From Octopus sinensis (lineage: Eukaryota), in contig NC_043010.1 in NCBI RefSeq assembly GCF_006345805.1, positions 66,030,001 through 66,094,000 on the forward strand: a stretch of DNA of 64,000 nucleotides. Direction: 5' to 3'. Position numbers and translations under genes: made by a program. Under the pieces are notes generated by a model. The model ran no database searches. It was not told the DNA's origin and saw only the letters and a list, made by a program, of their open reading frames with translations. Positions 1-64,000 of the stretch are shown one piece after another. How positions within the stretch are numbered: the first letter of the stretch is position 1; each line of letters begins with the position of its first letter.

Positions 1-337
1 AGAGAATTGTGGTTCCTCTGTCCCAGCTTAAAGTAGTGTGGGTCTTTTATGAAGGAACTGGTTGGAGAGACAAGAATGAAGCAAATGTCAGTGGAAGGAG
101 GAGGAGGAGGAGGAGGAGGAGGGGGAGGTTAAGACTTGCCAGGAGAGGGATGAGTGTAGGAGTATAGGAGAGTAGGGGGAGGGTTACTGCAGAAAGGAAG
201 AGGTGGGGAAAGAGAGAGAGAGAGAAGAGAGAGAGAGAAAGAGAGAGAGAGAAAGAGAGAAAGAGAGAGAGAGAAAGAGAGAAAGAGGAGAGAGGGGGGG
301 AGAGGGAGAGTGGTGAGTGAGAACTTAGTGTGGAAGC

Positions 338-469
338 ATGCAGACAATAACATCATGTTATTTTCAAAGAGCTAGACACATACAAGCAGCATGTGTAGAT
401 GTTTTATATGGTCATACACATGTGTGCAGCGCATATATACATGTGTGTGTGGGTATATATATATGTGTG

Positions 470-537
<68 letters not shown>

Positions 538-636
538 CTATATATTATATATTGTGTGTGGTATATATATATATATATATGTGTGTGTATATATATGTGT
601 GTATATATACATATATATACACACATATATTATATA

Positions 637-684
<48 letters not shown>

Positions 685-845
685 CATATACATATATATA
701 TTTATATATATATATATATACACATGTATATATATATATACACATATATATATATATATACACATGTATATTATATACATGTATAATATATATATATACA
801 CATGTATGTAATATATGTATGTATAAATATACACATACATATTGT

Positions 846-887
<42 letters not shown>

Positions 888-1130
888 GAACACAGTATAG
901 TCATATAGATATATGTGTGTGTATATATATATATTACATATATGACACACAGACATATGTATGTATGTATGTATGTATATACACATATGTTGATATATAC
1001 ATATGTATATATTAGTACATAACATTACTAGTTATTAGTATAATAGATACATAAATACAAACATGGGTATGCACAATATTTATACATACATTTTACACAC
1101 ACACACACACACACGCACATGCACACAGAC
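338..1130. repeat. (TA)n/(TATG)n/(CA)n microsatellite block
   Basis: Directly visible dinucleotide arrays; they generate the YIYI/ICIY ORFs. Confidence 0.95.
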
Positions 1131-1499
1131 ACAAAATTAAGGACATCTAATTATACGCATGATATATGCATAATTCCAGTTAATTGCATAAAATTGTCTA
1201 ATGATATTTTGTAAAAATACACTGGAACACAAAACACAACATTTCATTTTATGTTTAAAACAAAATGTGATTCTGGAAGCTTCTGTTTCCATAAGTTGAG
1301 AAGACAACAACCGATATGTCCATGTTTGCAGAAGGGCCAAACGCATTCTGGTTATTCTTACTATTTCAATGAATTCGACCCTCCTGAGAACACTCTTTAT
1401 TCTTTGATGCAAACTTCCTGCTTTAAGTTGATCTAAACTAAAATATGCCACTAAAATTTCATGTTTATTTAGGTTCCAAACACCAGTTTAAAAATACCA

Positions 1500-1816
1500 G
1501 TGCCAGTGGCACATAAGAGAATCATCCGAACGTGGCCGTTCGCCAGCGCCGCCCTGACTGGCTTCCGTGCCGGTGGCACGTAAAAAGCACCATCCGATCG
1601 TGGCCGTTTGCCAGCCTCGTGCGGCACCTGTGCCGGTGGCACGTAAAAAGCACCCACTACACTCATGGAGTGGTTGGTGTTAGGAAGGTCCGTAGAAACA
1701 TTGCCAGATCAGACTGGGCCTGGTGCAGCCTTCTGGCTTCCCAGACACCAGTTGAACCGTCCAACCCATGCTAGCACGGAGAACGGACGTTAAACGAAGA
1801 TGATGATGATGATGAT
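1500..1816 (+). mobile_element. RTE LINE 3' UTR fragment (5'-truncated) with (GAT)n tail
   Basis: GTGCC-N3-GGCAC-GTAAAAAGCAC repeats, then ...AACCGTCCAACCCATGCTAGC...GGACGTTAAACG and (GAT)n. The same 3' UTR follows an RTE ORF C-terminus at 17039-17128. Confidence 0.75.
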
Positions 1817-1877
1817 TTAACTAAATCCTTCATTTTTTACAAAATTTATTGAAACCACAGTATTTCAACAGAAATTA

Positions 1878-2295
1878 TCATGATCATCATCATCGTTTAC
1901 AGTGGATGGTTTGACTGAGGACTGGCAAGCCAGATGGCTGCACCAGGCTCCAATCTGATCTGTCAGAGTTTCTACAGCTTGATGCCATTCCTAACGCCAA
2001 CCACTCCGAGAGTGTAGTGGATACTTTTACGTGACACCGGCACGAGGGCCGGTCAGGTGATACTGGCAACGGCCACGCTCAAATGGTGTTTTTTATGTGC
2101 CACCTGTACAGGAGCCAGTCCAGCGGCACTGGCAACAACCTCGCTCAAATATTGTTTTTCACATGCCACCAGCACAAGTTTCAGTAATGCACCGCTGGCA
2201 ACGATCACGCTCGAATGGTGCTTTTTATGTGTCACTGGCATGGGAGCCAGTCAATGGCCCTGGTAACAATCATGCTCGGATGGTGCTTTTAATGT
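1878..2295 (-). mobile_element. RTE LINE 3' UTR fragment
   Basis: Reverse complement of the same family, with a (CAT)n tail at the left end. Confidence 0.75.
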
Positions 2296-2350
2296 TCCAC
2301 AACAACAAAAAGTTAACCCTTTTCATACCAAACTGCCAAGGCCCATTCTG

Positions 2351-2828
2351 TTTTAACCCATTTGTTACCATATTTCTATTGAGATGCTGTGTGTTTCTTT
2401 CAATTAATTTTAAATATAACAAAGAATTTAGTAAAATAACTTAATTATAATTAAGCTTGTGTTAGGAACCTAAATTGTGACTAAGGTTTGGTGGAAGATT
2501 ATAAGTCAAAACTTATGAAAACAAGACATTTGGAGCCAGAACCGGTTTCAGCCAGATTGGTATCAAAAGTGTTAAGAATTGTTTCTCTATTATATATTTT
2601 AACCCTTTTGTTACTGCATTTATTTTGAGATGCTCTGTGTTCCTTTCAATTACTTAAAATATAGCAAAGAATTTAGTAAAATAACTTAGTTATCATTAAG
2701 CCAATATTAGGAACCTAAATTGTGACTAAGGTTTGGTGGAAGATTTTAAGTCAAAACTTATGAAGACAAGACATTTGTACTACAGAGCCAGAGACGGTTT
2801 CAGCCAGGTTGGTATCAAAAGGGTTAAA
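2351..2828 (+). mobile_element. Tandem pair of piggyBac-like MITEs
   Basis: Two ~225-bp units bounded by TTAA-CCC(A/T)TTTGTTAC ... GGTATCAAAAG(T/G)G-TTAA, separated by a ~20-bp spacer. Confidence 0.7.
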
Positions 2829-2895
2829 GTAATCTAAATTAAAACCTTCCATAAAACCTTAATTTATATTCCAAACCCCTGCTTAGTAATGACTA

Positions 2896-3104
2896 CGAGG
2901 GGGTGCTGAAAAGTTCTTGGCTTTGGGTAAAAGAAAATACAGGTGGATCAGATAATTATGATTTTATTCAACATATTCCCCTCTCAGATTCACACACTTT
3001 TTGCAGTGGTTCTTCTAAGCCCTGTAAATGAACTCAAAGGGTTGGGCCTGCAGCCTGGCATTTCAGGATACCCTTAAAGGCAGAAACTTTTTGGCACCCC
3101 CTCG
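2896..3104. mobile_element. Mariner-type MITE
   Basis: TA-CGAGGGGGTGCTGAAAAGTT ... AACTTTTTGGCACCCCCTCG-TA: ~20-bp TIR with TA TSD. Partial second copy at 15712-15810. Confidence 0.85.
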
Positions 3105-3262
3105 TAAGATATTTTACTAAAGCCTGGTACTAATCCTATCAGGCATTTTTTCTGCTGAAGTTACAGGGACATAAACAAACCAACACCAATCATCAAGCAG
3201 TGGGGTGACAGGGCAAACGCGGACACATAAACACACATACACACAAAATCAAAGGGCCTTAA

Positions 3263-3482
3263 CCCTTTAGCATTCAGATTACTCTGTCAAATGTAAAGCC
3301 TCTTTAATCACATTGTTTTAAATTAATTGTTCAGCATCTTGTAACTCTGAGATTTTGATGATGTCCCTGTTTATTTTTAGAATGACTTTGTAGGGTAGGT
3401 GTGAGAGGTCAGAGCTGGTTGGTTTGAGCATAAAACAGGAAGACAATTTTGGCCTGATATGGACGGTCTAAACACTAAAGGG
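3263..3482. mobile_element. piggyBac-like MITE
   Basis: TTAA-CCCTTTAG ... CTAAAGGG-TTAA. Degraded copy at about 20500-20710. Confidence 0.8.
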
Positions 3483-3489
3483 TTAAAGA

Positions 3490-3704
3490 TAACTTGGCAG
3501 AGACCAAAATTCTAATAAGCAAGAAAACAGACAGGACTCTACTGCCCCCAGGAAAAGGTATATGCTTGATATGTAGGAAAGAAGTAGGTAGAGATTCCAT
3601 ATAGTGTACTCAATGCAAGGTATGGGCAGACAAGCGATGCAGTGGAATTGCAGTGAAGTTAAGAGAGTAAGTAAACTTTGTATGTGGCATAAATACTAGC
3701 AACA

Positions 3705-3736
<32 letters not shown>

Positions 3737-4436
3737 ATTAACATCCGCTTTCCATGCTAGCATGGGTTGGACGGTTCAACTGGGGTCTGGGAAGCCCGAA
3801 GGCTGCACCAGGCCCAGTCAGATCTGGCAGTGTTTCTACAGCTGGATGCCCTTCCTAACGCCAACCACTCCGTGAGTGTAGTGGGTCCTTTATATGTGCC
3901 ACCGACACAGGTGCCAGACGAGGCTGGCGAACGGCCACGCTCGGATGGTGCTTTTTACGTGCCACCAGCACGGAGGCCAGGCGATGCTGGTAACGGCCAC
4001 GATCGGATGGTGTTTGTTATGTGCCACCAGCACGGAGGCCAATCAATGCAGTGCTGGCTACAGCCACGTTCGGATGGCTCCCTTATGTGCCACCAGCACT
4101 GGTACCACAAACTACAAATTCCATTGACAAAGAGAATAAATTTCCATGAATGCCCAGGAGGGTCCCTATAGGTAATACAGAGTTTCTGTTGCTTAGGAGA
4201 CCTAATTAGCAGTGGAGCAGGAGGTTGTTCTGAATGTATAGTTGCTATAATAAGAACTGGCTGGAGAAAGTTCAGAGAACTATTATCTCTGTGGGGAATG
4301 AAAGTTTTCTCTCATATGATGCTTGCATGTGAACAGTAATACTACATGGTAGTGAGGTGTAAGCCGTGAATGCAGAGGACATGTAAAGACTAGAAAGAAA
4401 TGAAGACTGGAAGAAATGAAAGAAATGAAGAAATTA
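3490..4436 (+). pseudogene. Decayed RTE ORF fragment (Cys-rich insert plus RT C-terminal part), interrupted by an RTE 3' UTR copy
   Basis: Manual translation with stops/frameshifts: NLAETKILISKK..CLICRKEVGRDSI*CTQCKVWADKRCSGI...SFCCLGDLISSG..GWRKFRELL..AEDM*RLERNE. Confidence 0.7.
3706..4095 (-). mobile_element. RTE LINE 3' UTR fragment
   Basis: (CAT)n tail at 3706-3735, then the reverse-complemented family body. Confidence 0.8.
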
Positions 4437-4938
4437 AGGCGGCAAGCTGGCAGACACGTTAGCACGCCGGGCGAAATGCTTAGCGGTATTTCGTCTGCCG
4501 CTAAGTTCTGAGTTCAAATTCCGCCGAGGTCGACTTTGCCTTTCATCCTTTCGGGGTCGATAAATAAAGTACCAGTTTCGCACTGGGGTTGATGTAATCG
4601 ACTTAATCCATTTGCCTGTCCTTGTTTGTCCTCTCTGTGTTTAGCCCCTTGTGGGTAGTAAAGAAATAGGTATTTCGTCTGCCACTAGGTTCTGAGTTCA
4701 AATTCCGCCGAGGTCGACTTTGCCTTTCATCCTTTCGGGGTCGATAAATAAAGTACCAGTTTCGCACTGGGGTCGATGTAATCGACTTAATCCATTTGTC
4801 TGTCCTTGTTTGTCCTCTCTGTGTTTAGCCCCTTGTGGGTAGTAAAGAAATAGGTATTTCGTCTGCCGCTAGGTTCTGAGTTCAAATTCCGCCGAGGTCG
4901 ACTTTGCCTTTCATCCTTTCGGGGTCGATAAATTAAGT
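4437..4938 (+). mobile_element. tRNA-derived SINE (family B), head plus ~2.4 tandem ~184-bp units
   Basis: A-box-like GGCAAGCTGGCAGA, B-box GAGTTCAAATTCC, central GACTTTGCCTTTCATCCTTTCGGGGTCGATAAAT-AAGTACCAG; units rejoin at GAAATAGG|TATTTCGTC. Confidence 0.85.
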
Positions 4939-4944
4939 TAACTC

Positions 4945-5520
4945 AGAGTTAACTTAACAGAGACCAACATGTTAAGTAGGAAATAAGATAGGACCCTGAC
5001 CTTATCAGGGAAACGGCTTTGTTTGATATACAGAATGGAAGTAAATAGGAATTCTATATCCAATGTAAACTATGGACATACAAGAGGTGCAGAGAGATAA
5101 CTGGCAAACTAACAGAGAAAGCAGGCCCTTCATGTTGCAGAAGCACAGGAGCTATAAACATGAAGAGCACACAGAAAATAGTCACTTTCAAATGCTCAGA
5201 GGGTTACTTAAAAACAGTTGACAGCTTTTGTTACCTGCCTAGTTAATCTAATTAACAGTGGAGGTGAATATTCTGAAAGCATAATAGCCAAAGTAAGAAA
5301 GTTCAGGTAGTTATTGCTTTTGTTGATTACAAAGGTTTCTCTCTCAGACTGAAAAGCAGAATGTGTGATGCCTGTGTACACAGGTAGCAATATTTGGACC
5401 CTAAATGCAGAGGACCTGTGAAAACTAGAAAGAAATGAAGCAAGCATGCATCAGTGATTGTGTGTTGTTTAGTGTGCATGAACAACAAGAGTACAAATGA
5501 ACCGAGAGGCAAAAACTATG
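4945..5520 (+). pseudogene. Second decayed RTE ORF fragment covering the same protein region
   Basis: Translation: QCKLWTYKRCREITGKLTEK...LKTVDSFCYL...KGFSLRLKSRM..DACV..WTLNAEDL*KLERNEASM. Confidence 0.7.
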
Positions 5521-5539
5521 TATTAATATGGAGTATATA

Positions 5540-5692
5540 GGTGTAGGAGTGGCTGTGTGGTAAGTAGCTTGCTTACGAACCACATGGTTCCGGGTGGCAC
5601 CTTGGGCAAGTGTCTTCTACTATAGCCTCGTGCCGACCAAAGCCTTGTGAGAGGATTCGGCAGACGGAAACTGAAAAGAAGCCCATCACATA

Positions 5693-5791
<99 letters not shown>

Positions 5792-6018
5792 GTGTGTTTG
5801 TGCGTGAGTATTTTGTGTCTTGTTTGTCCCCCCAACATCGTTTGACAACGGAAGCTGGTGTGTTTACGTCCCCATAACTCAGCGGTTCAGCAAAACAGGC
5901 CGATAGAATAAGTACTAGGCTTCCAAAGAGTAAGTCCTGGGGTCGATTTGCTCGACTAAAGGCAGTGTTCCAGCATGGCCACAGTCAAATGACTGAAACA
6001 AGTAAAAGAGAGTAAAAG
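5540..6018 (+). mobile_element. tRNA-derived SINE (family A), near full length with internal (TA)/(TG) microsatellite
   Basis: Head GGxGxAGGAGTGGCTGTGTGGTAAG...GGTTCC; tail GACTGAAACAAGTAAAAGAG; more than 15 copies in the window. Confidence 0.85.
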
Positions 6019-6030
6019 TGTATATAAGAC

Positions 6031-6240
6031 AGTGAGCTGGCAGAATCATTAACACACCAGGTAAAATGTTCAGGTGCATTTAACCCGTCTTTACATCCTG
6101 AGCTGGAATTCCATTGAGGCTGACTTTTCTTTTCATCCTTTCAGGGTTGATAAAATAAATATCAATCAACCATTGTCGATGTAATTAACGAGCCTCCTCC
6201 TGTCAAAATTTCAGGTCTTGTGCCTATTGCAGAAATGAAT
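6031..6240 (+). mobile_element. SINE family B, degraded, alternative tail
   Basis: GAGCTGGCAGAATC head, TTTCATCCTTTCAGGGTTGATAAA core, TTTCAGGTCTTGTGCCTA tail. Confidence 0.6.
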
Positions 6241-6261
6241 ATTCTATTTATTTATGCGCCC

Positions 6262-6554
6262 TTTTCAAGGCTAGCCAGGCTCATAGGCCCAGTTTCCCAG
6301 TTTCTGTGGCATATGTGTTCCCCCTAGCTGGACGGGATGCCAGTCCATCGCAGCGTTACTCAAGAAATAGGAAGAGAGAGTGAGAGAAAGTTGGGGGCGA
6401 AAGAGTACAACAGGGGTTGCCACCACCCCCTGCCGGAGCCTCGTAGAGCTTTAGGTGTTTTTGCTCAATAAATATACACAACGCCCAGTCGGGAAATCGA
6501 AACTGCGATCCTCCGACCGCGAGTCCGCCGCCCTAACCACTGGGCCATTGTACC
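6262..6554 (-). mobile_element. tRNA-derived SINE (family D)
   Basis: Reverse complement of head CAATGGCCCAGTGGTTAGGGCGGCGGACTCGCGGTCG...GGTTTCGATT. Confidence 0.75.
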
Positions 6555-6659
6555 TTTACTAGAAATGAATATTAAGGTGGTAAGCTAGCAGAATTGTTAG
6601 CATACCAGGTAATATGCCTAGTGGCATTTTGTCCAGGAGATTCAGGTGGAAAGAAGAAT

Positions 6660-6900
6660 AAGACCAGCAGGTTATGTTTCCTGACTGCTGGAAGAACAAA
6701 TGCCCAAGGTAGCTATAGAACAGGCCCCACCAGAGGGACAAAGAGAGGGAGACCTAAGAAAACACAGCACATCACCTTCAAAGAATATCTAAAACAACTC
6801 AGCTTCACCTGGAAGGACACGGGTGATTATGCTGAAAACTGGGATTATTGGAGACATCTTGTTGCCCAATGTACAAGGCCAAACTCACAGGAAGAACTAA
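6660..6900 (+). pseudogene. RTE-type LINE ORF C-terminal remnant
   Basis: MPKVAIEQAP../KRGRPKKTQHITFKEYLKQLSFTWKD...YWRHLVAQC matches the RTE C-terminal KRxRGRPxxxW...WRxLV pattern. Confidence 0.6.
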
Positions 6901-7010
6901 AACAAAGTCATCACTTCCTCTCCCTTCCGTCCTTCACTCTTACAATTGATCACCTTCACCTGAACACCCCCCCCTACATACACACAATCTGCTAAGTTTC
7001 ACCCACTTCT

Positions 7011-7411
7011 CTTTTACTCTTTTACTTGTTTCAGTCATCTGACTGTGGCCATGCTGGAGCAACGCCTTTAGTCGAGCAAATCGACCCCAGGACTTATTCG
7101 TTGTAAGCCTAGTATTTATTCTATCGGTCTCTTTTGTCGAACTGCTAAGTTACGGGGACGTAAACACACCAGCATCGGTTGTCAAGCGATGTTGTGAGGA
7201 CAAACACACAAACATACACACACACACATATATATATATACATATATACGACGGGCTTCTTTCAGTTTCCTTCTACCAAATCCACTCACAAGGCTTTGGT
7301 CAACCCGAGGCTATAGTAGAAGACACCTGCCCAAGATGCCACGCACTGAGACTGAACCCAGAACCATATGGTTGGTAAGCAAGCTACTTACCACACAGCC
7401 ACTCCTACGCC
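7011..7411 (-). mobile_element. SINE family A, full length
   Basis: Reverse complement of the family A consensus from CTTTTACTC tail to CTCCTACGCC head. Confidence 0.85.
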
Positions 7412-7719
7412 TCTTGATTTTTCTTCTTTTATTACTCTTTCTTCTACTCCTCACCTGTGCAATGCTACATAAAATCCCCCATGTGGTGCCATGTTAAAAA
7501 GCACCCAGCAGACTCTGTAAAGTGGTTGGTGTTAGGAAGGGCATCCAGCTGTAGAAACCCAGCCAAATCAGATTGGAACCTGGTACAGCTCTCTGGTGTA
7601 ATGGTTCCAGTGAAACTGTCAAACCCATGCCAGCAGGGAAAAGGGACACTGAATGACGATGACAATATGTACACATATTGATAGACTTCCTTCAGTTTTC
7701 ATCTACCAAATCCTAACCA

Positions 7720-7990
7720 CTACCACCACCACTGTCACCATTACTACAAGTCTACCACCACCACTATCACAATCAACACCACCACCACAACCACCACCAC
7801 TATCACCACCACCACCACCAACACAGCCTCTACCACCACAACTGCTACCACCACTACCAACATCACCACCACCACCACCACCACCACCGCCACCACCACC
7901 ACCACAACCACCACCACTACCACCACAACTACCACCACCACAACTACCACCACAATTACTACTACCATCACTACCACCACCACCATTATC
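7720..7990. repeat. (ACC)n low-complexity tract inside a SINE A remnant
   Basis: Direct reading; flanked by SINE A fragments at 7680-7715 and 8010-8168. Confidence 0.85.
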
Positions 7991-8413
7991 ATGATCACCA
8001 GGTAATATGTGACGGGCTTCTTTCAGTTTCTGTCTGCCAAATCCATTTGCAAGATTTTGGGTGGTCAGGGACCAAAGCAGGGGACAATTGCTCAGAGTGC
8101 CACATAGTAGGACTGAACAGAAAACCATGTGGTTCCCTAGGAAGCAGACTTCTTACCACACAGCCACGCTTGTGCCACAGGCTTCTTTCAGTTTCTTCCT
8201 ACACAATCCACTCTCAATGTTTTGGTCAGTCTGGGGCCATGGTAGAAATTACTTGCCTGAAACGCCATATCTATTGATTTGGTAAGTATATATTTATTAA
8301 TATTTAACAGAAGCAACAGAGTCACTCAAGGTCCTGGAGTCCGACGCAGCTCCCCAGCTTTCCAGTTCTGGTCAAACCATCCGACCCATGCCAGCATGGA
8401 CAACAGATGTTAA

Positions 8414-8454
<41 letters not shown>

Positions 8455-8884
8455 GATGATGATGATGATACATATACATCAATCGCTTGCGAGGACCCTT
8501 ACAATGTTACAAGGTAACCCTGCTTAGTGTTGGTGCCACAATAAAATGCACCCAGTTCACTCACCCACTAAAAGTGGCAAGCATGCAAGCGGAGACAACA
8601 TATAGCAACAAGGGGACCCTTTAGACTTTTTGAGAACAAAACAACATCACAAGCAACATGGAAACACACCATGAACGGTCTGCAAAAGGGAAGGGGAAGT
8701 GATAAAAAAAAAAAAGGAATCTAGACCCTAAGTAAAAGATAGGATACACACCCCAAGTAAAAGATAGGATACATGTGAGAAACCTGCTCCTGAGAACCAT
8801 TTAGTAGGGCAGCAAAGGAATAATACACAAAAAAACCAACTCAGATCATAACAATTTAATTATCGTCATGGTACTTTGTCAGTT

Positions 8885-9263
8885 ATAATGACGAGGGTTC
8901 CAGTTGATCTGATCAACGGAACAGCCTGCTCGTGAAATTAACGTGCAAGTGGCAGAGCACTCCACAGACGTGTGTACCCTTAACGTAGTTCTCGGGGAAA
9001 TTCAGCATGTGACAAAGCTGGCCCTTTGAAATACAGGTACAAGAGAAACAGGAATAAAGAGTGAAGGAAAGTTGTGGTGAAAGAGTGAAGGAAAGTTGTG
9101 ATGAAAGAGTACAGCAGGGTTCACCACTACCCCCTGCCAAAGCCACGTGGAGCTTTAGGTGCTTTTGCTCAATAAACACTCTCAATACCCGGTCTGGGAA
9201 TCGAAACCGTGATTGTACGACTGCAAGTCCACTGCCCTAACCACTGGGCCATTGTGCCTCCAC
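8885..9263 (-). mobile_element. SINE family D, full length
   Basis: tRNA-like head at 9190-9263; tail CAACGGAACAGCCTGCTCGTGAAATTAACGTGC shared with 19947-20327. Confidence 0.8.
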
Positions 9264-9612
9264 ACATATACACAATCACACACACATATATGTATATATA
9301 CATACATACATGTAGTAAAGTTAGCTTCTGGCTTAAGCCCCAATTTGTGGCACCTTTGGCAAGTGTTTTCTACTAAAGTCTTAGGCTGACCAAAGTGGAT
9401 TTGGTAGACTGAAAGTGTGTGTGTGTGTGTGTTGTGTTTGTCCCCCACCACCACTTGATAACCAGTGTTGGTGTATTTACATCCCTAGACATAAAAATAA
9501 GAATAATACTAGAGTTGATTCATTCAACTAAAATTCCTCAAGGTATGGCCACAGTCTAATAACTGAAGCAAGTAAAAGATAAAAGATACACACACACATA
9601 TATATACATATA

Positions 9613-9952
9613 TATAAAATATTATTAGAGACAAAACCACTATTTTGCAAAACAAACAAGGAAAGACTTAATCAATACATAAAATTTTAATAAATAGTCA
9701 AAAAAACCGCCACTACAATTGTTACTTGTCTTGATCGACAATCTTCAGGTGGACTTCCAATAAGTCAGTTTCAAATTATGAAGTCATAATTTGAAACTGA
9801 CTTATTGGAAGTCCACCTGAAGATTGTCGATCAAGACAAGTAACAATTGTAGTGGCGGTTTTTTTGACTATTTATTAAAATTTTATGTATTGATTAAGTC
9901 TTTCCTTGTTTGTTTTGCAAAATAGTGGTTTTGTCTCTAATAATATTTTATA
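9613..9952. repeat. Perfect 340-bp palindrome (169-bp arms, 2-nt spacer)
   Basis: Base-by-base symmetry about 9782/9783 (paired coordinates sum to 19565). Confidence 0.95.
9813..9855 (+). ncRNA. Minimal type-I hammerhead-like fold with A13U core variant (mirror copy 9710-9752, -)
   Basis: CCAC-CTGAAGA-TTGTC-gatcaa-GACAA-GTAAC-aatt-GT-A-GTGG: stems I, II and palindromic stem III (ACAATTGT) all pair; GAAA reads GTAA. Confidence 0.6.
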
Positions 9953-10059
9953 ATATTTTACTATAAAATTGGATTTAATCCTAAATCTGATTTTTTCCCT
10001 GTAAATTTGGATTTATTCCCTAATATTTATTATATACATATATATATATATATACATAT

Positions 10060-10473
10060 GGTAAGTAGCTTGTCTACCAACCACATGGTTCCGGGTTCAG
10101 TCCCACTGTGTGGCACCTTGGGCAAGTGTCTTCCACTATAGCCTCGGGCCGACCAAAGCCTTGTGAGTGGATTTGGTAGACGGAAACTGAAAGAAGCCCG
10201 TCGTATATATGTATATATACGGCCGGATGGCTGAAACAAGTAAAAGAGTAAAAGAGAGAGTATATATGCGTGTGTGTTTGTGTGTCTGTGTTTGTCCCCT
10301 AGCATTGCTTGACAACCGATGCTGGTGTGTTTACGTCCCCGTCACTTAGCGGTTCGGCAAAATAGACCGATAGAATAAGTACTGGGCTTACAAAGAATAA
10401 GTCCCGGTGTTGATTTGCTTGACTAAAGGCGGTGCTCCAGCATGGCAGCAGCCGAATGACTGAAACAAGTAAA
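10060..10473 (+). mobile_element. SINE family A
   Basis: Family consensus from GGTAAGTAGCTTG to ACTGAAACAAGTAAAA, with an extra internal tail copy. Confidence 0.8.
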
Positions 10474-10509
10474 ATCATCATCATCATCATAATGCTAGCA
10501 TAGGTTGGA

Positions 10510-10672
10510 CGATATGCATACTTTGTAAAGTGGTTGGTGTTAGGAAGGGCATTCAGTCGTAGCAAACGATGCCAAATCAGACTGGAGTCTGGTGCAGCCT
10601 TCCAGCTTACCAGCCCTGGTCAAACCGTCCAACCCATGCCAGCATGGACAACAGACATTAAATGATGACGAT
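10510..10672 (+). mobile_element. RTE 3' end fragment
   Basis: GTGGTTGGTGTTAGGAAGGGCAT...AACCGTCCAACCCATGCCAGCATGG...ATGATGACGAT. Confidence 0.7.
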
Positions 10673-10769
10673 AAATTACATATATATATATACAAACACA
10701 TACATATATGAAAACAAACACACATGGATATGCATACACATATATCAGACTATACACTACATGTGTGCT

Positions 10770-10813
10770 CAGTAGTAGTAGTAGTAGTGGTAGTAGTAGT
10801 AGTAGTAGTAGTA

Positions 10814-10855
<42 letters not shown>

Positions 10856-10857
10856 TG

Positions 10858-10894
<37 letters not shown>

Positions 10895-11386
10895 TAGTAG
10901 TAGTAGTAGTGGTGGTAGTAGTAGTTGTGGTGGTGGTGGTGGTGGTGGTGGTGGTGGTGGTGGTGGTGGTGATGGTGGTGGTAAAAAAACAGCAGCAGCA
11001 GCATTAGGGCAGGGAGAAAGAGAGAGGGGAGGTTGAGGCTACATGTGGATGACACAGAGGGGTGGGGCACATATGCTGGTTGGCATGGTCACATTAATAA
11101 TATAAGTCCCATCTTCATCTCACTGTCCTCCTCTCCTCCTCCTCCTCCATCACCTCCTCCTCCTCCTCCATCACCTTCTCCTCCTCCTCTTCCTGTCATT
11201 GTCTGGCCTGAAACAAGTGAATCTGTTAAAAAGTGAGTTGGAGATAGGTTAGATGGGGGAGGGGGGTGGAAGAGGTGGTGAGGTGGTGGTGGTGGTGGTG
11301 GTGGTGGCAGTGAAGGGTGGCTGTGTTGTGATGTGATGGCGATGGCAGTGGAGGTGGTGGAGGAGTAACAGTGGTGACTATGGCGA

Positions 11387-11420
<34 letters not shown>

Positions 11421-11561
11421 GGTGGTAGTAGTGGTGGCAAACGTTAAGGAGGACCACAGCGATGATGATGATGATGATGATGATGACGACGACGATGGTG
11501 ATGATGATGATGGTGATGATGATGATGATGATGATGATGATGGTGGTGATGATGATGGTGG

Positions 11562-11592
<31 letters not shown>

Positions 11593-11638
11593 GGTGGTGG
11601 TACTAGTGTTGGCAAAGCCAAGGAGGACCACAGCGATA

Positions 11639-11671
<33 letters not shown>

Positions 11672-11680
11672 TTAGTTGAC
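10770..11680. repeat. Trinucleotide low-complexity block (GTA/GTG/CCT/GAT)
   Basis: Direct reading; source of the poly-V/M/D/H ORFs. Confidence 0.9.
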
Positions 11681-11984
11681 TGTGGTGGCAGTAGTGGGGC
11701 CGGAGGGGGGGAAGAGGAGGGAAGAGGGGGGAAGAGGGGTGGCAATGATGATGGGGGTAAATTGACTGGGTGGCAGAGTGTAGTCATGTGGAGGTGGGGT
11801 GTCCTGTGGAGGTGGGGTGCCGTGTGATGGTTGTGGTGGTGGTAGTGGTGAGAAATGAAGTGTGGTTTTCAAAGACCACCCCCCCCACCTCCCCCCCCCG
11901 GGTTGCAAAAATGATTAACTACTTCCAACAAGCAATATGGAAAAAAAAAAAATTATCTAGCTGCTTCTTCATTCTTCCTATATA

Positions 11985-12354
11985 CACCCGTGTGTGTGTG
12001 TGTGTGTGTGTGGTGTGTGTGTGTGTGTGTGTGTCTGTGTGTCTGCCTGAACGACAAAGAGATAGACAGTGTATGTGTATGTGTGCCTACGTGCGTGTGT
12101 GTGCGTATGTGCAGCGTGTGTGCGTATGTGCAGCGTGTGTGTGTGCGTATGTGCAGTGTGTGTGTGTGTGTGGTGTGTGCGTGTGTGTGTGTGCAGCGTG
12201 TGTGTGCGTGTGTGTGTGTGCGTGTGTGCAGCGTGTGTGTGTGTGTGCGTGTGTGCAGCGTGTGTGTGGTGTGTGCGTGTGTGCAGCGTGTGTGTGCGTG
12301 TGTGTGTGCGTATGTGCAGCGTGTGTGCGTATGTGCAGCGTGTGTGTGTGCGTA

Positions 12355-12387
<33 letters not shown>

Positions 12388-12530
12388 CGTATGTGCAGCG
12401 TGTGTGCAGCGTGTGTGTGTGTGCGTGTGTGCAGCGTGTGTGTGTGTGTGCGTGTGTGCAGCGTGTGTGTGTGTGTGTGTGCGTGTGTGCAGCGTGTGTG
12501 TGCGTGTGTGTGTGTGTGTGTGTCTCTGAG
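11985..12530. repeat. (GT)n tract with recurrent GCAGC/GCGTAT interruptions (minisatellite-like)
   Basis: Direct reading. Confidence 0.9.
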
Positions 12531-13066
12531 TGTTTCTTCACTCTACATACATGTTTGTGATTCTGCAAAAAGGGAGAGGGGGAAGGGAGAGGGGAGAGGG
12601 AGAAGGGGGGAGAGAGAGAAAGTGTGTGTGTGTGTGTGAGAGAGAGAGAAAAAGAGAGAGTAGGGGTCAGACAACGTGTGTCTGTCCTACCCTTCTTATG
12701 TATATACAGAGAGAGAGGGGGGGAGAGATTAATAGCTATGGGTCTGTCCCTGACATCTTTGTACATCTATCATTATTGCTTATCTCTCTAACCCCGACTT
12801 TCACCTGTGCCTGCCCACTTAACCAATCCATCATAGGGACCTAACGAGAAGGGATCCTCATCAGGGCTTTTTCTTAACCCTTTTTACACAAACATCCCCA
12901 CTTCAATTCCCCCCACCCTTCCACCACCCGGAATAACGAACCAGCAAAGTATACAACGTTATATATATCGTGTATCTTTTTCCTTGTTTCAGCCACACCA
13001 ACTCTGATTGTCAATAAATACATACATATACATATATATGATGATGATGATGATGATATATATATA

Positions 13067-13215
13067 GAGAGAGTGGTTGGCGTTAGGAAGGGCATCCAGC
13101 TGTAGAAACAGCCAAATCAAGAGTGGAGCCTGGTGCAGCCATCTGGTTCGCCAGCTCTCAGTCAAAATCGTCCAACCCATGCTAGCATGGAAAGCGGACG
13201 TTAAACGATGATGAT
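13067..13215 (+). mobile_element. RTE 3' end fragment
   Basis: GAGTGGTTGGCGTTAGGAAGGGCATCCAGCTGTAGAAAC...GGACGTTAAACGATGATGAT. Confidence 0.8.
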
Positions 13216-13260
13216 GATATATATATATACATGTATATATATATATGTATATATATATGA

Positions 13261-13312
<52 letters not shown>

Positions 13313-13392
13313 CATGTGTGTGTATATATATATATACGTGTATATATACATGTATATATTAATCAAAATAAAAACATGATTCAAAGGATTTA

Positions 13393-13480
13393 GCGGTACA
13401 TATGTTTCGGGCCTTTATTAGACGGTTTTATAACAATGCATAATTGATGTAAATGTGTGTCTATGGCCTTCTTCAGTCGC
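13393..13480 (-). ncRNA. Mirror-image hammerhead candidate on the opposite arm
   Basis: Reverse complement reads GCGA-CTGAAGA-A-GGCC...GGCC-C-GAAAC-atat-GT-A-CCGC; stem I has one A.C mismatch. Confidence 0.55.
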
Positions 13481-13588
13481 GTACCGATTTCGGGTTGGTG
13501 CCCCACTCTGTCGTACGCGACTATGAGGATTTGCATCCCCAACGTAAAACTTATAATGTAATATATGTCCTTGAAGTAGTAATTGTAC

Positions 13589-13676
13589 GTGGCTGAAGAA
13601 GGCCATAGACACACATTTACATCAATTATGCATTGTTATAAAACCATCTAATAAAGGCCCGAAACATATGTACCGC
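13589..13676 (+). ncRNA. Type-I hammerhead ribozyme candidate, canonical core
   Basis: GTGG-CTGAAGA-A-GGCC-[51 nt]-GGCC-C-GAAAC-atat-GT-A-CCGC; palindromic stem III ACATATGT; predicted cleavage after 13672. Confidence 0.65.
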
Positions 13677-13821
13677 TAAATCCTTTGAATCATGTTTTTA
13701 TTTTGATTAATATACTCTATCACCTACACCACTGAATGGTATATACAGGTGCTTACAACTATCAAGTATTCACCCTGAATTTTTGTACCCAACTATACAT
13801 GTATATATATATATATATTCC

Positions 13822-14092
13822 TGGACTGAGCTGTGTGTTGTGTTCTTGAGCAAGACACTTTATTTCATGTTGCTCCAGTTCACTCAGCTGTAGAAATGAG
13901 TTGCAACATCACTGGTGCCAAGCTGTATTGGCCTTTGCCTTTCCCTTGGATAACATCAGTGGTGTGGAGATTGGAGGCTGGCATGCATGGGCGACTGCTG
14001 GCCTTCCATAAACAACCTTGCCTGGACTTGTGCTTGGGAGGGTAACATTCTCGGTGCAATCCCACGGTCAGTCATGACCAAAGTGGGGGCCT

Positions 14093-14095
<3 letters not shown>
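13822..14095 (+). mobile_element. SINE-like element (family E), headless
   Basis: GTGTTCTTGAGCAAGACACTT...CCAGTTCACTCAGCTGTAGAAATGAG resembles SINE central-domain motifs; single copy in the window. Confidence 0.45.
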
Positions 14096-14109
<14 letters not shown>

Positions 14110-14130
<21 letters not shown>

Positions 14131-14440
14131 CCCCGGGCCAACCAATGCCTTGTGAGTGAATTTGGTAGACGGAAACTGAAAGAAGCCTGTCGTATATATG
14201 TATATATATGTATATATGTGTATGTGTGTGTGTTTGTGTGTGTGTCCCCTAGCATTGCTTGACAACCGATGCTGGTGTGTTTACGTCCCCGTCACTTAGC
14301 GGTTCGGCAAAAGAGACCGATAGAATAAGTACTGGGCTTACAAAAAAAGAATAAGTCCCGGGGTCGAGTTGCTCGATTAAAGGTGGTGCTCCAGCATGGC
14401 CGCAGTCAAAGGACTGAAACAAGTAAAAGAGTAAAAAGAG
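14110..14440 (+). mobile_element. SINE family A, 5'-truncated
   Basis: Family consensus ending in the GTAAAAGAG tail. Confidence 0.8.
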
Positions 14441-14444
14441 TGTG

Positions 14445-14490
<46 letters not shown>

Positions 14491-14536
14491 GCATATATCA
14501 GTACAAACAGTAAATAACTTGAAATACAAAAGCAAG

Positions 14537-14741
14537 TGAGTTCAATACGCAAACAAGAGAAACAAAGGGAAAACAGGACAAGTAATACAAAGAACGACCC
14601 TTCATCAGTTGTTGACTGTCAATCTGCTCCTCATTTCAAGCATTAGACAGCCGACAACTGACGAAAGGTCGTTCTTTATGCCTTGTGTGTTACCTGTCCT
14701 GTTTTCCATTTGTTTCTTTCATTGTTTGCGTATTCAACTCA
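14537..14741. repeat. Imperfect fold-back cassette (~85-95-bp arms, 25-nt spacer)
   Basis: TGAGTTCAATACGCAAAC... versus ...GTTTGCGTATTCAACTCA; CTGA(C/T)GA near the centre on each strand. Confidence 0.85.
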
Positions 14742-14808
14742 TTTGTTTTCATATTTCATGTTGTTTATGGTTTGTGACATCCTGTACCCATACATGCGTG
14801 TGTACGTG

Positions 14809-14840
<32 letters not shown>

Positions 14841-14850
14841 CATCATCATC

Positions 14851-14859
<9 letters not shown>

Positions 14860-14883
<24 letters not shown>

Positions 14884-15228
14884 CTGTGTGTTTGTGTGTC
14901 TGTGTTTGTCCCCCTAGCATTGCTTGACAACCGATGCTGGTGTGTTTACGTCCCCGTCACTTAGCGGTTCGGCAAAAGAGACCGATAGAATAAGTACTGG
15001 GCTTACAAAGAATAAGTCCCGGGGTCGATTTATCAGTCATTTGACTGCGGCCATGCGGGAGCTCCGCCTTTAGCTGCGCAAATCAACCCCGGGACTTATT
15101 CTTTGTAAGCCCAGTACTTATTCTATCGGTCTCTTTTGCCGAACCGCTAGGTGACGGGGACGTAAACACACCAGCATCGGTTGTCAAGCAATGCTAGGGG
15201 GACAAACACAGACACACAAACACACACA

Positions 15229-15271
<43 letters not shown>

Positions 15272-15320
15272 TATACGACAGGCTTCTTTCAGTTTCCATC
15301 TACCAAATCCACTCACATGC
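14860..15320. mobile_element. Tail-to-tail inverted pair of SINE A fragments
   Basis: 14860-15031 (+) and 15080-15255 (-) are near-perfect reverse complements with a 48-nt spacer. Confidence 0.9.
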
Positions 15321-15894
15321 ATGTGATTTAGGCTGTTTGGCTTGTGATCTTCCAAGAATTAATTCAATTTCTGATCCATGCAACAACACATGTGCTGTTG
15401 GGACAAGGGTGAAGGGGCCAAGAATTTGTTTATGCGAATTCAATTTTACATAGGCACCTAAAACAACTCACACGTAGTAAGTAGCTGGATGTACATATTC
15501 TCTGTTGAGTGGTTTGGTTGTTAAGAAGGGCACCCAACTGTAAAAATCCTGCCAAAACAGACACAGAAAAGCCTGGTGCAGGCTTCCGCCAGGCCGGCTC
15601 TTGTCAAACTGTCCCACCCATGCCAGCATAGAAAGCAGACATTAAACGATGATGATGATGACGATGACGATATAAACTTATACACACACAGACACACATC
15701 ATGCACATACATACAAGGGGTTGCTGAAAAGTTCCTGGCTTAAAGAGTATCACGAAAGGCCTAGTTGGAGGCCCAGCTTTCCAAGTTCTTTTACAGGGCT
15801 TAGGAAAATGGAAGGATTGTTAAAATCATAATTAATTGATCCTCTTACATACACTCCTCTCGTATCGTACATACATACGTACACACATACATAC

Positions 15895-16246
15895 ATGAGC
15901 ACCTTGTTTCCCTGGGCATGGATTCACTGAAGCTCCGGCGTCTGGCGACGGACTTGGTAAACACCCACAAGGTTATCAACCACCTCACCAACAACAACAC
16001 TGAACACCTTTTTGATCTCCATGTGTCCAACACACGTGGACATGCCTACAAAGTCAGAAAACAACACAGCTCCCATGAAGCATGGAATAAACTGCCTGCG
16101 TCAGTTGTTGACTGCCATGACACTGCATCCTTTAAGGCCCTCATGCTTTCCGAAATCCGCCGAAACTACACCTGATTATATATACACTTTAGATGAGTTG
16201 TAGTGCACCTGAGCACTGTACACAATTATTATTATTATTATTATTA
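15895..16246 (+). mobile_element. CR1/L2-type LINE 3' end with (ATT)n tail
   Basis: ORF 15918-16175: SLKLRRLATDL...TRGHAYKV...WNKLPASVV...SFK, the CR1/L2 ORF2 C-terminal pattern; tail ATTATTATT. Confidence 0.8.
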
Positions 16247-16963
16247 TACAAACATGCACATAGATACATAGATACATACATATCCTAAGTACATACGTAC
16301 ATACATACATACGTACATAGATACACATAGCCCTTAAACCCTCAAAATGTGACAGAAAATGTCAATTTCAGTGCATTTCTATAGAAACTATAACACGTGA
16401 TCAGCAGCTCCCCAAAAATCTGATTAAGGTACTTTCCTGTAAGACAAAATATTATTGCAAAAATGTATACATGAGAGGGGCCCAGGCATAGCTGTGTGGT
16501 AAGAAGTTTGCTTCACAACTATATGGTTCTGGGTTCAGTCCCATTGTGTGGCACGTACCTTCTACAATAGGCTTGGGCCAATGAGTGGAATTTGGTAGAT
16601 AGAAACTGAAAGAATCCCATCGTATATCTGTGTGTGTTTATGTGTGTTTGTTTTTGTGTGTGTGTGTGTATCCCCACCACCACCACCACCACTTGACAAC
16701 AGATGTTGGTTTGTTTACATCCCTGTAAATTAACAGCTCAGCAAACAAAATGCCAACAGAATAAGCATTAGGCTTTAAAATATATATATATATATATATA
16801 TACGGGTGTGTGTGATTGTGTATAGAAGAATATATTAATAAAAGGAATTCCAACCTTGTCTGATTTTCACGTTTTATTCACAATCTTATAATGATATAAG
16901 ATAATATAATATAATAGAATAAAATAAAATAAAATAATAGAATGTTAAATGTTCATTCTGATT

Positions 16964-17006
16964 GAACTAGTACTTTCATGCATTATATTCTTCAATCTTC
17001 AGGTTC
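16964..17006 (-). ncRNA. Minimal type-I hammerhead-like fold, canonical core, weak stem II
   Basis: GAAC-CTGAAGA-ttgaagaatataatgcat-GAAAG-ta-CT-A-GTTC; stem III palindrome AGTACT, perfect stem I. Confidence 0.5.
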
Positions 17007-17038
17007 ATGTAGGAGTGGTGACAGTCATGCTTCAAAAA

Positions 17039-17940
17039 TTCGAACTTTAGGCCTCACTGAGGAAATGACCAGAGACCGAGACCTTTGGAAATATTCTGTA
17101 CATGAGAAGACCAGGCAGGACAAGTGAGCCCAGCCCACTTATGAATGCCTTTCCTCCCTTGGACACAAAGACCGGTTGAGGCAAGCGAAGTCGATATAGA
17201 ACCTCATCCGACGACAGACACCCATCCCAACCCCCCATGCTTGCGAAGACATGTTGGGGCAAGCGAAATCGAAACCGAATTGAACCAGCCAGGATCCCTG
17301 GCCTGGTGGTACGTAAAAAGCACTATCCGACTCGGGGCCGTGGCACGTAAAATACTCCAATGCGACCGTACGACAGGCACCCATGCCAACCCCCTTGCTT
17401 GTGAAGACATGTTGGGGCAAGCGAAATCGAAATCGAATTGAACCAGCAGGATCCCTGGCCTGGTGGTACGTAAAAAGCACTATCCGACTCGGGGCCGTGG
17501 CACGTAAAATACTCCAATGCGGACCGTACGACAGGCACCCATGCCAACCCCCTTTGCTTGTGAAGACATGTTGGGGCCAAGCGAAATCGAAATCGAATTG
17601 AACCAGCCAGGATCCCTGGTCTGGTGGTACGTAAAAAGCACTATCCGACTCGTGGCCGATCCAGCACCGCCTCGACTGGCTTCCGTGCGGTGGCACATAA
17701 AATCACCCAATCTGACCGTGGCCGTTGCCAGCCCCGCCTGGCACCTGTGCAGGTGGCACGTAAAAAGCACACTACACTCACGGAGTGGTTGGCGTTAGGA
17801 AGGGCATCCAGCTGTAGAAACATTGCCAGATAAGACTGGAGCCTGGTGCAGCCTTCTGGCTTCCCAGAAACACCGGTCGAACCGTCCAACCCATGCTAGC
17901 ATGGAGAACGGACGTTAAACGACGATGATGATGATGATGA
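17039..17940 (+). mobile_element. RTE LINE 3' portion: ORF C-terminus plus 3' UTR with ~159-bp tandem repeats and (GAT)n tail
   Basis: IRTLGLTEEMTRDRDLWKYSVHEKTRQDK* at 17039-17128; repeat units start at 17260, 17418, 17578. Confidence 0.85.
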
Positions 17941-18114
17941 TTATATTATCTTATATCATTATAAGATTGTGAATAAAACGTGAAAATCAGACAAGGTTGG
18001 AATTCCTTTTATTAATATATATATATATATATATATTTAAACACACGCACATATATTTGCATTACAGTCAGTGCAGCTTCACCAGGGTTCACTTCGAGGA
18101 TGACCAAATGGACG

Positions 18115-18198
18115 GACCCTGATGAAGCTGCACTGACAATAATATAAGGTTGCATTTACAATAGTGAGTAGTCACTGCAGCAGAAACACTTGTAGGTC
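18115..18198 (+). ncRNA. Type-I hammerhead ribozyme candidate, canonical core, long stem II
   Basis: GACC-CTGATGA-A-GCTGCA(c)TGAC...GTCA(c)TGCAGC-A-GAAAC-actt-GT-A-GGTC; predicted cleavage after 18194. Confidence 0.7.
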
Positions 18199-18257
18199 AT
18201 TATAATATGCTGTATAAGATTATAAAAAAACTTTTGTGGATGTACCAGTCTCCATAC

Positions 18258-18460
18258 TCATCATCATCATCATCATGTTTAGCATCCATTTCCCATGCTG
18301 GCATGGGTTGGACGGTTTGACTGAGGTCTTGAGAGCCAACGGCTGCACCAGGCTCCAATCTGATCTGGCAATGTTTCTACAGCTGGATGCCCTTCCCAAT
18401 GCCACCCACTCTGAGACTATAGTGGGTGCTCTTTACATGCCACCGGCACAGGAGCCAGTC
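18258..18460 (-). mobile_element. RTE 3' end fragment
   Basis: (CAT)n tail followed by the reverse-complemented family body. Confidence 0.75.
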
Positions 18461-19337
18461 AGGTGACCCTGATGTACACCAGACAATTTTCACTGTCCAG
18501 TGAAGTGTACACAGAACTACCCATCGGGAGAATTCATGGAGTGATTACCATGAAATTGTAGTCACAGACATTAAATGCTGGTCATTGTAATTAGAGCTAA
18601 TACGGTACGTGCCAGGATAGTATATCCCTCCAAACTCACTTTTGTGTGTGTAGTCATACATATGAGTATCTGATTAAGAAGTCTGCTCCCCAACTACATC
18701 ATTCTGGATTCAGTTCCACAGTATGGTACCTTGGGCAAGTGTCTTTCATTATAGCCCCAAGCCAAGCAAAACCTTGTGAGTAGATTTGAAAGACAGAAAC
18801 TGTATATATACATATATATAATAAATGTGGAAACTAATTGCTGTGTGTCAGTGTGTCACACTTTGACCCCGCCCTCTCTCACTATTCAATGACACCTCTT
18901 TGTGCTGGGGTGAGAGTAAAATAGCAGGCATAGAGACGATGAGGGTGGTGGCAAAGACAAGCAGAAAGAGAGAAAGAGAGGAAAAAGAGGGAGAGAAAGA
19001 GAGAAAAAAAGTGGGAGAGAAAGAGAGACAAAGAAATGTAGAGAGAGTTGATGATATTTTATTAAAAGTAGTATTGATGGTGGCAGTGGGGATAATAATA
19101 AGAGAGGGAGAGAGAGAGAGTGGGTACATGAGAGAGAGAGAGTGAGATGAGGTACAACTTTCCTGGGCAGATATTCCTGTGGCCAGCATACTGAACCAAC
19201 TACTGAACACTATCAACATATATATAATTTACAGAAAATAAAAGACAAAGACAGGTGTAGAAACAACAAGCAGGTGTATTAGGAAGAATGGAAAAGTCTT
19301 TTAGGTTTCAAGCCTACACTCTTTGACAGAAAGGATT

Positions 19338-19760
19338 AACCCTTTCGTTACCAACCTGGCTGAAACTGCCTCTGGCTCTGTAGCATAAATATCTTGTTTT
19401 CATAAGTTTTGAATTAAAATCCTCCACCAAACCTTAGTCACAATTTTATGTTCCAAACACTAGCTGAATGATAACTAAGTTATTTTACTAAATTCTCTGT
19501 TATATTTAAAGTAATTGAAAGAAACTCAGAGCATCTCAAAATAAATGCAGTAATGAAAGGGTTAAAATATATAATAGAGAAACAATTCTTAACCCTTTTG
19601 ATACCAACCTGGCTGAAACTGCCTCTGGCTCTGAATAGAAATGCCTTGTTTTCATAAGTTTTGAATTAAAATCTTCCACCAAACCTTAGTCGCAATTTTA
19701 TGTTCCTAACACTAGCTTAATGATAACTAAGTTATTTTACTAAATTCATTGTTATATTAG
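19338..19760 (-). mobile_element. Inverted copy of the piggyBac-like MITE dimer
   Basis: Reverse complement of 2351-2828, including the inter-unit spacer AATATATAATAGAGAAACAATTCT. Confidence 0.7.
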
Positions 19761-19764
19761 GGTC

Positions 19765-19930
19765 TTATCAGAAGCAACTGTCATTACACTTTGCTGTAGG
19801 GTCCCCAAACATTACCCACAGAGACTATGGGTAGTATCCAAGTATTTTATTCTTGGCCTACCATTAGGTCTCCTGCAAGTTGACTCAGTGTGAAGACTTT
19901 TGTCTTGAGACTCTTTCCTGCAATATTCCA
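19765..19930 (-). pseudogene. RTE-type ORF C-terminal remnant
   Basis: CRRPNGRPRIKYLDTTHSLCG*CLG...MTVASDKTL resembles RTE GRRPRGRPRxRW. Confidence 0.5.
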
Positions 19931-19946
19931 CACATATAATGTGGAA

Positions 19947-20327
19947 GCACTCCGTCGGTTACGACGACGAGGGTTCCGGTTGATCCAAATCAACGGAACA
20001 GCCTGCTCGTGAAACTAACGCGTAAGTGGCTGAGCACTCCACAGACACGTGTACCCTTAACGTAGTTCTCAGGGATATTCAGCGTGACACAGAGAGTGAC
20101 AAGGCCGGCCCCTTGAAATACAAGTACAACAGAAACAGGAAGTAAGAGTGAGAGAAAGTTGTGGTGAAAGAGTACAGCAGGGATCACCACCATCCCCTGC
20201 CGGAGCCTCGTAGAGCCTTTAGGTGTTTTCGCTCAATAAACACTCACAACGCCCGGCCTGGGAATCGAAACCGCGATCCTATGACCGCGAGTCCGCTGCC
20301 CTAACCACTGGGCCATTGCGCCTCCAC
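19947..20327 (-). mobile_element. SINE family D, full length, low divergence
   Basis: Head (rc) GTGGAGGCGCAATGGCCCAGTGGTTAGGGCAGCGGACTCGCGGTCATAGGATCGCGGTTTCGATTCCC has tRNA A/B boxes. Confidence 0.85.
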
Positions 20328-20839
20328 ACGCATATAATATATACACACATAATTTAAACAAAAATGATCTGAGAAATAACTCAACGTGGCCAGTGGCATG
20401 TGTTTTGACAACATAGACATATACAGGTATATCAAATGTCATACAACATAAACTTGATCAATTAAATTATTTCTGCATCTAGGGGCTGTATTTTAATTTA
20501 ACTCATTAGCATTCAGATTAAATTTTATTACAATTCACGTTTACTGACATTGTTTTGAATTAATCTTGTACTTTTGAGATTCTGATGATGTATTGTATAC
20601 TTTTTGAATGACATTGTAGGGTAGGTGTGAGAGACCCAATCCAGTTGGTTTGAACATAAAACAGATAGAATATTTCGGCCAGATTTGGCCAGTTTAAATG
20701 CTAAGGAGTCAAACCAGTTCCATTTGAGAAGGAGAGATGATCCAATAAGGAAAAGGACAGGCTTGTCATCTGGAGGTAAGCAGTCAGTCATCAACACATG
20801 TTTATGACACACACACACATACATACACACATACACGCA

Positions 20840-21065
20840 TCTATTATATAAAATCCGTTCCGTCTGTCTGTGTGTGTGTGTGTCTTCTAGGATCTCGGGC
20901 ATCCTCCATCCGATTGCGCTCAAATTTGATATGTCGATACCGACGGTATCAGGGCGTGTATAAGTCTTGAAAAAATTACAAAAATCGATTCCAGGTGGGA
21001 ATGCGATCAATAAAGCCGTGGGAACGTGCATTTGTACGCGCAAGTACATCAGTCGAAATCCGTCT
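20840..21065 (+). mobile_element. Non-autonomous Helitron 5' fragment
   Basis: A|TCTATTATATAAAA..GTCTGTCTGTGTG..CCGATTGCGCTCAAATTT resembles the 5' end of the 45791-46741 element; no 3' hairpin-CTAG seen. Confidence 0.5.
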
Positions 21066-21222
21066 TTTGCTGGTGTCTCAAATTTAGGTTAAATCAGTGT
21101 TTCTCAAAGGGGAGGCCTATGGGACAGTCGGACAAGTTGTTTTGAGAAAATTTGGTTTAAATGTTTGACAACTCATCACCATCCATTGGGGGGGGGGGGC
21201 GTCTTGCACGTATATGTATATG

Positions 21223-21264
<42 letters not shown>

Positions 21265-21552
21265 TTTCTCTCTGACAGGTTTATGGTTGAGCCTGGAGAC
21301 CTCCAACATCACTAGCCCCTGGAATATATCTCTGTTCACCACTAATGGGACAGAGATGGCTGTTCACAAGTGTAAGCCCCATGGGTCAGAATGGCTGTTC
21401 CAGAGCATCTCCTTCACCATCCTCCAGGGGCAACGCCTTTTCTATTTTGTCTGCTCAGACCATGAGATGATCTGAATCACAGGGAATTTTACACTCCACT
21501 TCTTAATGTAAAGTTACTCCATATATATATTTAAACTAAAGCTCAACAGAAT

Positions 21553-21571
<19 letters not shown>

Positions 21572-21589
<18 letters not shown>

Positions 21590-22062
21590 GATATATATGG
21601 AAAAAAGTCAAGGTAGAAAATGCTAAAATAATTTTATCATAGAAAACATTTCAGTACCGGTTTCAGTCATTGAGATTTTTTCAACTGTAAGTATGGAAAA
21701 CAAATAAATTTTGGAAAAATTAAAAGAAAAGTATTTTAAAAGAATATTTGCATAGTATTCAAATACAAGGGGCATTTTACTTGTTTCTGCCTGTCTCTGT
21801 CTCTCTTGTTTACTCTTGTGCGTTCGAGGAGAGACAGAGACAGGCAGAAACAAGGAAAATGCCCCTTGTTTTTGAATACTATGCAAATATTCTTTTAAAA
21901 TACTTTTCTTTTAATTTTTCCAAAATTTAATTGTTTTCCATACTTACAGTTGAAAAAGTCTCAATGACTGAAACCGGTACTGAAATGTTTTTAATGATAA
22001 AATTATTTTAGCATTTTCTACCTTGACTTTTTTCCATATATATCTATATGTGTGTGTGTGTG
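21572..22062. repeat. Fold-back cassette: ~235-bp inverted arms, ~20-nt spacer, degenerate hammerhead fold in each arm
   Basis: Paired coordinates sum to 43634; CAG-TTGAAAA-AGTC-tcaat-GACT-GAAAC-cg-GT-A-CTG at 21947-21982, mirror at 21652-21687. Confidence 0.9.
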
Positions 22063-22767
22063 TTCTACTATATATATATATAAACATAACTGTTTTAACA
22101 TCCACGTTTCCATGCTTGCATGGGTCAGACATAATTCAGTGAGGCAGATTTTCTTCAGGTAATAACTTCTTGTTGCCAACCTTCACCTGTTTCCAAGTAA
22201 GGTAATATATTTCCTCTGGTCTGGATGTTTTTACAGACAACCGGAAATGAATGACCCCCCCCCCCCCGCCTCATATGACTGACAATTGTGTACAACTGTC
22301 ATGTGATGTCAAGAGAAGGATATGCAAACATACGTGTACATATATATGTAGCACCATCACCAGGTGTGGCTTTAGGCATGTGGTTCTGAGTTCAGTTCCA
22401 CTGCATGTCATTTTGGGCAAGCATCTTCTACTATAGGATTGGGCCATCACCTTGTGAATGGATTTGATAGATAGAAACTGAGTTCATTGTGTGAGTGTGT
22501 ATATATATTATATATATATATATATGTATATTTATATTATATATTATATTATTGGAAAACCTGAAGATTACTCAGCATCTTAAATCTGCTGTAATATTTA
22601 CAGCTTTTAATAAAATGTTGTAGTATGAAACAATTGTACTAAATTACCGGATCCATTCTTGTTGCTTATTTCTGATTATATATATATATATATATAAATA
22701 TATTGATAAAAATGGTAAGACAATGACAGAATGAAAGAGACCTCGATATTATGTAAATAGAGGAATT

Positions 22768-23001
22768 TATCTGTAAATGTAATATGTGACAATTATTCGG
22801 TAGCCATGATAAAACTCCGAGTTTTGGATGCCGAGGTGGAAATCCATGCCGCCATCTCTTCAGTTATCCGGCCATCAGAAACAATGCTATCCGATGGCCG
22901 GATAACTGAAGAGATAGCGGCGTGGATTTCCACCTCGGCATCCGCCACTCGGAGTTTTATTATGGCTACGGAATAATTGTCACATATCACATTTACAGAT
23001 A
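22768..23001. repeat. Fold-back cassette: 109-bp arms, 16-nt spacer
   Basis: Paired coordinates sum to 45769; CTGAAGA near the centre on both strands. Confidence 0.9.
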
Positions 23002-23017
23002 TATATATATATATATA

Positions 23018-23190
23018 TCATCATCATCGTTTAACGTCCGTTCTCCATGCTAGCATGGGTTGGACGGTTCGACCTGGGATCTGGGAAGCCAGAAGGCTGC
23101 ACCAGGCTCCGGTCTTATCTGGCAATGTTTCTACAGCTGGATGCCCTTCCTAACGCCAACCACTCCGTGAGTGTAGTGGGTGCTTTTTAT
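23018..23190 (-). mobile_element. RTE 3' end fragment
   Basis: CATCATCATCGTTTAACGTCC... family body. Confidence 0.8.
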
Positions 23191-23332
23191 ATATATAGCG
23201 GTTTAGCAAAAGAGACCGATAGAATAAGTACTGGGCTTACAAAAATAAGTCCCAGGGTCGATTTGCTCGACTAAAGGCGGTGCTCCAGTATGGCCGCAGT
23301 CAAATGACTGAAACAAGTAAAAGAGTAAAAGA

Positions 23333-23380
<48 letters not shown>

Positions 23381-23394
23381 AAATGTAAAAAAAT

Positions 23395-23508
23395 ACAAAC
23401 TGGGACAAGAACGTAAAACATTTAGAAGTCGATACAAAAAACACGGACGGGACATTCGAAGCCTTCAATCTTCAGTCAAGAACCGGATCATCTTCGCAAT
23501 TTCGGCTT
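23395..23508 (-). repeat. Dispersed ~115-bp repeat, second copy at 34684-34805 (+)
   Basis: Reverse complement matches AGCCGAAATTGC...CTGAAGATTGAAGGCTTCGAATGTCC...CCCAGTTTGTAT. Confidence 0.8.
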
Positions 23509-23510
23509 TG

Positions 23511-23806
23511 CAGTACGAGTACCTCTTTGTCGGGTAACTTGGTGTCCAAGCCAAGACTCATACAAATTTTTGTCTTGAAGTATGAGCGGAAATCCGCAGT
23601 ACAAGCACACAAATCGTCCCATCTTTAAGGTAATTCAGTTAATAAAACCATTTTTCCTAATTGTCATTTTACTTGTAGCTACACCTATTCTGTTTTAAAA
23701 CCCACGAAAAATTGTTTTTGGGTGGTTTTGGGGGGGACAGGAACGGATTAATTATATTTTAGCTCGGTCATGGAACGAATTAAACTTGTATTGCGAGGTA
23801 TCACTT
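23511..23806. mobile_element. Degraded Tigger/pogo-like MITE
   Basis: Right end GGAACGAATTAAAC..CGAGGTATCACT resembles a Tigger-type TIR; left end degraded. Confidence 0.4.
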
Positions 23807-23811
23807 TGTGT

Positions 23812-25235
23812 GTGTGTGTGTGTGTGTTCTGTGTCTGTGTTTGTCCCCACACCACTATTTGACAACCGGTGTTGGTGTGTTTGCATCCCCTTAACTTAGT
23901 TGTTTGTCAAAAGTGACCAACAGAATTTGTACCAGGCTTAAAAAATAAGTATTGGGGTCAATCCATTTGTGGCCGCAGTCTCATGACGGAAACAAGTAAA
24001 GGTATATATATAGGCACAGGTAAAAAGCTTGCTTCCCAATTACATGATACTGGGTTCAGTCCCACTGCGTGGCACCTTGGCCAAGTGTCTTCTACTATAG
24101 CTTCAGGCCGACCAAAGCTTTGAGTGGATTTGGTGGAAGGAAACTGAAAGAAGCCCGTCGTATATATATGTATGTGTGTGTGTGTTTGTGTCTGTGCTTG
24201 TACCCCACCATCGCTTGACAACCGATGTTAGTGTGTTTATGTCCTCGTAACTTAGCGGTCCGGCAAAAATACCCGATAGATAGAATAAGTACTAGGCTTG
24301 AAAAGATATGTTCTGGTGTCGATTTGTTTGATTTTTTTTTTTAAAAACCTTCAAGGCGATGCTCCAGCATGGCCGCAGTCAAATGACTGAAACAAGTAAA
24401 TGACTAAAAGAACATATTACACACCCGTACACACCCGTTCAGATACACATGTGTATATATATATATTATTGTAGGCATATGAGTATGTGCGCGCACGGGT
24501 GGGTGTTTTATATTTCAGTGTGTGTGTGTGTGGTGTGTTCTGTGTCTGTGTTTGTCCCCACACCACTATTTGACAACCGGTGTTGGTGTGTTTGCATCCC
24601 CTTAACTTAGTTGTTTGTCAAAAGTGACCAACAGAATTTGTACCAGGCTTAAAAAATAAGTATTGGGGTCAATCCATTTGTGGCCGCAGTCTCATGACGG
24701 AAACAAGTAAAGGTATATATATAGGCACAGGTAAAAAGCTTGCTTCCCAATTACATGATACTGGGTTCAGTCCCACTGCGTGGCACCTTGGCCAAGTGTC
24801 TTCTACTATAGCTTCAGGCCGACCAAAGCTTTGAGTGGATTTGGTGGAAGGAAACTGAAAGAAGCCCGTCGTATATATATGTATGTGTGTGTGTGTTTGT
24901 GTCTGTGCTTGTACCCCACCATCGCTTGACAACCGATGTTAGTGTGTTTATGTCCTCGTAACTTAGCGGTCCGGCAAAAATACCCGATAGAATAAGTACT
25001 AGGCTTGAAAAGATATGTTCTGGTGTCGATTTGTTTGATTTTTTTTTTTAAAAACCTTCAAGGCGATGCTCCAGCATGGCCGCAGTCAAATGACTGAAAC
25101 AAGTAAATGACTAAAAGAACATATTACACACCCGTACACACCCGTTCAGATACACATGTGTATATATATATATATATTTGTAGGCATATGAGTATGTGCG
25201 CGCACGGGTGTTTATATTTCAGTGTGTGTGTGTGT
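23812..25235. repeat. ~711-bp tandem duplication of SINE A fragments
   Basis: Identical ORFs at 23958 and 24669; differences are mostly simple-repeat/homopolymer lengths. Confidence 0.9.
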
Positions 25236-26269
25236 GTGTGTGTGTTTCTATCCGAATGGCGAATGAGGGAGGGAGGGAGGAGCCCTGAAAAGAAGTTTTC
25301 TTGAGAAGACAAAAGCAAGATAATCGCTTGTTTCTGTTTGTCGTGGTGGCGGTGGTGATAATGATAGGGTAGCGGCGGAGGATTGGCAAGGCACAGAATT
25401 TGGCATCAAACTAAGCAGACACCATCGTCAGACGAGAAATGCAGAGCAGAACCCCATCACCCTCTTCACCAATCTTCAGCCGAATCTTCACACGCTCTTC
25501 TCAGCCTGCTTTTTTGAAGATGGATAGTCTTCTGTCCCAACTGCTGCGATAGACTGACATTAAAGGAGACATGAGATGTGGGGCGAAGGAGGAGGGGATG
25601 AAAGAGAAAGAGAGAGAGAGAGAGAGGTGGTGCGGGTGGTTGGGATGAGAATGAGATAGAGTGAGAGTAGTTGGAGATGAGTGAGAGAAAGATAGAGACA
25701 TTGTGAGAGGGAGATAAAGAGGGAGAGAAAGTTGAGGGAAAAGGAATATACGGGTGGGATGGGAGATAGAGGGCAGGAGAGGAGAAGAGATGGGAAGCGA
25801 AAATGGGAGGGCATGGAAGGGAGATATAGATAGATATGTAGAGTGAGAGAAAGAGAAAGACGGGTAAAGATACAGAGAGAGAAACAGATAGATAGAGTGA
25901 GAGAGACCTGAGGGTGGAATATATATATATATCTATACACAGGTTGAGAGATATAGATAGAGTGAGAGAGAGATGTAGATATATATATAGAGTGAATGAG
26001 AGAGAGAGAGAGATATAGACAGATACATAGAGAAGGTTGGGAGAAAACAATGAGAGGTTTAGTAAAAGCAAGAGGGAGATAGTGGGACTACGTGCATGTG
26101 TGTGAGGATGAAGGGAGAGATGAAGACGGGTGTATGCAATGTGTGTGTGATGGCATGGGATTTGAGGGTGTATGTGAAAGATTCTAGTTGAAGTTATGCA
26201 TGTGTATGTAGGTGAGTGAATGAGAGAGAGATACACACAATACGATGCAGTGTATGGGAGTAAGGATAA

Positions 26270-28280
<2,011 letters not shown>

Positions 28281-28599
28281 TTGACGATGTAGTTATGTTT
28301 ACATAAGAATCTATGGTCCATGTGTGTATATATATTAGGCGTAGAGAGATATACTCGAACCTACGTACGTATGTATAGATAGATGTATATTCATTCGTCG
28401 ATCGAGCCTGTCAATTATAATAACAGTGAAAAAAAAGAAAAAAAGCTGGCCTTGCTTTGGCTCAGAAAGTTTTTTTGAAGACGGCCCAGCAGTAGTAGCC
28501 AAGAGTAAAATCCCATCCAAAGAAGAACGACGATGGAAGAATAGTAGAATAATAAACTCTCCCCCGCCCCGTAACATTACAACCACTACTCCTCTCTTT

Positions 28600-28900
28600 C
28601 TTTCTCTCTCTCTCTCTTTCTATCTTTCTATCTCACTCTTTCTCTCTCACATGCTTGCTCCTCACTCTCACGTTGTCTCCTCTCCCTCTCTCTCTCTCTC
28701 TCTAACGCACTTTCTCTTCCCTCTCACTCTTTCTCTCTCACATGCTTGCTCCTCACTCTCACGTTGTCTCCTCTCTCTCTCTCTCTCTAACACACTTTCT
28801 ATCTCACTCTTTCTCTCTCACATGCTTGCTCCTCACTCTCACGTTGTCTCCTCTCTCTCTCTCTCTCTCTCTCTAACAAACTTTGTCTTCCCTCTCACAC
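28600..28900. repeat. CT-rich minisatellite, ~3 units
   Basis: CTCTCACATGCTTGCTCCTCACTCTCACGTTGTCTCC occurs three times. Confidence 0.85.
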
Positions 28901-29719
28901 TTTCTCCTCTCACTATCTACTCGTACTTTTTCTCGTTTGTTTCTTTGTGTTCTTTCTCTTTCTCTCTCTCTCTCTCTCACTTTCTTTCACTCTGTCTTTT
29001 AGTCTCTCACACTTTCACCTCCCTCGCACACATTCTTCTCTCTCTCTCAAACTTTCTCCCCCTCTTTATCCCTCTCATACTTTCTCCGTTCTCTCTCTCT
29101 CTCTCTCATTCACTTTCTCTCACACAATCTTCTTAAATTTATCTCTTTACTCTCTCTCTTACACTTATACTTCTTCTTCCTCTCTTTCTCGCGCTCTACT
29201 TCCCCGTTGCTCTCACGCATTCCTTCTCATCCTTCCCTCTCTCTCTCTCTCTCTCCCTCTCCCTCACTTTCTCTCGTTCTCATTTTCACTGTCTATTTAA
29301 TTCTCTATATCTCTATTCACACTTTCTCTCCCCCCCTTTTATTTCTTTGTCTGTTCTCCCTCTCTCTCTCTCTGTCTCTCTCTCTCTGTATTACACTCTG
29401 TCTCTCTCTTTCTTTTATGTCCCGTTCTTTAACAGAAAGAATTCCACGTTTCTTTCCTTCTATATCCTCTCCCACACCATACCACCACCACCACCACCAC
29501 CACCGTTCCTTCTTTTCACTGACTATTCTACACAACCACTCTCTCGCTCTTTTTTTTTTTTCCTTTCTCTTATCTATACCCTTTCTCTTCCTCTGCCCTT
29601 CTCGTTGTTTTCCAAAAATTTTCTCTTCCCCTCTCTCTCTCTCTTATTATTTTCTGTGTATACATATATATATATATTATGCATACACATTCATATATCT
29701 ATGTAATATATATATATAT

Positions 29720-29728
29720 ATAGGTAGG

Positions 29729-29776
<48 letters not shown>

Positions 29777-29782
29777 CGGATG

Positions 29783-29832
<50 letters not shown>

Positions 29833-29895
29833 CAGATAGATAGATAGATAGATGGATGGATAGATAGATAGGTAGATAGATAGGTAGATAGATAA

Positions 29896-29937
<42 letters not shown>

Positions 29938-29973
29938 GGATGGATGGATAGATAGACAGACAGACAGACAGAC

Positions 29974-30032
<59 letters not shown>
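29720..30032. repeat. (GATA)n microsatellite
   Basis: Direct reading. Confidence 0.95.
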
Positions 30033-30112
30033 GTGCATACATTCATACATCTACATAGATATATAAAACATATGGATGATACATTGTGTGTGTGTATGTG
30101 AATGTATGTATG

Positions 30113-30144
<32 letters not shown>

Positions 30145-30594
30145 CGCGCGTGTATATAAACACACACATATGCCCGATATATACGTGTGTGTGTGTATAC
30201 ATACGTAAAAAGTTTAATCTACACACATGCATACGTACGTAATGTAAAATCTGGCGCTGTCTTTCTCTGATAGATTCTCTTGTCCCATCTCTTTCTTCCT
30301 TTCCTTCTTTCACATTTTTTCTGGCTCTGATCTTCCCACCCTTTGCTTTCCTTTGCTTTTCTTTCCTTCAATCTTTTTCACACGCCGTCTGACACCCTTT
30401 GTCTGCTCTTCTTTTTCAGTTTTCCTTTCTTTTGTTATTCTTCATTCTTATTCATTTGCCATTTCTCTCACATTCTGATCCATTTTCTTTCCAACATTTT
30501 TTTTTTTTGCTTTTATTTTCACACCTCTTGTACTCAACTCTCCCTCTCGCTCTCTTTCCCCTTTCTCTCTCTCCCTCTCGCTCTCTTTCCCCTT

Positions 30595-30627
<33 letters not shown>

Positions 30628-31194
30628 ATCTATCTATCTTCCTCTTTCTCTCTACACCTATGTATATTTGTGTGTGTGTATGCATATGTGAATGTATGTC
30701 TTAGTATGTACTTAGATTGTTTTAACCAACACAGTTCTGTGTGTATGTGTGTGTGTTTATGCGCACATAAAAAGCGCACTCAGTACATGGGATAGAGTAT
30801 ACGGGGTGCGAGGTTGTTTTTGAGGACATGATAATGTCGCTAATCATTATTATTATCAGCATTACACATAAAAAAAAAATGAAGAGACGCACAGTCATTG
30901 TTGCCATATAAGCGTAACACAAAGATTTAGATAGAAATTGCCAACCTTCTAAATGTTATAGGATCTTTTGTACACAGTCCGGGTAGAACTGGAAGCCTCA
31001 GGAGGGAATATTTCAACTGTATCAAGGAGCAAAAACATATCATAAACGTTAGGACATTTACAAGCAGGGACGGGTTAAGACTCATCGAGGCCCTAAACAC
31101 TTAAAAGGTTTTGGTGCCCCCATAAAAGATTATGTAATTCAAAATATAAACAATAACAACCATTAAATAAATTTTTATTTTACAAAACAAAATA

Positions 31195-31580
31195 GGCACA
31201 GGAGTGGCTGTGTGGTAAGTAGCTTGTTTACCAACCACATGGTTCCGGGTTCAGTCCCACTGCGTGGCACCTTGGGCAAGTGTCTTCTACTATAGCCTCG
31301 GGTCGAGGTAGACGGAAACTGAAAGAAGCCCGTCGTATATATGTATATATATATTTATGTTTGTGTGTCTGTGTTTGTCCCCCCCCCCCCCAACATCACT
31401 TGACAACCGATGCTGGTGAGTTTACGTCACAGTAACTTAGCGGTTCGGCAAAAAGAGGCTGATGGAATAAGTACTAAGCTTACAAAGAATAAGTCCTGGG
31501 AATCGATTTGCTCGACTAAAGGCGGTGCTCCAGCATGGCCACAGTCAAATGACTGAAACAAGTAAAAGAGTAAAACAGTA
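31195..31580 (+). mobile_element. SINE family A
   Basis: GGCACAGGAGTGGCTGTGTGG head through ACAAGTAAAAGAG tail, with an internal deletion. Confidence 0.85.
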
Positions 31581-31914
31581 AAACAGTGAGAGGGAAAATA
31601 ATGTTTATTATTTTTGTCTACTTCCATTTTATTTATATTTGTAAAGTTTCCTCCTACTTTTTTGAATTGCAAAGTCTTTGATCAGATCCTCAGAATTAAT
31701 CTTAGGTAAGACATCTGCATCTATACTCAGTAGAGATAAAGGCATCCCGAATATTATTTTAGCAAGTTTAAAGTGATTTCTTTTGTGCCGTAGACCATTT
31801 ACCATTTCTGTGGTGCTCCCCTATTTCCCTTGATGCACTAAGCATATGCTTATTTTGCTTAATGGTTAATCCAGCGCTGCTTACAAGGATACTGCAATTC
31901 ATCCAATGGATATA

Positions 31915-32525
31915 AAATATTATCGATGATAATCCCAGAAAATTTGTGAAGGCCATCGCAAAAGATCTTAAGGTGTCGGAGTAGACTACTAGATCTGTAG
32001 TGCACGAGGACATTCGATACAAGTCGTATGTACTGAAGAGGGGCTGGCAAGATTATGTTGCAAAGACACAGGGGAAATGATTTGATCCATGCCAAGGTTT
32101 AAAACTCTCACGAACGTTGTATGATTCAGTTCTCTGAGGAGAGATATCTCGACCAAGACCAAAAGTCTAACAAAAGAAATAACAGAAGGTTATGTGGAGA
32201 TTCTTTTGGTGACCCCAGAATAGTGCACACGGAATTTCCAGCAACTGTGGTGGTTTTAAGAGCTGTGAGTTACGAAGATCGTGTCATACCACCACATCTC
32301 GTTTCACGGGGTCTTAGAATTAATGCCGAGGTGCTGGAGATAATTGTTAAGCTCTGAATGAATGGAATACACAGTGGCAGGCCGTACGTATTTCAACAAA
32401 CCTCAGCGCCCTCTCACAAATCCTACGTAACCCAAGAATGGAACGCTAAACTTGTGGCCTCCAAACTCGCCAGATTTAAACCCCTTAGACTATTATGCTA
32501 GTGGTGTTGTTGAAAGAGAGAACTA
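31915..32525 (+). pseudogene. Decayed Tc1/mariner-superfamily (maT/DD37D-like) transposase
   Basis: IDDNPRKFVKAIAKDLKVSE*TTRSVVHEDIRYKSY...FSEERYLDQDQKSNKRN...GRPYVFQQTSAPSH...WPPNSPDLNPLDYY. Confidence 0.8.
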
Positions 32526-32543
32526 GTCTACATCCATACAATA

Positions 32544-32777
32544 CCTATTTCTTTACTACCTACAAGGGGCTAAACACAGTGGGGACAAACAAGGACAGAC
32601 AAACGGATTAAGTCGATTACATCGACTCCAGGGCGTAACTGGTACTTAATTTATCGACCTCGAAAGGATGAAAGGCAAAGTCGACCTCGGCGGAATTTGA
32701 ACTCAGAACGTAACGGCAGACGAAATACGGCTACGCATTTCGCCTGACGTGCTAACGATTCTGCCAGCTCGCCACCA
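32544..32777 (-). mobile_element. SINE family B, monomer, full length
   Basis: Reverse complement of the head (GGTGGCGAGCTGGCAGAATC) through tail (GTAGTAAAGAAATAGG). Confidence 0.85.
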
Positions 32778-33224
32778 TAGCTTCCCTGAAGACTGCCAAT
32801 GTCCAAGTGATGTCAGAAATGAATAAGGACCATTTGGTGTAGGCAAATCAACGATTTCGGCCCCGCATTGAAGCAGATTTCGAATCTGAAAATGGATTCA
32901 TGGAATAATCTTATAAGAGAGGTTCTTGGGAATGCACGCACACAGTTTTTATTAAAATACATTTGGTTTTTTGTTAGATTGGAGATGTTTTGTTAAATTA
33001 CCAAATATGTCCTCAGAAGCGTCTCGCAGCCTGTATATTGGAAAACTGTCAGAGAATTCACTGACAGTTTTCCAGTGCAAACACAGACACGCACACACAC
33101 ACACAAACACACACACACAAACACACACATACACACAAGCATATACATACACGTACACACACGCACACATATACATATACGCGTGCATATGCGCACATGA
33201 CATCAAATTAACAGAGTCGCTGAA

Positions 33225-33550
33225 GCGTTGGATAGAATACCTTACACCATTTCTTCTGACTTTCTGTGCTCTGAGTTCAAATCCCGCCAAAGTCAACGCT
33301 GACTTTCGTTATTTCGGGGTCGATAAATCAAGTAATAGCCCTGAGTAGTGGATTGGCGGAATTTTTTTGAACGTTGGACTAAATGACTTGCGGTATCTAT
33401 TTTGGGTTCTGAGTTCGAATTCCGCTTAGATCGACTTTGCCTTTCGTCCTTTCGGGGTCGATAAATTAAGTACCAGTTGCGCACTGGGGTCGATCTAATC
33501 GACTGGCCTCTCTCCCAAAATTTCGGGCCTTGTGCCTAGAGTAGAAAAGG
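33225..33550 (+). mobile_element. Two partial SINE B copies in tandem
   Basis: Two CTGAGTTC(A/G)AAT...GGGGTCGATAAAT segments; alternative tail TTTCGGGCCTTGTGCCTAGAGTAGAAA. Confidence 0.7.
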
Positions 33551-33760
33551 GTTCGTATGTCCTAATTCTATCTCCGATCACTGCAGAAATAAGGGTTCAC
33601 AGGAGACCCTGCAGAATCACTAACAAGTTATGAGAAGTTCTTTAGCAGGCGCCCTAATATTTCAACTCATCGCTCTCAATGTTAACACTTTAGCTGGCTG
33701 GAGAGAATACAAGGGGCCTATCAAGGCCCGCACCCTCGACGAACATCGACATGTGTGTAA

Positions 33761-33771
33761 GGATGGATGAG

Positions 33772-33802
<31 letters not shown>

Positions 33803-33987
33803 ATGGATGGATGGACGGACGGATGGATGGATGGATGGATGGACGGACGGATGGATGGATGAGTGGATGGATGGATGGATGGATGGATGGACGGACGGAT
33901 GGATGGATGGATGGATGGATGGATGGACGGACGGATGGATGGATGAGTGGATGGATGGATGGATGGACGGATGGATGGATGGATGAG

Positions 33988-34018
<31 letters not shown>

Positions 34019-34175
34019 ATGGATGGACGGACGGATGGATGGATGGATGGATGGATGGATGGATGGACGGACGGATGGATGGATGGATGGATGGATGGAT
34101 GGATGGATGGACGGACGGATGGATGGATGGGTGGATGGAAGGATGGATGGACGGACGGACGGATGGATGGATGAG

Positions 34176-34206
<31 letters not shown>

Positions 34207-34258
34207 ATGGACGGACGGATGGATGGATGAGTGGATGGATGGATGGATGGATGGATGG
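33761..34258. repeat. (GGAT)n microsatellite with GGAC/GAGT variants
   Basis: Direct reading; source of the MDGW/PSIH ORFs. Confidence 0.95.
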
Positions 34259-34629
34259 TCGCATTGTTTTATATATGTTATATGAAAGTCAACAAGCACT
34301 TAGAGAACTCAAGCTAGAACGAAGAGTGGCATGTGTGTGTGTGTGTGTGTGTGTGAGTCTATACACACACGTGCGCGCACACACACACACAGGTATGTAT
34401 GTTTTTTTTTTCAGTCATTGGACAGCGGCCATGCTGGGGCACTTGCTTTGAAGAATGTTAATTGAACAAACCGACCGCAGTATTAGTTTTTGTTTTTAAG
34501 CCTGCCACTTATTTTGTCGGTCTGTTTTGCTGAATCGCTAAGTTACGGAGACGTAAACAAACCAATACCGGTTGCTAACCGGTGGTGGGAGAACAGACAC
34601 ATACACATACACACATGTGTGTGTCTGTA

Positions 34630-34665
<36 letters not shown>

Positions 34666-34807
34666 CATATATATATATTAATCAGCCGAAATTGCTAGGA
34701 TGATCCGGTTCTTGACTGAAGATTGAAGGCTTCGAATGTCCCGTCCGTGTTTTTTGTATCGTCTTCTAAATGTTTTACGTTCTTGTCCCAGTTTGTATTT
34801 TTCTACA

Positions 34808-34839
<32 letters not shown>

Positions 34840-36066
34840 CTAGACTAGACTAGACTAGGTTAGACTAGACTAGGCTAGACTAGACTAAACTACCCGTGAC
34901 CCGTTGGGTTACCGGAAAAGCTTGAGTTTCCCACCGACGGAGTTTTATACCGTGGGTTTTTTTCTTTTCTTTTCCAGGTTATTTCGCATGCTTTCAACGA
35001 ATGTGACATTGAAATCACGCGTAAACGGCTCCTTTCCCCAGAAAAGGAACGATTTGGCTATTATTTCTTGCACACCTTGCTACCACGTGACAAGAATTTC
35101 GAGTCTTTTGTCGCAAATAGCTGTTACGTGGTAGCAGGGTGTGCTAGAAATAGCAACCAAATCTTTGAGTGCACTTGAAAAAAAAAAACAATAGAAAAAA
35201 ATTATTTCACACCGAAGTTACAAACGGTTCTTTTATGAAATATTTACCGTACTTTAAAAGTCATTTTCACTTTAAAATATTTTTAAATATGCCAAAACAA
35301 TTTTTGTAAATTGTATTCACTTGAAAATAATTTTAAAAAACATAAAAATATTGTCTGTTTAAAGAAAGCAAAAATATGAATACTTATTGTACAAACAATT
35401 TACATTTTTGAAATCACATTCACTTAAAAATATTTCTAAACGATTAAAATATTGTGTTTAACAGAAGCGAAAATAGAAACATTTACTGTAAAAAAAACAA
35501 ATCGTATTTTTTCGTTGTCAAGTCTAATCGAAAGGTAAGAATTTCTTCCCATTCAGGATTAAGCTATTTTCGTAATATTTTCTTATTATGCACCATTTGG
35601 GGTATTTATACCCGCGAAACCTCCAAATATCTCAAAAAAACCTACTTGTCCGATTTACATGAAACTTGTTTTATTCCGATCGTATTAACATTTCAGGGAC
35701 AACTTAATTCATAGTATTTTTCCATTATGTGCCAGTTTGGCTGGGTAACATTGCAAGCAAGCAAGCAAGATTCGAGCTGACTTCTTTCAGTTTCCATGTA
35801 CCAAGTTCATTCACAAGGCTATGGTCAGCCCGAAGCTATTGTAGAAGACACTTGCCCAAGGTGCAACGCAGTGGGACTGAAATCGGAAGCAAGCTTTTTA
35901 CTACACAGACCACCTGCGCCTATGTATGTGTGTATGTATGTACTATGTATGCATGCATGTATGTATGTATGTATGTATGTATGTATGTATGCGTACATGT
36001 ATGTATGTATGTATGTATGTATGTACGTATGTATGTATGTATGTATCTATCTATCTATCTCTCTTT

Positions 36067-36446
36067 AACTCTCTTTTACTTGTTTCAGTCATTTGACTGA
36101 GGCCATGCTGAAGCAACGCCTTTAGTCAAGCAAATTTACCCAGGACTTATTCTTTGTAAGCCTAGTACTTATTATATCGGTCTCTTTGCCGAACCGCTAA
36201 GTTACGGGGACGTAAACACACCAGCATCGGTTGTCAAGCGATGTTGGGGGACAAACACAGACACACAAACACACACACACATATATATATATATACATAT
36301 ATACGACGGGCTTCTTTCAGTTTCCGTCTACCAAATCCACTCACAAGGCTTTGTTCGGCCCGAGGCTATAGTAGAAGACATTTGCCCAAGGTTCCACGCA
36401 GTGGGACTGAACCCGGAATGGCTACTTACCACAGCCACTCCTGCGC
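36067..36446 (-). mobile_element. SINE family A, near full length
   Basis: Family consensus, reverse complement. Confidence 0.85.
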
Positions 36447-36475
36447 CTATCTATCGATCTATCTATCTATCTATC

Positions 36476-36748
36476 GTAACTTCATTGACCGAGGTTACCG
36501 TGGTCTTTTCCGTAGGCTTTTCTTTCCACGGGTAAATCTCATCTGTCCTCCCCTTTACACTTCATATTGACATTTCTGTGATAACGATCCCTATTGATCA
36601 ATTTTTTTATCCCCCCCTTTTTTGTCCTCCTTTCCTTTTACGATCCCTTTTGATCGAAAACCAAACCCCCTTTTTTACCCCCAAAAGAAAAGCTCTACCT
36701 TGTAATTTGTCCTGTCTGTGTGCAGCCCTGTGTGGCTAATAAAGAAAC
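36476..36748 (+). mobile_element. 5'-truncated copy of the Tx1-like LINE 3' UTR, flanked by (CTAT)n on both sides
   Basis: Aligns with 57360-57590 (AGGTTACCGTGGTCTTTTCCGTAGGCTTTTCTTTCCACGG; AAAGAAAAGCTCTAC), which follows the Tx1 ORF2 stop. Confidence 0.75.
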
Positions 36749-36749
36749 A

Positions 36750-36826
<77 letters not shown>

Positions 36827-37534
36827 CGTATTTTTAATCATTTAAATTCTTCCTCTGAAGAAGGGACTAGTTTCTGACAAAGACACAAAAGCTCCATCAT
36901 TGAAATGTAGATAACGAAAACAACGTCACATTTTAAACCTTGAGAAACGTTTGCAATGTTTACTGTTCCGCTTACAGATTCAGTTTGTAATGTACGAGTT
37001 AGTTCATTAACTTCTTTTTCTGAAAACCCCGGCTTGTCCAGATTCTCTTAGGCATTTACTCACAAAGCTTACCGCACTAATTGTTATTGGTATAAACGTG
37101 AATTAGTAATCCGGATATAGAAGCTGGAAGTTTTGAAGTAGTTATCCATAGTTATCCTCTTTCTCCTTGGCTTTCCAAAGAGATATTCACATCAGCGGGA
37201 CAGCTGATCTCTATGACAGTATATACTGCTTCTTGTTTGTCCCAAATAACAATATCCGGCCTGTTATGCCCACACTTGACAGATGTCTCGATGGGAATGT
37301 CCCACAGCTATTCTTTGTGTCGAAGTCTATTTATTCCGGGCCATTTTCTTTTTGTCTGTCCAACATTACATATAGTTTTTGCAACCAGCATCATGTCGCA
37401 TGGGCAGGTAGTACCTTGATGACATTTTTGGACAGCTGCTAATCACGTGTGATGTCTTCCATAGAAATATGACATACAGTGATCCCTCGCTACTTCGCGG
37501 TTCAACTATCGCGGATTCACGACTTCGCGGATTT

Positions 37535-37578
<44 letters not shown>

Positions 37579-37658
37579 TAATCCAAACAAGAAAACAAAA
37601 AGACAACAACGCGAGGATGTGGAACAAATAAAGTATTATTGGACGCTCAGGAAAGAAG

Positions 37659-37694
<36 letters not shown>

Positions 37695-38275
37695 ATATAT
37701 ATATGAACGCCTAAAACTTTTCATTAAATCCATTAAAATATTAATAATAAATATTATTTCCTAGTCTAGGAACAACAAAACAAGCGTAAAATACCAAAAA
37801 AGCAAATACAGGGGTATTTGAACTTAAGACGGGCTGTGATTGGTGCAATGGAGAGAGAGACGACGAATCACAGCATTCTATTTTGTAATCTGGCCTGTGT
37901 AACAGTTAACAATCTTTATTTTTTTTTAAATCTAAAGTGTTATTGCTTAACTGTTGTCCTTGTTATTAATAGACTACTGTAATGGATGGCTTGTTACAAG
38001 GAGGGTTTTAAAAGTCCAAATACATGTTAAATAAATACTGTAAATATGGTGTCCCTACTTCGCGGATATTCAGTTATCGCGGCCGGTCTCGGAACCAATC
38101 CACCCCGATAAAGGAGGGATCACTGTAATCTACATTTTCGGTTGCATCTTGGAACTCTAAGGTTTCACCGGCTCTTTTGTTGATTAAGTATTTAGTAGCA
38201 GTTTCCTGCTTTGGGATTGCAAATGCGTGGACTTCGAAGTGTGATGTGATGCAGCGGTCACGAGTCCGAGAGAGG
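36827..38275 (-). mobile_element. RLE-type (R4/Dong-like) non-LTR retrotransposon 3' portion, split by a MITE
   Basis: Minus translation: KQETATKYLINKR..RKCRLCHISMEDITHVISSCPKMSSRYYLPMRHD..KCGHNRPDIVIWDK..TVIEISCPADVNIS..KEKEDNYG: CCHC finger plus PD-(D/E)xK-like endonuclease motifs; 3' end abuts (GATA)n. Confidence 0.8.
37477..38125. mobile_element. Tigger/pogo-type MITE
   Basis: TA-CAGTGATCCCTC ... GAGGGATCACTG-TA; subterminal CTTCGCGGA/ATCGCGG repeats. Confidence 0.85.
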
Positions 38276-38289
38276 CTTCGTTTCTATGT

Positions 38290-38873
<584 letters not shown>

Positions 38874-38929
38874 ATCGGTCATTTCATTATGCCGAACCGT
38901 TAATCCTACACATTTTTCTCTTTCCGTTT

Positions 38930-39100
38930 TGTTTTTCTTTCTCACTGCAATTTTTTTCCTCTCAATCCTCTCTGCAGAAGAGCATAGGCTCGAAACATCA
39001 AAGACTTTCCCATTCTCCCCAAGCGTGTTAAACTAATACACCTGCTTGTTGTTCCCTCACCTGTCTTTGTCTTCCGTTTTCTGTAAATTCGAACAATATA
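38930..39100 (+). repeat. Dispersed repeat with a hammerhead-like fold (copies at 19225-19335 - and 63700-63870 +)
   Basis: Shared GAAGAGCATAGGCTCGAAAC..AAAGACTTT...CACCTGTCTT(T/C)GTC. Confidence 0.75.
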
Positions 39101-39161
39101 TGTGGGATGTGTATAAGTGTATATATGTGTGTGGATATGTATATATATGTGTGTGGATATG

Positions 39162-39204
<43 letters not shown>

Positions 39205-39652
39205 ATGCGTGGGTGTGTATTTGCATTTGTTGTTAATTCGAGCATTGTGTCCCTCTATGTCTCAAAGTTAGCAGTTCATCAAGCAGAGATCTATAAAATA
39301 AATGCCCGAGGTCAGTATGATCATATAAATTTTTGAAGGTGATACCTCATCATGGCGACAGTCGAAAGACTAAACCCAGTAGACTTAATGGCTTTAAATT
39401 TAAGGCAATGGATTACTAACCACAAGATAATGAATTGAGAACTTCGTATTAGACTGCCCACTCTGTACGATAACACTATAAGTACATTCGGTCTACTTGA
39501 CTTCCAACGATTAACAATTGTAATTTGAAGTTGAATGGTTAGCAATAAAAAAAGATATCCAGATTTCTTTAAAAGTTATTGTACAAATTATTCCGAGAAA
39601 AAGTTTTTTTTCACCACAACAAAGCACACACACACACACACACGCACACACA

Positions 39653-39716
<64 letters not shown>

Positions 39717-39972
39717 ACACACACACACACAAATACAGAGGTAACTCTGAAGTAACTTGATCTACTACAAATAGCAGCCAATTCTCTCTTAAAACTCACC
39801 CTTTCATCCAAAGAAAGACACAGATTTATAGTATTTCGGGAAGAAAGGAAAAACTATGCGATGTGTCTGCTACATCAGAGGCAACTGTGGGCTTAACAAA
39901 ACACAGACAAAGATACTTCACATTAAAAGATTATCTACTAAATAATACTAATAAAGTTGATGGTATATCTTC

Positions 39973-40458
39973 TGTTGTGACGAGAGCCATTGACATCCCT
40001 GGGGGATTGGAAGAATGGACGAGCCAAACTCTTACAAAGAGTAGCGTACTGGTTGAGACGAGAGGGTCAGTAGGTGTCGTTGAGAGGTCGGTTGAGAACG
40101 CAGTGTGTTAGTTCGACGTTGAACTTGCAGCGAACCCGTAAGCTGTCGTAATGTCAGTTCTTCAAAGTACCGTGTTGGTCTCGTCACTAGAATGTAGTGG
40201 GGTTTCGATTCCCGTGCTCTCAATATATCGGATGCAGCTGGTGGTGTTTAACTAGCTAGAGGAGATGTCTTCTTGGAGTTAAGGAAAAAACCGCACTAAA
40301 GTTCGTTCGGGCGATAAAACAAGTGTGCTAACATGAGTGCTTAGTACAACGAAAAAACAAATGTACTGATAAGAGTGCTAAGTACAACGAAAAACAGGAG
40401 TGTCGTGTGCAAACGAATAACACTACGTAAAGAGTCGGGCAACAATTACGTTACAACA
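39973..40458 (+). mobile_element. 5' LTR of a Ty3/gypsy element (486 bp)
   Basis: Termini TGTTGTGACG...CGTTACAACA (9/10 inverted match), followed after 2 nt by a PBS. Confidence 0.8.
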
Positions 40459-40460
40459 TC

Positions 40461-40474
40461 TGGCAACGAGATGG
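40461..40474 (+). promoter_or_regulatory. Primer-binding site, tRNA-Ser(GCU)-like
   Basis: TGGCAACGAG-ATGG versus TGGCGACGAGGATGG, the complement of the tRNA-Ser(GCU) 3' end as recalled from memory. Confidence 0.6.
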
Positions 40475-40548
40475 CAACGGTATAAAAGTGGTGACGAAAT
40501 ATTCGAAGCTTGCGTCGGACGTAAATTTTTTTTTTTTTTTACATTAAC

Positions 40549-41445
40549 ATGGAAGATTAATTGGCTTGCGTGGTGCAGTTGCAAAAGCAACAACAACAGC
40601 AACAGCAGTTACAACAACAACAACTACAACAGCAACAACAACAATACCAACAGCTACTGGAAGTAATGATGAAGAAGTCTGAAAATGCTTCAGGTTCGTT
40701 CTCGTCAGACGGCGTAGCAAACTCAATTGGAGAATTTACTTATAACCCAGAAGGAGCTACTTTTTTCTACATATTATAGAAGGTACGAAGAAATCTTCAA
40801 AGAAGAATGTAAAAATTGGAATAACGAGAAGATGTGACTACTTTTAAGAAAGTCATCCCCTGTCGAACACGAACAATACTGTAATCATATTCTGCCGAAG
40901 AAACCAGACGAGATTTGTTTCCATGAAACAATTAAATCGTTATCGAGAATTTTCAGTGAAAGAAGTTCCCTGTTCAATACTCGGTGACAGGGTTTAAATT
41001 TAGTTTAAAAAGATGATGAAGATTACATCACCTATGCTGGGGTCGTTAACAGAGAGTGTAAAAAATTTAAACCAAGTGAATTAACCCCCGACTTGTTCAA
41101 ATGTCTAATTTTTGTTCAAGATGTAATTTCAAGAAAAGATGTTGATATACGTTCCCGTATATTAACAAAATTAGAACAGGACCAAAAATTAACTCTACAG
41201 GCAGTGGTTGAAGAATGCCAGGGATTATAAATTTAAGACATGACGCGGATAAAATTGGAGGAAATGATTGCTCAGATACATGCGTGTCGACCTGAAACGG
41301 ATAAAAAAAAAAGGAAACACGATCGTCATGACCAAATCCATGCTATGGGTGTGGAGGTTTACATTTTAGAAGTAATTATTCTTTAAAAAATTGTAAATGT
41401 TTTGAGTGTGAAAAATTGGACATAAAGGCGCGCATTGTATAGCGA
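40549..41445 (+). pseudogene. Decayed Ty3/gypsy gag with poly-Q N-terminus and two CCHC knuckles
   Basis: NSIGEFTYNPEG..YYRRYEEIFKEEC..EHEQYCNHILPKKP..FKCLIFVQD..DIRSRILTKLEQDQKLTL..PCYGCGGLH..CFECEKIGHKGAHC, with stops and frameshifts. Confidence 0.8.
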
Positions 41446-41539
41446 AACAAAAAATAGGATCAAAAAAAAAAATTATAGAAAAAATTTATTGTTAACAAAA
41501 ATTCTAAGGGAGGTTCTGTAAAGAAAATTTGTGTCCATA

Positions 41540-42103
41540 AAAATGAAGCTTTTAATCCTGACTACCTAGTTCCTACAGTGAAGCACGTCGGAGGGTCTGT
41601 GATGGTTTGGACAACCATTTCTTGGAATTCTCTTTGTCCAAACGTTGCCCTGCATGGTAGGATCTACAGCAATGATTATCTGAATATTTTGGGTAATCAA
41701 GTCCTTCCTATGGTCCGGACATAATTCCCTGATGGTGAGTGCAGCTTCTAGGATGACAATGCTCCAATACACATCACTCATGTGGTACGAAGAGTCTAGT
41801 AGTGAGCTACAACACATGGAGTGGACCCCGTCAATCTCCAGATCTTATTATTAAGCATCTGTGGTGCATCTTGGAGCGACAAGTTAGAAGTCGTTACCCT
41901 CTACCGTCGTGTCTGCAACAGCTGGAGCAGGTTTTGCAGGAAGAAAGAATAGCTCAAGATTCCTCTCAATGAAGTCAGGAAGTTGTATGAATCAATTCCT
42001 AGACACATCGAAGCCGTTCAGAAAGCTAAAGGAGGACCTACTCCATATCAAATAAATATTCATTGAATTTAACACGTGTTCCAATTGTTTTGTCCAAATC
42101 TTG
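41540..42103 (+). mobile_element. Tc1-type transposon 3' half with right TIR
   Basis: VPTVKHVGGSVMVW...DDNAPIH...IKHLWCILERQV..YESIPRHIEAVQKAKGGPTPY; terminal GTGTTCCAATTGTTTTGTCCAAATCTTG-TA. Confidence 0.8.
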
Positions 42104-42432
42104 TATATACATATATCTACACACACACACCACACACACACACACACACGCACACACAGACACACACACACGCACACACACGGCCATATATCGTATGAAC
42201 AAAACAGGTTATGTGAGTATTAGATTTACGTAAGTCTTCACAGACTTAACGGTCATCAGATGTATCTGATAATGTTTGAGACAGTCTTTTTGTCAATTTT
42301 TTTTCTGCGCCGTGTCGTTAAATCTGACACTATTTCACTTCTTCCTCTCTGATTTTCTTCTCTTTTTCTTTCAAGTCTTCTGCTTCACCCCTTTTGAATC
42401 TCTCCCTCTTTTTATTTCAATGTCTCCCATTC

Positions 42433-42481
<49 letters not shown>

Positions 42482-42537
42482 ATAATCAATATCTTTCCAG
42501 TTTTTTCCCTTTCGTCCCACCACTATATACTCTTTTT

Positions 42538-42946
42538 TAACTCTTTTACTTGTTTCAGTCATTTGACTGCGGCCATGCTGGAGCACCGCCTTTAATCGAG
42601 CAACTCGACCCCAGGACTTATTCTTTTGTAAGCCCAGTACTTATCATATCGGTCTCTTTTGCCGAACCGCTAAGTAACGGGGACATAAACACACTAGCAG
42701 CGATTGCCAAGCAATGCTAGGGGGACAAACACAGACACACAAACATATACACACACATACACATATATACATATACATATATACGACAGGCTTCTTTCAG
42801 TTTCCGTCTACCAAATCCACTCACAAGGCATTGGTCGGCCCGGGGCTATAGCAGAAGACACTTGCCCAAGATGCCACGCAGTGGGACTGAACCCGGAACC
42901 ATGTGGTTGGTTAGCAAGCTACTTACCACACAGCCACTCCTGCGCC
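42538..42946 (-). mobile_element. SINE family A, full length, low divergence
   Basis: Complete consensus, reverse complement. Confidence 0.9.
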
Positions 42947-43048
42947 TATATCTAGCTTTTTCCTTCTCTCGCTTTTACCCTTATCCACCATCACTATCTC
43001 TGCACGTTCTCTTGTCCTCGTTCACTTCCATCAGCTCTTTCTCTCTCT

Positions 43049-43086
<38 letters not shown>

Positions 43087-43877
43087 CTTTCTATCTATAT
43101 AGCTTTCTTTCGCTTTATACGTATATCTTTCTGTTTCTTTCTCTTCTCATTTCAATCTTCTTTTCTTTTTTCCTTCTCACTCACTCAATGTTTCTTTCAT
43201 TAGTTTGTCTTCTTTTTCTCTCAACCCCAGTCCTCCTGTTCCTCCTCCACCTCCTCCTCCTCTTCCGCTTTTCTCACCACTTTCAAATAACTCTAACCTC
43301 TTTTTAGCTTCTTCCGTATTTTTTTTCCGTCCCTAAAAACTAACAATGACCAGGTAAACACATCAACAAACAACTACACTAAAAACGAAAGTCAAGAAAC
43401 AAATGAAAACCAACCCCCATCACTACCACCATATTGTTGCAGTTCTTTTGTTGTTATTTTATCGCACAAGACAGAGAGAAAAAGAATGGCTTTATGTCCC
43501 AAGAAGGGAATTTCTCATGAATTATTTACAGAAGCCATATCAATAGCAATCATTTTCTCACATGAATTTCCAAGAGAGAACTGGACGAGAAGATGAGAGG
43601 CCTTTATACTCGATTGAACTTCTACCTTAGTAAAAATGACGGATCTTTTCACTTTGACCGGCAGATTTTTAAAATAATTTCTTTGTAACTAAACACTTTT
43701 AAACTTCGTATACTGGTAGATTGTGTCACATAAAACATCTTTTTCTCTTGGCGTTCTTGAGAAAATTCTGTAGTTTGTAAGCTATTTCTTGTTTAATTTC
43801 TCGTATTTCGGCAATTTCGACCAATCAATGACGTCTATTGAGGTGAATACAATAACTGCTGTTTATTTCGCCGATCA

Positions 43878-44090
43878 GGCGGCGAGCTGGCTGAATCGTT
43901 AGCACGCCGGACAAAATGTTTAGCAGCATTTTTCTGGCTTTACATTCCGAGTTCAAATTCCGCAGAGATCAACTTTGCATTTCATCCTTGCAGGGGTTTC
44001 ATAAAATAAAGTACCAGCTAAAAACTGGATCTATGTTTGCGACTAGTCCCACCCCTACAGAATTTCAGGCCTTGCTCCTTTTGTAGAAAG
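43878..44090 (+). mobile_element. SINE family B
   Basis: GGCGGCGAGCTGGCTGAATCG head, GAGTTCAAATTCC B box. Confidence 0.75.
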
Positions 44091-44646
44091 AAATATGTTT
44101 TGCCCATCCCGCAGTAGAGATAAATGGCGCGGCTTCAGTGATATTTGAACCTGGAATGGAGAGAGGCGAAAAAGAATAAACAATGTACAAGTGCGGCGTT
44201 TCTATAAAATAAAGTTGGAAATTGTCTAAAACGCCAAAACCCGTAATTTCCTTGGATGTGTTTGTTTTAACCATTACGGTTTACCACTTTGCAACAACAA
44301 CAACAACAACAAAAATGATTTTGCGAAATTGTTCAGTTTGACTTGAAAATTCTGTTTTAAACACCTGAAATTATGATTCTTTAAAAATATAACTTCCTAA
44401 ATCTAAAAAGGCTTCTTTAAGAAATGGGTGAAACTGGAATATTCCGGTGGAGAGGGGAAGAAAGAGGTTACAATCAAATCCTCCCGTTTTTCTTTTTTCA
44501 TTACACACACACACAATCTGTGATACTTAAAAAATATACATCCGAAGACGTTCTGGCTTTCGGCGCAGTCATGGCTGTCTGGTGAGAAGTTTGCTTCCCA
44601 AACACAATAGTTCCAGATTAAGTCCTACTGCGTGGCACTTTGTGTA

Positions 44647-45160
44647 CCGTAAATCCTCGAGTATAATCCGCATTTTCCCCAAAAAATTTAACGGTCAAAA
44701 TACCTGGTGCGTACTATATACGAGGTTAAAAATGAAAATTATTTTCTAAACAATGTCCGAGTCTCTAATTGCTGTCCAGCAATGTTTATTCAGACACATT
44801 TTGTAATATCGTACACGAAAATAATTTAAGCTAAGCCTGAAAGCAATGAAGTCCTAAAAGAATCATCCATAACTTGCAGTAAGCAACATTTATTAAACGT
44901 TATTACTGTTATTTCTTTATTTTCTGCAAACAAAATGCACAAAAAAGCTACATGTTTGCATTATGTTATATATATACAATAATAATAAAGGACGTTACAG
45001 TATACATTTTTACAAACCAAGGACGTCATATAGACCTCCTTGACTCAAGTTAGAGAAGGGGTGCGTATTATACACAAGGGTTAAGTTTTTCAGAGGTACA
45101 GCCCCCTAAAAATCCCCTGCGTATTATACTCAAGGGCAGACTATACTCGAGGATTTACGG
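44647..45160. mobile_element. Pogo/Tigger-like MITE nested in a degraded SINE A
   Basis: Perfect 19-bp TIR CCGTAAATCCTCGAGTATA, TA TSD, subterminal GCGTATTATAC repeats; SINE A head at 44560-44644 resumes at 45163. Confidence 0.9.
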
Positions 45161-45464
45161 TAGTTATCTGCTATTATAACCCCGGATTGACTAAGGTCTT
45201 GTGAGTGGATTTGCTAGAAGGAAACTGAAAAAAATAAGTACTAGGATAGACTCATTTGACTAAAAGGCTTCATGGTGATACCCCACCATGACATGAGTTC
45301 AATGATTGCAATACGTAAAAAAATAAAAGTATAACTGGGAAATTTCCGACTCTCTTGAACGAGACTTCCTAAAAATCTTGATACTCAAGTTGAACTTCCC
45401 GATGTTGAATCAACTATATTACATACGAAATAAAGAGAATAATCTTCGAGGATAAACGTTCCTA

Positions 45465-45630
45465 CTATAGGCACAAGGCCTGAAGTTTCAGGGGAACGGG
45501 TTAACTGATTACACCGACCCCAGTGCTCAACCAGTTCTTATTTTATCGACTTCCAAAGGACGACAGGCAAAGTCAACCTCGGCAGAATTTGAACGAAGAA
45601 CGTAAAGATGGGCGAAATGCTTAGCAGCAT
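45465..45630 (-). mobile_element. SINE family B, degraded
   Basis: Reverse complement of the core and alternative tail. Confidence 0.6.
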
Positions 45631-45790
45631 TTATTCAGTTCACATGATCTAACAGCACTTGGACATCTTCCTGGTGCGGCCAGAGAATAAAGGTGTCAAC
45701 ATATCGCAGCCATAGGGTTGGTTTTAGTGGTGTTGATCCTAAAGCCAAGTTCTCAAAGTATTCTATGTATATATTGACTATTATCGGCGA

Positions 45791-46741
45791 CTAGCAGCAT
45801 AGCCCGGCGTTGCCCGGGTATGTAAGAGCCCCTAGTAGGCAACGACTAATCCCAATGTAGTCCTTTCCCTCTAGGGAACGAAGGCGCATGTGTAGGTTGC
45901 AATGTCTTCTCTTCACTCGAATACTTCTGTGTATACGATGTTCCTAGCTGTCCCTTTGGGCGAAAACATGAAAACATCATTGTGCCTCCCAACGCGTGAA
46001 CAGCCCACATAGAGTTGACCGTGGGCGAAGCATTGTTCGCCCAACTGTAACCCAGCGACTTGTAGCGTTTGGCCTTGGGATTTATTGATGGACATTGCGA
46101 AGCAGAGTTTAACAGGAAACTGAGAACGCTTGAAGAGGATTGGTAGGTCAGCGCCCGACGGTTGAAGGTGCATGCGTGGAATGAAGACATCCTCTCCCTT
46201 CCCACAACCGGTAAGTATTGCGGCCGTTATTAAATGTGGTGGCAAATGTTTCACTACCAGACGTGTGCCGTTGCACTGTTTAGGTGGAACCAAATTCCTG
46301 ATGAGCATAATGGGCGCACCGACTTTTAACTTCAGGATGTGTGGCGGCAGGCCTGGCGGTTCAAGTGAATTCAGAAATTCAACAGGATAATCGGCAAGTT
46401 CGGCGGGGTCTGCTGTCCTATCTATAGATTTGTAGACGTGGACATCACCAGGAATAGCTTCAAGTAGCTGGATATTGATGAGTTGAGAGTTAAAAAGATC
46501 GAGTTGCGTCCCCTAGACAGTCTGTGGTTTGTGTTTCTGATTCTCGACACCATGTCGAATTTATCGATTTTTTTCAGAACTGGGGAAATTTTTCAAAATT
46601 TTCGCTGCGTTAGTTTTGAATTATGACATTGGGCTATGTGTGTGTCAAGTTTCATCAGAATCGGTTGAAAGCCGTGGTCAGGGTGAGGGTACAACCTGAC
46701 AGACACACAGACAGACAAACTGTCGTTTATATATAGAGAGA
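45791..46741 (-). mobile_element. Complete non-autonomous Helitron (951 bp)
   Basis: Minus strand A|TC... start at 46741; 3' hairpin CCCGG-N6-CCGGG (45803-45818) just before CTAG|T. Confidence 0.9.
45913..46512 (-). pseudogene. Helitron RepHel PIF1-helicase C-terminal fragment, 199 uninterrupted codons
   Basis: YPVEFLNSLEPPGLPPHILKLKVGAPIMLIRNL..CNGTRL..FPVKLCFAMSINKSQGQTL..FAHGQLYVGCSRV (SF1 motifs V/VI); frame open from the stop at 46513-46515. Confidence 0.9.
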
Positions 46742-47040
46742 TAATGGCGAACCCATAGCTAAACCTTCTTCTTGCCAGGTAAAGCGATTTCAAATTTCCT
46801 CCCATTCAGATTCCACCCTCCGCCCCCGATATCTTGAAATCGCTCTCAGATTACCACCGGGAGTAATTTGAAATTGATTTCAAGTTATGCCCTACGATTT
46901 CAGATTACCCCCACCCAAAATACTCCCCCAAATGTTCGTCACCGAAGTAGCAAATATGAGAATCATTATTATGTTTATTATCATCATTTATTTTCTGCAA
47001 CTTACTTAACTTAAAAATATAATTGCTAAAAAGTATAATT

Positions 47041-47400
47041 AACAAGAGCACCTGGAGAGAGCAAACCTCCGCCAATGCAACGCAAACTTCCTCTCAACGA
47101 TTAACCGGAGATTATTATTAAAATGAGAATATCTTAACATAAACTCGACCGCTCTCACGAACGAGAATACTAAATGAACCCGACCGCTCTCAAAAATTAA
47201 ATAAATAAAAAAAGGAAAAATAATCCAGAATCCTTGTCCGGTACCGGATCGATCCCAAAATCAGTTCGTGCCAGTCACGATGCCAAACATCCCTGAAAGT
47301 TTCATCCGAATCCATCCAGTGGTTCTTGAGATATTTTGTACATGGACAAACAAACAAACAAACAAACGCGACTGAAAACAGTACCTTAAAGCGGAGGTAT
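47041..47400 (-). mobile_element. Helentron-associated non-autonomous element (HINE/DINE-like)
   Basis: Subterminal inverted ACCTCCGC (47065) / GCGGAGGT (47391), (CAAA)n microsatellite, AAAGTTTCATCCGAATC motif, no TSD. Confidence 0.6.
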
Positions 47401-47523
47401 ACACCAGCATGCCTGGTCGCTACCTCAGAGGTAAGGGAGATAACTCTGAAAATCAAATTGTTTTTAAAATTAAATGCAGGCGTAGTGGGAAGTGTGTCCG
47501 ATGTATCGTCTCGTGTGTGTGTA

Positions 47524-47582
<59 letters not shown>

Positions 47583-48187
47583 GTGTGTGTGTGCATGTTT
47601 GGACCCAGACTATCACCATCAATCGCTGCTACAAACAGCACCACCTTCACGAGACAAGAAAGCCTCTACATGTCACTCGATCTACTAAAAATAGCAGTCA
47701 AATCTCACTCAAACCGCTTTCTACCGTCTTAAAAAAAGGGAGGCGCTGGGGAACACGTTGAACATTGTAATTCTGGAGATTATAATAATTTTCGGGAAAT
47801 GGTCATGGCTAACATATTTTCAATCTGAGGTTTTCTCGATCGGGCCTGAAAATGAGTTGGAAACAATAACATCGCCGACCACCACCACCACCACCACAGC
47901 TACGGCTATTACCGATCATTGTTACACCACCACCACAACAACAACCACAACCACCACCACCACCACCACCACAACAACAGCAACAACAACCACAACTGCC
48001 ACTAATATCATCATCATCATTATCTGCACAAGCCAAGTTCTCACCAGTAAACTCGACTATACAATAAGGAAGTGAACTATTTGTTTCGTCTCTATAATTC
48101 ACACACATACACACACACAGAGGTAGGTCGGTGGGTATGTAGGTAAGTAGGTAGGTAAGTAGGTAGATAGGTAGGTAGGTAGGTAGG

Positions 48188-48223
<36 letters not shown>

Positions 48224-48352
48224 TAGGTTGACAGGTAGATAAATACACGCACATACATATACATGTATAAACAAATATACATTTACACATACACGTACAT
48301 GAATACGTGCATATATGCATATATATGCATGAAAATGTGTATGTATATGTTG

Positions 48353-48391
<39 letters not shown>

Positions 48392-48795
48392 TTATAATGT
48401 GTGTGTGTGTATACATAATAATAATAATATTAGGGAGTATAGCTCCAAACTTACAAGGAAAAATTCGATTACGTATTAAATCAAATTTCACAGTATAAAT
48501 ATATAAAATATGAATTAGAGATAAAATCACTGTTATGCAACTCAAACAGGGATAGACATAAACCAATACATAAATAACAAATAATATTAGTTGCTTATTT
48601 ATTTAACTATTATCATTAACCTGAAGATTGACTATAATTTTAGTTTGAATCTATTTCAATTGAATTTAAACTTAATTGTAATTCGAATTTAAGTATAGCC
48701 ATGAAACGTACGTACTGGTTTTACTTATATTATATTTATCATTCTTTTTATACTTGTTGAAAAAAAAAGTTATATTATATATATATATATTATAT

Positions 48796-49474
48796 GCCCT
48801 TCATGAAAATTAACATGCCAAAATTTTCATCAGACAAGGACGATTTCTTGGCACTTAAGATGTCCTTGCCCATGGAAAATACACGTTCAGTTGCTGCACT
48901 GGAAGGGATGTATTGAACTTGATGAACAACTCCACTAACACTTGCTCACTCAAGAAGGCAGCATCTGTCAGTAGATCTTTAGAGTTGGTCTCCAACCTGG
49001 TCTTTACTAAATTCTGGGCCTTGTCCTTCAGTGACCTGTGGCTTCCGATCTCTTTTTGTTGGGTGACACTACTGAAAAAGTCATCCTCCACCTCTTCATT
49101 GTTGCCGCCCACTTCCTCAGACTGCCGTCTCGTGGCCTCCTCAACGTTATCCTCCATGCTTCTCTTCGCTTTGGTGAACTTGGTGTTGTCATACCTATCC
49201 AACCAGACGAGGCGAAACCTGGTGTGGAAGGCAGCAGCCAGTTTGCATTCCACATCATCCAGGAGGGTCGTAAATCTTTTGTCGATGTCTCCCAAAACTG
49301 CGTCGACCAAGGGGCCAAAACTGCATCGACCAAGGGGCTGCAGTAGACGAGTTTGGGATTAACGGACTTAAGTTAACGGAAGTTAATTAGTCCGATAATG
49401 ATTTTCAAAGCTAAATCGTTAATGGAAATGTTAACTTCGTTAATTAACGATTAACATACTTGCGCCCAGCTCTG
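48796..49474 (-). mobile_element. Internally deleted hAT element: terminus joined to transposase C-terminus
   Basis: LFIKFNTSLP[frameshift]SAATERVFSMGKDILSAKKSSLSDENFGML dimerisation-domain motif; end (rc) CAGAGCTGGGC with GTTAAC/TTAACG subterminal repeats. Confidence 0.75.
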
Positions 49475-49487
49475 TATGTGTGTGGTG

Positions 49488-49520
<33 letters not shown>

Positions 49521-49933
49521 TATATATAAATGGGGGGAGACCGGATGGGATTACGTACGTAAAGGCTTTAGTTTTATAGCGTATCGTCAGATCCCAAAAA
49601 CTTGTTGGCCCATGGAATGTGTGTGTGTATGTATGTATGTATGTATGTACATTCATACATACATACATACATACATACATACATACATACATGCATACAT
49701 ACATACATGCATGCACACGTGCATACGTACGAACGTGTGTAAGTATATGTATTTCACTGGTTCCCAGACTTGTTTTACACGCGTCACACTTCAAAGCAAA
49801 ATAGAAAGAAGTCGGTGCATTAAGGCAATAAAGTAAAACAAAAAAATTGCACTAACAAAAGGGTATTCATATATTTTAACCAATAACTATATGTAATTTT
49901 AACTGCAAAAAATTATCGAGTATTAAGTTCTTT

Positions 49934-50354
49934 GGCAATCTTTCGTCTCTAGTAGACCTTTCCGTCGATTTCCGTAAAATTTTTTTTTTTTTTATATAGG
50001 CTTGCGGGAACTTTTGAAGTAATGAGAGCGAAAGAGACTAAGAGAAAGCGATTGTATGACGAGGGAAGTTCTTTTGAAGTTACCGTGCATGGCAAGCATT
50101 GATGGACATGTGTGTGTGTGTGTGTGTGTTTGATGGGGTATGGGAGACAGACAGTATGTTGTGTAAGTGAAGTGCTTCTGTTAGTGTGTGTGAAGAGACA
50201 GAGTAATGTGTGAAAGAGAGAGATAACTGAAATTTTTTACTCGGTGTATGTGTATATGTATGTAAATTACTTCAAAAGTTCCCGCAAGCCCATATGTAAA
50301 AAAAAAATTTTTACGGAAATTGACGGAAAGGTCTACTAGAGACGAAAGATCGCC
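49934..50354. mobile_element. MITE with ~90-bp TIRs and 8-bp TSD (Merlin/MULE/hAT-type)
   Basis: GGCAATCTTTCGTCTCTAGTAG... / ...CTACTAGAGACGAAAGATCGCC, flanked by AGTTCTTT on both sides. Confidence 0.85.
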
Positions 50355-50724
50355 AGTTCTTTATTACATAAATAATCGTAAAATGTTATTGAATAAAGAA
50401 AACTATTTGTTTGAAAATTCGTCATATAAAGGCGGTACGTCTATTTATTTGGTCATTTGTTTATTTATTCTAAACTTGTTTTGTGAATTCTGTTATTTAT
50501 GAACTCTAACATCACAGAAGTATTTCGATCAGCTACTGCCGTTTCTTTTCCCAACAATGTCGCAAATACTGTTTATATATATATATTTTTTTTAATATCT
50601 AAATGGAAAAAAAATTTTCTGTTTTACGGAAAATGGAGGCAGCAAAATGTTCAAACTTGAAATTTTTCTAAAAAAAAAAAAAAATTGTTGTTTTACCGAA
50701 AAAGGTTTAATAAAATGCTGATAT

Positions 50725-52602
50725 ATTTATTTAGACATTGCAGGATTAAAACAAGTTACCTTTAACCTCTACAGATGCAAGAGGTGCTTGAAGTGGTGGC
50801 CATTAGCATCCAGACACTTATTAGATTAATACAAAGTTACCTTTAACTTTTTCGCCTTTTTTTATGGCTTGACAATTTCACGGATTCATGATGAGTTCGA
50901 AACACAGGGTACTTTGCATGATGTGCAGAAAGGGAAATCCAGCTGATCTCTTACAGTAACAAGTGCTTCTTCCTCGGCTATGGTGTTGAAACATTTCACA
51001 CACGCGCCATTGAAGTCTACCACACAGTACAAGTATGCAACGCATTGTTAAAAGAGCTAAGTGGAAAGTTTGTATCTCAAGATTATTACATGCAGTTATC
51101 GGCGACTGTCCTGATAAAAGAATCTAGTTTTGTGAGTGGTTTCAACACATAGAAGGCAATGACGAAAAGTTTGAAAGGACGATTGCATGCTCTGATGAAG
51201 CACGATTAGCTAAATGGAAGTGAACTGACATATTTGTGTTTACTGGGCACCAGAAAATCCTTGCTTGCATGTGGACAAAGCAGTTGATTTACCGGGGATT
51301 TATGTCTGGTGTGGAGTGCCATCAAGAGGTCTCATTGCATCATTTTTCTTTGAAGGTACTTTTACTGATCAAGCGTACCTAGACATGCAGTGCACGTCCA
51401 TTTTACCAGCCAGGCATGCACTTTATGACGGTGATGAATTTTTCTGTCAAGACTGCCACACTTTTGCCGAGACGTGCGAGCTTACCTGGATGAGAATTTA
51501 CAAGAACACTGGATAAGAATCTTCCACACATTCTTCTAATATAACACCTGCAGACTTTTATTTGTGGGGCACCTTAAACAATGTTGCATATCGCAGAAAA
51601 CCGGAAACAGTGATGGCCCTTTGGAAAGAAACTAAAAAAGAATGTGTAGCAATCTCTCCGGACATTTTGGACCAACATTGCTCAAGCAGAAGTTCGCCAT
51701 ACTAATAAGTCACCAGAAGCTAATGGTCACCACTTTAAGAAACACTTGTAATTGTAGAGGTTAAAGGTAACTTGTATTAAAGGCGGCGAGCTGGCAGAAA
51801 CGTTAGCACGCCGGGCGAAATGCTTAGCCGTATTTCGTCTGCCGTTACGTTCTGAGTTCAAATGCCGCCGAGGTCGACTTTGCCTTTCATCCTTTCGGGG
51901 TCGATAAATTAAGTACCAGTTACGCACTGAGGTCGATGTAATCGACTTAATCCGTTTGTCTGTCCTTGTTTGTCCCCCTCTATGTTTAGCCCCTTGTGGG
52001 TAGTAAAGAAATAGGCATTTCGTCTACCGCTACGTTCTGAGTTCAAATGCCGCCGAGGTCGACTTTGCCTTTCATCCTTTCGGGGTCGATAAATTAAGTA
52101 CCAGTTACGCACTGAGGTCGATGTAATCGACTTAATCCGTTTGTCTGTCCTTGTTTGTCCCCCTCTATGTTTAGCCCCTTGTGGGTAGTAAAGAAATAGG
52201 CATTTCGTCTACCGCTACGTTCTAAGTTCAAATTCCGCCGAGGTCGACTTTGCCTTTCATCCTTTCGGGGTCGATAAATTAAGTACCAGTTACGCACTGG
52301 AGTCGATATAATCGACTTAATCCGTTTGTCTGTCCTTGTTTGTCCCCTCTATGTTTAGCCCCTTGTGGGTAGTAAAGAAATAGGTATTTCATCTACCGCT
52401 ACGTTCTAAGTTCAAATTCCGCCGAGGTCGACTTTGCCTTTCATCCTTTCGGGGTCGATTAAATAAGTACCAGTTATGCACTGGAGTCGATATAATCGAC
52501 TTAATCCGTTTGTTTGTCCTTGTTTGTCCTCTCTGTGTTTAGCCCCTTGTGGGTAGTAAAGAAATAGGTAACTTGTATTAATCCTGCAATGTCTGAATAA
52601 AT
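50725..52602 (+). mobile_element. Decayed Tc1/mariner-superfamily element with ~85-bp TIRs; right TIR split by a SINE array
   Basis: TIACSDEA..CVYWAPENP..LPGIYVWCG..FFFEGT..YLDM..DFYLWG..KPET; TIR ...GACATTGCAGGATTAAAACAAGTTACCTTTAACCTCTACA mirrored at 51750-51780 plus 52582-52602. Confidence 0.8.
51781..52568 (+). mobile_element. SINE family B tetramer (one head plus four ~185-bp units) with 16-bp TSD
   Basis: Units start at 51831, 52016, 52201, 52385; AGGTAACTTGTATTAA at 51765-51780 and 52566-52581. Confidence 0.9.
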
Positions 52603-54269
52603 TTAATATCAAAATATTTCTACACGTTTCCTTTTTTGAAGTATGTGCGAGCGTGTGTGTATACATTAATACATATGACAGAGTAGTTAAAAATGACTAC
52701 ATCTATGAATTATATAAAATATAAAATATTAATTATACAAAACAACTAATTTAATTAATTGCTTACACAAGGGCGTCGAACAAATGAATTATCAAACGAA
52801 CAGAAATTACTTTCATACAGGTTTTTTCAGAATTCACAGCGCTTTCACTCATATCTTTAAAAATAAAACATCTTTCCCATAGATATTTTAGGAAAGGCTT
52901 CAACCTTGTATTACATCTGACGTTACTAGATGTGTAACACAAAAGAATTACTATAGAGTGTAGTTAAGGAGTTCAGACTATATATTTTTGACCTTCTGAA
53001 GTAGCTAATACTGAAGGTAAGTGACAGAATGCCGCCATACTGAAATTGTTTTCCATCGCTACATAAAAACTGCTGCACCTAATTTTTTTTCTTTGTATTT
53101 AAAGCGGTTTTCACCTTTTCATTTTATTTTATTTTGTATTGCTTCCTATACTGAAAACTTCATAAAAGAGACAGAGAAAAAAGAGAAATATTGAGGGAAG
53201 GGAGTACATGTGTCTTGTTATTATATCGAAAAGAAGGTGGTCGATATTTCGTACCCTCATCACAGGCGCTGTTGTTTCTCTGGAGATCAGACTATAATTT
53301 CTTAATTCGCGCTGGTTCATAGCGAAGACAACAGGGTTTATAACAAGTGAGGTTCAACTGGTATACCGGTCCGGCGCCCGGAGAGCTAGGGAGAACCTTG
53401 ATAACTATCCACCGGACCTCTCCCCCAAAAGACAAAAAAAAACCCAAAATTACAGCTATTTGAATTTTAAAGTTTTGAGAGAATACTCCTCTTTTCTAGA
53501 CACAAAAATGGTCTTATGTGTGTTGCCAAATTTCTGTTAGAGGAATTGCGTTCAAGTCTATGAACCGAGGCAATACTGGATTTAGATGAAGAGTGTTTCT
53601 GGACTATTCCCCTTGTGGGGGCCCCTCACTATATCCAGTCCTCACCAGTAGATATAATTCTATATATTGCTTGAAGTACTCTAGATTTTGAGACCCTAAG
53701 CTTCGTTTCTGGCAAATCTGTTAGTAAATTCAACTCTGAACCTAAGGATTATATCGGAGTTTTTGAAATGGCTAACGCAACCTTATGGGGAAAGAAAAGG
53801 GCGCGAAATTGAGGACCAAAAATGTGTAAAATCTAACTTGAAAAAAAAAAAAAGATCAGAATCGTAATTTCTGTTACAAAAAACATGGAAAACGCAGGAA
53901 AACTAAAATATAAAGAAGATTGTGGGGAACCTCTTTCAATTCTATATTCGTTTCTTCCCCCACGAAGTACAGATAATCATTCCAAAACTCTACCTTGATT
54001 GCAATGTACCCCAACTCCCAATGTATTATTCTTTAATAAAAAGAAACCCTTCAGGTGCTTCCCATTCTATATCTACCTACGTATTTTTTCTAATGTCTCC
54101 CAAAGGAAAAAAATCATCACGCCCTCTTAACATTTCTGTGACAATTTTGTTTAACATGATGGACTGGCGACTTCATAAGTATAAGGGATTGACATTTAGA
54201 ATTCTTGAATTCTTTTAAGATGTTTATCCAGAAGCGAATGTTGGCATTTGTTCTTGTTAGAATAGGTTT

Positions 54270-54670
54270 TAATGGCAGAAACGTTAGCACGCCGGGCGAA
54301 ACGCTTAGCGATATTTCGTCTGTCTTTACGTTCTGAGTTCAAAGTCCACCGAGGTCGACTTTGCTTTTCATCCTTTCGGAGTCGATAAAATAAGTACCAG
54401 TTGCGTACTAGGGTCGATCTAATCGACTGCTCCCCTCCTCCCCCAAAATTTTGGACCTTCTGCCTAGAGTAGAAAAGAATTGTTAGCACGCCGGACGAAA
54501 TACAGAACGACGTTTCTTCTGGCACTGAGTTCACATTTTGCCGAGGACGACTACCTTGCTTTTCATCAAATCGAAATCGATAAAATAAGTACCAGTCACG
54601 CACTGGGATCAATGTAATGGACTATTCCTTCCCACGAAATTTCAGGCCTTGTGCCTATAGTAGAGAGGAT
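54270..54670 (+). mobile_element. Two SINE B copies in tandem (alternative tail)
   Basis: Two GTTAGCACGCCGG(G/A)CGAAA heads at ~54280 and ~54482. Confidence 0.7.
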
Positions 54671-54677
54671 TCTTGTT

Positions 54678-54708
<31 letters not shown>

Positions 54709-54852
54709 TAATAATCATAATAATAATAATAACAACAACAACACTCTCTATCTTCTAAACATCAGAGATTCGGAATCTATATACAATTTTCCTTACAATA
54801 ATTTTTTTTTTAAATGAGAAACTGATAGGGGTTAGTGTGTTTCTAACTGCAG

Positions 54853-54921
<69 letters not shown>

Positions 54922-55034
54922 CACACACGCATGTATATATACATGTAGATGTAGGTACGTACATATATGTTTGTATGTATGCATATATTTTATTTATTAC
55001 ACTATATATATATATGCATACACATATATATGCA

Positions 55035-55098
<64 letters not shown>

Positions 55099-55328
55099 GA
55101 GAGAGAGGGATATGTGTGTATGTATGTATGTATGTATTTATATGTATATAAATTAGAGAAGAACCACCATTAATCCATTCAACAATGATATACTTAAATC
55201 ATACCATATAGAAAAATATAATTACCTAAAACTAAATAAAGTACTAAATAATAAATAAATAGTATATAATTAGTAAATAGACTATGTGCGTTTCTTGGCT
55301 ATATTTAAATTATATATATATGTATGAG

Positions 55329-55360
<32 letters not shown>

Positions 55361-55984
55361 TGTATGTATGTATGTATGTATGTATGTATGTATGTACATA
55401 CGTACACACACCCACGTCTTTTGCTTTGGGACTTTATTTTTATCCTTAATAAACTGTAACCTAAAATAACATCCTTTGTTTCCCCATAAATTTTCGGAAA
55501 AGGGGAAACAGCTATAACTTCCAAAGTGTAAACAAACTACATTTTTATGCACTTCAAACAACAAAAGTACCACAAACGAAACCCAACCCCTCCCCGTTAT
55601 TAACCCTTTATCAGATTTTAATTAAAAATAACAATAATAATAATCATTAAATAATGAAAACCTTTTATTTTTTTTTATTAGAAAAAAATGGCGTAACAAG
55701 AACGTTATAGAGTGGTTAAAAATATTCACACTGAAGCAAATAGGTGACGAGAATTTTCCATATCAAATAGAAATATTCAATAGCATTGAATTGGTAAGTT
55801 TTTGTTGAGAATGTTGTAACACGGGTCTGTAGAGTTTAGAACAAAGCAAGGACTGTTCTGCTACGTTGGACATATGTTATCAGCTGTCATCATGTCAGAT
55901 GTAAACGTTTATAAAATATGCTTGATATATCAAATTCTGATTAATATTTTATACTGCATAGTCAATCTGTTTGTCTATTTGCCA

Positions 55985-55985
55985 T

Positions 55986-56046
<61 letters not shown>

Positions 56047-56109
56047 ATCTATCTATCTATCTATCTTACTATCTATCTATCTTATATCTATCTATCATCT
56101 ATCTATCTA

Positions 56110-56151
<42 letters not shown>

Positions 56152-56186
56152 AATCTATCTATCTCTCTCTCTCTCTCTACCTCTTT

Positions 56187-56225
<39 letters not shown>
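55985..56225. repeat. (CTAT)n/(CTGT)n/(CT)n/(TA)n compound microsatellite
   Basis: Direct reading. Confidence 0.9.
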
Positions 56226-56230
<5 letters not shown>

Positions 56231-56341
56231 CCAGAGTAAACACATAAATGTGAAACAAGGTGGAATAAAGAGTACTCAAATACCAGGGGTATAGTATCCG
56301 AGTAATAGGTTTTGTTGAATTTCTGCTGCTTTTAAATAAAG

Positions 56342-56372
<31 letters not shown>

Positions 56373-56565
56373 CTGTTTACCTGTATTTTATCTGTCTTTC
56401 TCTTTATCCATCTATTTGTCTATCTATCTGTCTGTCTCTGCCTGCCTACCTATATAACTACCTATGTATCTGTTTGTGTCTATCTATCAACAGGTTTGTC
56501 TATATCTATACGTCTGTCTGTGTATCTATCTACATAATTGTCTATTTCTACATGTCTGCCTATGT

Positions 56566-56602
<37 letters not shown>

Positions 56603-56603
<1 letters not shown>

Positions 56604-57600
56604 GTCGCATTGCTCTCAAGCAACTATGCCATCCCGGGTCGACCCTGAATGACTGCAGCAGAACCAAAGCATTATATAGGGAATTAATGGAGGGGAGGTA
56701 CAACAATGATCTCAGGGCGGACCTGGGCGTCGACAAGGAATACCTGACCCGCCTGTTCAAGAAGACTTTTGGGCCAGGCCCTAGGGACAATTTCCAGAGA
56801 TCCCTGGCCTGGCAGTGCTATTGAGAAGCACTACCCATTCGGTATAAGATCTACAAGCATGGCTTGAGAAACACAGGGCCAACCTGCCCGAGATGCAGTC
56901 AGAGTGACGAAACCATTCTGCATGCACTTGTACAGTGTCCCACCATTTCCGACTTGTAGACCTATGTCGAATGACTGCTGTCACGTGCAGGATGAGCCAG
57001 TTTATCAACCGAGTCTATCATGAATATTATCGCGCCTCCTTCCTTGAAACGGGAAAGAAGAGCCATTTTCATCGTACTTGTGGCTATGGCAAAAGAATGT
57101 GTATGGTGGTCGCATCTGAAAGCCCTAGAGTCAAACACTTTCCTCTCTGGTCAATCTCTCATCAACTTCAAGTATCACTTGAAGAGGAAGGTGAGAGTAG
57201 AGAGGGAAGTTTTGTCTAGTGAATGTTTCACAAAAAGATGGGTGAATGAAGCAAGGATGGCAAGTGAGAATGACGGAGCCACCTTGAGAATAATCCTATG
57301 AACCAAAAAAAGAAGGGAAAAAAAGAGAGACACTTACTGTAATGTGTTTTTTTGCATGTATTGCCCAAGGTTACCGTGGTCTTTTCCGTAGGCTTTTCTT
57401 TCCACGGATAAACCTAATCTGTTTCCCCTTTTTACATTATGACATTTCTGTTATACACGATCCCTATTGATCGGCCTTTTTATTTTTCCACGATCTCTTT
57501 TGATCGAAATTCTACCTGACCCTTTTTTTTTTTCTCCTTCTCAAAAAGAAAAGCTCTACTTTGTATTTTGTCCCCTCTGTGTTCGGCCCTGTTCTGTTTG
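56603..57600 (+). mobile_element. Tx1/L1-clade LINE 3' portion (ORF2 zf-RVT-like C-terminus plus 3' UTR)
   Basis: NFQRSLAWQCY*EALPIRYKIYKHG..TCPRCSQSDETILHALVQCP..MAKECVWW..KRKVRVERE..FTKRWV; ORF ends at 57301. Confidence 0.8.
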
Positions 57601-57650
57601 TACTAAAGGTTATACATATTTCACAGTTGTCCGTCTGCTTGTCTTTCCAG

Positions 57651-58060
57651 AAGGATGGAAGACTTTGGGGAGTCAGTACCACACCTCAGTCGACCATTGA
57701 TAAAAGTATCCATAGCACAAATACCAATCCCAGAGGTACCGTCACCAGAGGTATTAATACCGCCATCACCAACACATGCGATGCCGTCTCCACTAGTATT
57801 CACACCAGGGATACAAATGGAACAGCATGAGCCAACACAAGATGCACTCGTCACCACAGATACCAGTACCACCACCACTACCACCATCATCAGGGGTACC
57901 GTTATTACAAGTGTCCAAACCAGAACCACCACCAGCACCACCAGTACCACCAACACCACCACTACCACCACGACAGGCACCAGGGATACCATCATCACAA
58001 GAACCGAATTCATCACCAACAGCAACGCTAGAGGTACCACCAGGAGAAATACCGACACCG
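57651..58060 (+). CDS. Candidate internal exon of a Pro/Thr-rich (mucin-like or proline-rich) host protein
   Basis: Acceptor CTGCTTGTCTTTCCAG| at 57650, donor CCG|GTAAGT at 58061; the frame from 57652 is open throughout; not a simple repeat and matches no repeat family in the window. Confidence 0.5.
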
Positions 58061-58119
58061 GTAAGTTCTTTTATAAATGTATTGTCAATTAAAGAATAAC
58101 TCTTCTTGTATGTGTTGAA

Positions 58120-58380
58120 GGTGGTGGTGGTGGTGGTGGTGGTGGTGCTAGTGGTGGTATGGTGCTGGGGGGGGGGGTAGTGGTGGTGGTGGTATGGTGC
58201 TGGTGGTGGAGGTGGGGGGATAATGGTGGTGGTGGTAGTGGATGAGGAGGTGGTGGTGGTGGCGATGGTAGTGGTGGCGGCGGTGGTGGTGGAGGTGTTG
58301 GCGGTGGTGGTGTTGGCGGCAGTGGTGGTGGTGGTGGTGGTGGTGGTGGTGGTGGTGGTGGTGTTCATGCTGTTGTTGTT
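58120..58380. repeat. (GGT)n low-complexity tract
   Basis: Direct reading. Confidence 0.9.
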
Positions 58381-58609
58381 GATGTTGTTTAGCCCTGGTC
58401 AGCCTTGACCAAGAAGAAAGACTATAATCAAAGGGTGTTCCGGAACTGTGACCACCCCATCCCTTCTTCCTCCCTCCCTCCCTCCACAACATTATCTAAT
58501 GTGTCTACTGTTTCGAAGACCATACGGTGTGATTTGAGGGAGATTTGACTGCTGCTTCTAGCAAATCAAGTGACCATCTTGACCAATGGTGTCATTGCTG
58601 TTTGTTCCA

Positions 58610-58810
58610 AGGTGGCAGCATCATTAGCACACCAGGTGAAATACTTAACGGTATTTTGACTGCCACTATGTTCTGAGTTCAAATTCCGCCGAGGTCAACT
58701 TTGCCTTTCATCCTTTCGAGGTCGATTAAATAAAGTACCAGTTACGCACTGGGGTCAATGTAATCAGCTTAATCCCTTCCCAAAAGCTGTCCTTGTGGCG
58801 AAAATTTGAA
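58610..58810 (+). mobile_element. SINE family B
   Basis: B box and core GCCTTTCATCCTTTCGAGGTCGATTAAATAAAGTACCAG. Confidence 0.7.
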
Positions 58811-58885
58811 ACCATTGTTGTTTGTTCCCTTCTCGAGCCATCCCTGGCTCATTAGGGCCGATTTTTCTGGTTTTGTTGGCGTATA

Positions 58886-59298
58886 GGCGCAGGAGTGGCT
58901 GTGTGGTAAGTAGCTTGCTAACCAACCACATGGTTCCGGGTTCAGTCCCACTGCGTGGCATCTTGGGCAAGTGTCTTCTACTATAGCCCCGGGCCGACCA
59001 ATGCCTTGTGAGTGGATTTGGCAGACGGAAACTGAAAGAAGCCTGTCATATATATGTATATAATATATATATGTGTGTGTGTATATGTTTCTGTGTTTGT
59101 GTTTGTCCCCCTAGCATTGCCTGACAACCGATGCTGGTGTGTTTACGTCCCCGTTACTTAGCGGTTCGGCAAAAGAGACCGATAGAATAAGTACTGGGCT
59201 TACAAAGAATAAGTCCCGGGATCGATTTGCTCGACTAAAGGCGGTGCTCCAGCATAGCCGCAGTCAAATGACTGAAACAAGTAAAAGAGTAAAAGAGA
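58886..59298 (+). mobile_element. SINE family A, full length
   Basis: GGCGCAGGAGTGGCTGTGTGG...ACAAGTAAAAGAG, with GTATA on both flanks. Confidence 0.9.
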
Positions 59299-59304
59299 GA
59301 GTAA

Positions 59305-59532
59305 AGAGTATAGGTTCCCCCCCACCTGGATGGGATGCCAGTCCATTGCAGGTGAGCTACAAGATGCAGGAGGAAAGAGTGAGAGAAAGCTGTGGCGAAA
59401 GAGTCAGCAGAAGTTTGCCATTACCTCCTATTGGATCCGCGTGGAGCTTAGGTGTTTCACTCATAAACACACACATCGCCCGGTCTGAGATTTGAACCCA
59501 TGATCTCTCGACACTACGCCATGTGCCTCCAC
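59305..59532 (-). mobile_element. SINE family D, degraded
   Basis: GGATGGGATGCCAGTCCAT..GAGTGAGAGAAAG..GTGCCTCCAC as in 6262-6554. Confidence 0.6.
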
Positions 59533-59537
59533 TTGAT

Positions 59538-60266
59538 CAGTGGTACTCAACCATTTTTTTTTACCTCTGGACTCCTTTAATTCTTAGTTTACTCTCCTGG
59601 ACCTACATAGTCATTTGTTGTATATATATTTTTTAAAAAAGGGTCTTCTTGTACCTTTATAATTAAATATTATGAAATGTATAAAAAAAAGTCGTTAAAA
59701 TGTGTTTTTTTTTTACTTGTATTAGTCATTTGATTGTGGCCATGCTAGAGCACCGCCTTTAGTCAAACAAATCAACCACAGGACTTATTCTTTGTAAGCC
59801 TAGTACTTATTCTATCGACCTCTTTTGCTGAACTGCTAAGTTACAGGGATGTAAACACACCAACATCAGTTGTCAAGTGATGGTGGGGGGGACAAACACA
59901 GACACACAAACACACACATGCACACACACACGCATATATATATATATATATACGATGGGCTTCTTTCAGTTTCCATCTACCAAATCCACTCACAAGGCTT
60001 GGGTTGGCCCAAGGCTATAGAAGAAGAAACTTGCCCAAGGTGCCACGCAGTGGGACTGAACCCGGAACCATGTGGTTGGGAAGCAAGCCTTTGCCACACA
60101 AAAGTGTAACCAATTTATTGCAGATAAATTTTAACAGCAAAATCTTATAAGGACCTCTGAGGGCCAAATGAACCCATAAAGGCCATGTAGATGCCCAAAG
60201 GCCACATGGGCTCTCAACAACCACATGGGCCCCTTGATCCTTATGGACCCTGGTTGGAAACCACTG
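59538..60266. mobile_element. hAT (Charlie-like) MITE containing a SINE A (59720-60100, -)
   Basis: CAGTGGTACTCAACC ... GGTTGGAAACCACTG termini; TSD degraded. Confidence 0.65.
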
Positions 60267-60529
60267 ATTTAGATCTTTGTTTGCATGCTGTTATTATTGT
60301 TATTGTTGTTGTTATTTGGCCCCCACCCCCAAGGCAGCCTTGATCCAGCAGATTTAGGATAAAGACATTCCAGCTGTGATCATCCTGTCTTTTATTCAGG
60401 CATAGTGTATCAAGGACTACTTTTTCGAATGTCCTTTCATTTGTAAGACACAGTATGAAAGAAATTTAGCTGCTATTTCACATGTAGAAATTCCTTCGTC
60501 GTCGTCGTTGTTGTTGTTGTTGTTGTTGC

Positions 60530-60564
<35 letters not shown>

Positions 60565-60565
60565 C

Positions 60566-60600
<35 letters not shown>

Positions 60601-61089
60601 TTGTTGTTTAACCCTAGGTCAGTCCTAATCCAGCAGACTTATTATCAAAAGGCTTTCCAGCAATGACCCTCCCTTACCTTTTCTTTTGAAGCCGGTGCTG
60701 ATGCCGTGTAAAAGGCACCCAATCCCCTCTGTAGTGGTTGGCATTAGGAAGGGCATCCAGCCACAAAAACCCAAGCCAAAACAGACAGTGGAACTTGATG
60801 CTCTTGATCCTTTGTTTATTCAGCATCTCTGAGATGATGTGAGGAAAGGGGAAGTTCTCCTTGAACCAGTGCCCTATCATGAACACTAACAACAGAATGA
60901 ACCCCAACTAGAGGCACCTTAGGGTCCTGGCAATGTTGTTAAACCAATCAATAAATCAACTCTACAACCCAAAGACCCCGAACACAATTTTTTCCTAAAA
61001 TCAACTTATATTGTTTTCCAATACCAATGAATATTGATCACTATTAGGAAATGATATTGGTTCTTAAAATCAATACATAATAATTACCA

Positions 61090-61320
61090 ACATCATCATC
61101 ATCATCATCATCATCGCTTGACGTCCGTTCTCCATATCGGGGATCTGGGAAGCCAGAAGGCTGCACCAGGCTCCAGTTTTATCTGGCAATGTTTCTACAG
61201 CTGGATGCCCTTCCTAACGCCAACCACTCCGTGAGTGTAGTGGGTGCTTTTTACGTGCCACCCGCACAGGTGCCAGGCAAGGCTGGCAACGGCCACGGTC
61301 GGATTGGTGTATTTTACGTG
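61090..61320 (-). mobile_element. RTE 3' end fragment
   Basis: (CAT)n tail plus family body. Confidence 0.75.
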
Positions 61321-61340
61321 CCAATTGATTTATATTGAAG

Positions 61341-61599
61341 GTGTTTATGAGCCATTTAAAAAACACACAAAAGTCGTTAGATTCTCTTCACCATTTAAAT
61401 TTAATTTGTCAAAATATTTTCAGCGCTTTCAAACCAAACCGCAACCTGTTCACTGAGAAATTGCATGCTGCATCTCGGAATTTTCTCAGCAAACAGGTTG
61501 CGGTTGAAAAGTGACGAAAATATCTTGACAAATTAAAATATAAATGCTGAAGTGAATCTAATGGTTTTTGTGTGTTTTTTTTAAATGGCTTATAAACAC
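61341..61599. mobile_element. Old fold-back MITE (~125-bp imperfect arms)
   Basis: GTGTTTATGAGCCATTTAAAAAACACAC... / ...GTGTGTTTTTTTTAAATGGCTTATAAACAC. Confidence 0.7.
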
Positions 61600-61849
61600 G
61601 GTCCACACTGCAATTGTTTTTGTTTCAGTACACGTTCTCAGATCAAGTCACTTGCTATGCAAGTACATCTCTGTAATTGATTTATATTATCTTCTAAGAT
61701 CAAACTATACTGAGTTCTAAGATTGACTTCTGTTGTTTTCTAAGATTAGAATATATTAATTTTTCTTCATATTGATTTTTAAGATCAATTTACATTCACT
61801 CTTATATTGATTGTGAAAACTTACTTCTATTTTTTTTTTTACACATTCA

Positions 61850-62335
61850 AATCGAAATCAAATTCGATGACTGGCATCCATGCCAGTGGATGCTAAGAGC
61901 ACCATTCGAACATGATCATTGCCAGAGCAGCTAACTGGCTTTCATCCCAGTGACACATAAAAGGCACCATTCGAACGTGATCATTACCAGTGTCGCCTTA
62001 CTGGCACTTGTGCCAGTGGCACGTGAAAAAACATTCAAGCGAGGGCATTGCCAGTGCCGCTGGACTGGCTCCTGTGCAGGTGGCACATAAAAACCACCGT
62101 TTGAGTGTAGCCGTTGCCAGTACCATCTGACTGGCCTACATGCCGGTGGCATGTAAAAGCACCCACTACACTCTCGGAGTGGTTGGCATTAGGAAGGGCA
62201 TCCAGCTGTAGAAACTCTGCCAGATCAGATTGGAGCCTGGTGCAGCCATCTGGTTCGCCAGTCCTCAGACAAATCGTCCAACCCATGCTAGCATGGAAAG
62301 CAGATGTTAAGCGATGATGATGATGATGATGATAA
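61850..62335 (+). mobile_element. RTE 3' UTR fragment with (GAT)n tail
   Basis: GTGCC-N3-GGCAC repeats and the family 3' end. Confidence 0.8.
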
Positions 62336-62769
62336 ACTGTATGAATTTCAAAAATCAACTTACAGTAATTTATAATCTTTTAATCCATATTGTAGGTTTC
62401 ATTATTAATCCTTTTTATTATCATATTTTTATTAAAATACACATTTTTCTTTTCACTTAATTCCAAAAATAATGAAGAATACAGAGAAATAATTTTCTCA
62501 TTATCAAGCTGATTATTATTTCATTATTAATGAAATTTTGATGGGAGGTTTTAATTTAGACTTCAAAACAGAGTTTGTATCATAGAACCAGGAGCAGTTT
62601 CAAGCAGGTTGGTATCAAAAGGGTTCAATACATGGCAGAATAAGCTATGGATATTGTGGTACCTTGGGAGTATCATTATGCCAATAATAATAAACACAAA
62701 CACTGGTTCAATATCACTTCCTTATTGTTAGTCAATTGGTTAAATATTTAATTGACTAATTAGTCAATT

Positions 62770-63086
62770 ACTCTTTTACTCTTTTACTGGTTTCAGTCAT
62801 CTGACTGCGGCCATGCTGGAGCACCGCCTTTAATCGAGCAACTCGACCCTGGGACCTATTCTTTTGTAAGCCCAGTACTTATTCTATCAGTCTCTTTTGC
62901 CGAACCGCTAAGTAACGGGGACATAAACACACCAGCATCGGTTGTCAAGCAATGCTAGGGGGACAAACACAGACACAAAGACACACACATACATATATAT
63001 ATATATACATATATACGACAGGCTTCTTTCAGTTTCCGTCTGAAACAAGTAAGTAAACAAGCTACTTACCACACAGCCACTCCTGC
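62770..63086 (-). mobile_element. SINE family A with internal deletion
   Basis: Family consensus, reverse complement. Confidence 0.8.
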
Positions 63087-63368
63087 GTTTGTTTAATGTG
63101 TGGCTCATGCAATCAGTCATTTGTTTGTCAAAATTCTTTTGTCATTATTCTTGACCCCATCAATGACATGTCTCCTCTCTTCAAGATATGACTTTTTCTC
63201 TTAATCTTTAATCATTAATAATTCACTCATTTGATAACTATATTTTTTTTTAATTATTGGTACGTGATAATGACTGTAATTTTTTGCTTTATTTCAGATG
63301 AAAAAAAAACAATGTAAGTACGGAACTTTTAAAAATAAGTGATATATATCTCTGTGTGTGTGCATGTT

Positions 63369-63407
<39 letters not shown>

Positions 63408-63409
63408 GT

Positions 63410-63650
63410 TTATTTGTTTCAGTCATTTGACTGTGGCCATGCTGGAGTACCGCCTTTTTAGTTGAACAAATCAACCCTGGGACTTATTTTTTGTAAACCT
63501 AGTGCTTATTCTATCGGTCTCTTTTGCCAAACCACTAGGTTACGGGGACATAAACACACCAACATCAGTCATCAAGTGATGGTGGGGGGACAAACACAGA
63601 CACACAAACACAAACACACACACAAATACAACAGGCTTCTTTCAGTTTCT
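63410..63650 (-). mobile_element. SINE family A, 3' part
   Basis: Family consensus, reverse complement. Confidence 0.75.
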
Positions 63651-64000
63651 TTTTTTCCATATATATAGATATATATATATATATATATATATGATCGCTC
63701 AATCCACAAGTTTTTTTATTCTCTCTCTGTTTATTTTCTCTTATTCCTTTCTGTTGAAGAGCATAGGCTCGAAACATAAAAGACTTTCTCACTTTGCTGG
63801 GCATCAGACTAATGCACCCGCTTGTTGTTTATCCACCTGTCTTCGTCTTTTGTTTTCCTGTAAATTTCAACTATATATCTATATCTATATATATATATAT
63901 ATATATATACAGATAAAGGGTGAAATATAATTAATTTAATAAAATCAATAAATTTCACCTAGTAGTATTTCAGTATGTGAGTTACAAATACTGTTGTTTG

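What the first reader, a model, noticed from the sequence alone, without database searches (positions are those of the whole stretch)
9613..23001. Cluster of unrelated fold-back cassettes, most carrying outward-facing minimal hammerhead folds
Seen: at least seven inverted-repeat cassettes with no mutual sequence similarity lie within 13.4 kb (9613, 13355, 14537, 16830, 18067, 21572, 22768). In five of them a type-I hammerhead layout reads from the centre outward: stem I - CUGANGA - stem II - GAAA - 2-bp stem III with a palindromic or near-palindromic loop - NUH - stem I. Several arms end ~40-100 nt past the predicted cleavage site, next to (TA)n or (CA)n. Established: minimal type-I hammerheads with palindromic, dimer-forming stem III occur in Penelope-like element (PLE) pseudo-LTRs (Cervera & De la Pena 2014), and PLE insertions often carry inverted ends. 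Inference: these are ORF-less PLE/retrozyme-like insertion products from several families, reduced to ribozyme end plus inversion. A read-through transcript would bury the ribozyme in long dsRNA (a likely ADAR/Dicer substrate in a cephalopod), while a transcript starting in the spacer could self-cleave.
Basis: partly seen in the sequence, partly recalled or inferred. Interest (0 to 1): 0.85.

Follow-up and report, generated by a model that had tools for sequence, protein, structure and literature searches.

The report
Head-to-head hammerhead retroelement fragments
A 13-kb stretch holds several short, unrelated DNA palindromes, each most likely two back-to-back copies of a small mobile-element end that carries a minimal hammerhead-ribozyme-like motif; this is a known by-product of Penelope-like retrotransposons, so it is largely ordinary.

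Summary
The palindromes are real. Seven unrelated fold-back cassettes, plus one inverted SINE pair, lie between 9.6 and 23 kb. They hold the five longest non-microsatellite tight inverted repeats in the 64-kb window.

A type-I hammerhead (HHR) layout pointing outward is present, but less cleanly than claimed:
- Canonical cores: cassettes 13355 (both arms), 16830 (one arm, weak stem II), 18067 (one arm), and a solo copy at 22561.
- Variant cores: 9613 has GUAA in place of GAAA (A13U). 21572 has UUGAAAA, the published U3/A8 variant.
- Degenerate or absent: 22768 is degenerate. 14537 keeps only the CUGAYGA box.

My descriptors find 2-6 motifs, against 0.06-0.3 expected in shuffles and 0-1 in a reversed-sequence control. 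Rfam hammerhead models find nothing.

In 5 of 8 palindromes the box lies 8-33 nt from the inversion junction (P ~1e-8). Three cassettes carry a one-sided 67-84-nt 3' extension next to (TA)n.

These traits match published minimal HHRs of Penelope-like elements (PLEs) and their inverted 5'-truncated insertions. No RT/GIY-YIG ORF lies in the window, and family copies elsewhere could not be searched, so the PLE link is inferred. Cleavage and dsRNA/ADAR effects are untested.

Verdict: a new member of a known kind, of modest interest.

The parts
9613..9952 (.). Cassette c1: perfect palindrome, 169-nt arms, 2-nt gap. HHR-like motifs at 9813-9855(+) and 9752-9710(-): ccac CUGAAGA uuguc-gaucaa-gacaa GUAA caauug UA gugg. 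The core carries A13U.
   Evidence: The motif's MFE fold has stems I and II.
9953..10027 (+). One-sided 75-nt 3' extension of the right arm of c1, ending at (TA)n. It belongs to the element, because the solo copy at 48410-48583 also has it.
13355..13714 (.). Cassette c2: 130-nt arms, 98%, 100-nt spacer. HHR-like motifs at 13589-13676(+) and 13480-13393(-): gugg CUGAAGA a-ggcc...ggcc-c GAAA cauaug UA ccgc. The minus-strand copy has a stem I of 3 bp plus a mismatch. About 84 nt lie between the right arm and the next (TA)n (13715-13798).
14503..14775 (.). Cassette c3: old palindrome (75%) between two (TA)n runs. It has only outward CUGAYGA boxes at 14658(+) and 14608(-), and no GAAA half.
16794..18056 (.). 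Cassette c4: arms 16794-16910 and 17940-18056. The left-pointing copy runs on to an HHR-like motif at 17007-16963(-): ugaac CUGAAGA ...(weak stem II) GAAA guac UA guuca. The interval also holds a 158-nt tandem repeat and a (GAT)n-tailed SINE.
18061..18253 (+). Cassette c5: a short inverted piece (18061-18143) plus a full HHR-like motif at 18115-18198(+): gacc CUGAUGA a-gcugcacugac...gucacugcagc-a GAAA cacuug UA gguc. The left arm has CUGGUGA and stops after about 22 nt.
21571..22063 (.). Cassette c6: 235-nt arms, 97%, 23-nt gap. Compact HHR-like motifs at 21947-21982(+) and 21687-21652(-): cag UUGAAAA aguc-ucaau-gacu GAAA ccgg UA cug (U3/A8 core variant). The minus copy has a G-to-A change in stem II. 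The inverted repeat runs into (TA)n(CA)n-like tails.
22551..22674 (+). Solo short element between two (TA)n runs. Its core, at 22561-22638, is CUGAAGA u-uacu...agua-u GAAA caauug UA. It has no stem I. The sequences around its core boxes are identical to those of c1 (ACCUGAAGAUU, AACAAUUGUA).
22748..23021 (.). Cassette c7: 132-nt arms, 87%, 10-nt gap. Degenerate motifs at 22906-22981(+) and 22863-22788(-): CUGAAGA ... (G/C)GAAUAAUUGUC. About 67 nt of extra sequence lie on the left side only (22698-22764), next to (TA)n.
48410..48583 (-). 5'-truncated solo relative of c1 (78-81% identity) covering only the 3'-terminal ~175 nt. It ends at (TA)n(CA)n, as c1 does.

Best explanation
These are dead, ORF-less insertion products of several families of short retroelements that carry the minimal type-I hammerhead typical of Penelope-like elements (PLEs). 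Each arm is one short cDNA copy. It runs from a 3' end 36-176 nt downstream of the ribozyme's predicted cut site, back through the ribozyme, to a 5' end usually only 8-33 nt upstream of the CUGANGA box.

Two such copies were laid down head-to-head (5' ends joined, 3' ends outward) in (TA)n/(CA)n microsatellite DNA. The most likely reason is that a PLE-type enzyme cuts and extends both strands of the target. Alternatively, the first cDNA snapped back on itself at the 5' end of the RNA.

Two alternative reverse-transcription start sites would explain the 67-84-nt extension found on one side only. The arms then diverged neutrally (100% down to 75% identity), so the insertions are of different ages.

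Shown: the anatomy and its statistics. Inferred: the enzyme, the both-strand or snap-back step, and any ribozyme activity.

The ribozyme is probably not needed for insertion and is probably inactive in most copies.
For: 1. Motifs exceed chance.
- 2 strict hits against 0.06 in shuffles.
- 6 against 0.10.
- 3 against 0.2-0.3 with the palindromic-helix-III descriptor, which also allows the U3/A8 box.
- The reversed-sequence control gives 0-1.

2. Features that the descriptors did not require match the published PLE minimal HHR (PMC4209133).
- Helix I is 4-5 bp.
- There is an unpaired base after A9 in c2, c4, c5 and the solo copy.
- Loop 3 is perfectly palindromic in 3 of the 4 loci found without requiring it (AAUU, AUAU, AAUU).
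- c6 has the U3/A8 core variant.
- That paper also reports dual HHRs on opposite strands 100-700 bp apart.

3. Every motif points outward. In 5 of 8 palindromes the box lies 8-33 nt from the inner edge (binomial P ~1e-8).

4. A 5'-truncated solo relative of c1 shares its 3' end next to a microsatellite. The solo element at 22551-22674 starts 10 nt before the box.

5. One-sided 3' extensions of 75, ~84 and ~67 nt occur in c1, c2 and c7. This is the 'tail at one end' signature described for PLEs (PMC8557442) and tied to two RT start sites (PMC11167929).

6. A purified PLE protein cuts and extends both target strands, prefers AT-rich DNA, and starts RT 85-92 nt past the HHR cut site (PMC11167929).

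7. Inverted 5'-truncated copies and a microsatellite bias are standard for PLEs.

8. Predicted dimers form an intermolecular helix III in c1, c2 and c6.
Against: - No RT or GIY-YIG ORF, or any Pfam domain of that kind, was found in the window. None of these families is shown to be linked to an autonomous PLE.
- Rfam hammerhead models do not detect any of the motifs.
- Cores deviate from the canon. c1 has A13U and c7 is degenerate. c2, c4, c5 and the solo copy have a mismatch or an extra base where G10.1-C11.1 should be. Stem II of c2, c5 and the solo copy is a 57-61-nt domain, and c4 has almost no stem II.
- The observed extensions (67-84 nt) are longer than the 30-40 bp described for PLE tails.
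- In c6 the inverted repeat includes (CA)n on one flank and (TG)n on the other. Simple insertion into one microsatellite does not predict this.
- SINEs in the same window also end in (CA)n(TA)n, so the association with microsatellites is not specific to PLEs.
- My relaxed descriptors were shaped after seeing the first hits.
Confidence: 0.65

Rival explanations
1. They are SINE-like, hammerhead-bearing non-autonomous retroposons (like Schistosoma Sm-alpha) mobilised by a LINE of this genome rather than by a PLE. The palindromes arise by snap-back or twin priming during LINE-type target-primed reverse transcription.
For: - The abundant SINE of the window also ends in (CA)n(TA)n.
- The arms of c1, c4 and c6 carry similar microsatellite-like tails.
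- Octopus genomes hold very active microsatellite-targeting Dong-R4 LINEs (PMC13282606).
- No PLE ORF lies nearby.
Against: - By established knowledge, twin priming yields an inverted segment from a different, more 5' part of the RNA. It does not yield two copies of the same region.
- The motif type (minimal, palindromic helix III, bulge after A9, U3/A8 variant) and the one-sided extension are the published PLE signatures.
- None of the more than 15 SINE copies in the window shows an HHR box at a junction. The only tight SINE palindrome (14855-15256) has none.
Confidence: 0.15
2. They are fold-back MITEs, that is, non-autonomous DNA transposons whose long terminal inverted repeats make up nearly the whole element, inserted at TA sites. 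The hammerhead-like strings would be incidental.
For: - The size (270-490 bp), the AT-rich (TA) flanks and the near-full-length inverted repeats look like hairpin MITEs.
- Another palindrome at 61341-61599 lacks any HHR and may be a MITE.
- MITEs and Tc1-mariner elements are annotated in octopus genomes.
Against: - The outer ends of c1 are not symmetric. The right copy has 75 more nt that belong to the element, as the solo copy shows.
- That solo relative is a 5'-truncated single arm, not a palindrome.
- The box lies at a fixed short distance from the centre in five unrelated families (P ~1e-8), and the full motifs exceed chance. Neither is expected for unrelated MITEs.
- No target-site duplication can be read in the microsatellite flanks.
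Confidence: 0.1
3. They are artefacts or non-element palindromes: assembly chimeras (missed-adapter long reads), or local inverted duplications from hairpin-capped breaks or template switching at microsatellites, with chance hammerhead-like strings.
For: - c1 is 100% identical with a 2-nt gap.
- The region is rich in (TA)n, which can itself form hairpins.
- PLE-type structures are known to trouble assemblies (PMC8557442).
Against: - Arm identities of 98, 97, 87-90, 87 and 75% imply real, old events.
- The palindromes are only 0.3-0.5 kb and are embedded in unique flanks.
- Random duplications would not place an outward CUGANGA box 8-33 nt from the centre five times. Nor would they give full motifs at 20-60 times the shuffle expectation.
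Confidence: 0.05

Closest known systems
Minimal hammerhead ribozymes of Penelope-like elements (Cervera & De la Pena 2014, PMC4209133)
   Same: - Type-I layout with helix I of 4-5 bp.
- An unpaired base between A9 and 10.1.
- Helix III of 1-2 bp with a palindromic loop that allows dimers.
- The U3/A8 core covariant.
- High sequence heterogeneity between families.
- Most copies are solo or truncated.
- Pairs occur on opposite strands 100-700 bp apart.
   Different: - Here stem II is either very long (a 57-61-nt domain in three loci) or nearly absent (c4).
- The conserved G10.1-C11.1 pair is replaced by a mismatch or flanked by an extra base.
- One family has A13U.
- No copy lies in a pLTR next to an RT-GIY-YIG ORF.
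PLE insertion architecture: inverted 5'-truncated copy, one-sided tail, microsatellite bias (Craig et al. 2021, PMC8557442; Frangieh et al. 2024, PMC11167929)
   Same: - Head-to-head inverted copies.
- An extension at one end only.
- (TA)n/(CA)n targets.
- The 3' end lies tens of nt to about 180 nt past the HHR cut site. In the anole PLE, RT starts 85-92 nt past it, and the protein extends both target strands.
   Different: - There is no full-length copy and no pLTR tandem.
- Both arms are cut down to 130-250 nt.
- The extension is 67-84 nt rather than 30-40 bp.
- The 5' ends cluster just upstream of the ribozyme instead of being scattered.
Metazoan non-LTR retrozymes (Cervera & de la Pena 2020, PMC7229834; Li et al. 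2026 preprint, 10.64898/2026.07.22.740005)
   Same: Short, AT-rich, ORF-less units with a type-I HHR. They have been proposed to derive from PLE pLTRs.
   Different: - Retrozymes are head-to-tail tandem repeats of 150-450 bp with canonical HHRs, and they produce circular RNAs.
- These units are inverted pairs or solo copies with minimal HHRs.
- The cut site is internal to each copy, not at its boundary.
Sm-alpha SINE-like elements of Schistosoma, which carry an active hammerhead (from my own knowledge; cited in PMC4209133)
   Same: A short non-autonomous retroposon that carries a type-I HHR.
   Different: Sm-alpha has a canonical, active HHR and is dispersed or tandem, not palindromic.

Membership tests
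Hammerhead ribozyme (type I) | Conserved core C3 U4 G5 A6 N7 G8 A9 / G12 A13 A14 / A15.1-U16.1 / H17 | tested here: inconclusive
   - Met in c2 (both arms), c4L, c5R and the solo copy at 22561.
- c6 has the published U3/A8 covariant.
- c1 has A13U.
- c7 has GGAAU/CGAAU.
- c3 lacks the 3' half.

Hammerhead ribozyme (type I) | Three helices around the core, with helix I open | tested here: inconclusive
   - Stem I is 4-5 bp in c1, c2R, c4L and c5R, 3 bp in c6, and absent in the solo copy.
- Stem II is 4-11 bp, except 2 bp in c4.
- The HHR-like fold is the MFE for c1R, c2L, c5R and c6R, but not for c2R or c4L.

Hammerhead ribozyme (type I) | Match to the Rfam hammerhead covariance models | tested here: not met
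   No hammerhead hit at gathering score, at E<=10 on 15 kb, or on subregions of 171 and 356 nt. The only hits were generic hairpin (miRNA-model) matches.
Hammerhead ribozyme (type I) | Self-cleavage after H17 | not testable with these tools
   This needs in vitro transcription of monomer and dimer constructs.
PLE minimal HHR (Cervera & De la Pena 2014) | Short helix I (4-5 bp), an unpaired base between 9 and 10.1, and palindromic 15.2-16.2 / loop 3 | tested here: met
   - The bulge is present in c2, c4, c5 and the solo copy.
- The helix III segments are ACAAUUGU, ACAUAUGU, AGUACU, ACCGGU and ACACUUGU (near-palindromic).

- Predicted dimers pair through helix III.
PLE minimal HHR (Cervera & De la Pena 2014) | Conserved G10.1-C11.1 pair | tested here: not met
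   - c1 has U-A and c6 has A-U.
- c2, c4, c5 and the solo copy have a mismatch (A.C, U.U, A.A, U.U) or, read another way, an extra base before G12.

PLE minimal HHR (Cervera & De la Pena 2014) | Located in the pLTR of an element with an RT-GIY-YIG ORF (at least in some family copies) | not testable with these tools
   No such ORF lies in the window. The host genome is not in any searchable collection: a metagenome scan with the SINE core found nothing, and the window's ORFs are not in the protein collection.
Penelope-like element insertion | An inverted 5'-truncated copy joined 5' to 5', with the 3' ends outward | tested here: met
   All motifs point outward. The box lies 8-33 nt from the junction in 5 of 8 palindromes.
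Penelope-like element insertion | An optional 'tail' extension at one end, and an AT-rich or microsatellite target | tested here: met
   - One-sided extensions: c1 has 75 nt, confirmed as part of the element by the 48-kb copy. c2 has ~84 nt. c7 has ~67 nt.
- They are longer than the published 30-40 bp.
- Flanks are (TA)n/(CA)n.
Penelope-like element insertion | RT plus GIY-YIG endonuclease ORF, and a pLTR formed by a partial tandem | tested here: not met
   - No ORF is longer than 323 aa.
- The ten ORFs I scanned (157-323 aa, including the two longest) gave no relevant Pfam domain.
- There is no direct tandem of the arms.

Non-LTR retrozyme | Head-to-tail tandem repeats of 150-450 bp, each with a canonical type-I HHR showing loop 1-loop 2 contacts | tested here: not met
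   The copies are inverted or solo, and no tandem array of these units exists. Helix I is open and only 3-5 bp, with no loop 1.
MITE / fold-back DNA transposon | Symmetric terminal inverted repeats at both outer ends, plus a target-site duplication | tested here: not met
   The c1 termini are asymmetric by 75 nt of element sequence. Target-site duplications are unreadable in the microsatellite flanks.

The most novel reading that the evidence does not exclude
The short units are not random 5' truncations. They would be a distinct class of ribozyme-led, ORF-less retroelements with three properties:
- The template RNA begins about 10-30 nt upstream of the hammerhead.
- Reverse transcription starts at one of two internal sites 70-85 nt apart.
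- Pairing of two template RNAs through the palindromic helix III of the minimal hammerhead lets a dimeric PLE enzyme insert two copies head-to-head.

Under this reading the ribozyme fold would serve as an RNA dimerisation and positioning module rather than as a nuclease. That would fit the youngest cassette, which has a dead core (A13U).
Probability: 0.12. Interest if true: 0.7.

Novelty: new member of a known kind. Interest (0 to 1): 0.3.

Why it matters
If the reading is right, this window is a compact natural record of how PLE-type machinery inserts short templates. It shows both-strand priming, two alternative start sites, a defined RNA 5' end just upstream of the ribozyme, and mobilisation of a template whose ribozyme core is mutated. 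That agrees with in vitro data showing that HHR catalysis is not needed for insertion (PMC11167929).

For genome annotation, it explains a class of tight palindromes that score as false miRNA hairpins in Rfam-type scans and that repeat libraries may leave unclassified.

It does not reveal a new kind of element or ribozyme.

Tried and rejected
- Rfam scans at gathering and permissive thresholds, including on small subregions, gave no hammerhead. They gave only generic hairpin matches to miRNA models, which I reject as artefacts of any long inverted repeat.
- A sequence-based alignment and RNAalifold run on four motifs gave no consensus structure, because the stem II sequences are unrelated. Covariation across families is circular, since the descriptor demands pairing, so I did not use it.
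- Differences between the two arms of a cassette are too few to test selection. In c6 a stem II pair is broken. In c7 an A-U pair becomes G.U. In c2 stem I is altered.
- A search for PLE proteins found no ORF longer than 323 aa and no relevant Pfam hit.
- Attempts to place the window in an organism, or to find family copies elsewhere, failed. The window's ORFs are not in the protein collection. The abundant SINE core has no match in metagenome contigs. The phage, plasmid, E. coli, bacterial-genome and viral collections were not searched, being irrelevant to an animal genome.
- Supplementary files of the two key papers are not held, so I could not compare with published mollusc HHR sequences.
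- I looked for a type-II or type-III permutation, or a split HHR spanning the centre, in c3 and c7. None fits.
- Candidates at 20577-20651 (GAGA core) and 1796-1866 (AUGAUGA box inside a microsatellite) were judged to be chance.
- tRNA-like heads: none found.

Full report
OBSERVATION

- c1: 9613-9781/9784-9952, 169-nt arms, 100%, 2-nt gap.
- c2: 13355-13484/13585-13714, 130 nt, 98%, 100-nt spacer.
- c3: about 14503-14775, 75%.
- c4: 16794-16910/17940-18056, 117 nt, 87%, 1029-nt interval.
- c5: 18061-18143, short, 72%.
- c6: 21571-21805/21829-22063, 235 nt, 97%, 23-nt gap.
- c7: 22748-22879/22890-23021, 132 nt, 87%, 10-nt gap.

An eighth tight palindrome, 14855-15256, is an inverted pair of an abundant SINE. 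It is not part of the phenomenon.

Sensitive BLAST shows no similarity between cassettes. In the whole 64-kb window, the five longest tight non-microsatellite inverted repeats all lie in this 13.4-kb stretch. Weaker palindromes do exist elsewhere, for example at 61341-61599 and 35048-35166.

HAMMERHEAD LAYOUT

Rfam finds no hammerhead at gathering score, at E<=10 over 9-24 kb, or on subregions of 171 and 356 nt. All Rfam matches are generic hairpin hits to miRNA models.

I wrote a type-I descriptor requiring:
- stem I of at least 4 bp,
- CUGANGA,
- stem II of at least 3 bp with up to one unpaired base on either side,
- GAAA,
- stem III of at least 2 bp,
- U followed by H.

It finds exactly two sites in both strands of the window, 13589-13676(+) and 18115-18198(+). 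Dinucleotide shuffles give 0.06.

Relaxing one feature at a time adds the following:
- Both arms of c1, at 9813-9855(+) and 9752-9710(-), with GUAA in place of GAAA.
- The second arm of c2, at 13480-13393(-).
- c4's left-pointing copy, at 17007-16963(-), with a 5-bp stem I, helix III AGUACU, and a stem II of only 2 bp.
- Both arms of c6, at 21947-21982(+) and 21687-21652(-), with UUGAAAA. This is the U3/A8 covariant reported for Schistosoma PLEs.
- A solo copy at 22561-22638(+) that lacks stem I.

Observed against expected: 6 against 0.10 and 3 against 0.2-0.3. A reversed-sequence control, which keeps composition and palindromes, gives 0-1.

c7 has CUGAAGA and then (G/C)GAAUAAUUGUC, which is a degenerate core. 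c3 has only the CUGAYGA box.

Three cassettes (c2, c4, c5) have canonical cores.

FEATURES THE DESCRIPTORS DID NOT ASK FOR

1. Loop 3 is perfectly palindromic in three of the four loci found without requiring it (AAUU, AUAU, AAUU). Helix III is AGUACU in c4 and ACCGGU in c6.
2. An unpaired base follows A9 in c2, c4, c5 and the solo copy.
3. Every motif points outward.
4. In 5 of 8 palindromes the CUGANGA box starts 8-33 nt from the inner edge of the arm (binomial P ~1e-8). The solo element likewise starts about 10 nt before the box. So the 5' boundary of the copied unit is not random. In c6 and c4 the copy runs further upstream.
5. The predicted cut sites (after 9851, 13672, 16968(-), 18194, 21979, 22638) lie 36-176 nt from the element's outer end, beyond which come (TA)n/(CA)n.
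6. c1's right arm has 75 nt (9953-10027) that the left arm lacks. A 5'-truncated solo relative at 48410-48583 (78-81% identity) contains this stretch and ends at the same point next to a microsatellite. The stretch is therefore element sequence, and copies share a 3' end while differing at the 5' end.
7. c2 has about 84 nt (13715-13798) and c7 about 67 nt (22698-22764) of one-sided sequence between the arm and the next (TA)n.

FOLDING

- In isolation the MFE has stems I and II for c1R, c2L, c5R and c6R, but not for c2R or c4L.
- Two copies are predicted to pair through helix III in c1, c2 and c6.
- RNA spanning a whole cassette folds into a near-perfect hairpin (c1 -272 kcal/mol, 99% paired).

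WHAT IT MOST LIKELY IS

The anatomy matches published descriptions point by point.
- Cervera & De la Pena 2014 (PMC4209133) describe the minimal HHRs of PLEs. Helix I is 4-5 bp, there is an extra nucleotide between 9 and 10.1, and helix III/loop 3 is tiny and palindromic, which allows dimers. They also report a U3/A8 variant, extreme heterogeneity, mostly solo or truncated copies, and pairs on opposite strands 100-700 bp apart.
- Craig et al. 2021 (PMC8557442) describe strong 5' truncation, an inverted 5'-truncated copy that forms inverted repeats, a tail often present at only one end, HHRs near the 3' end, and a bias for (TA)n/(CA)n.
- Frangieh et al. 2024 (PMC11167929) show four things for a purified PLE protein. 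It cuts and extends both target strands. It prefers AT-rich DNA. It starts reverse transcription internally at two adjacent sites 85-92 nt beyond the HHR cut site, with the tail being the sequence between those sites. It inserts templates whose HHR is catalytically dead.

I therefore read each arm as one short cDNA. The palindrome is either two cDNAs made from the two ends of one double-strand break or a snap-back of one cDNA. The one-sided extension reflects use of the distal start site.

The arm identities (100, 98, 97, ~88, 87, 75%) show independent events of different ages.

c1, the youngest cassette, carries A13U in both arms. Its close motif relative at 22561 has GAAA. This fits mobilisation without catalysis.

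LIMITS

- No RT or GIY-YIG ORF or domain was found in the window.
- I could not search the source genome, so the PLE link rests on resemblance of architecture, not on homology.
- The cores deviate from the PLE consensus at 10.1/11.1.
- Three loci have a 57-61-nt stem II domain.
- The extensions are about twice the published tail length.
- In c6 the repeat runs into microsatellite-like tails of opposite polarity on the two sides. That fits snap-back, or a tailed template, better than simple insertion into one microsatellite.
- SINEs here also end in (CA)n(TA)n, so a LINE-driven, SINE-like alternative keeps some weight.
- The MITE reading is disfavoured by c1's asymmetric termini and its truncated solo relative.
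- Artefact and random-duplication readings are disfavoured by arm divergence and by the position statistics.

COMPARISON AND NOVELTY

These work like, and probably are, ORF-less PLE-type minimal-HHR insertions. They are not retrozymes in the defined sense, because there is no head-to-tail tandem (PMC7229834).

Octopus genomes are known to hold many Penelope families (PMC13282606), but I could not confirm the organism.

The kind is known. The specific families, the tight 8-33-nt spacing between junction and box, and the 67-84-nt one-sided extensions are details worth a genome-wide check.

Ribozyme activity, dsRNA editing and spacer-initiated transcripts remain untested.

Noticed in passing
window 14855-15256; also 5804-5996, 7031-7248, 10261-10463, 14193-14417, 36085-36303, 42555-42781, 59048-59275, 62793-63015 and others: An abundant SINE-like repeat of about 225 nt, with more than 15 copies at 76-96% identity. 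It ends in a (CA)n(TA)n tail, and one tight inverted pair lies inside the flagged region. It has no tRNA-like head by ARAGORN. Its tails may seed the (TA)n runs that the hammerhead elements sit in.
   Followed up: partly
window 17640-17940, 1524-1815, 3716-4011, 18254-18458, 23017-23189, 61096-61323, 62051-62332: A second repeat family that ends in (GAT)n. One copy lies inside cassette c4, next to a 158-nt tandem repeat of 2.8 units (17211-17658). Inverted pairs with facing tails occur at 1542-2133 and 17738-18458.
   Followed up: partly
window 48619-48690: A CCUGAAGAUUGAC box sits 36 nt from the truncated c1-family copy and points the opposite way, followed by UAAUUGUA. It may be the decayed second arm of another head-to-head pair of that family.
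   Followed up: partly
window 61341-61599: A 268-nt palindrome (79%) outside the flagged region. It has no hammerhead layout and no microsatellite flanks, and it may be a MITE. So not every palindrome here belongs to the hammerhead class.
   Followed up: partly
window 9700-9870, 21760-21875, 22843-22926, 18061-18143: The palindrome centres score 35-84 bits against many unrelated Rfam miRNA-precursor models, always below gathering score. This is a generic hairpin artefact that could mislead miRNA annotation.
   Followed up: yes
window 10771-10982, 11461-11601, 11990-12523, 26626-30032: Dense simple repeats: (AGT)n/(GTG)n, (GAT)n, a 534-nt (GT)n, (AGAT)n/(ATAG)n arrays and a purine-rich 31-mer. 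They account for the strong GC-skew swings between 26 and 30 kb and for the spurious long ORFs there.
   Followed up: partly
window 13486-13584: The 100-nt spacer of c2 contains a third, diverged partial copy of the sequence just upstream of the box (GTACGCGACTATGAGGA, against GTACGCGACTGAAGA in the left arm). This suggests filler or a template switch at the junction.
   Followed up: no
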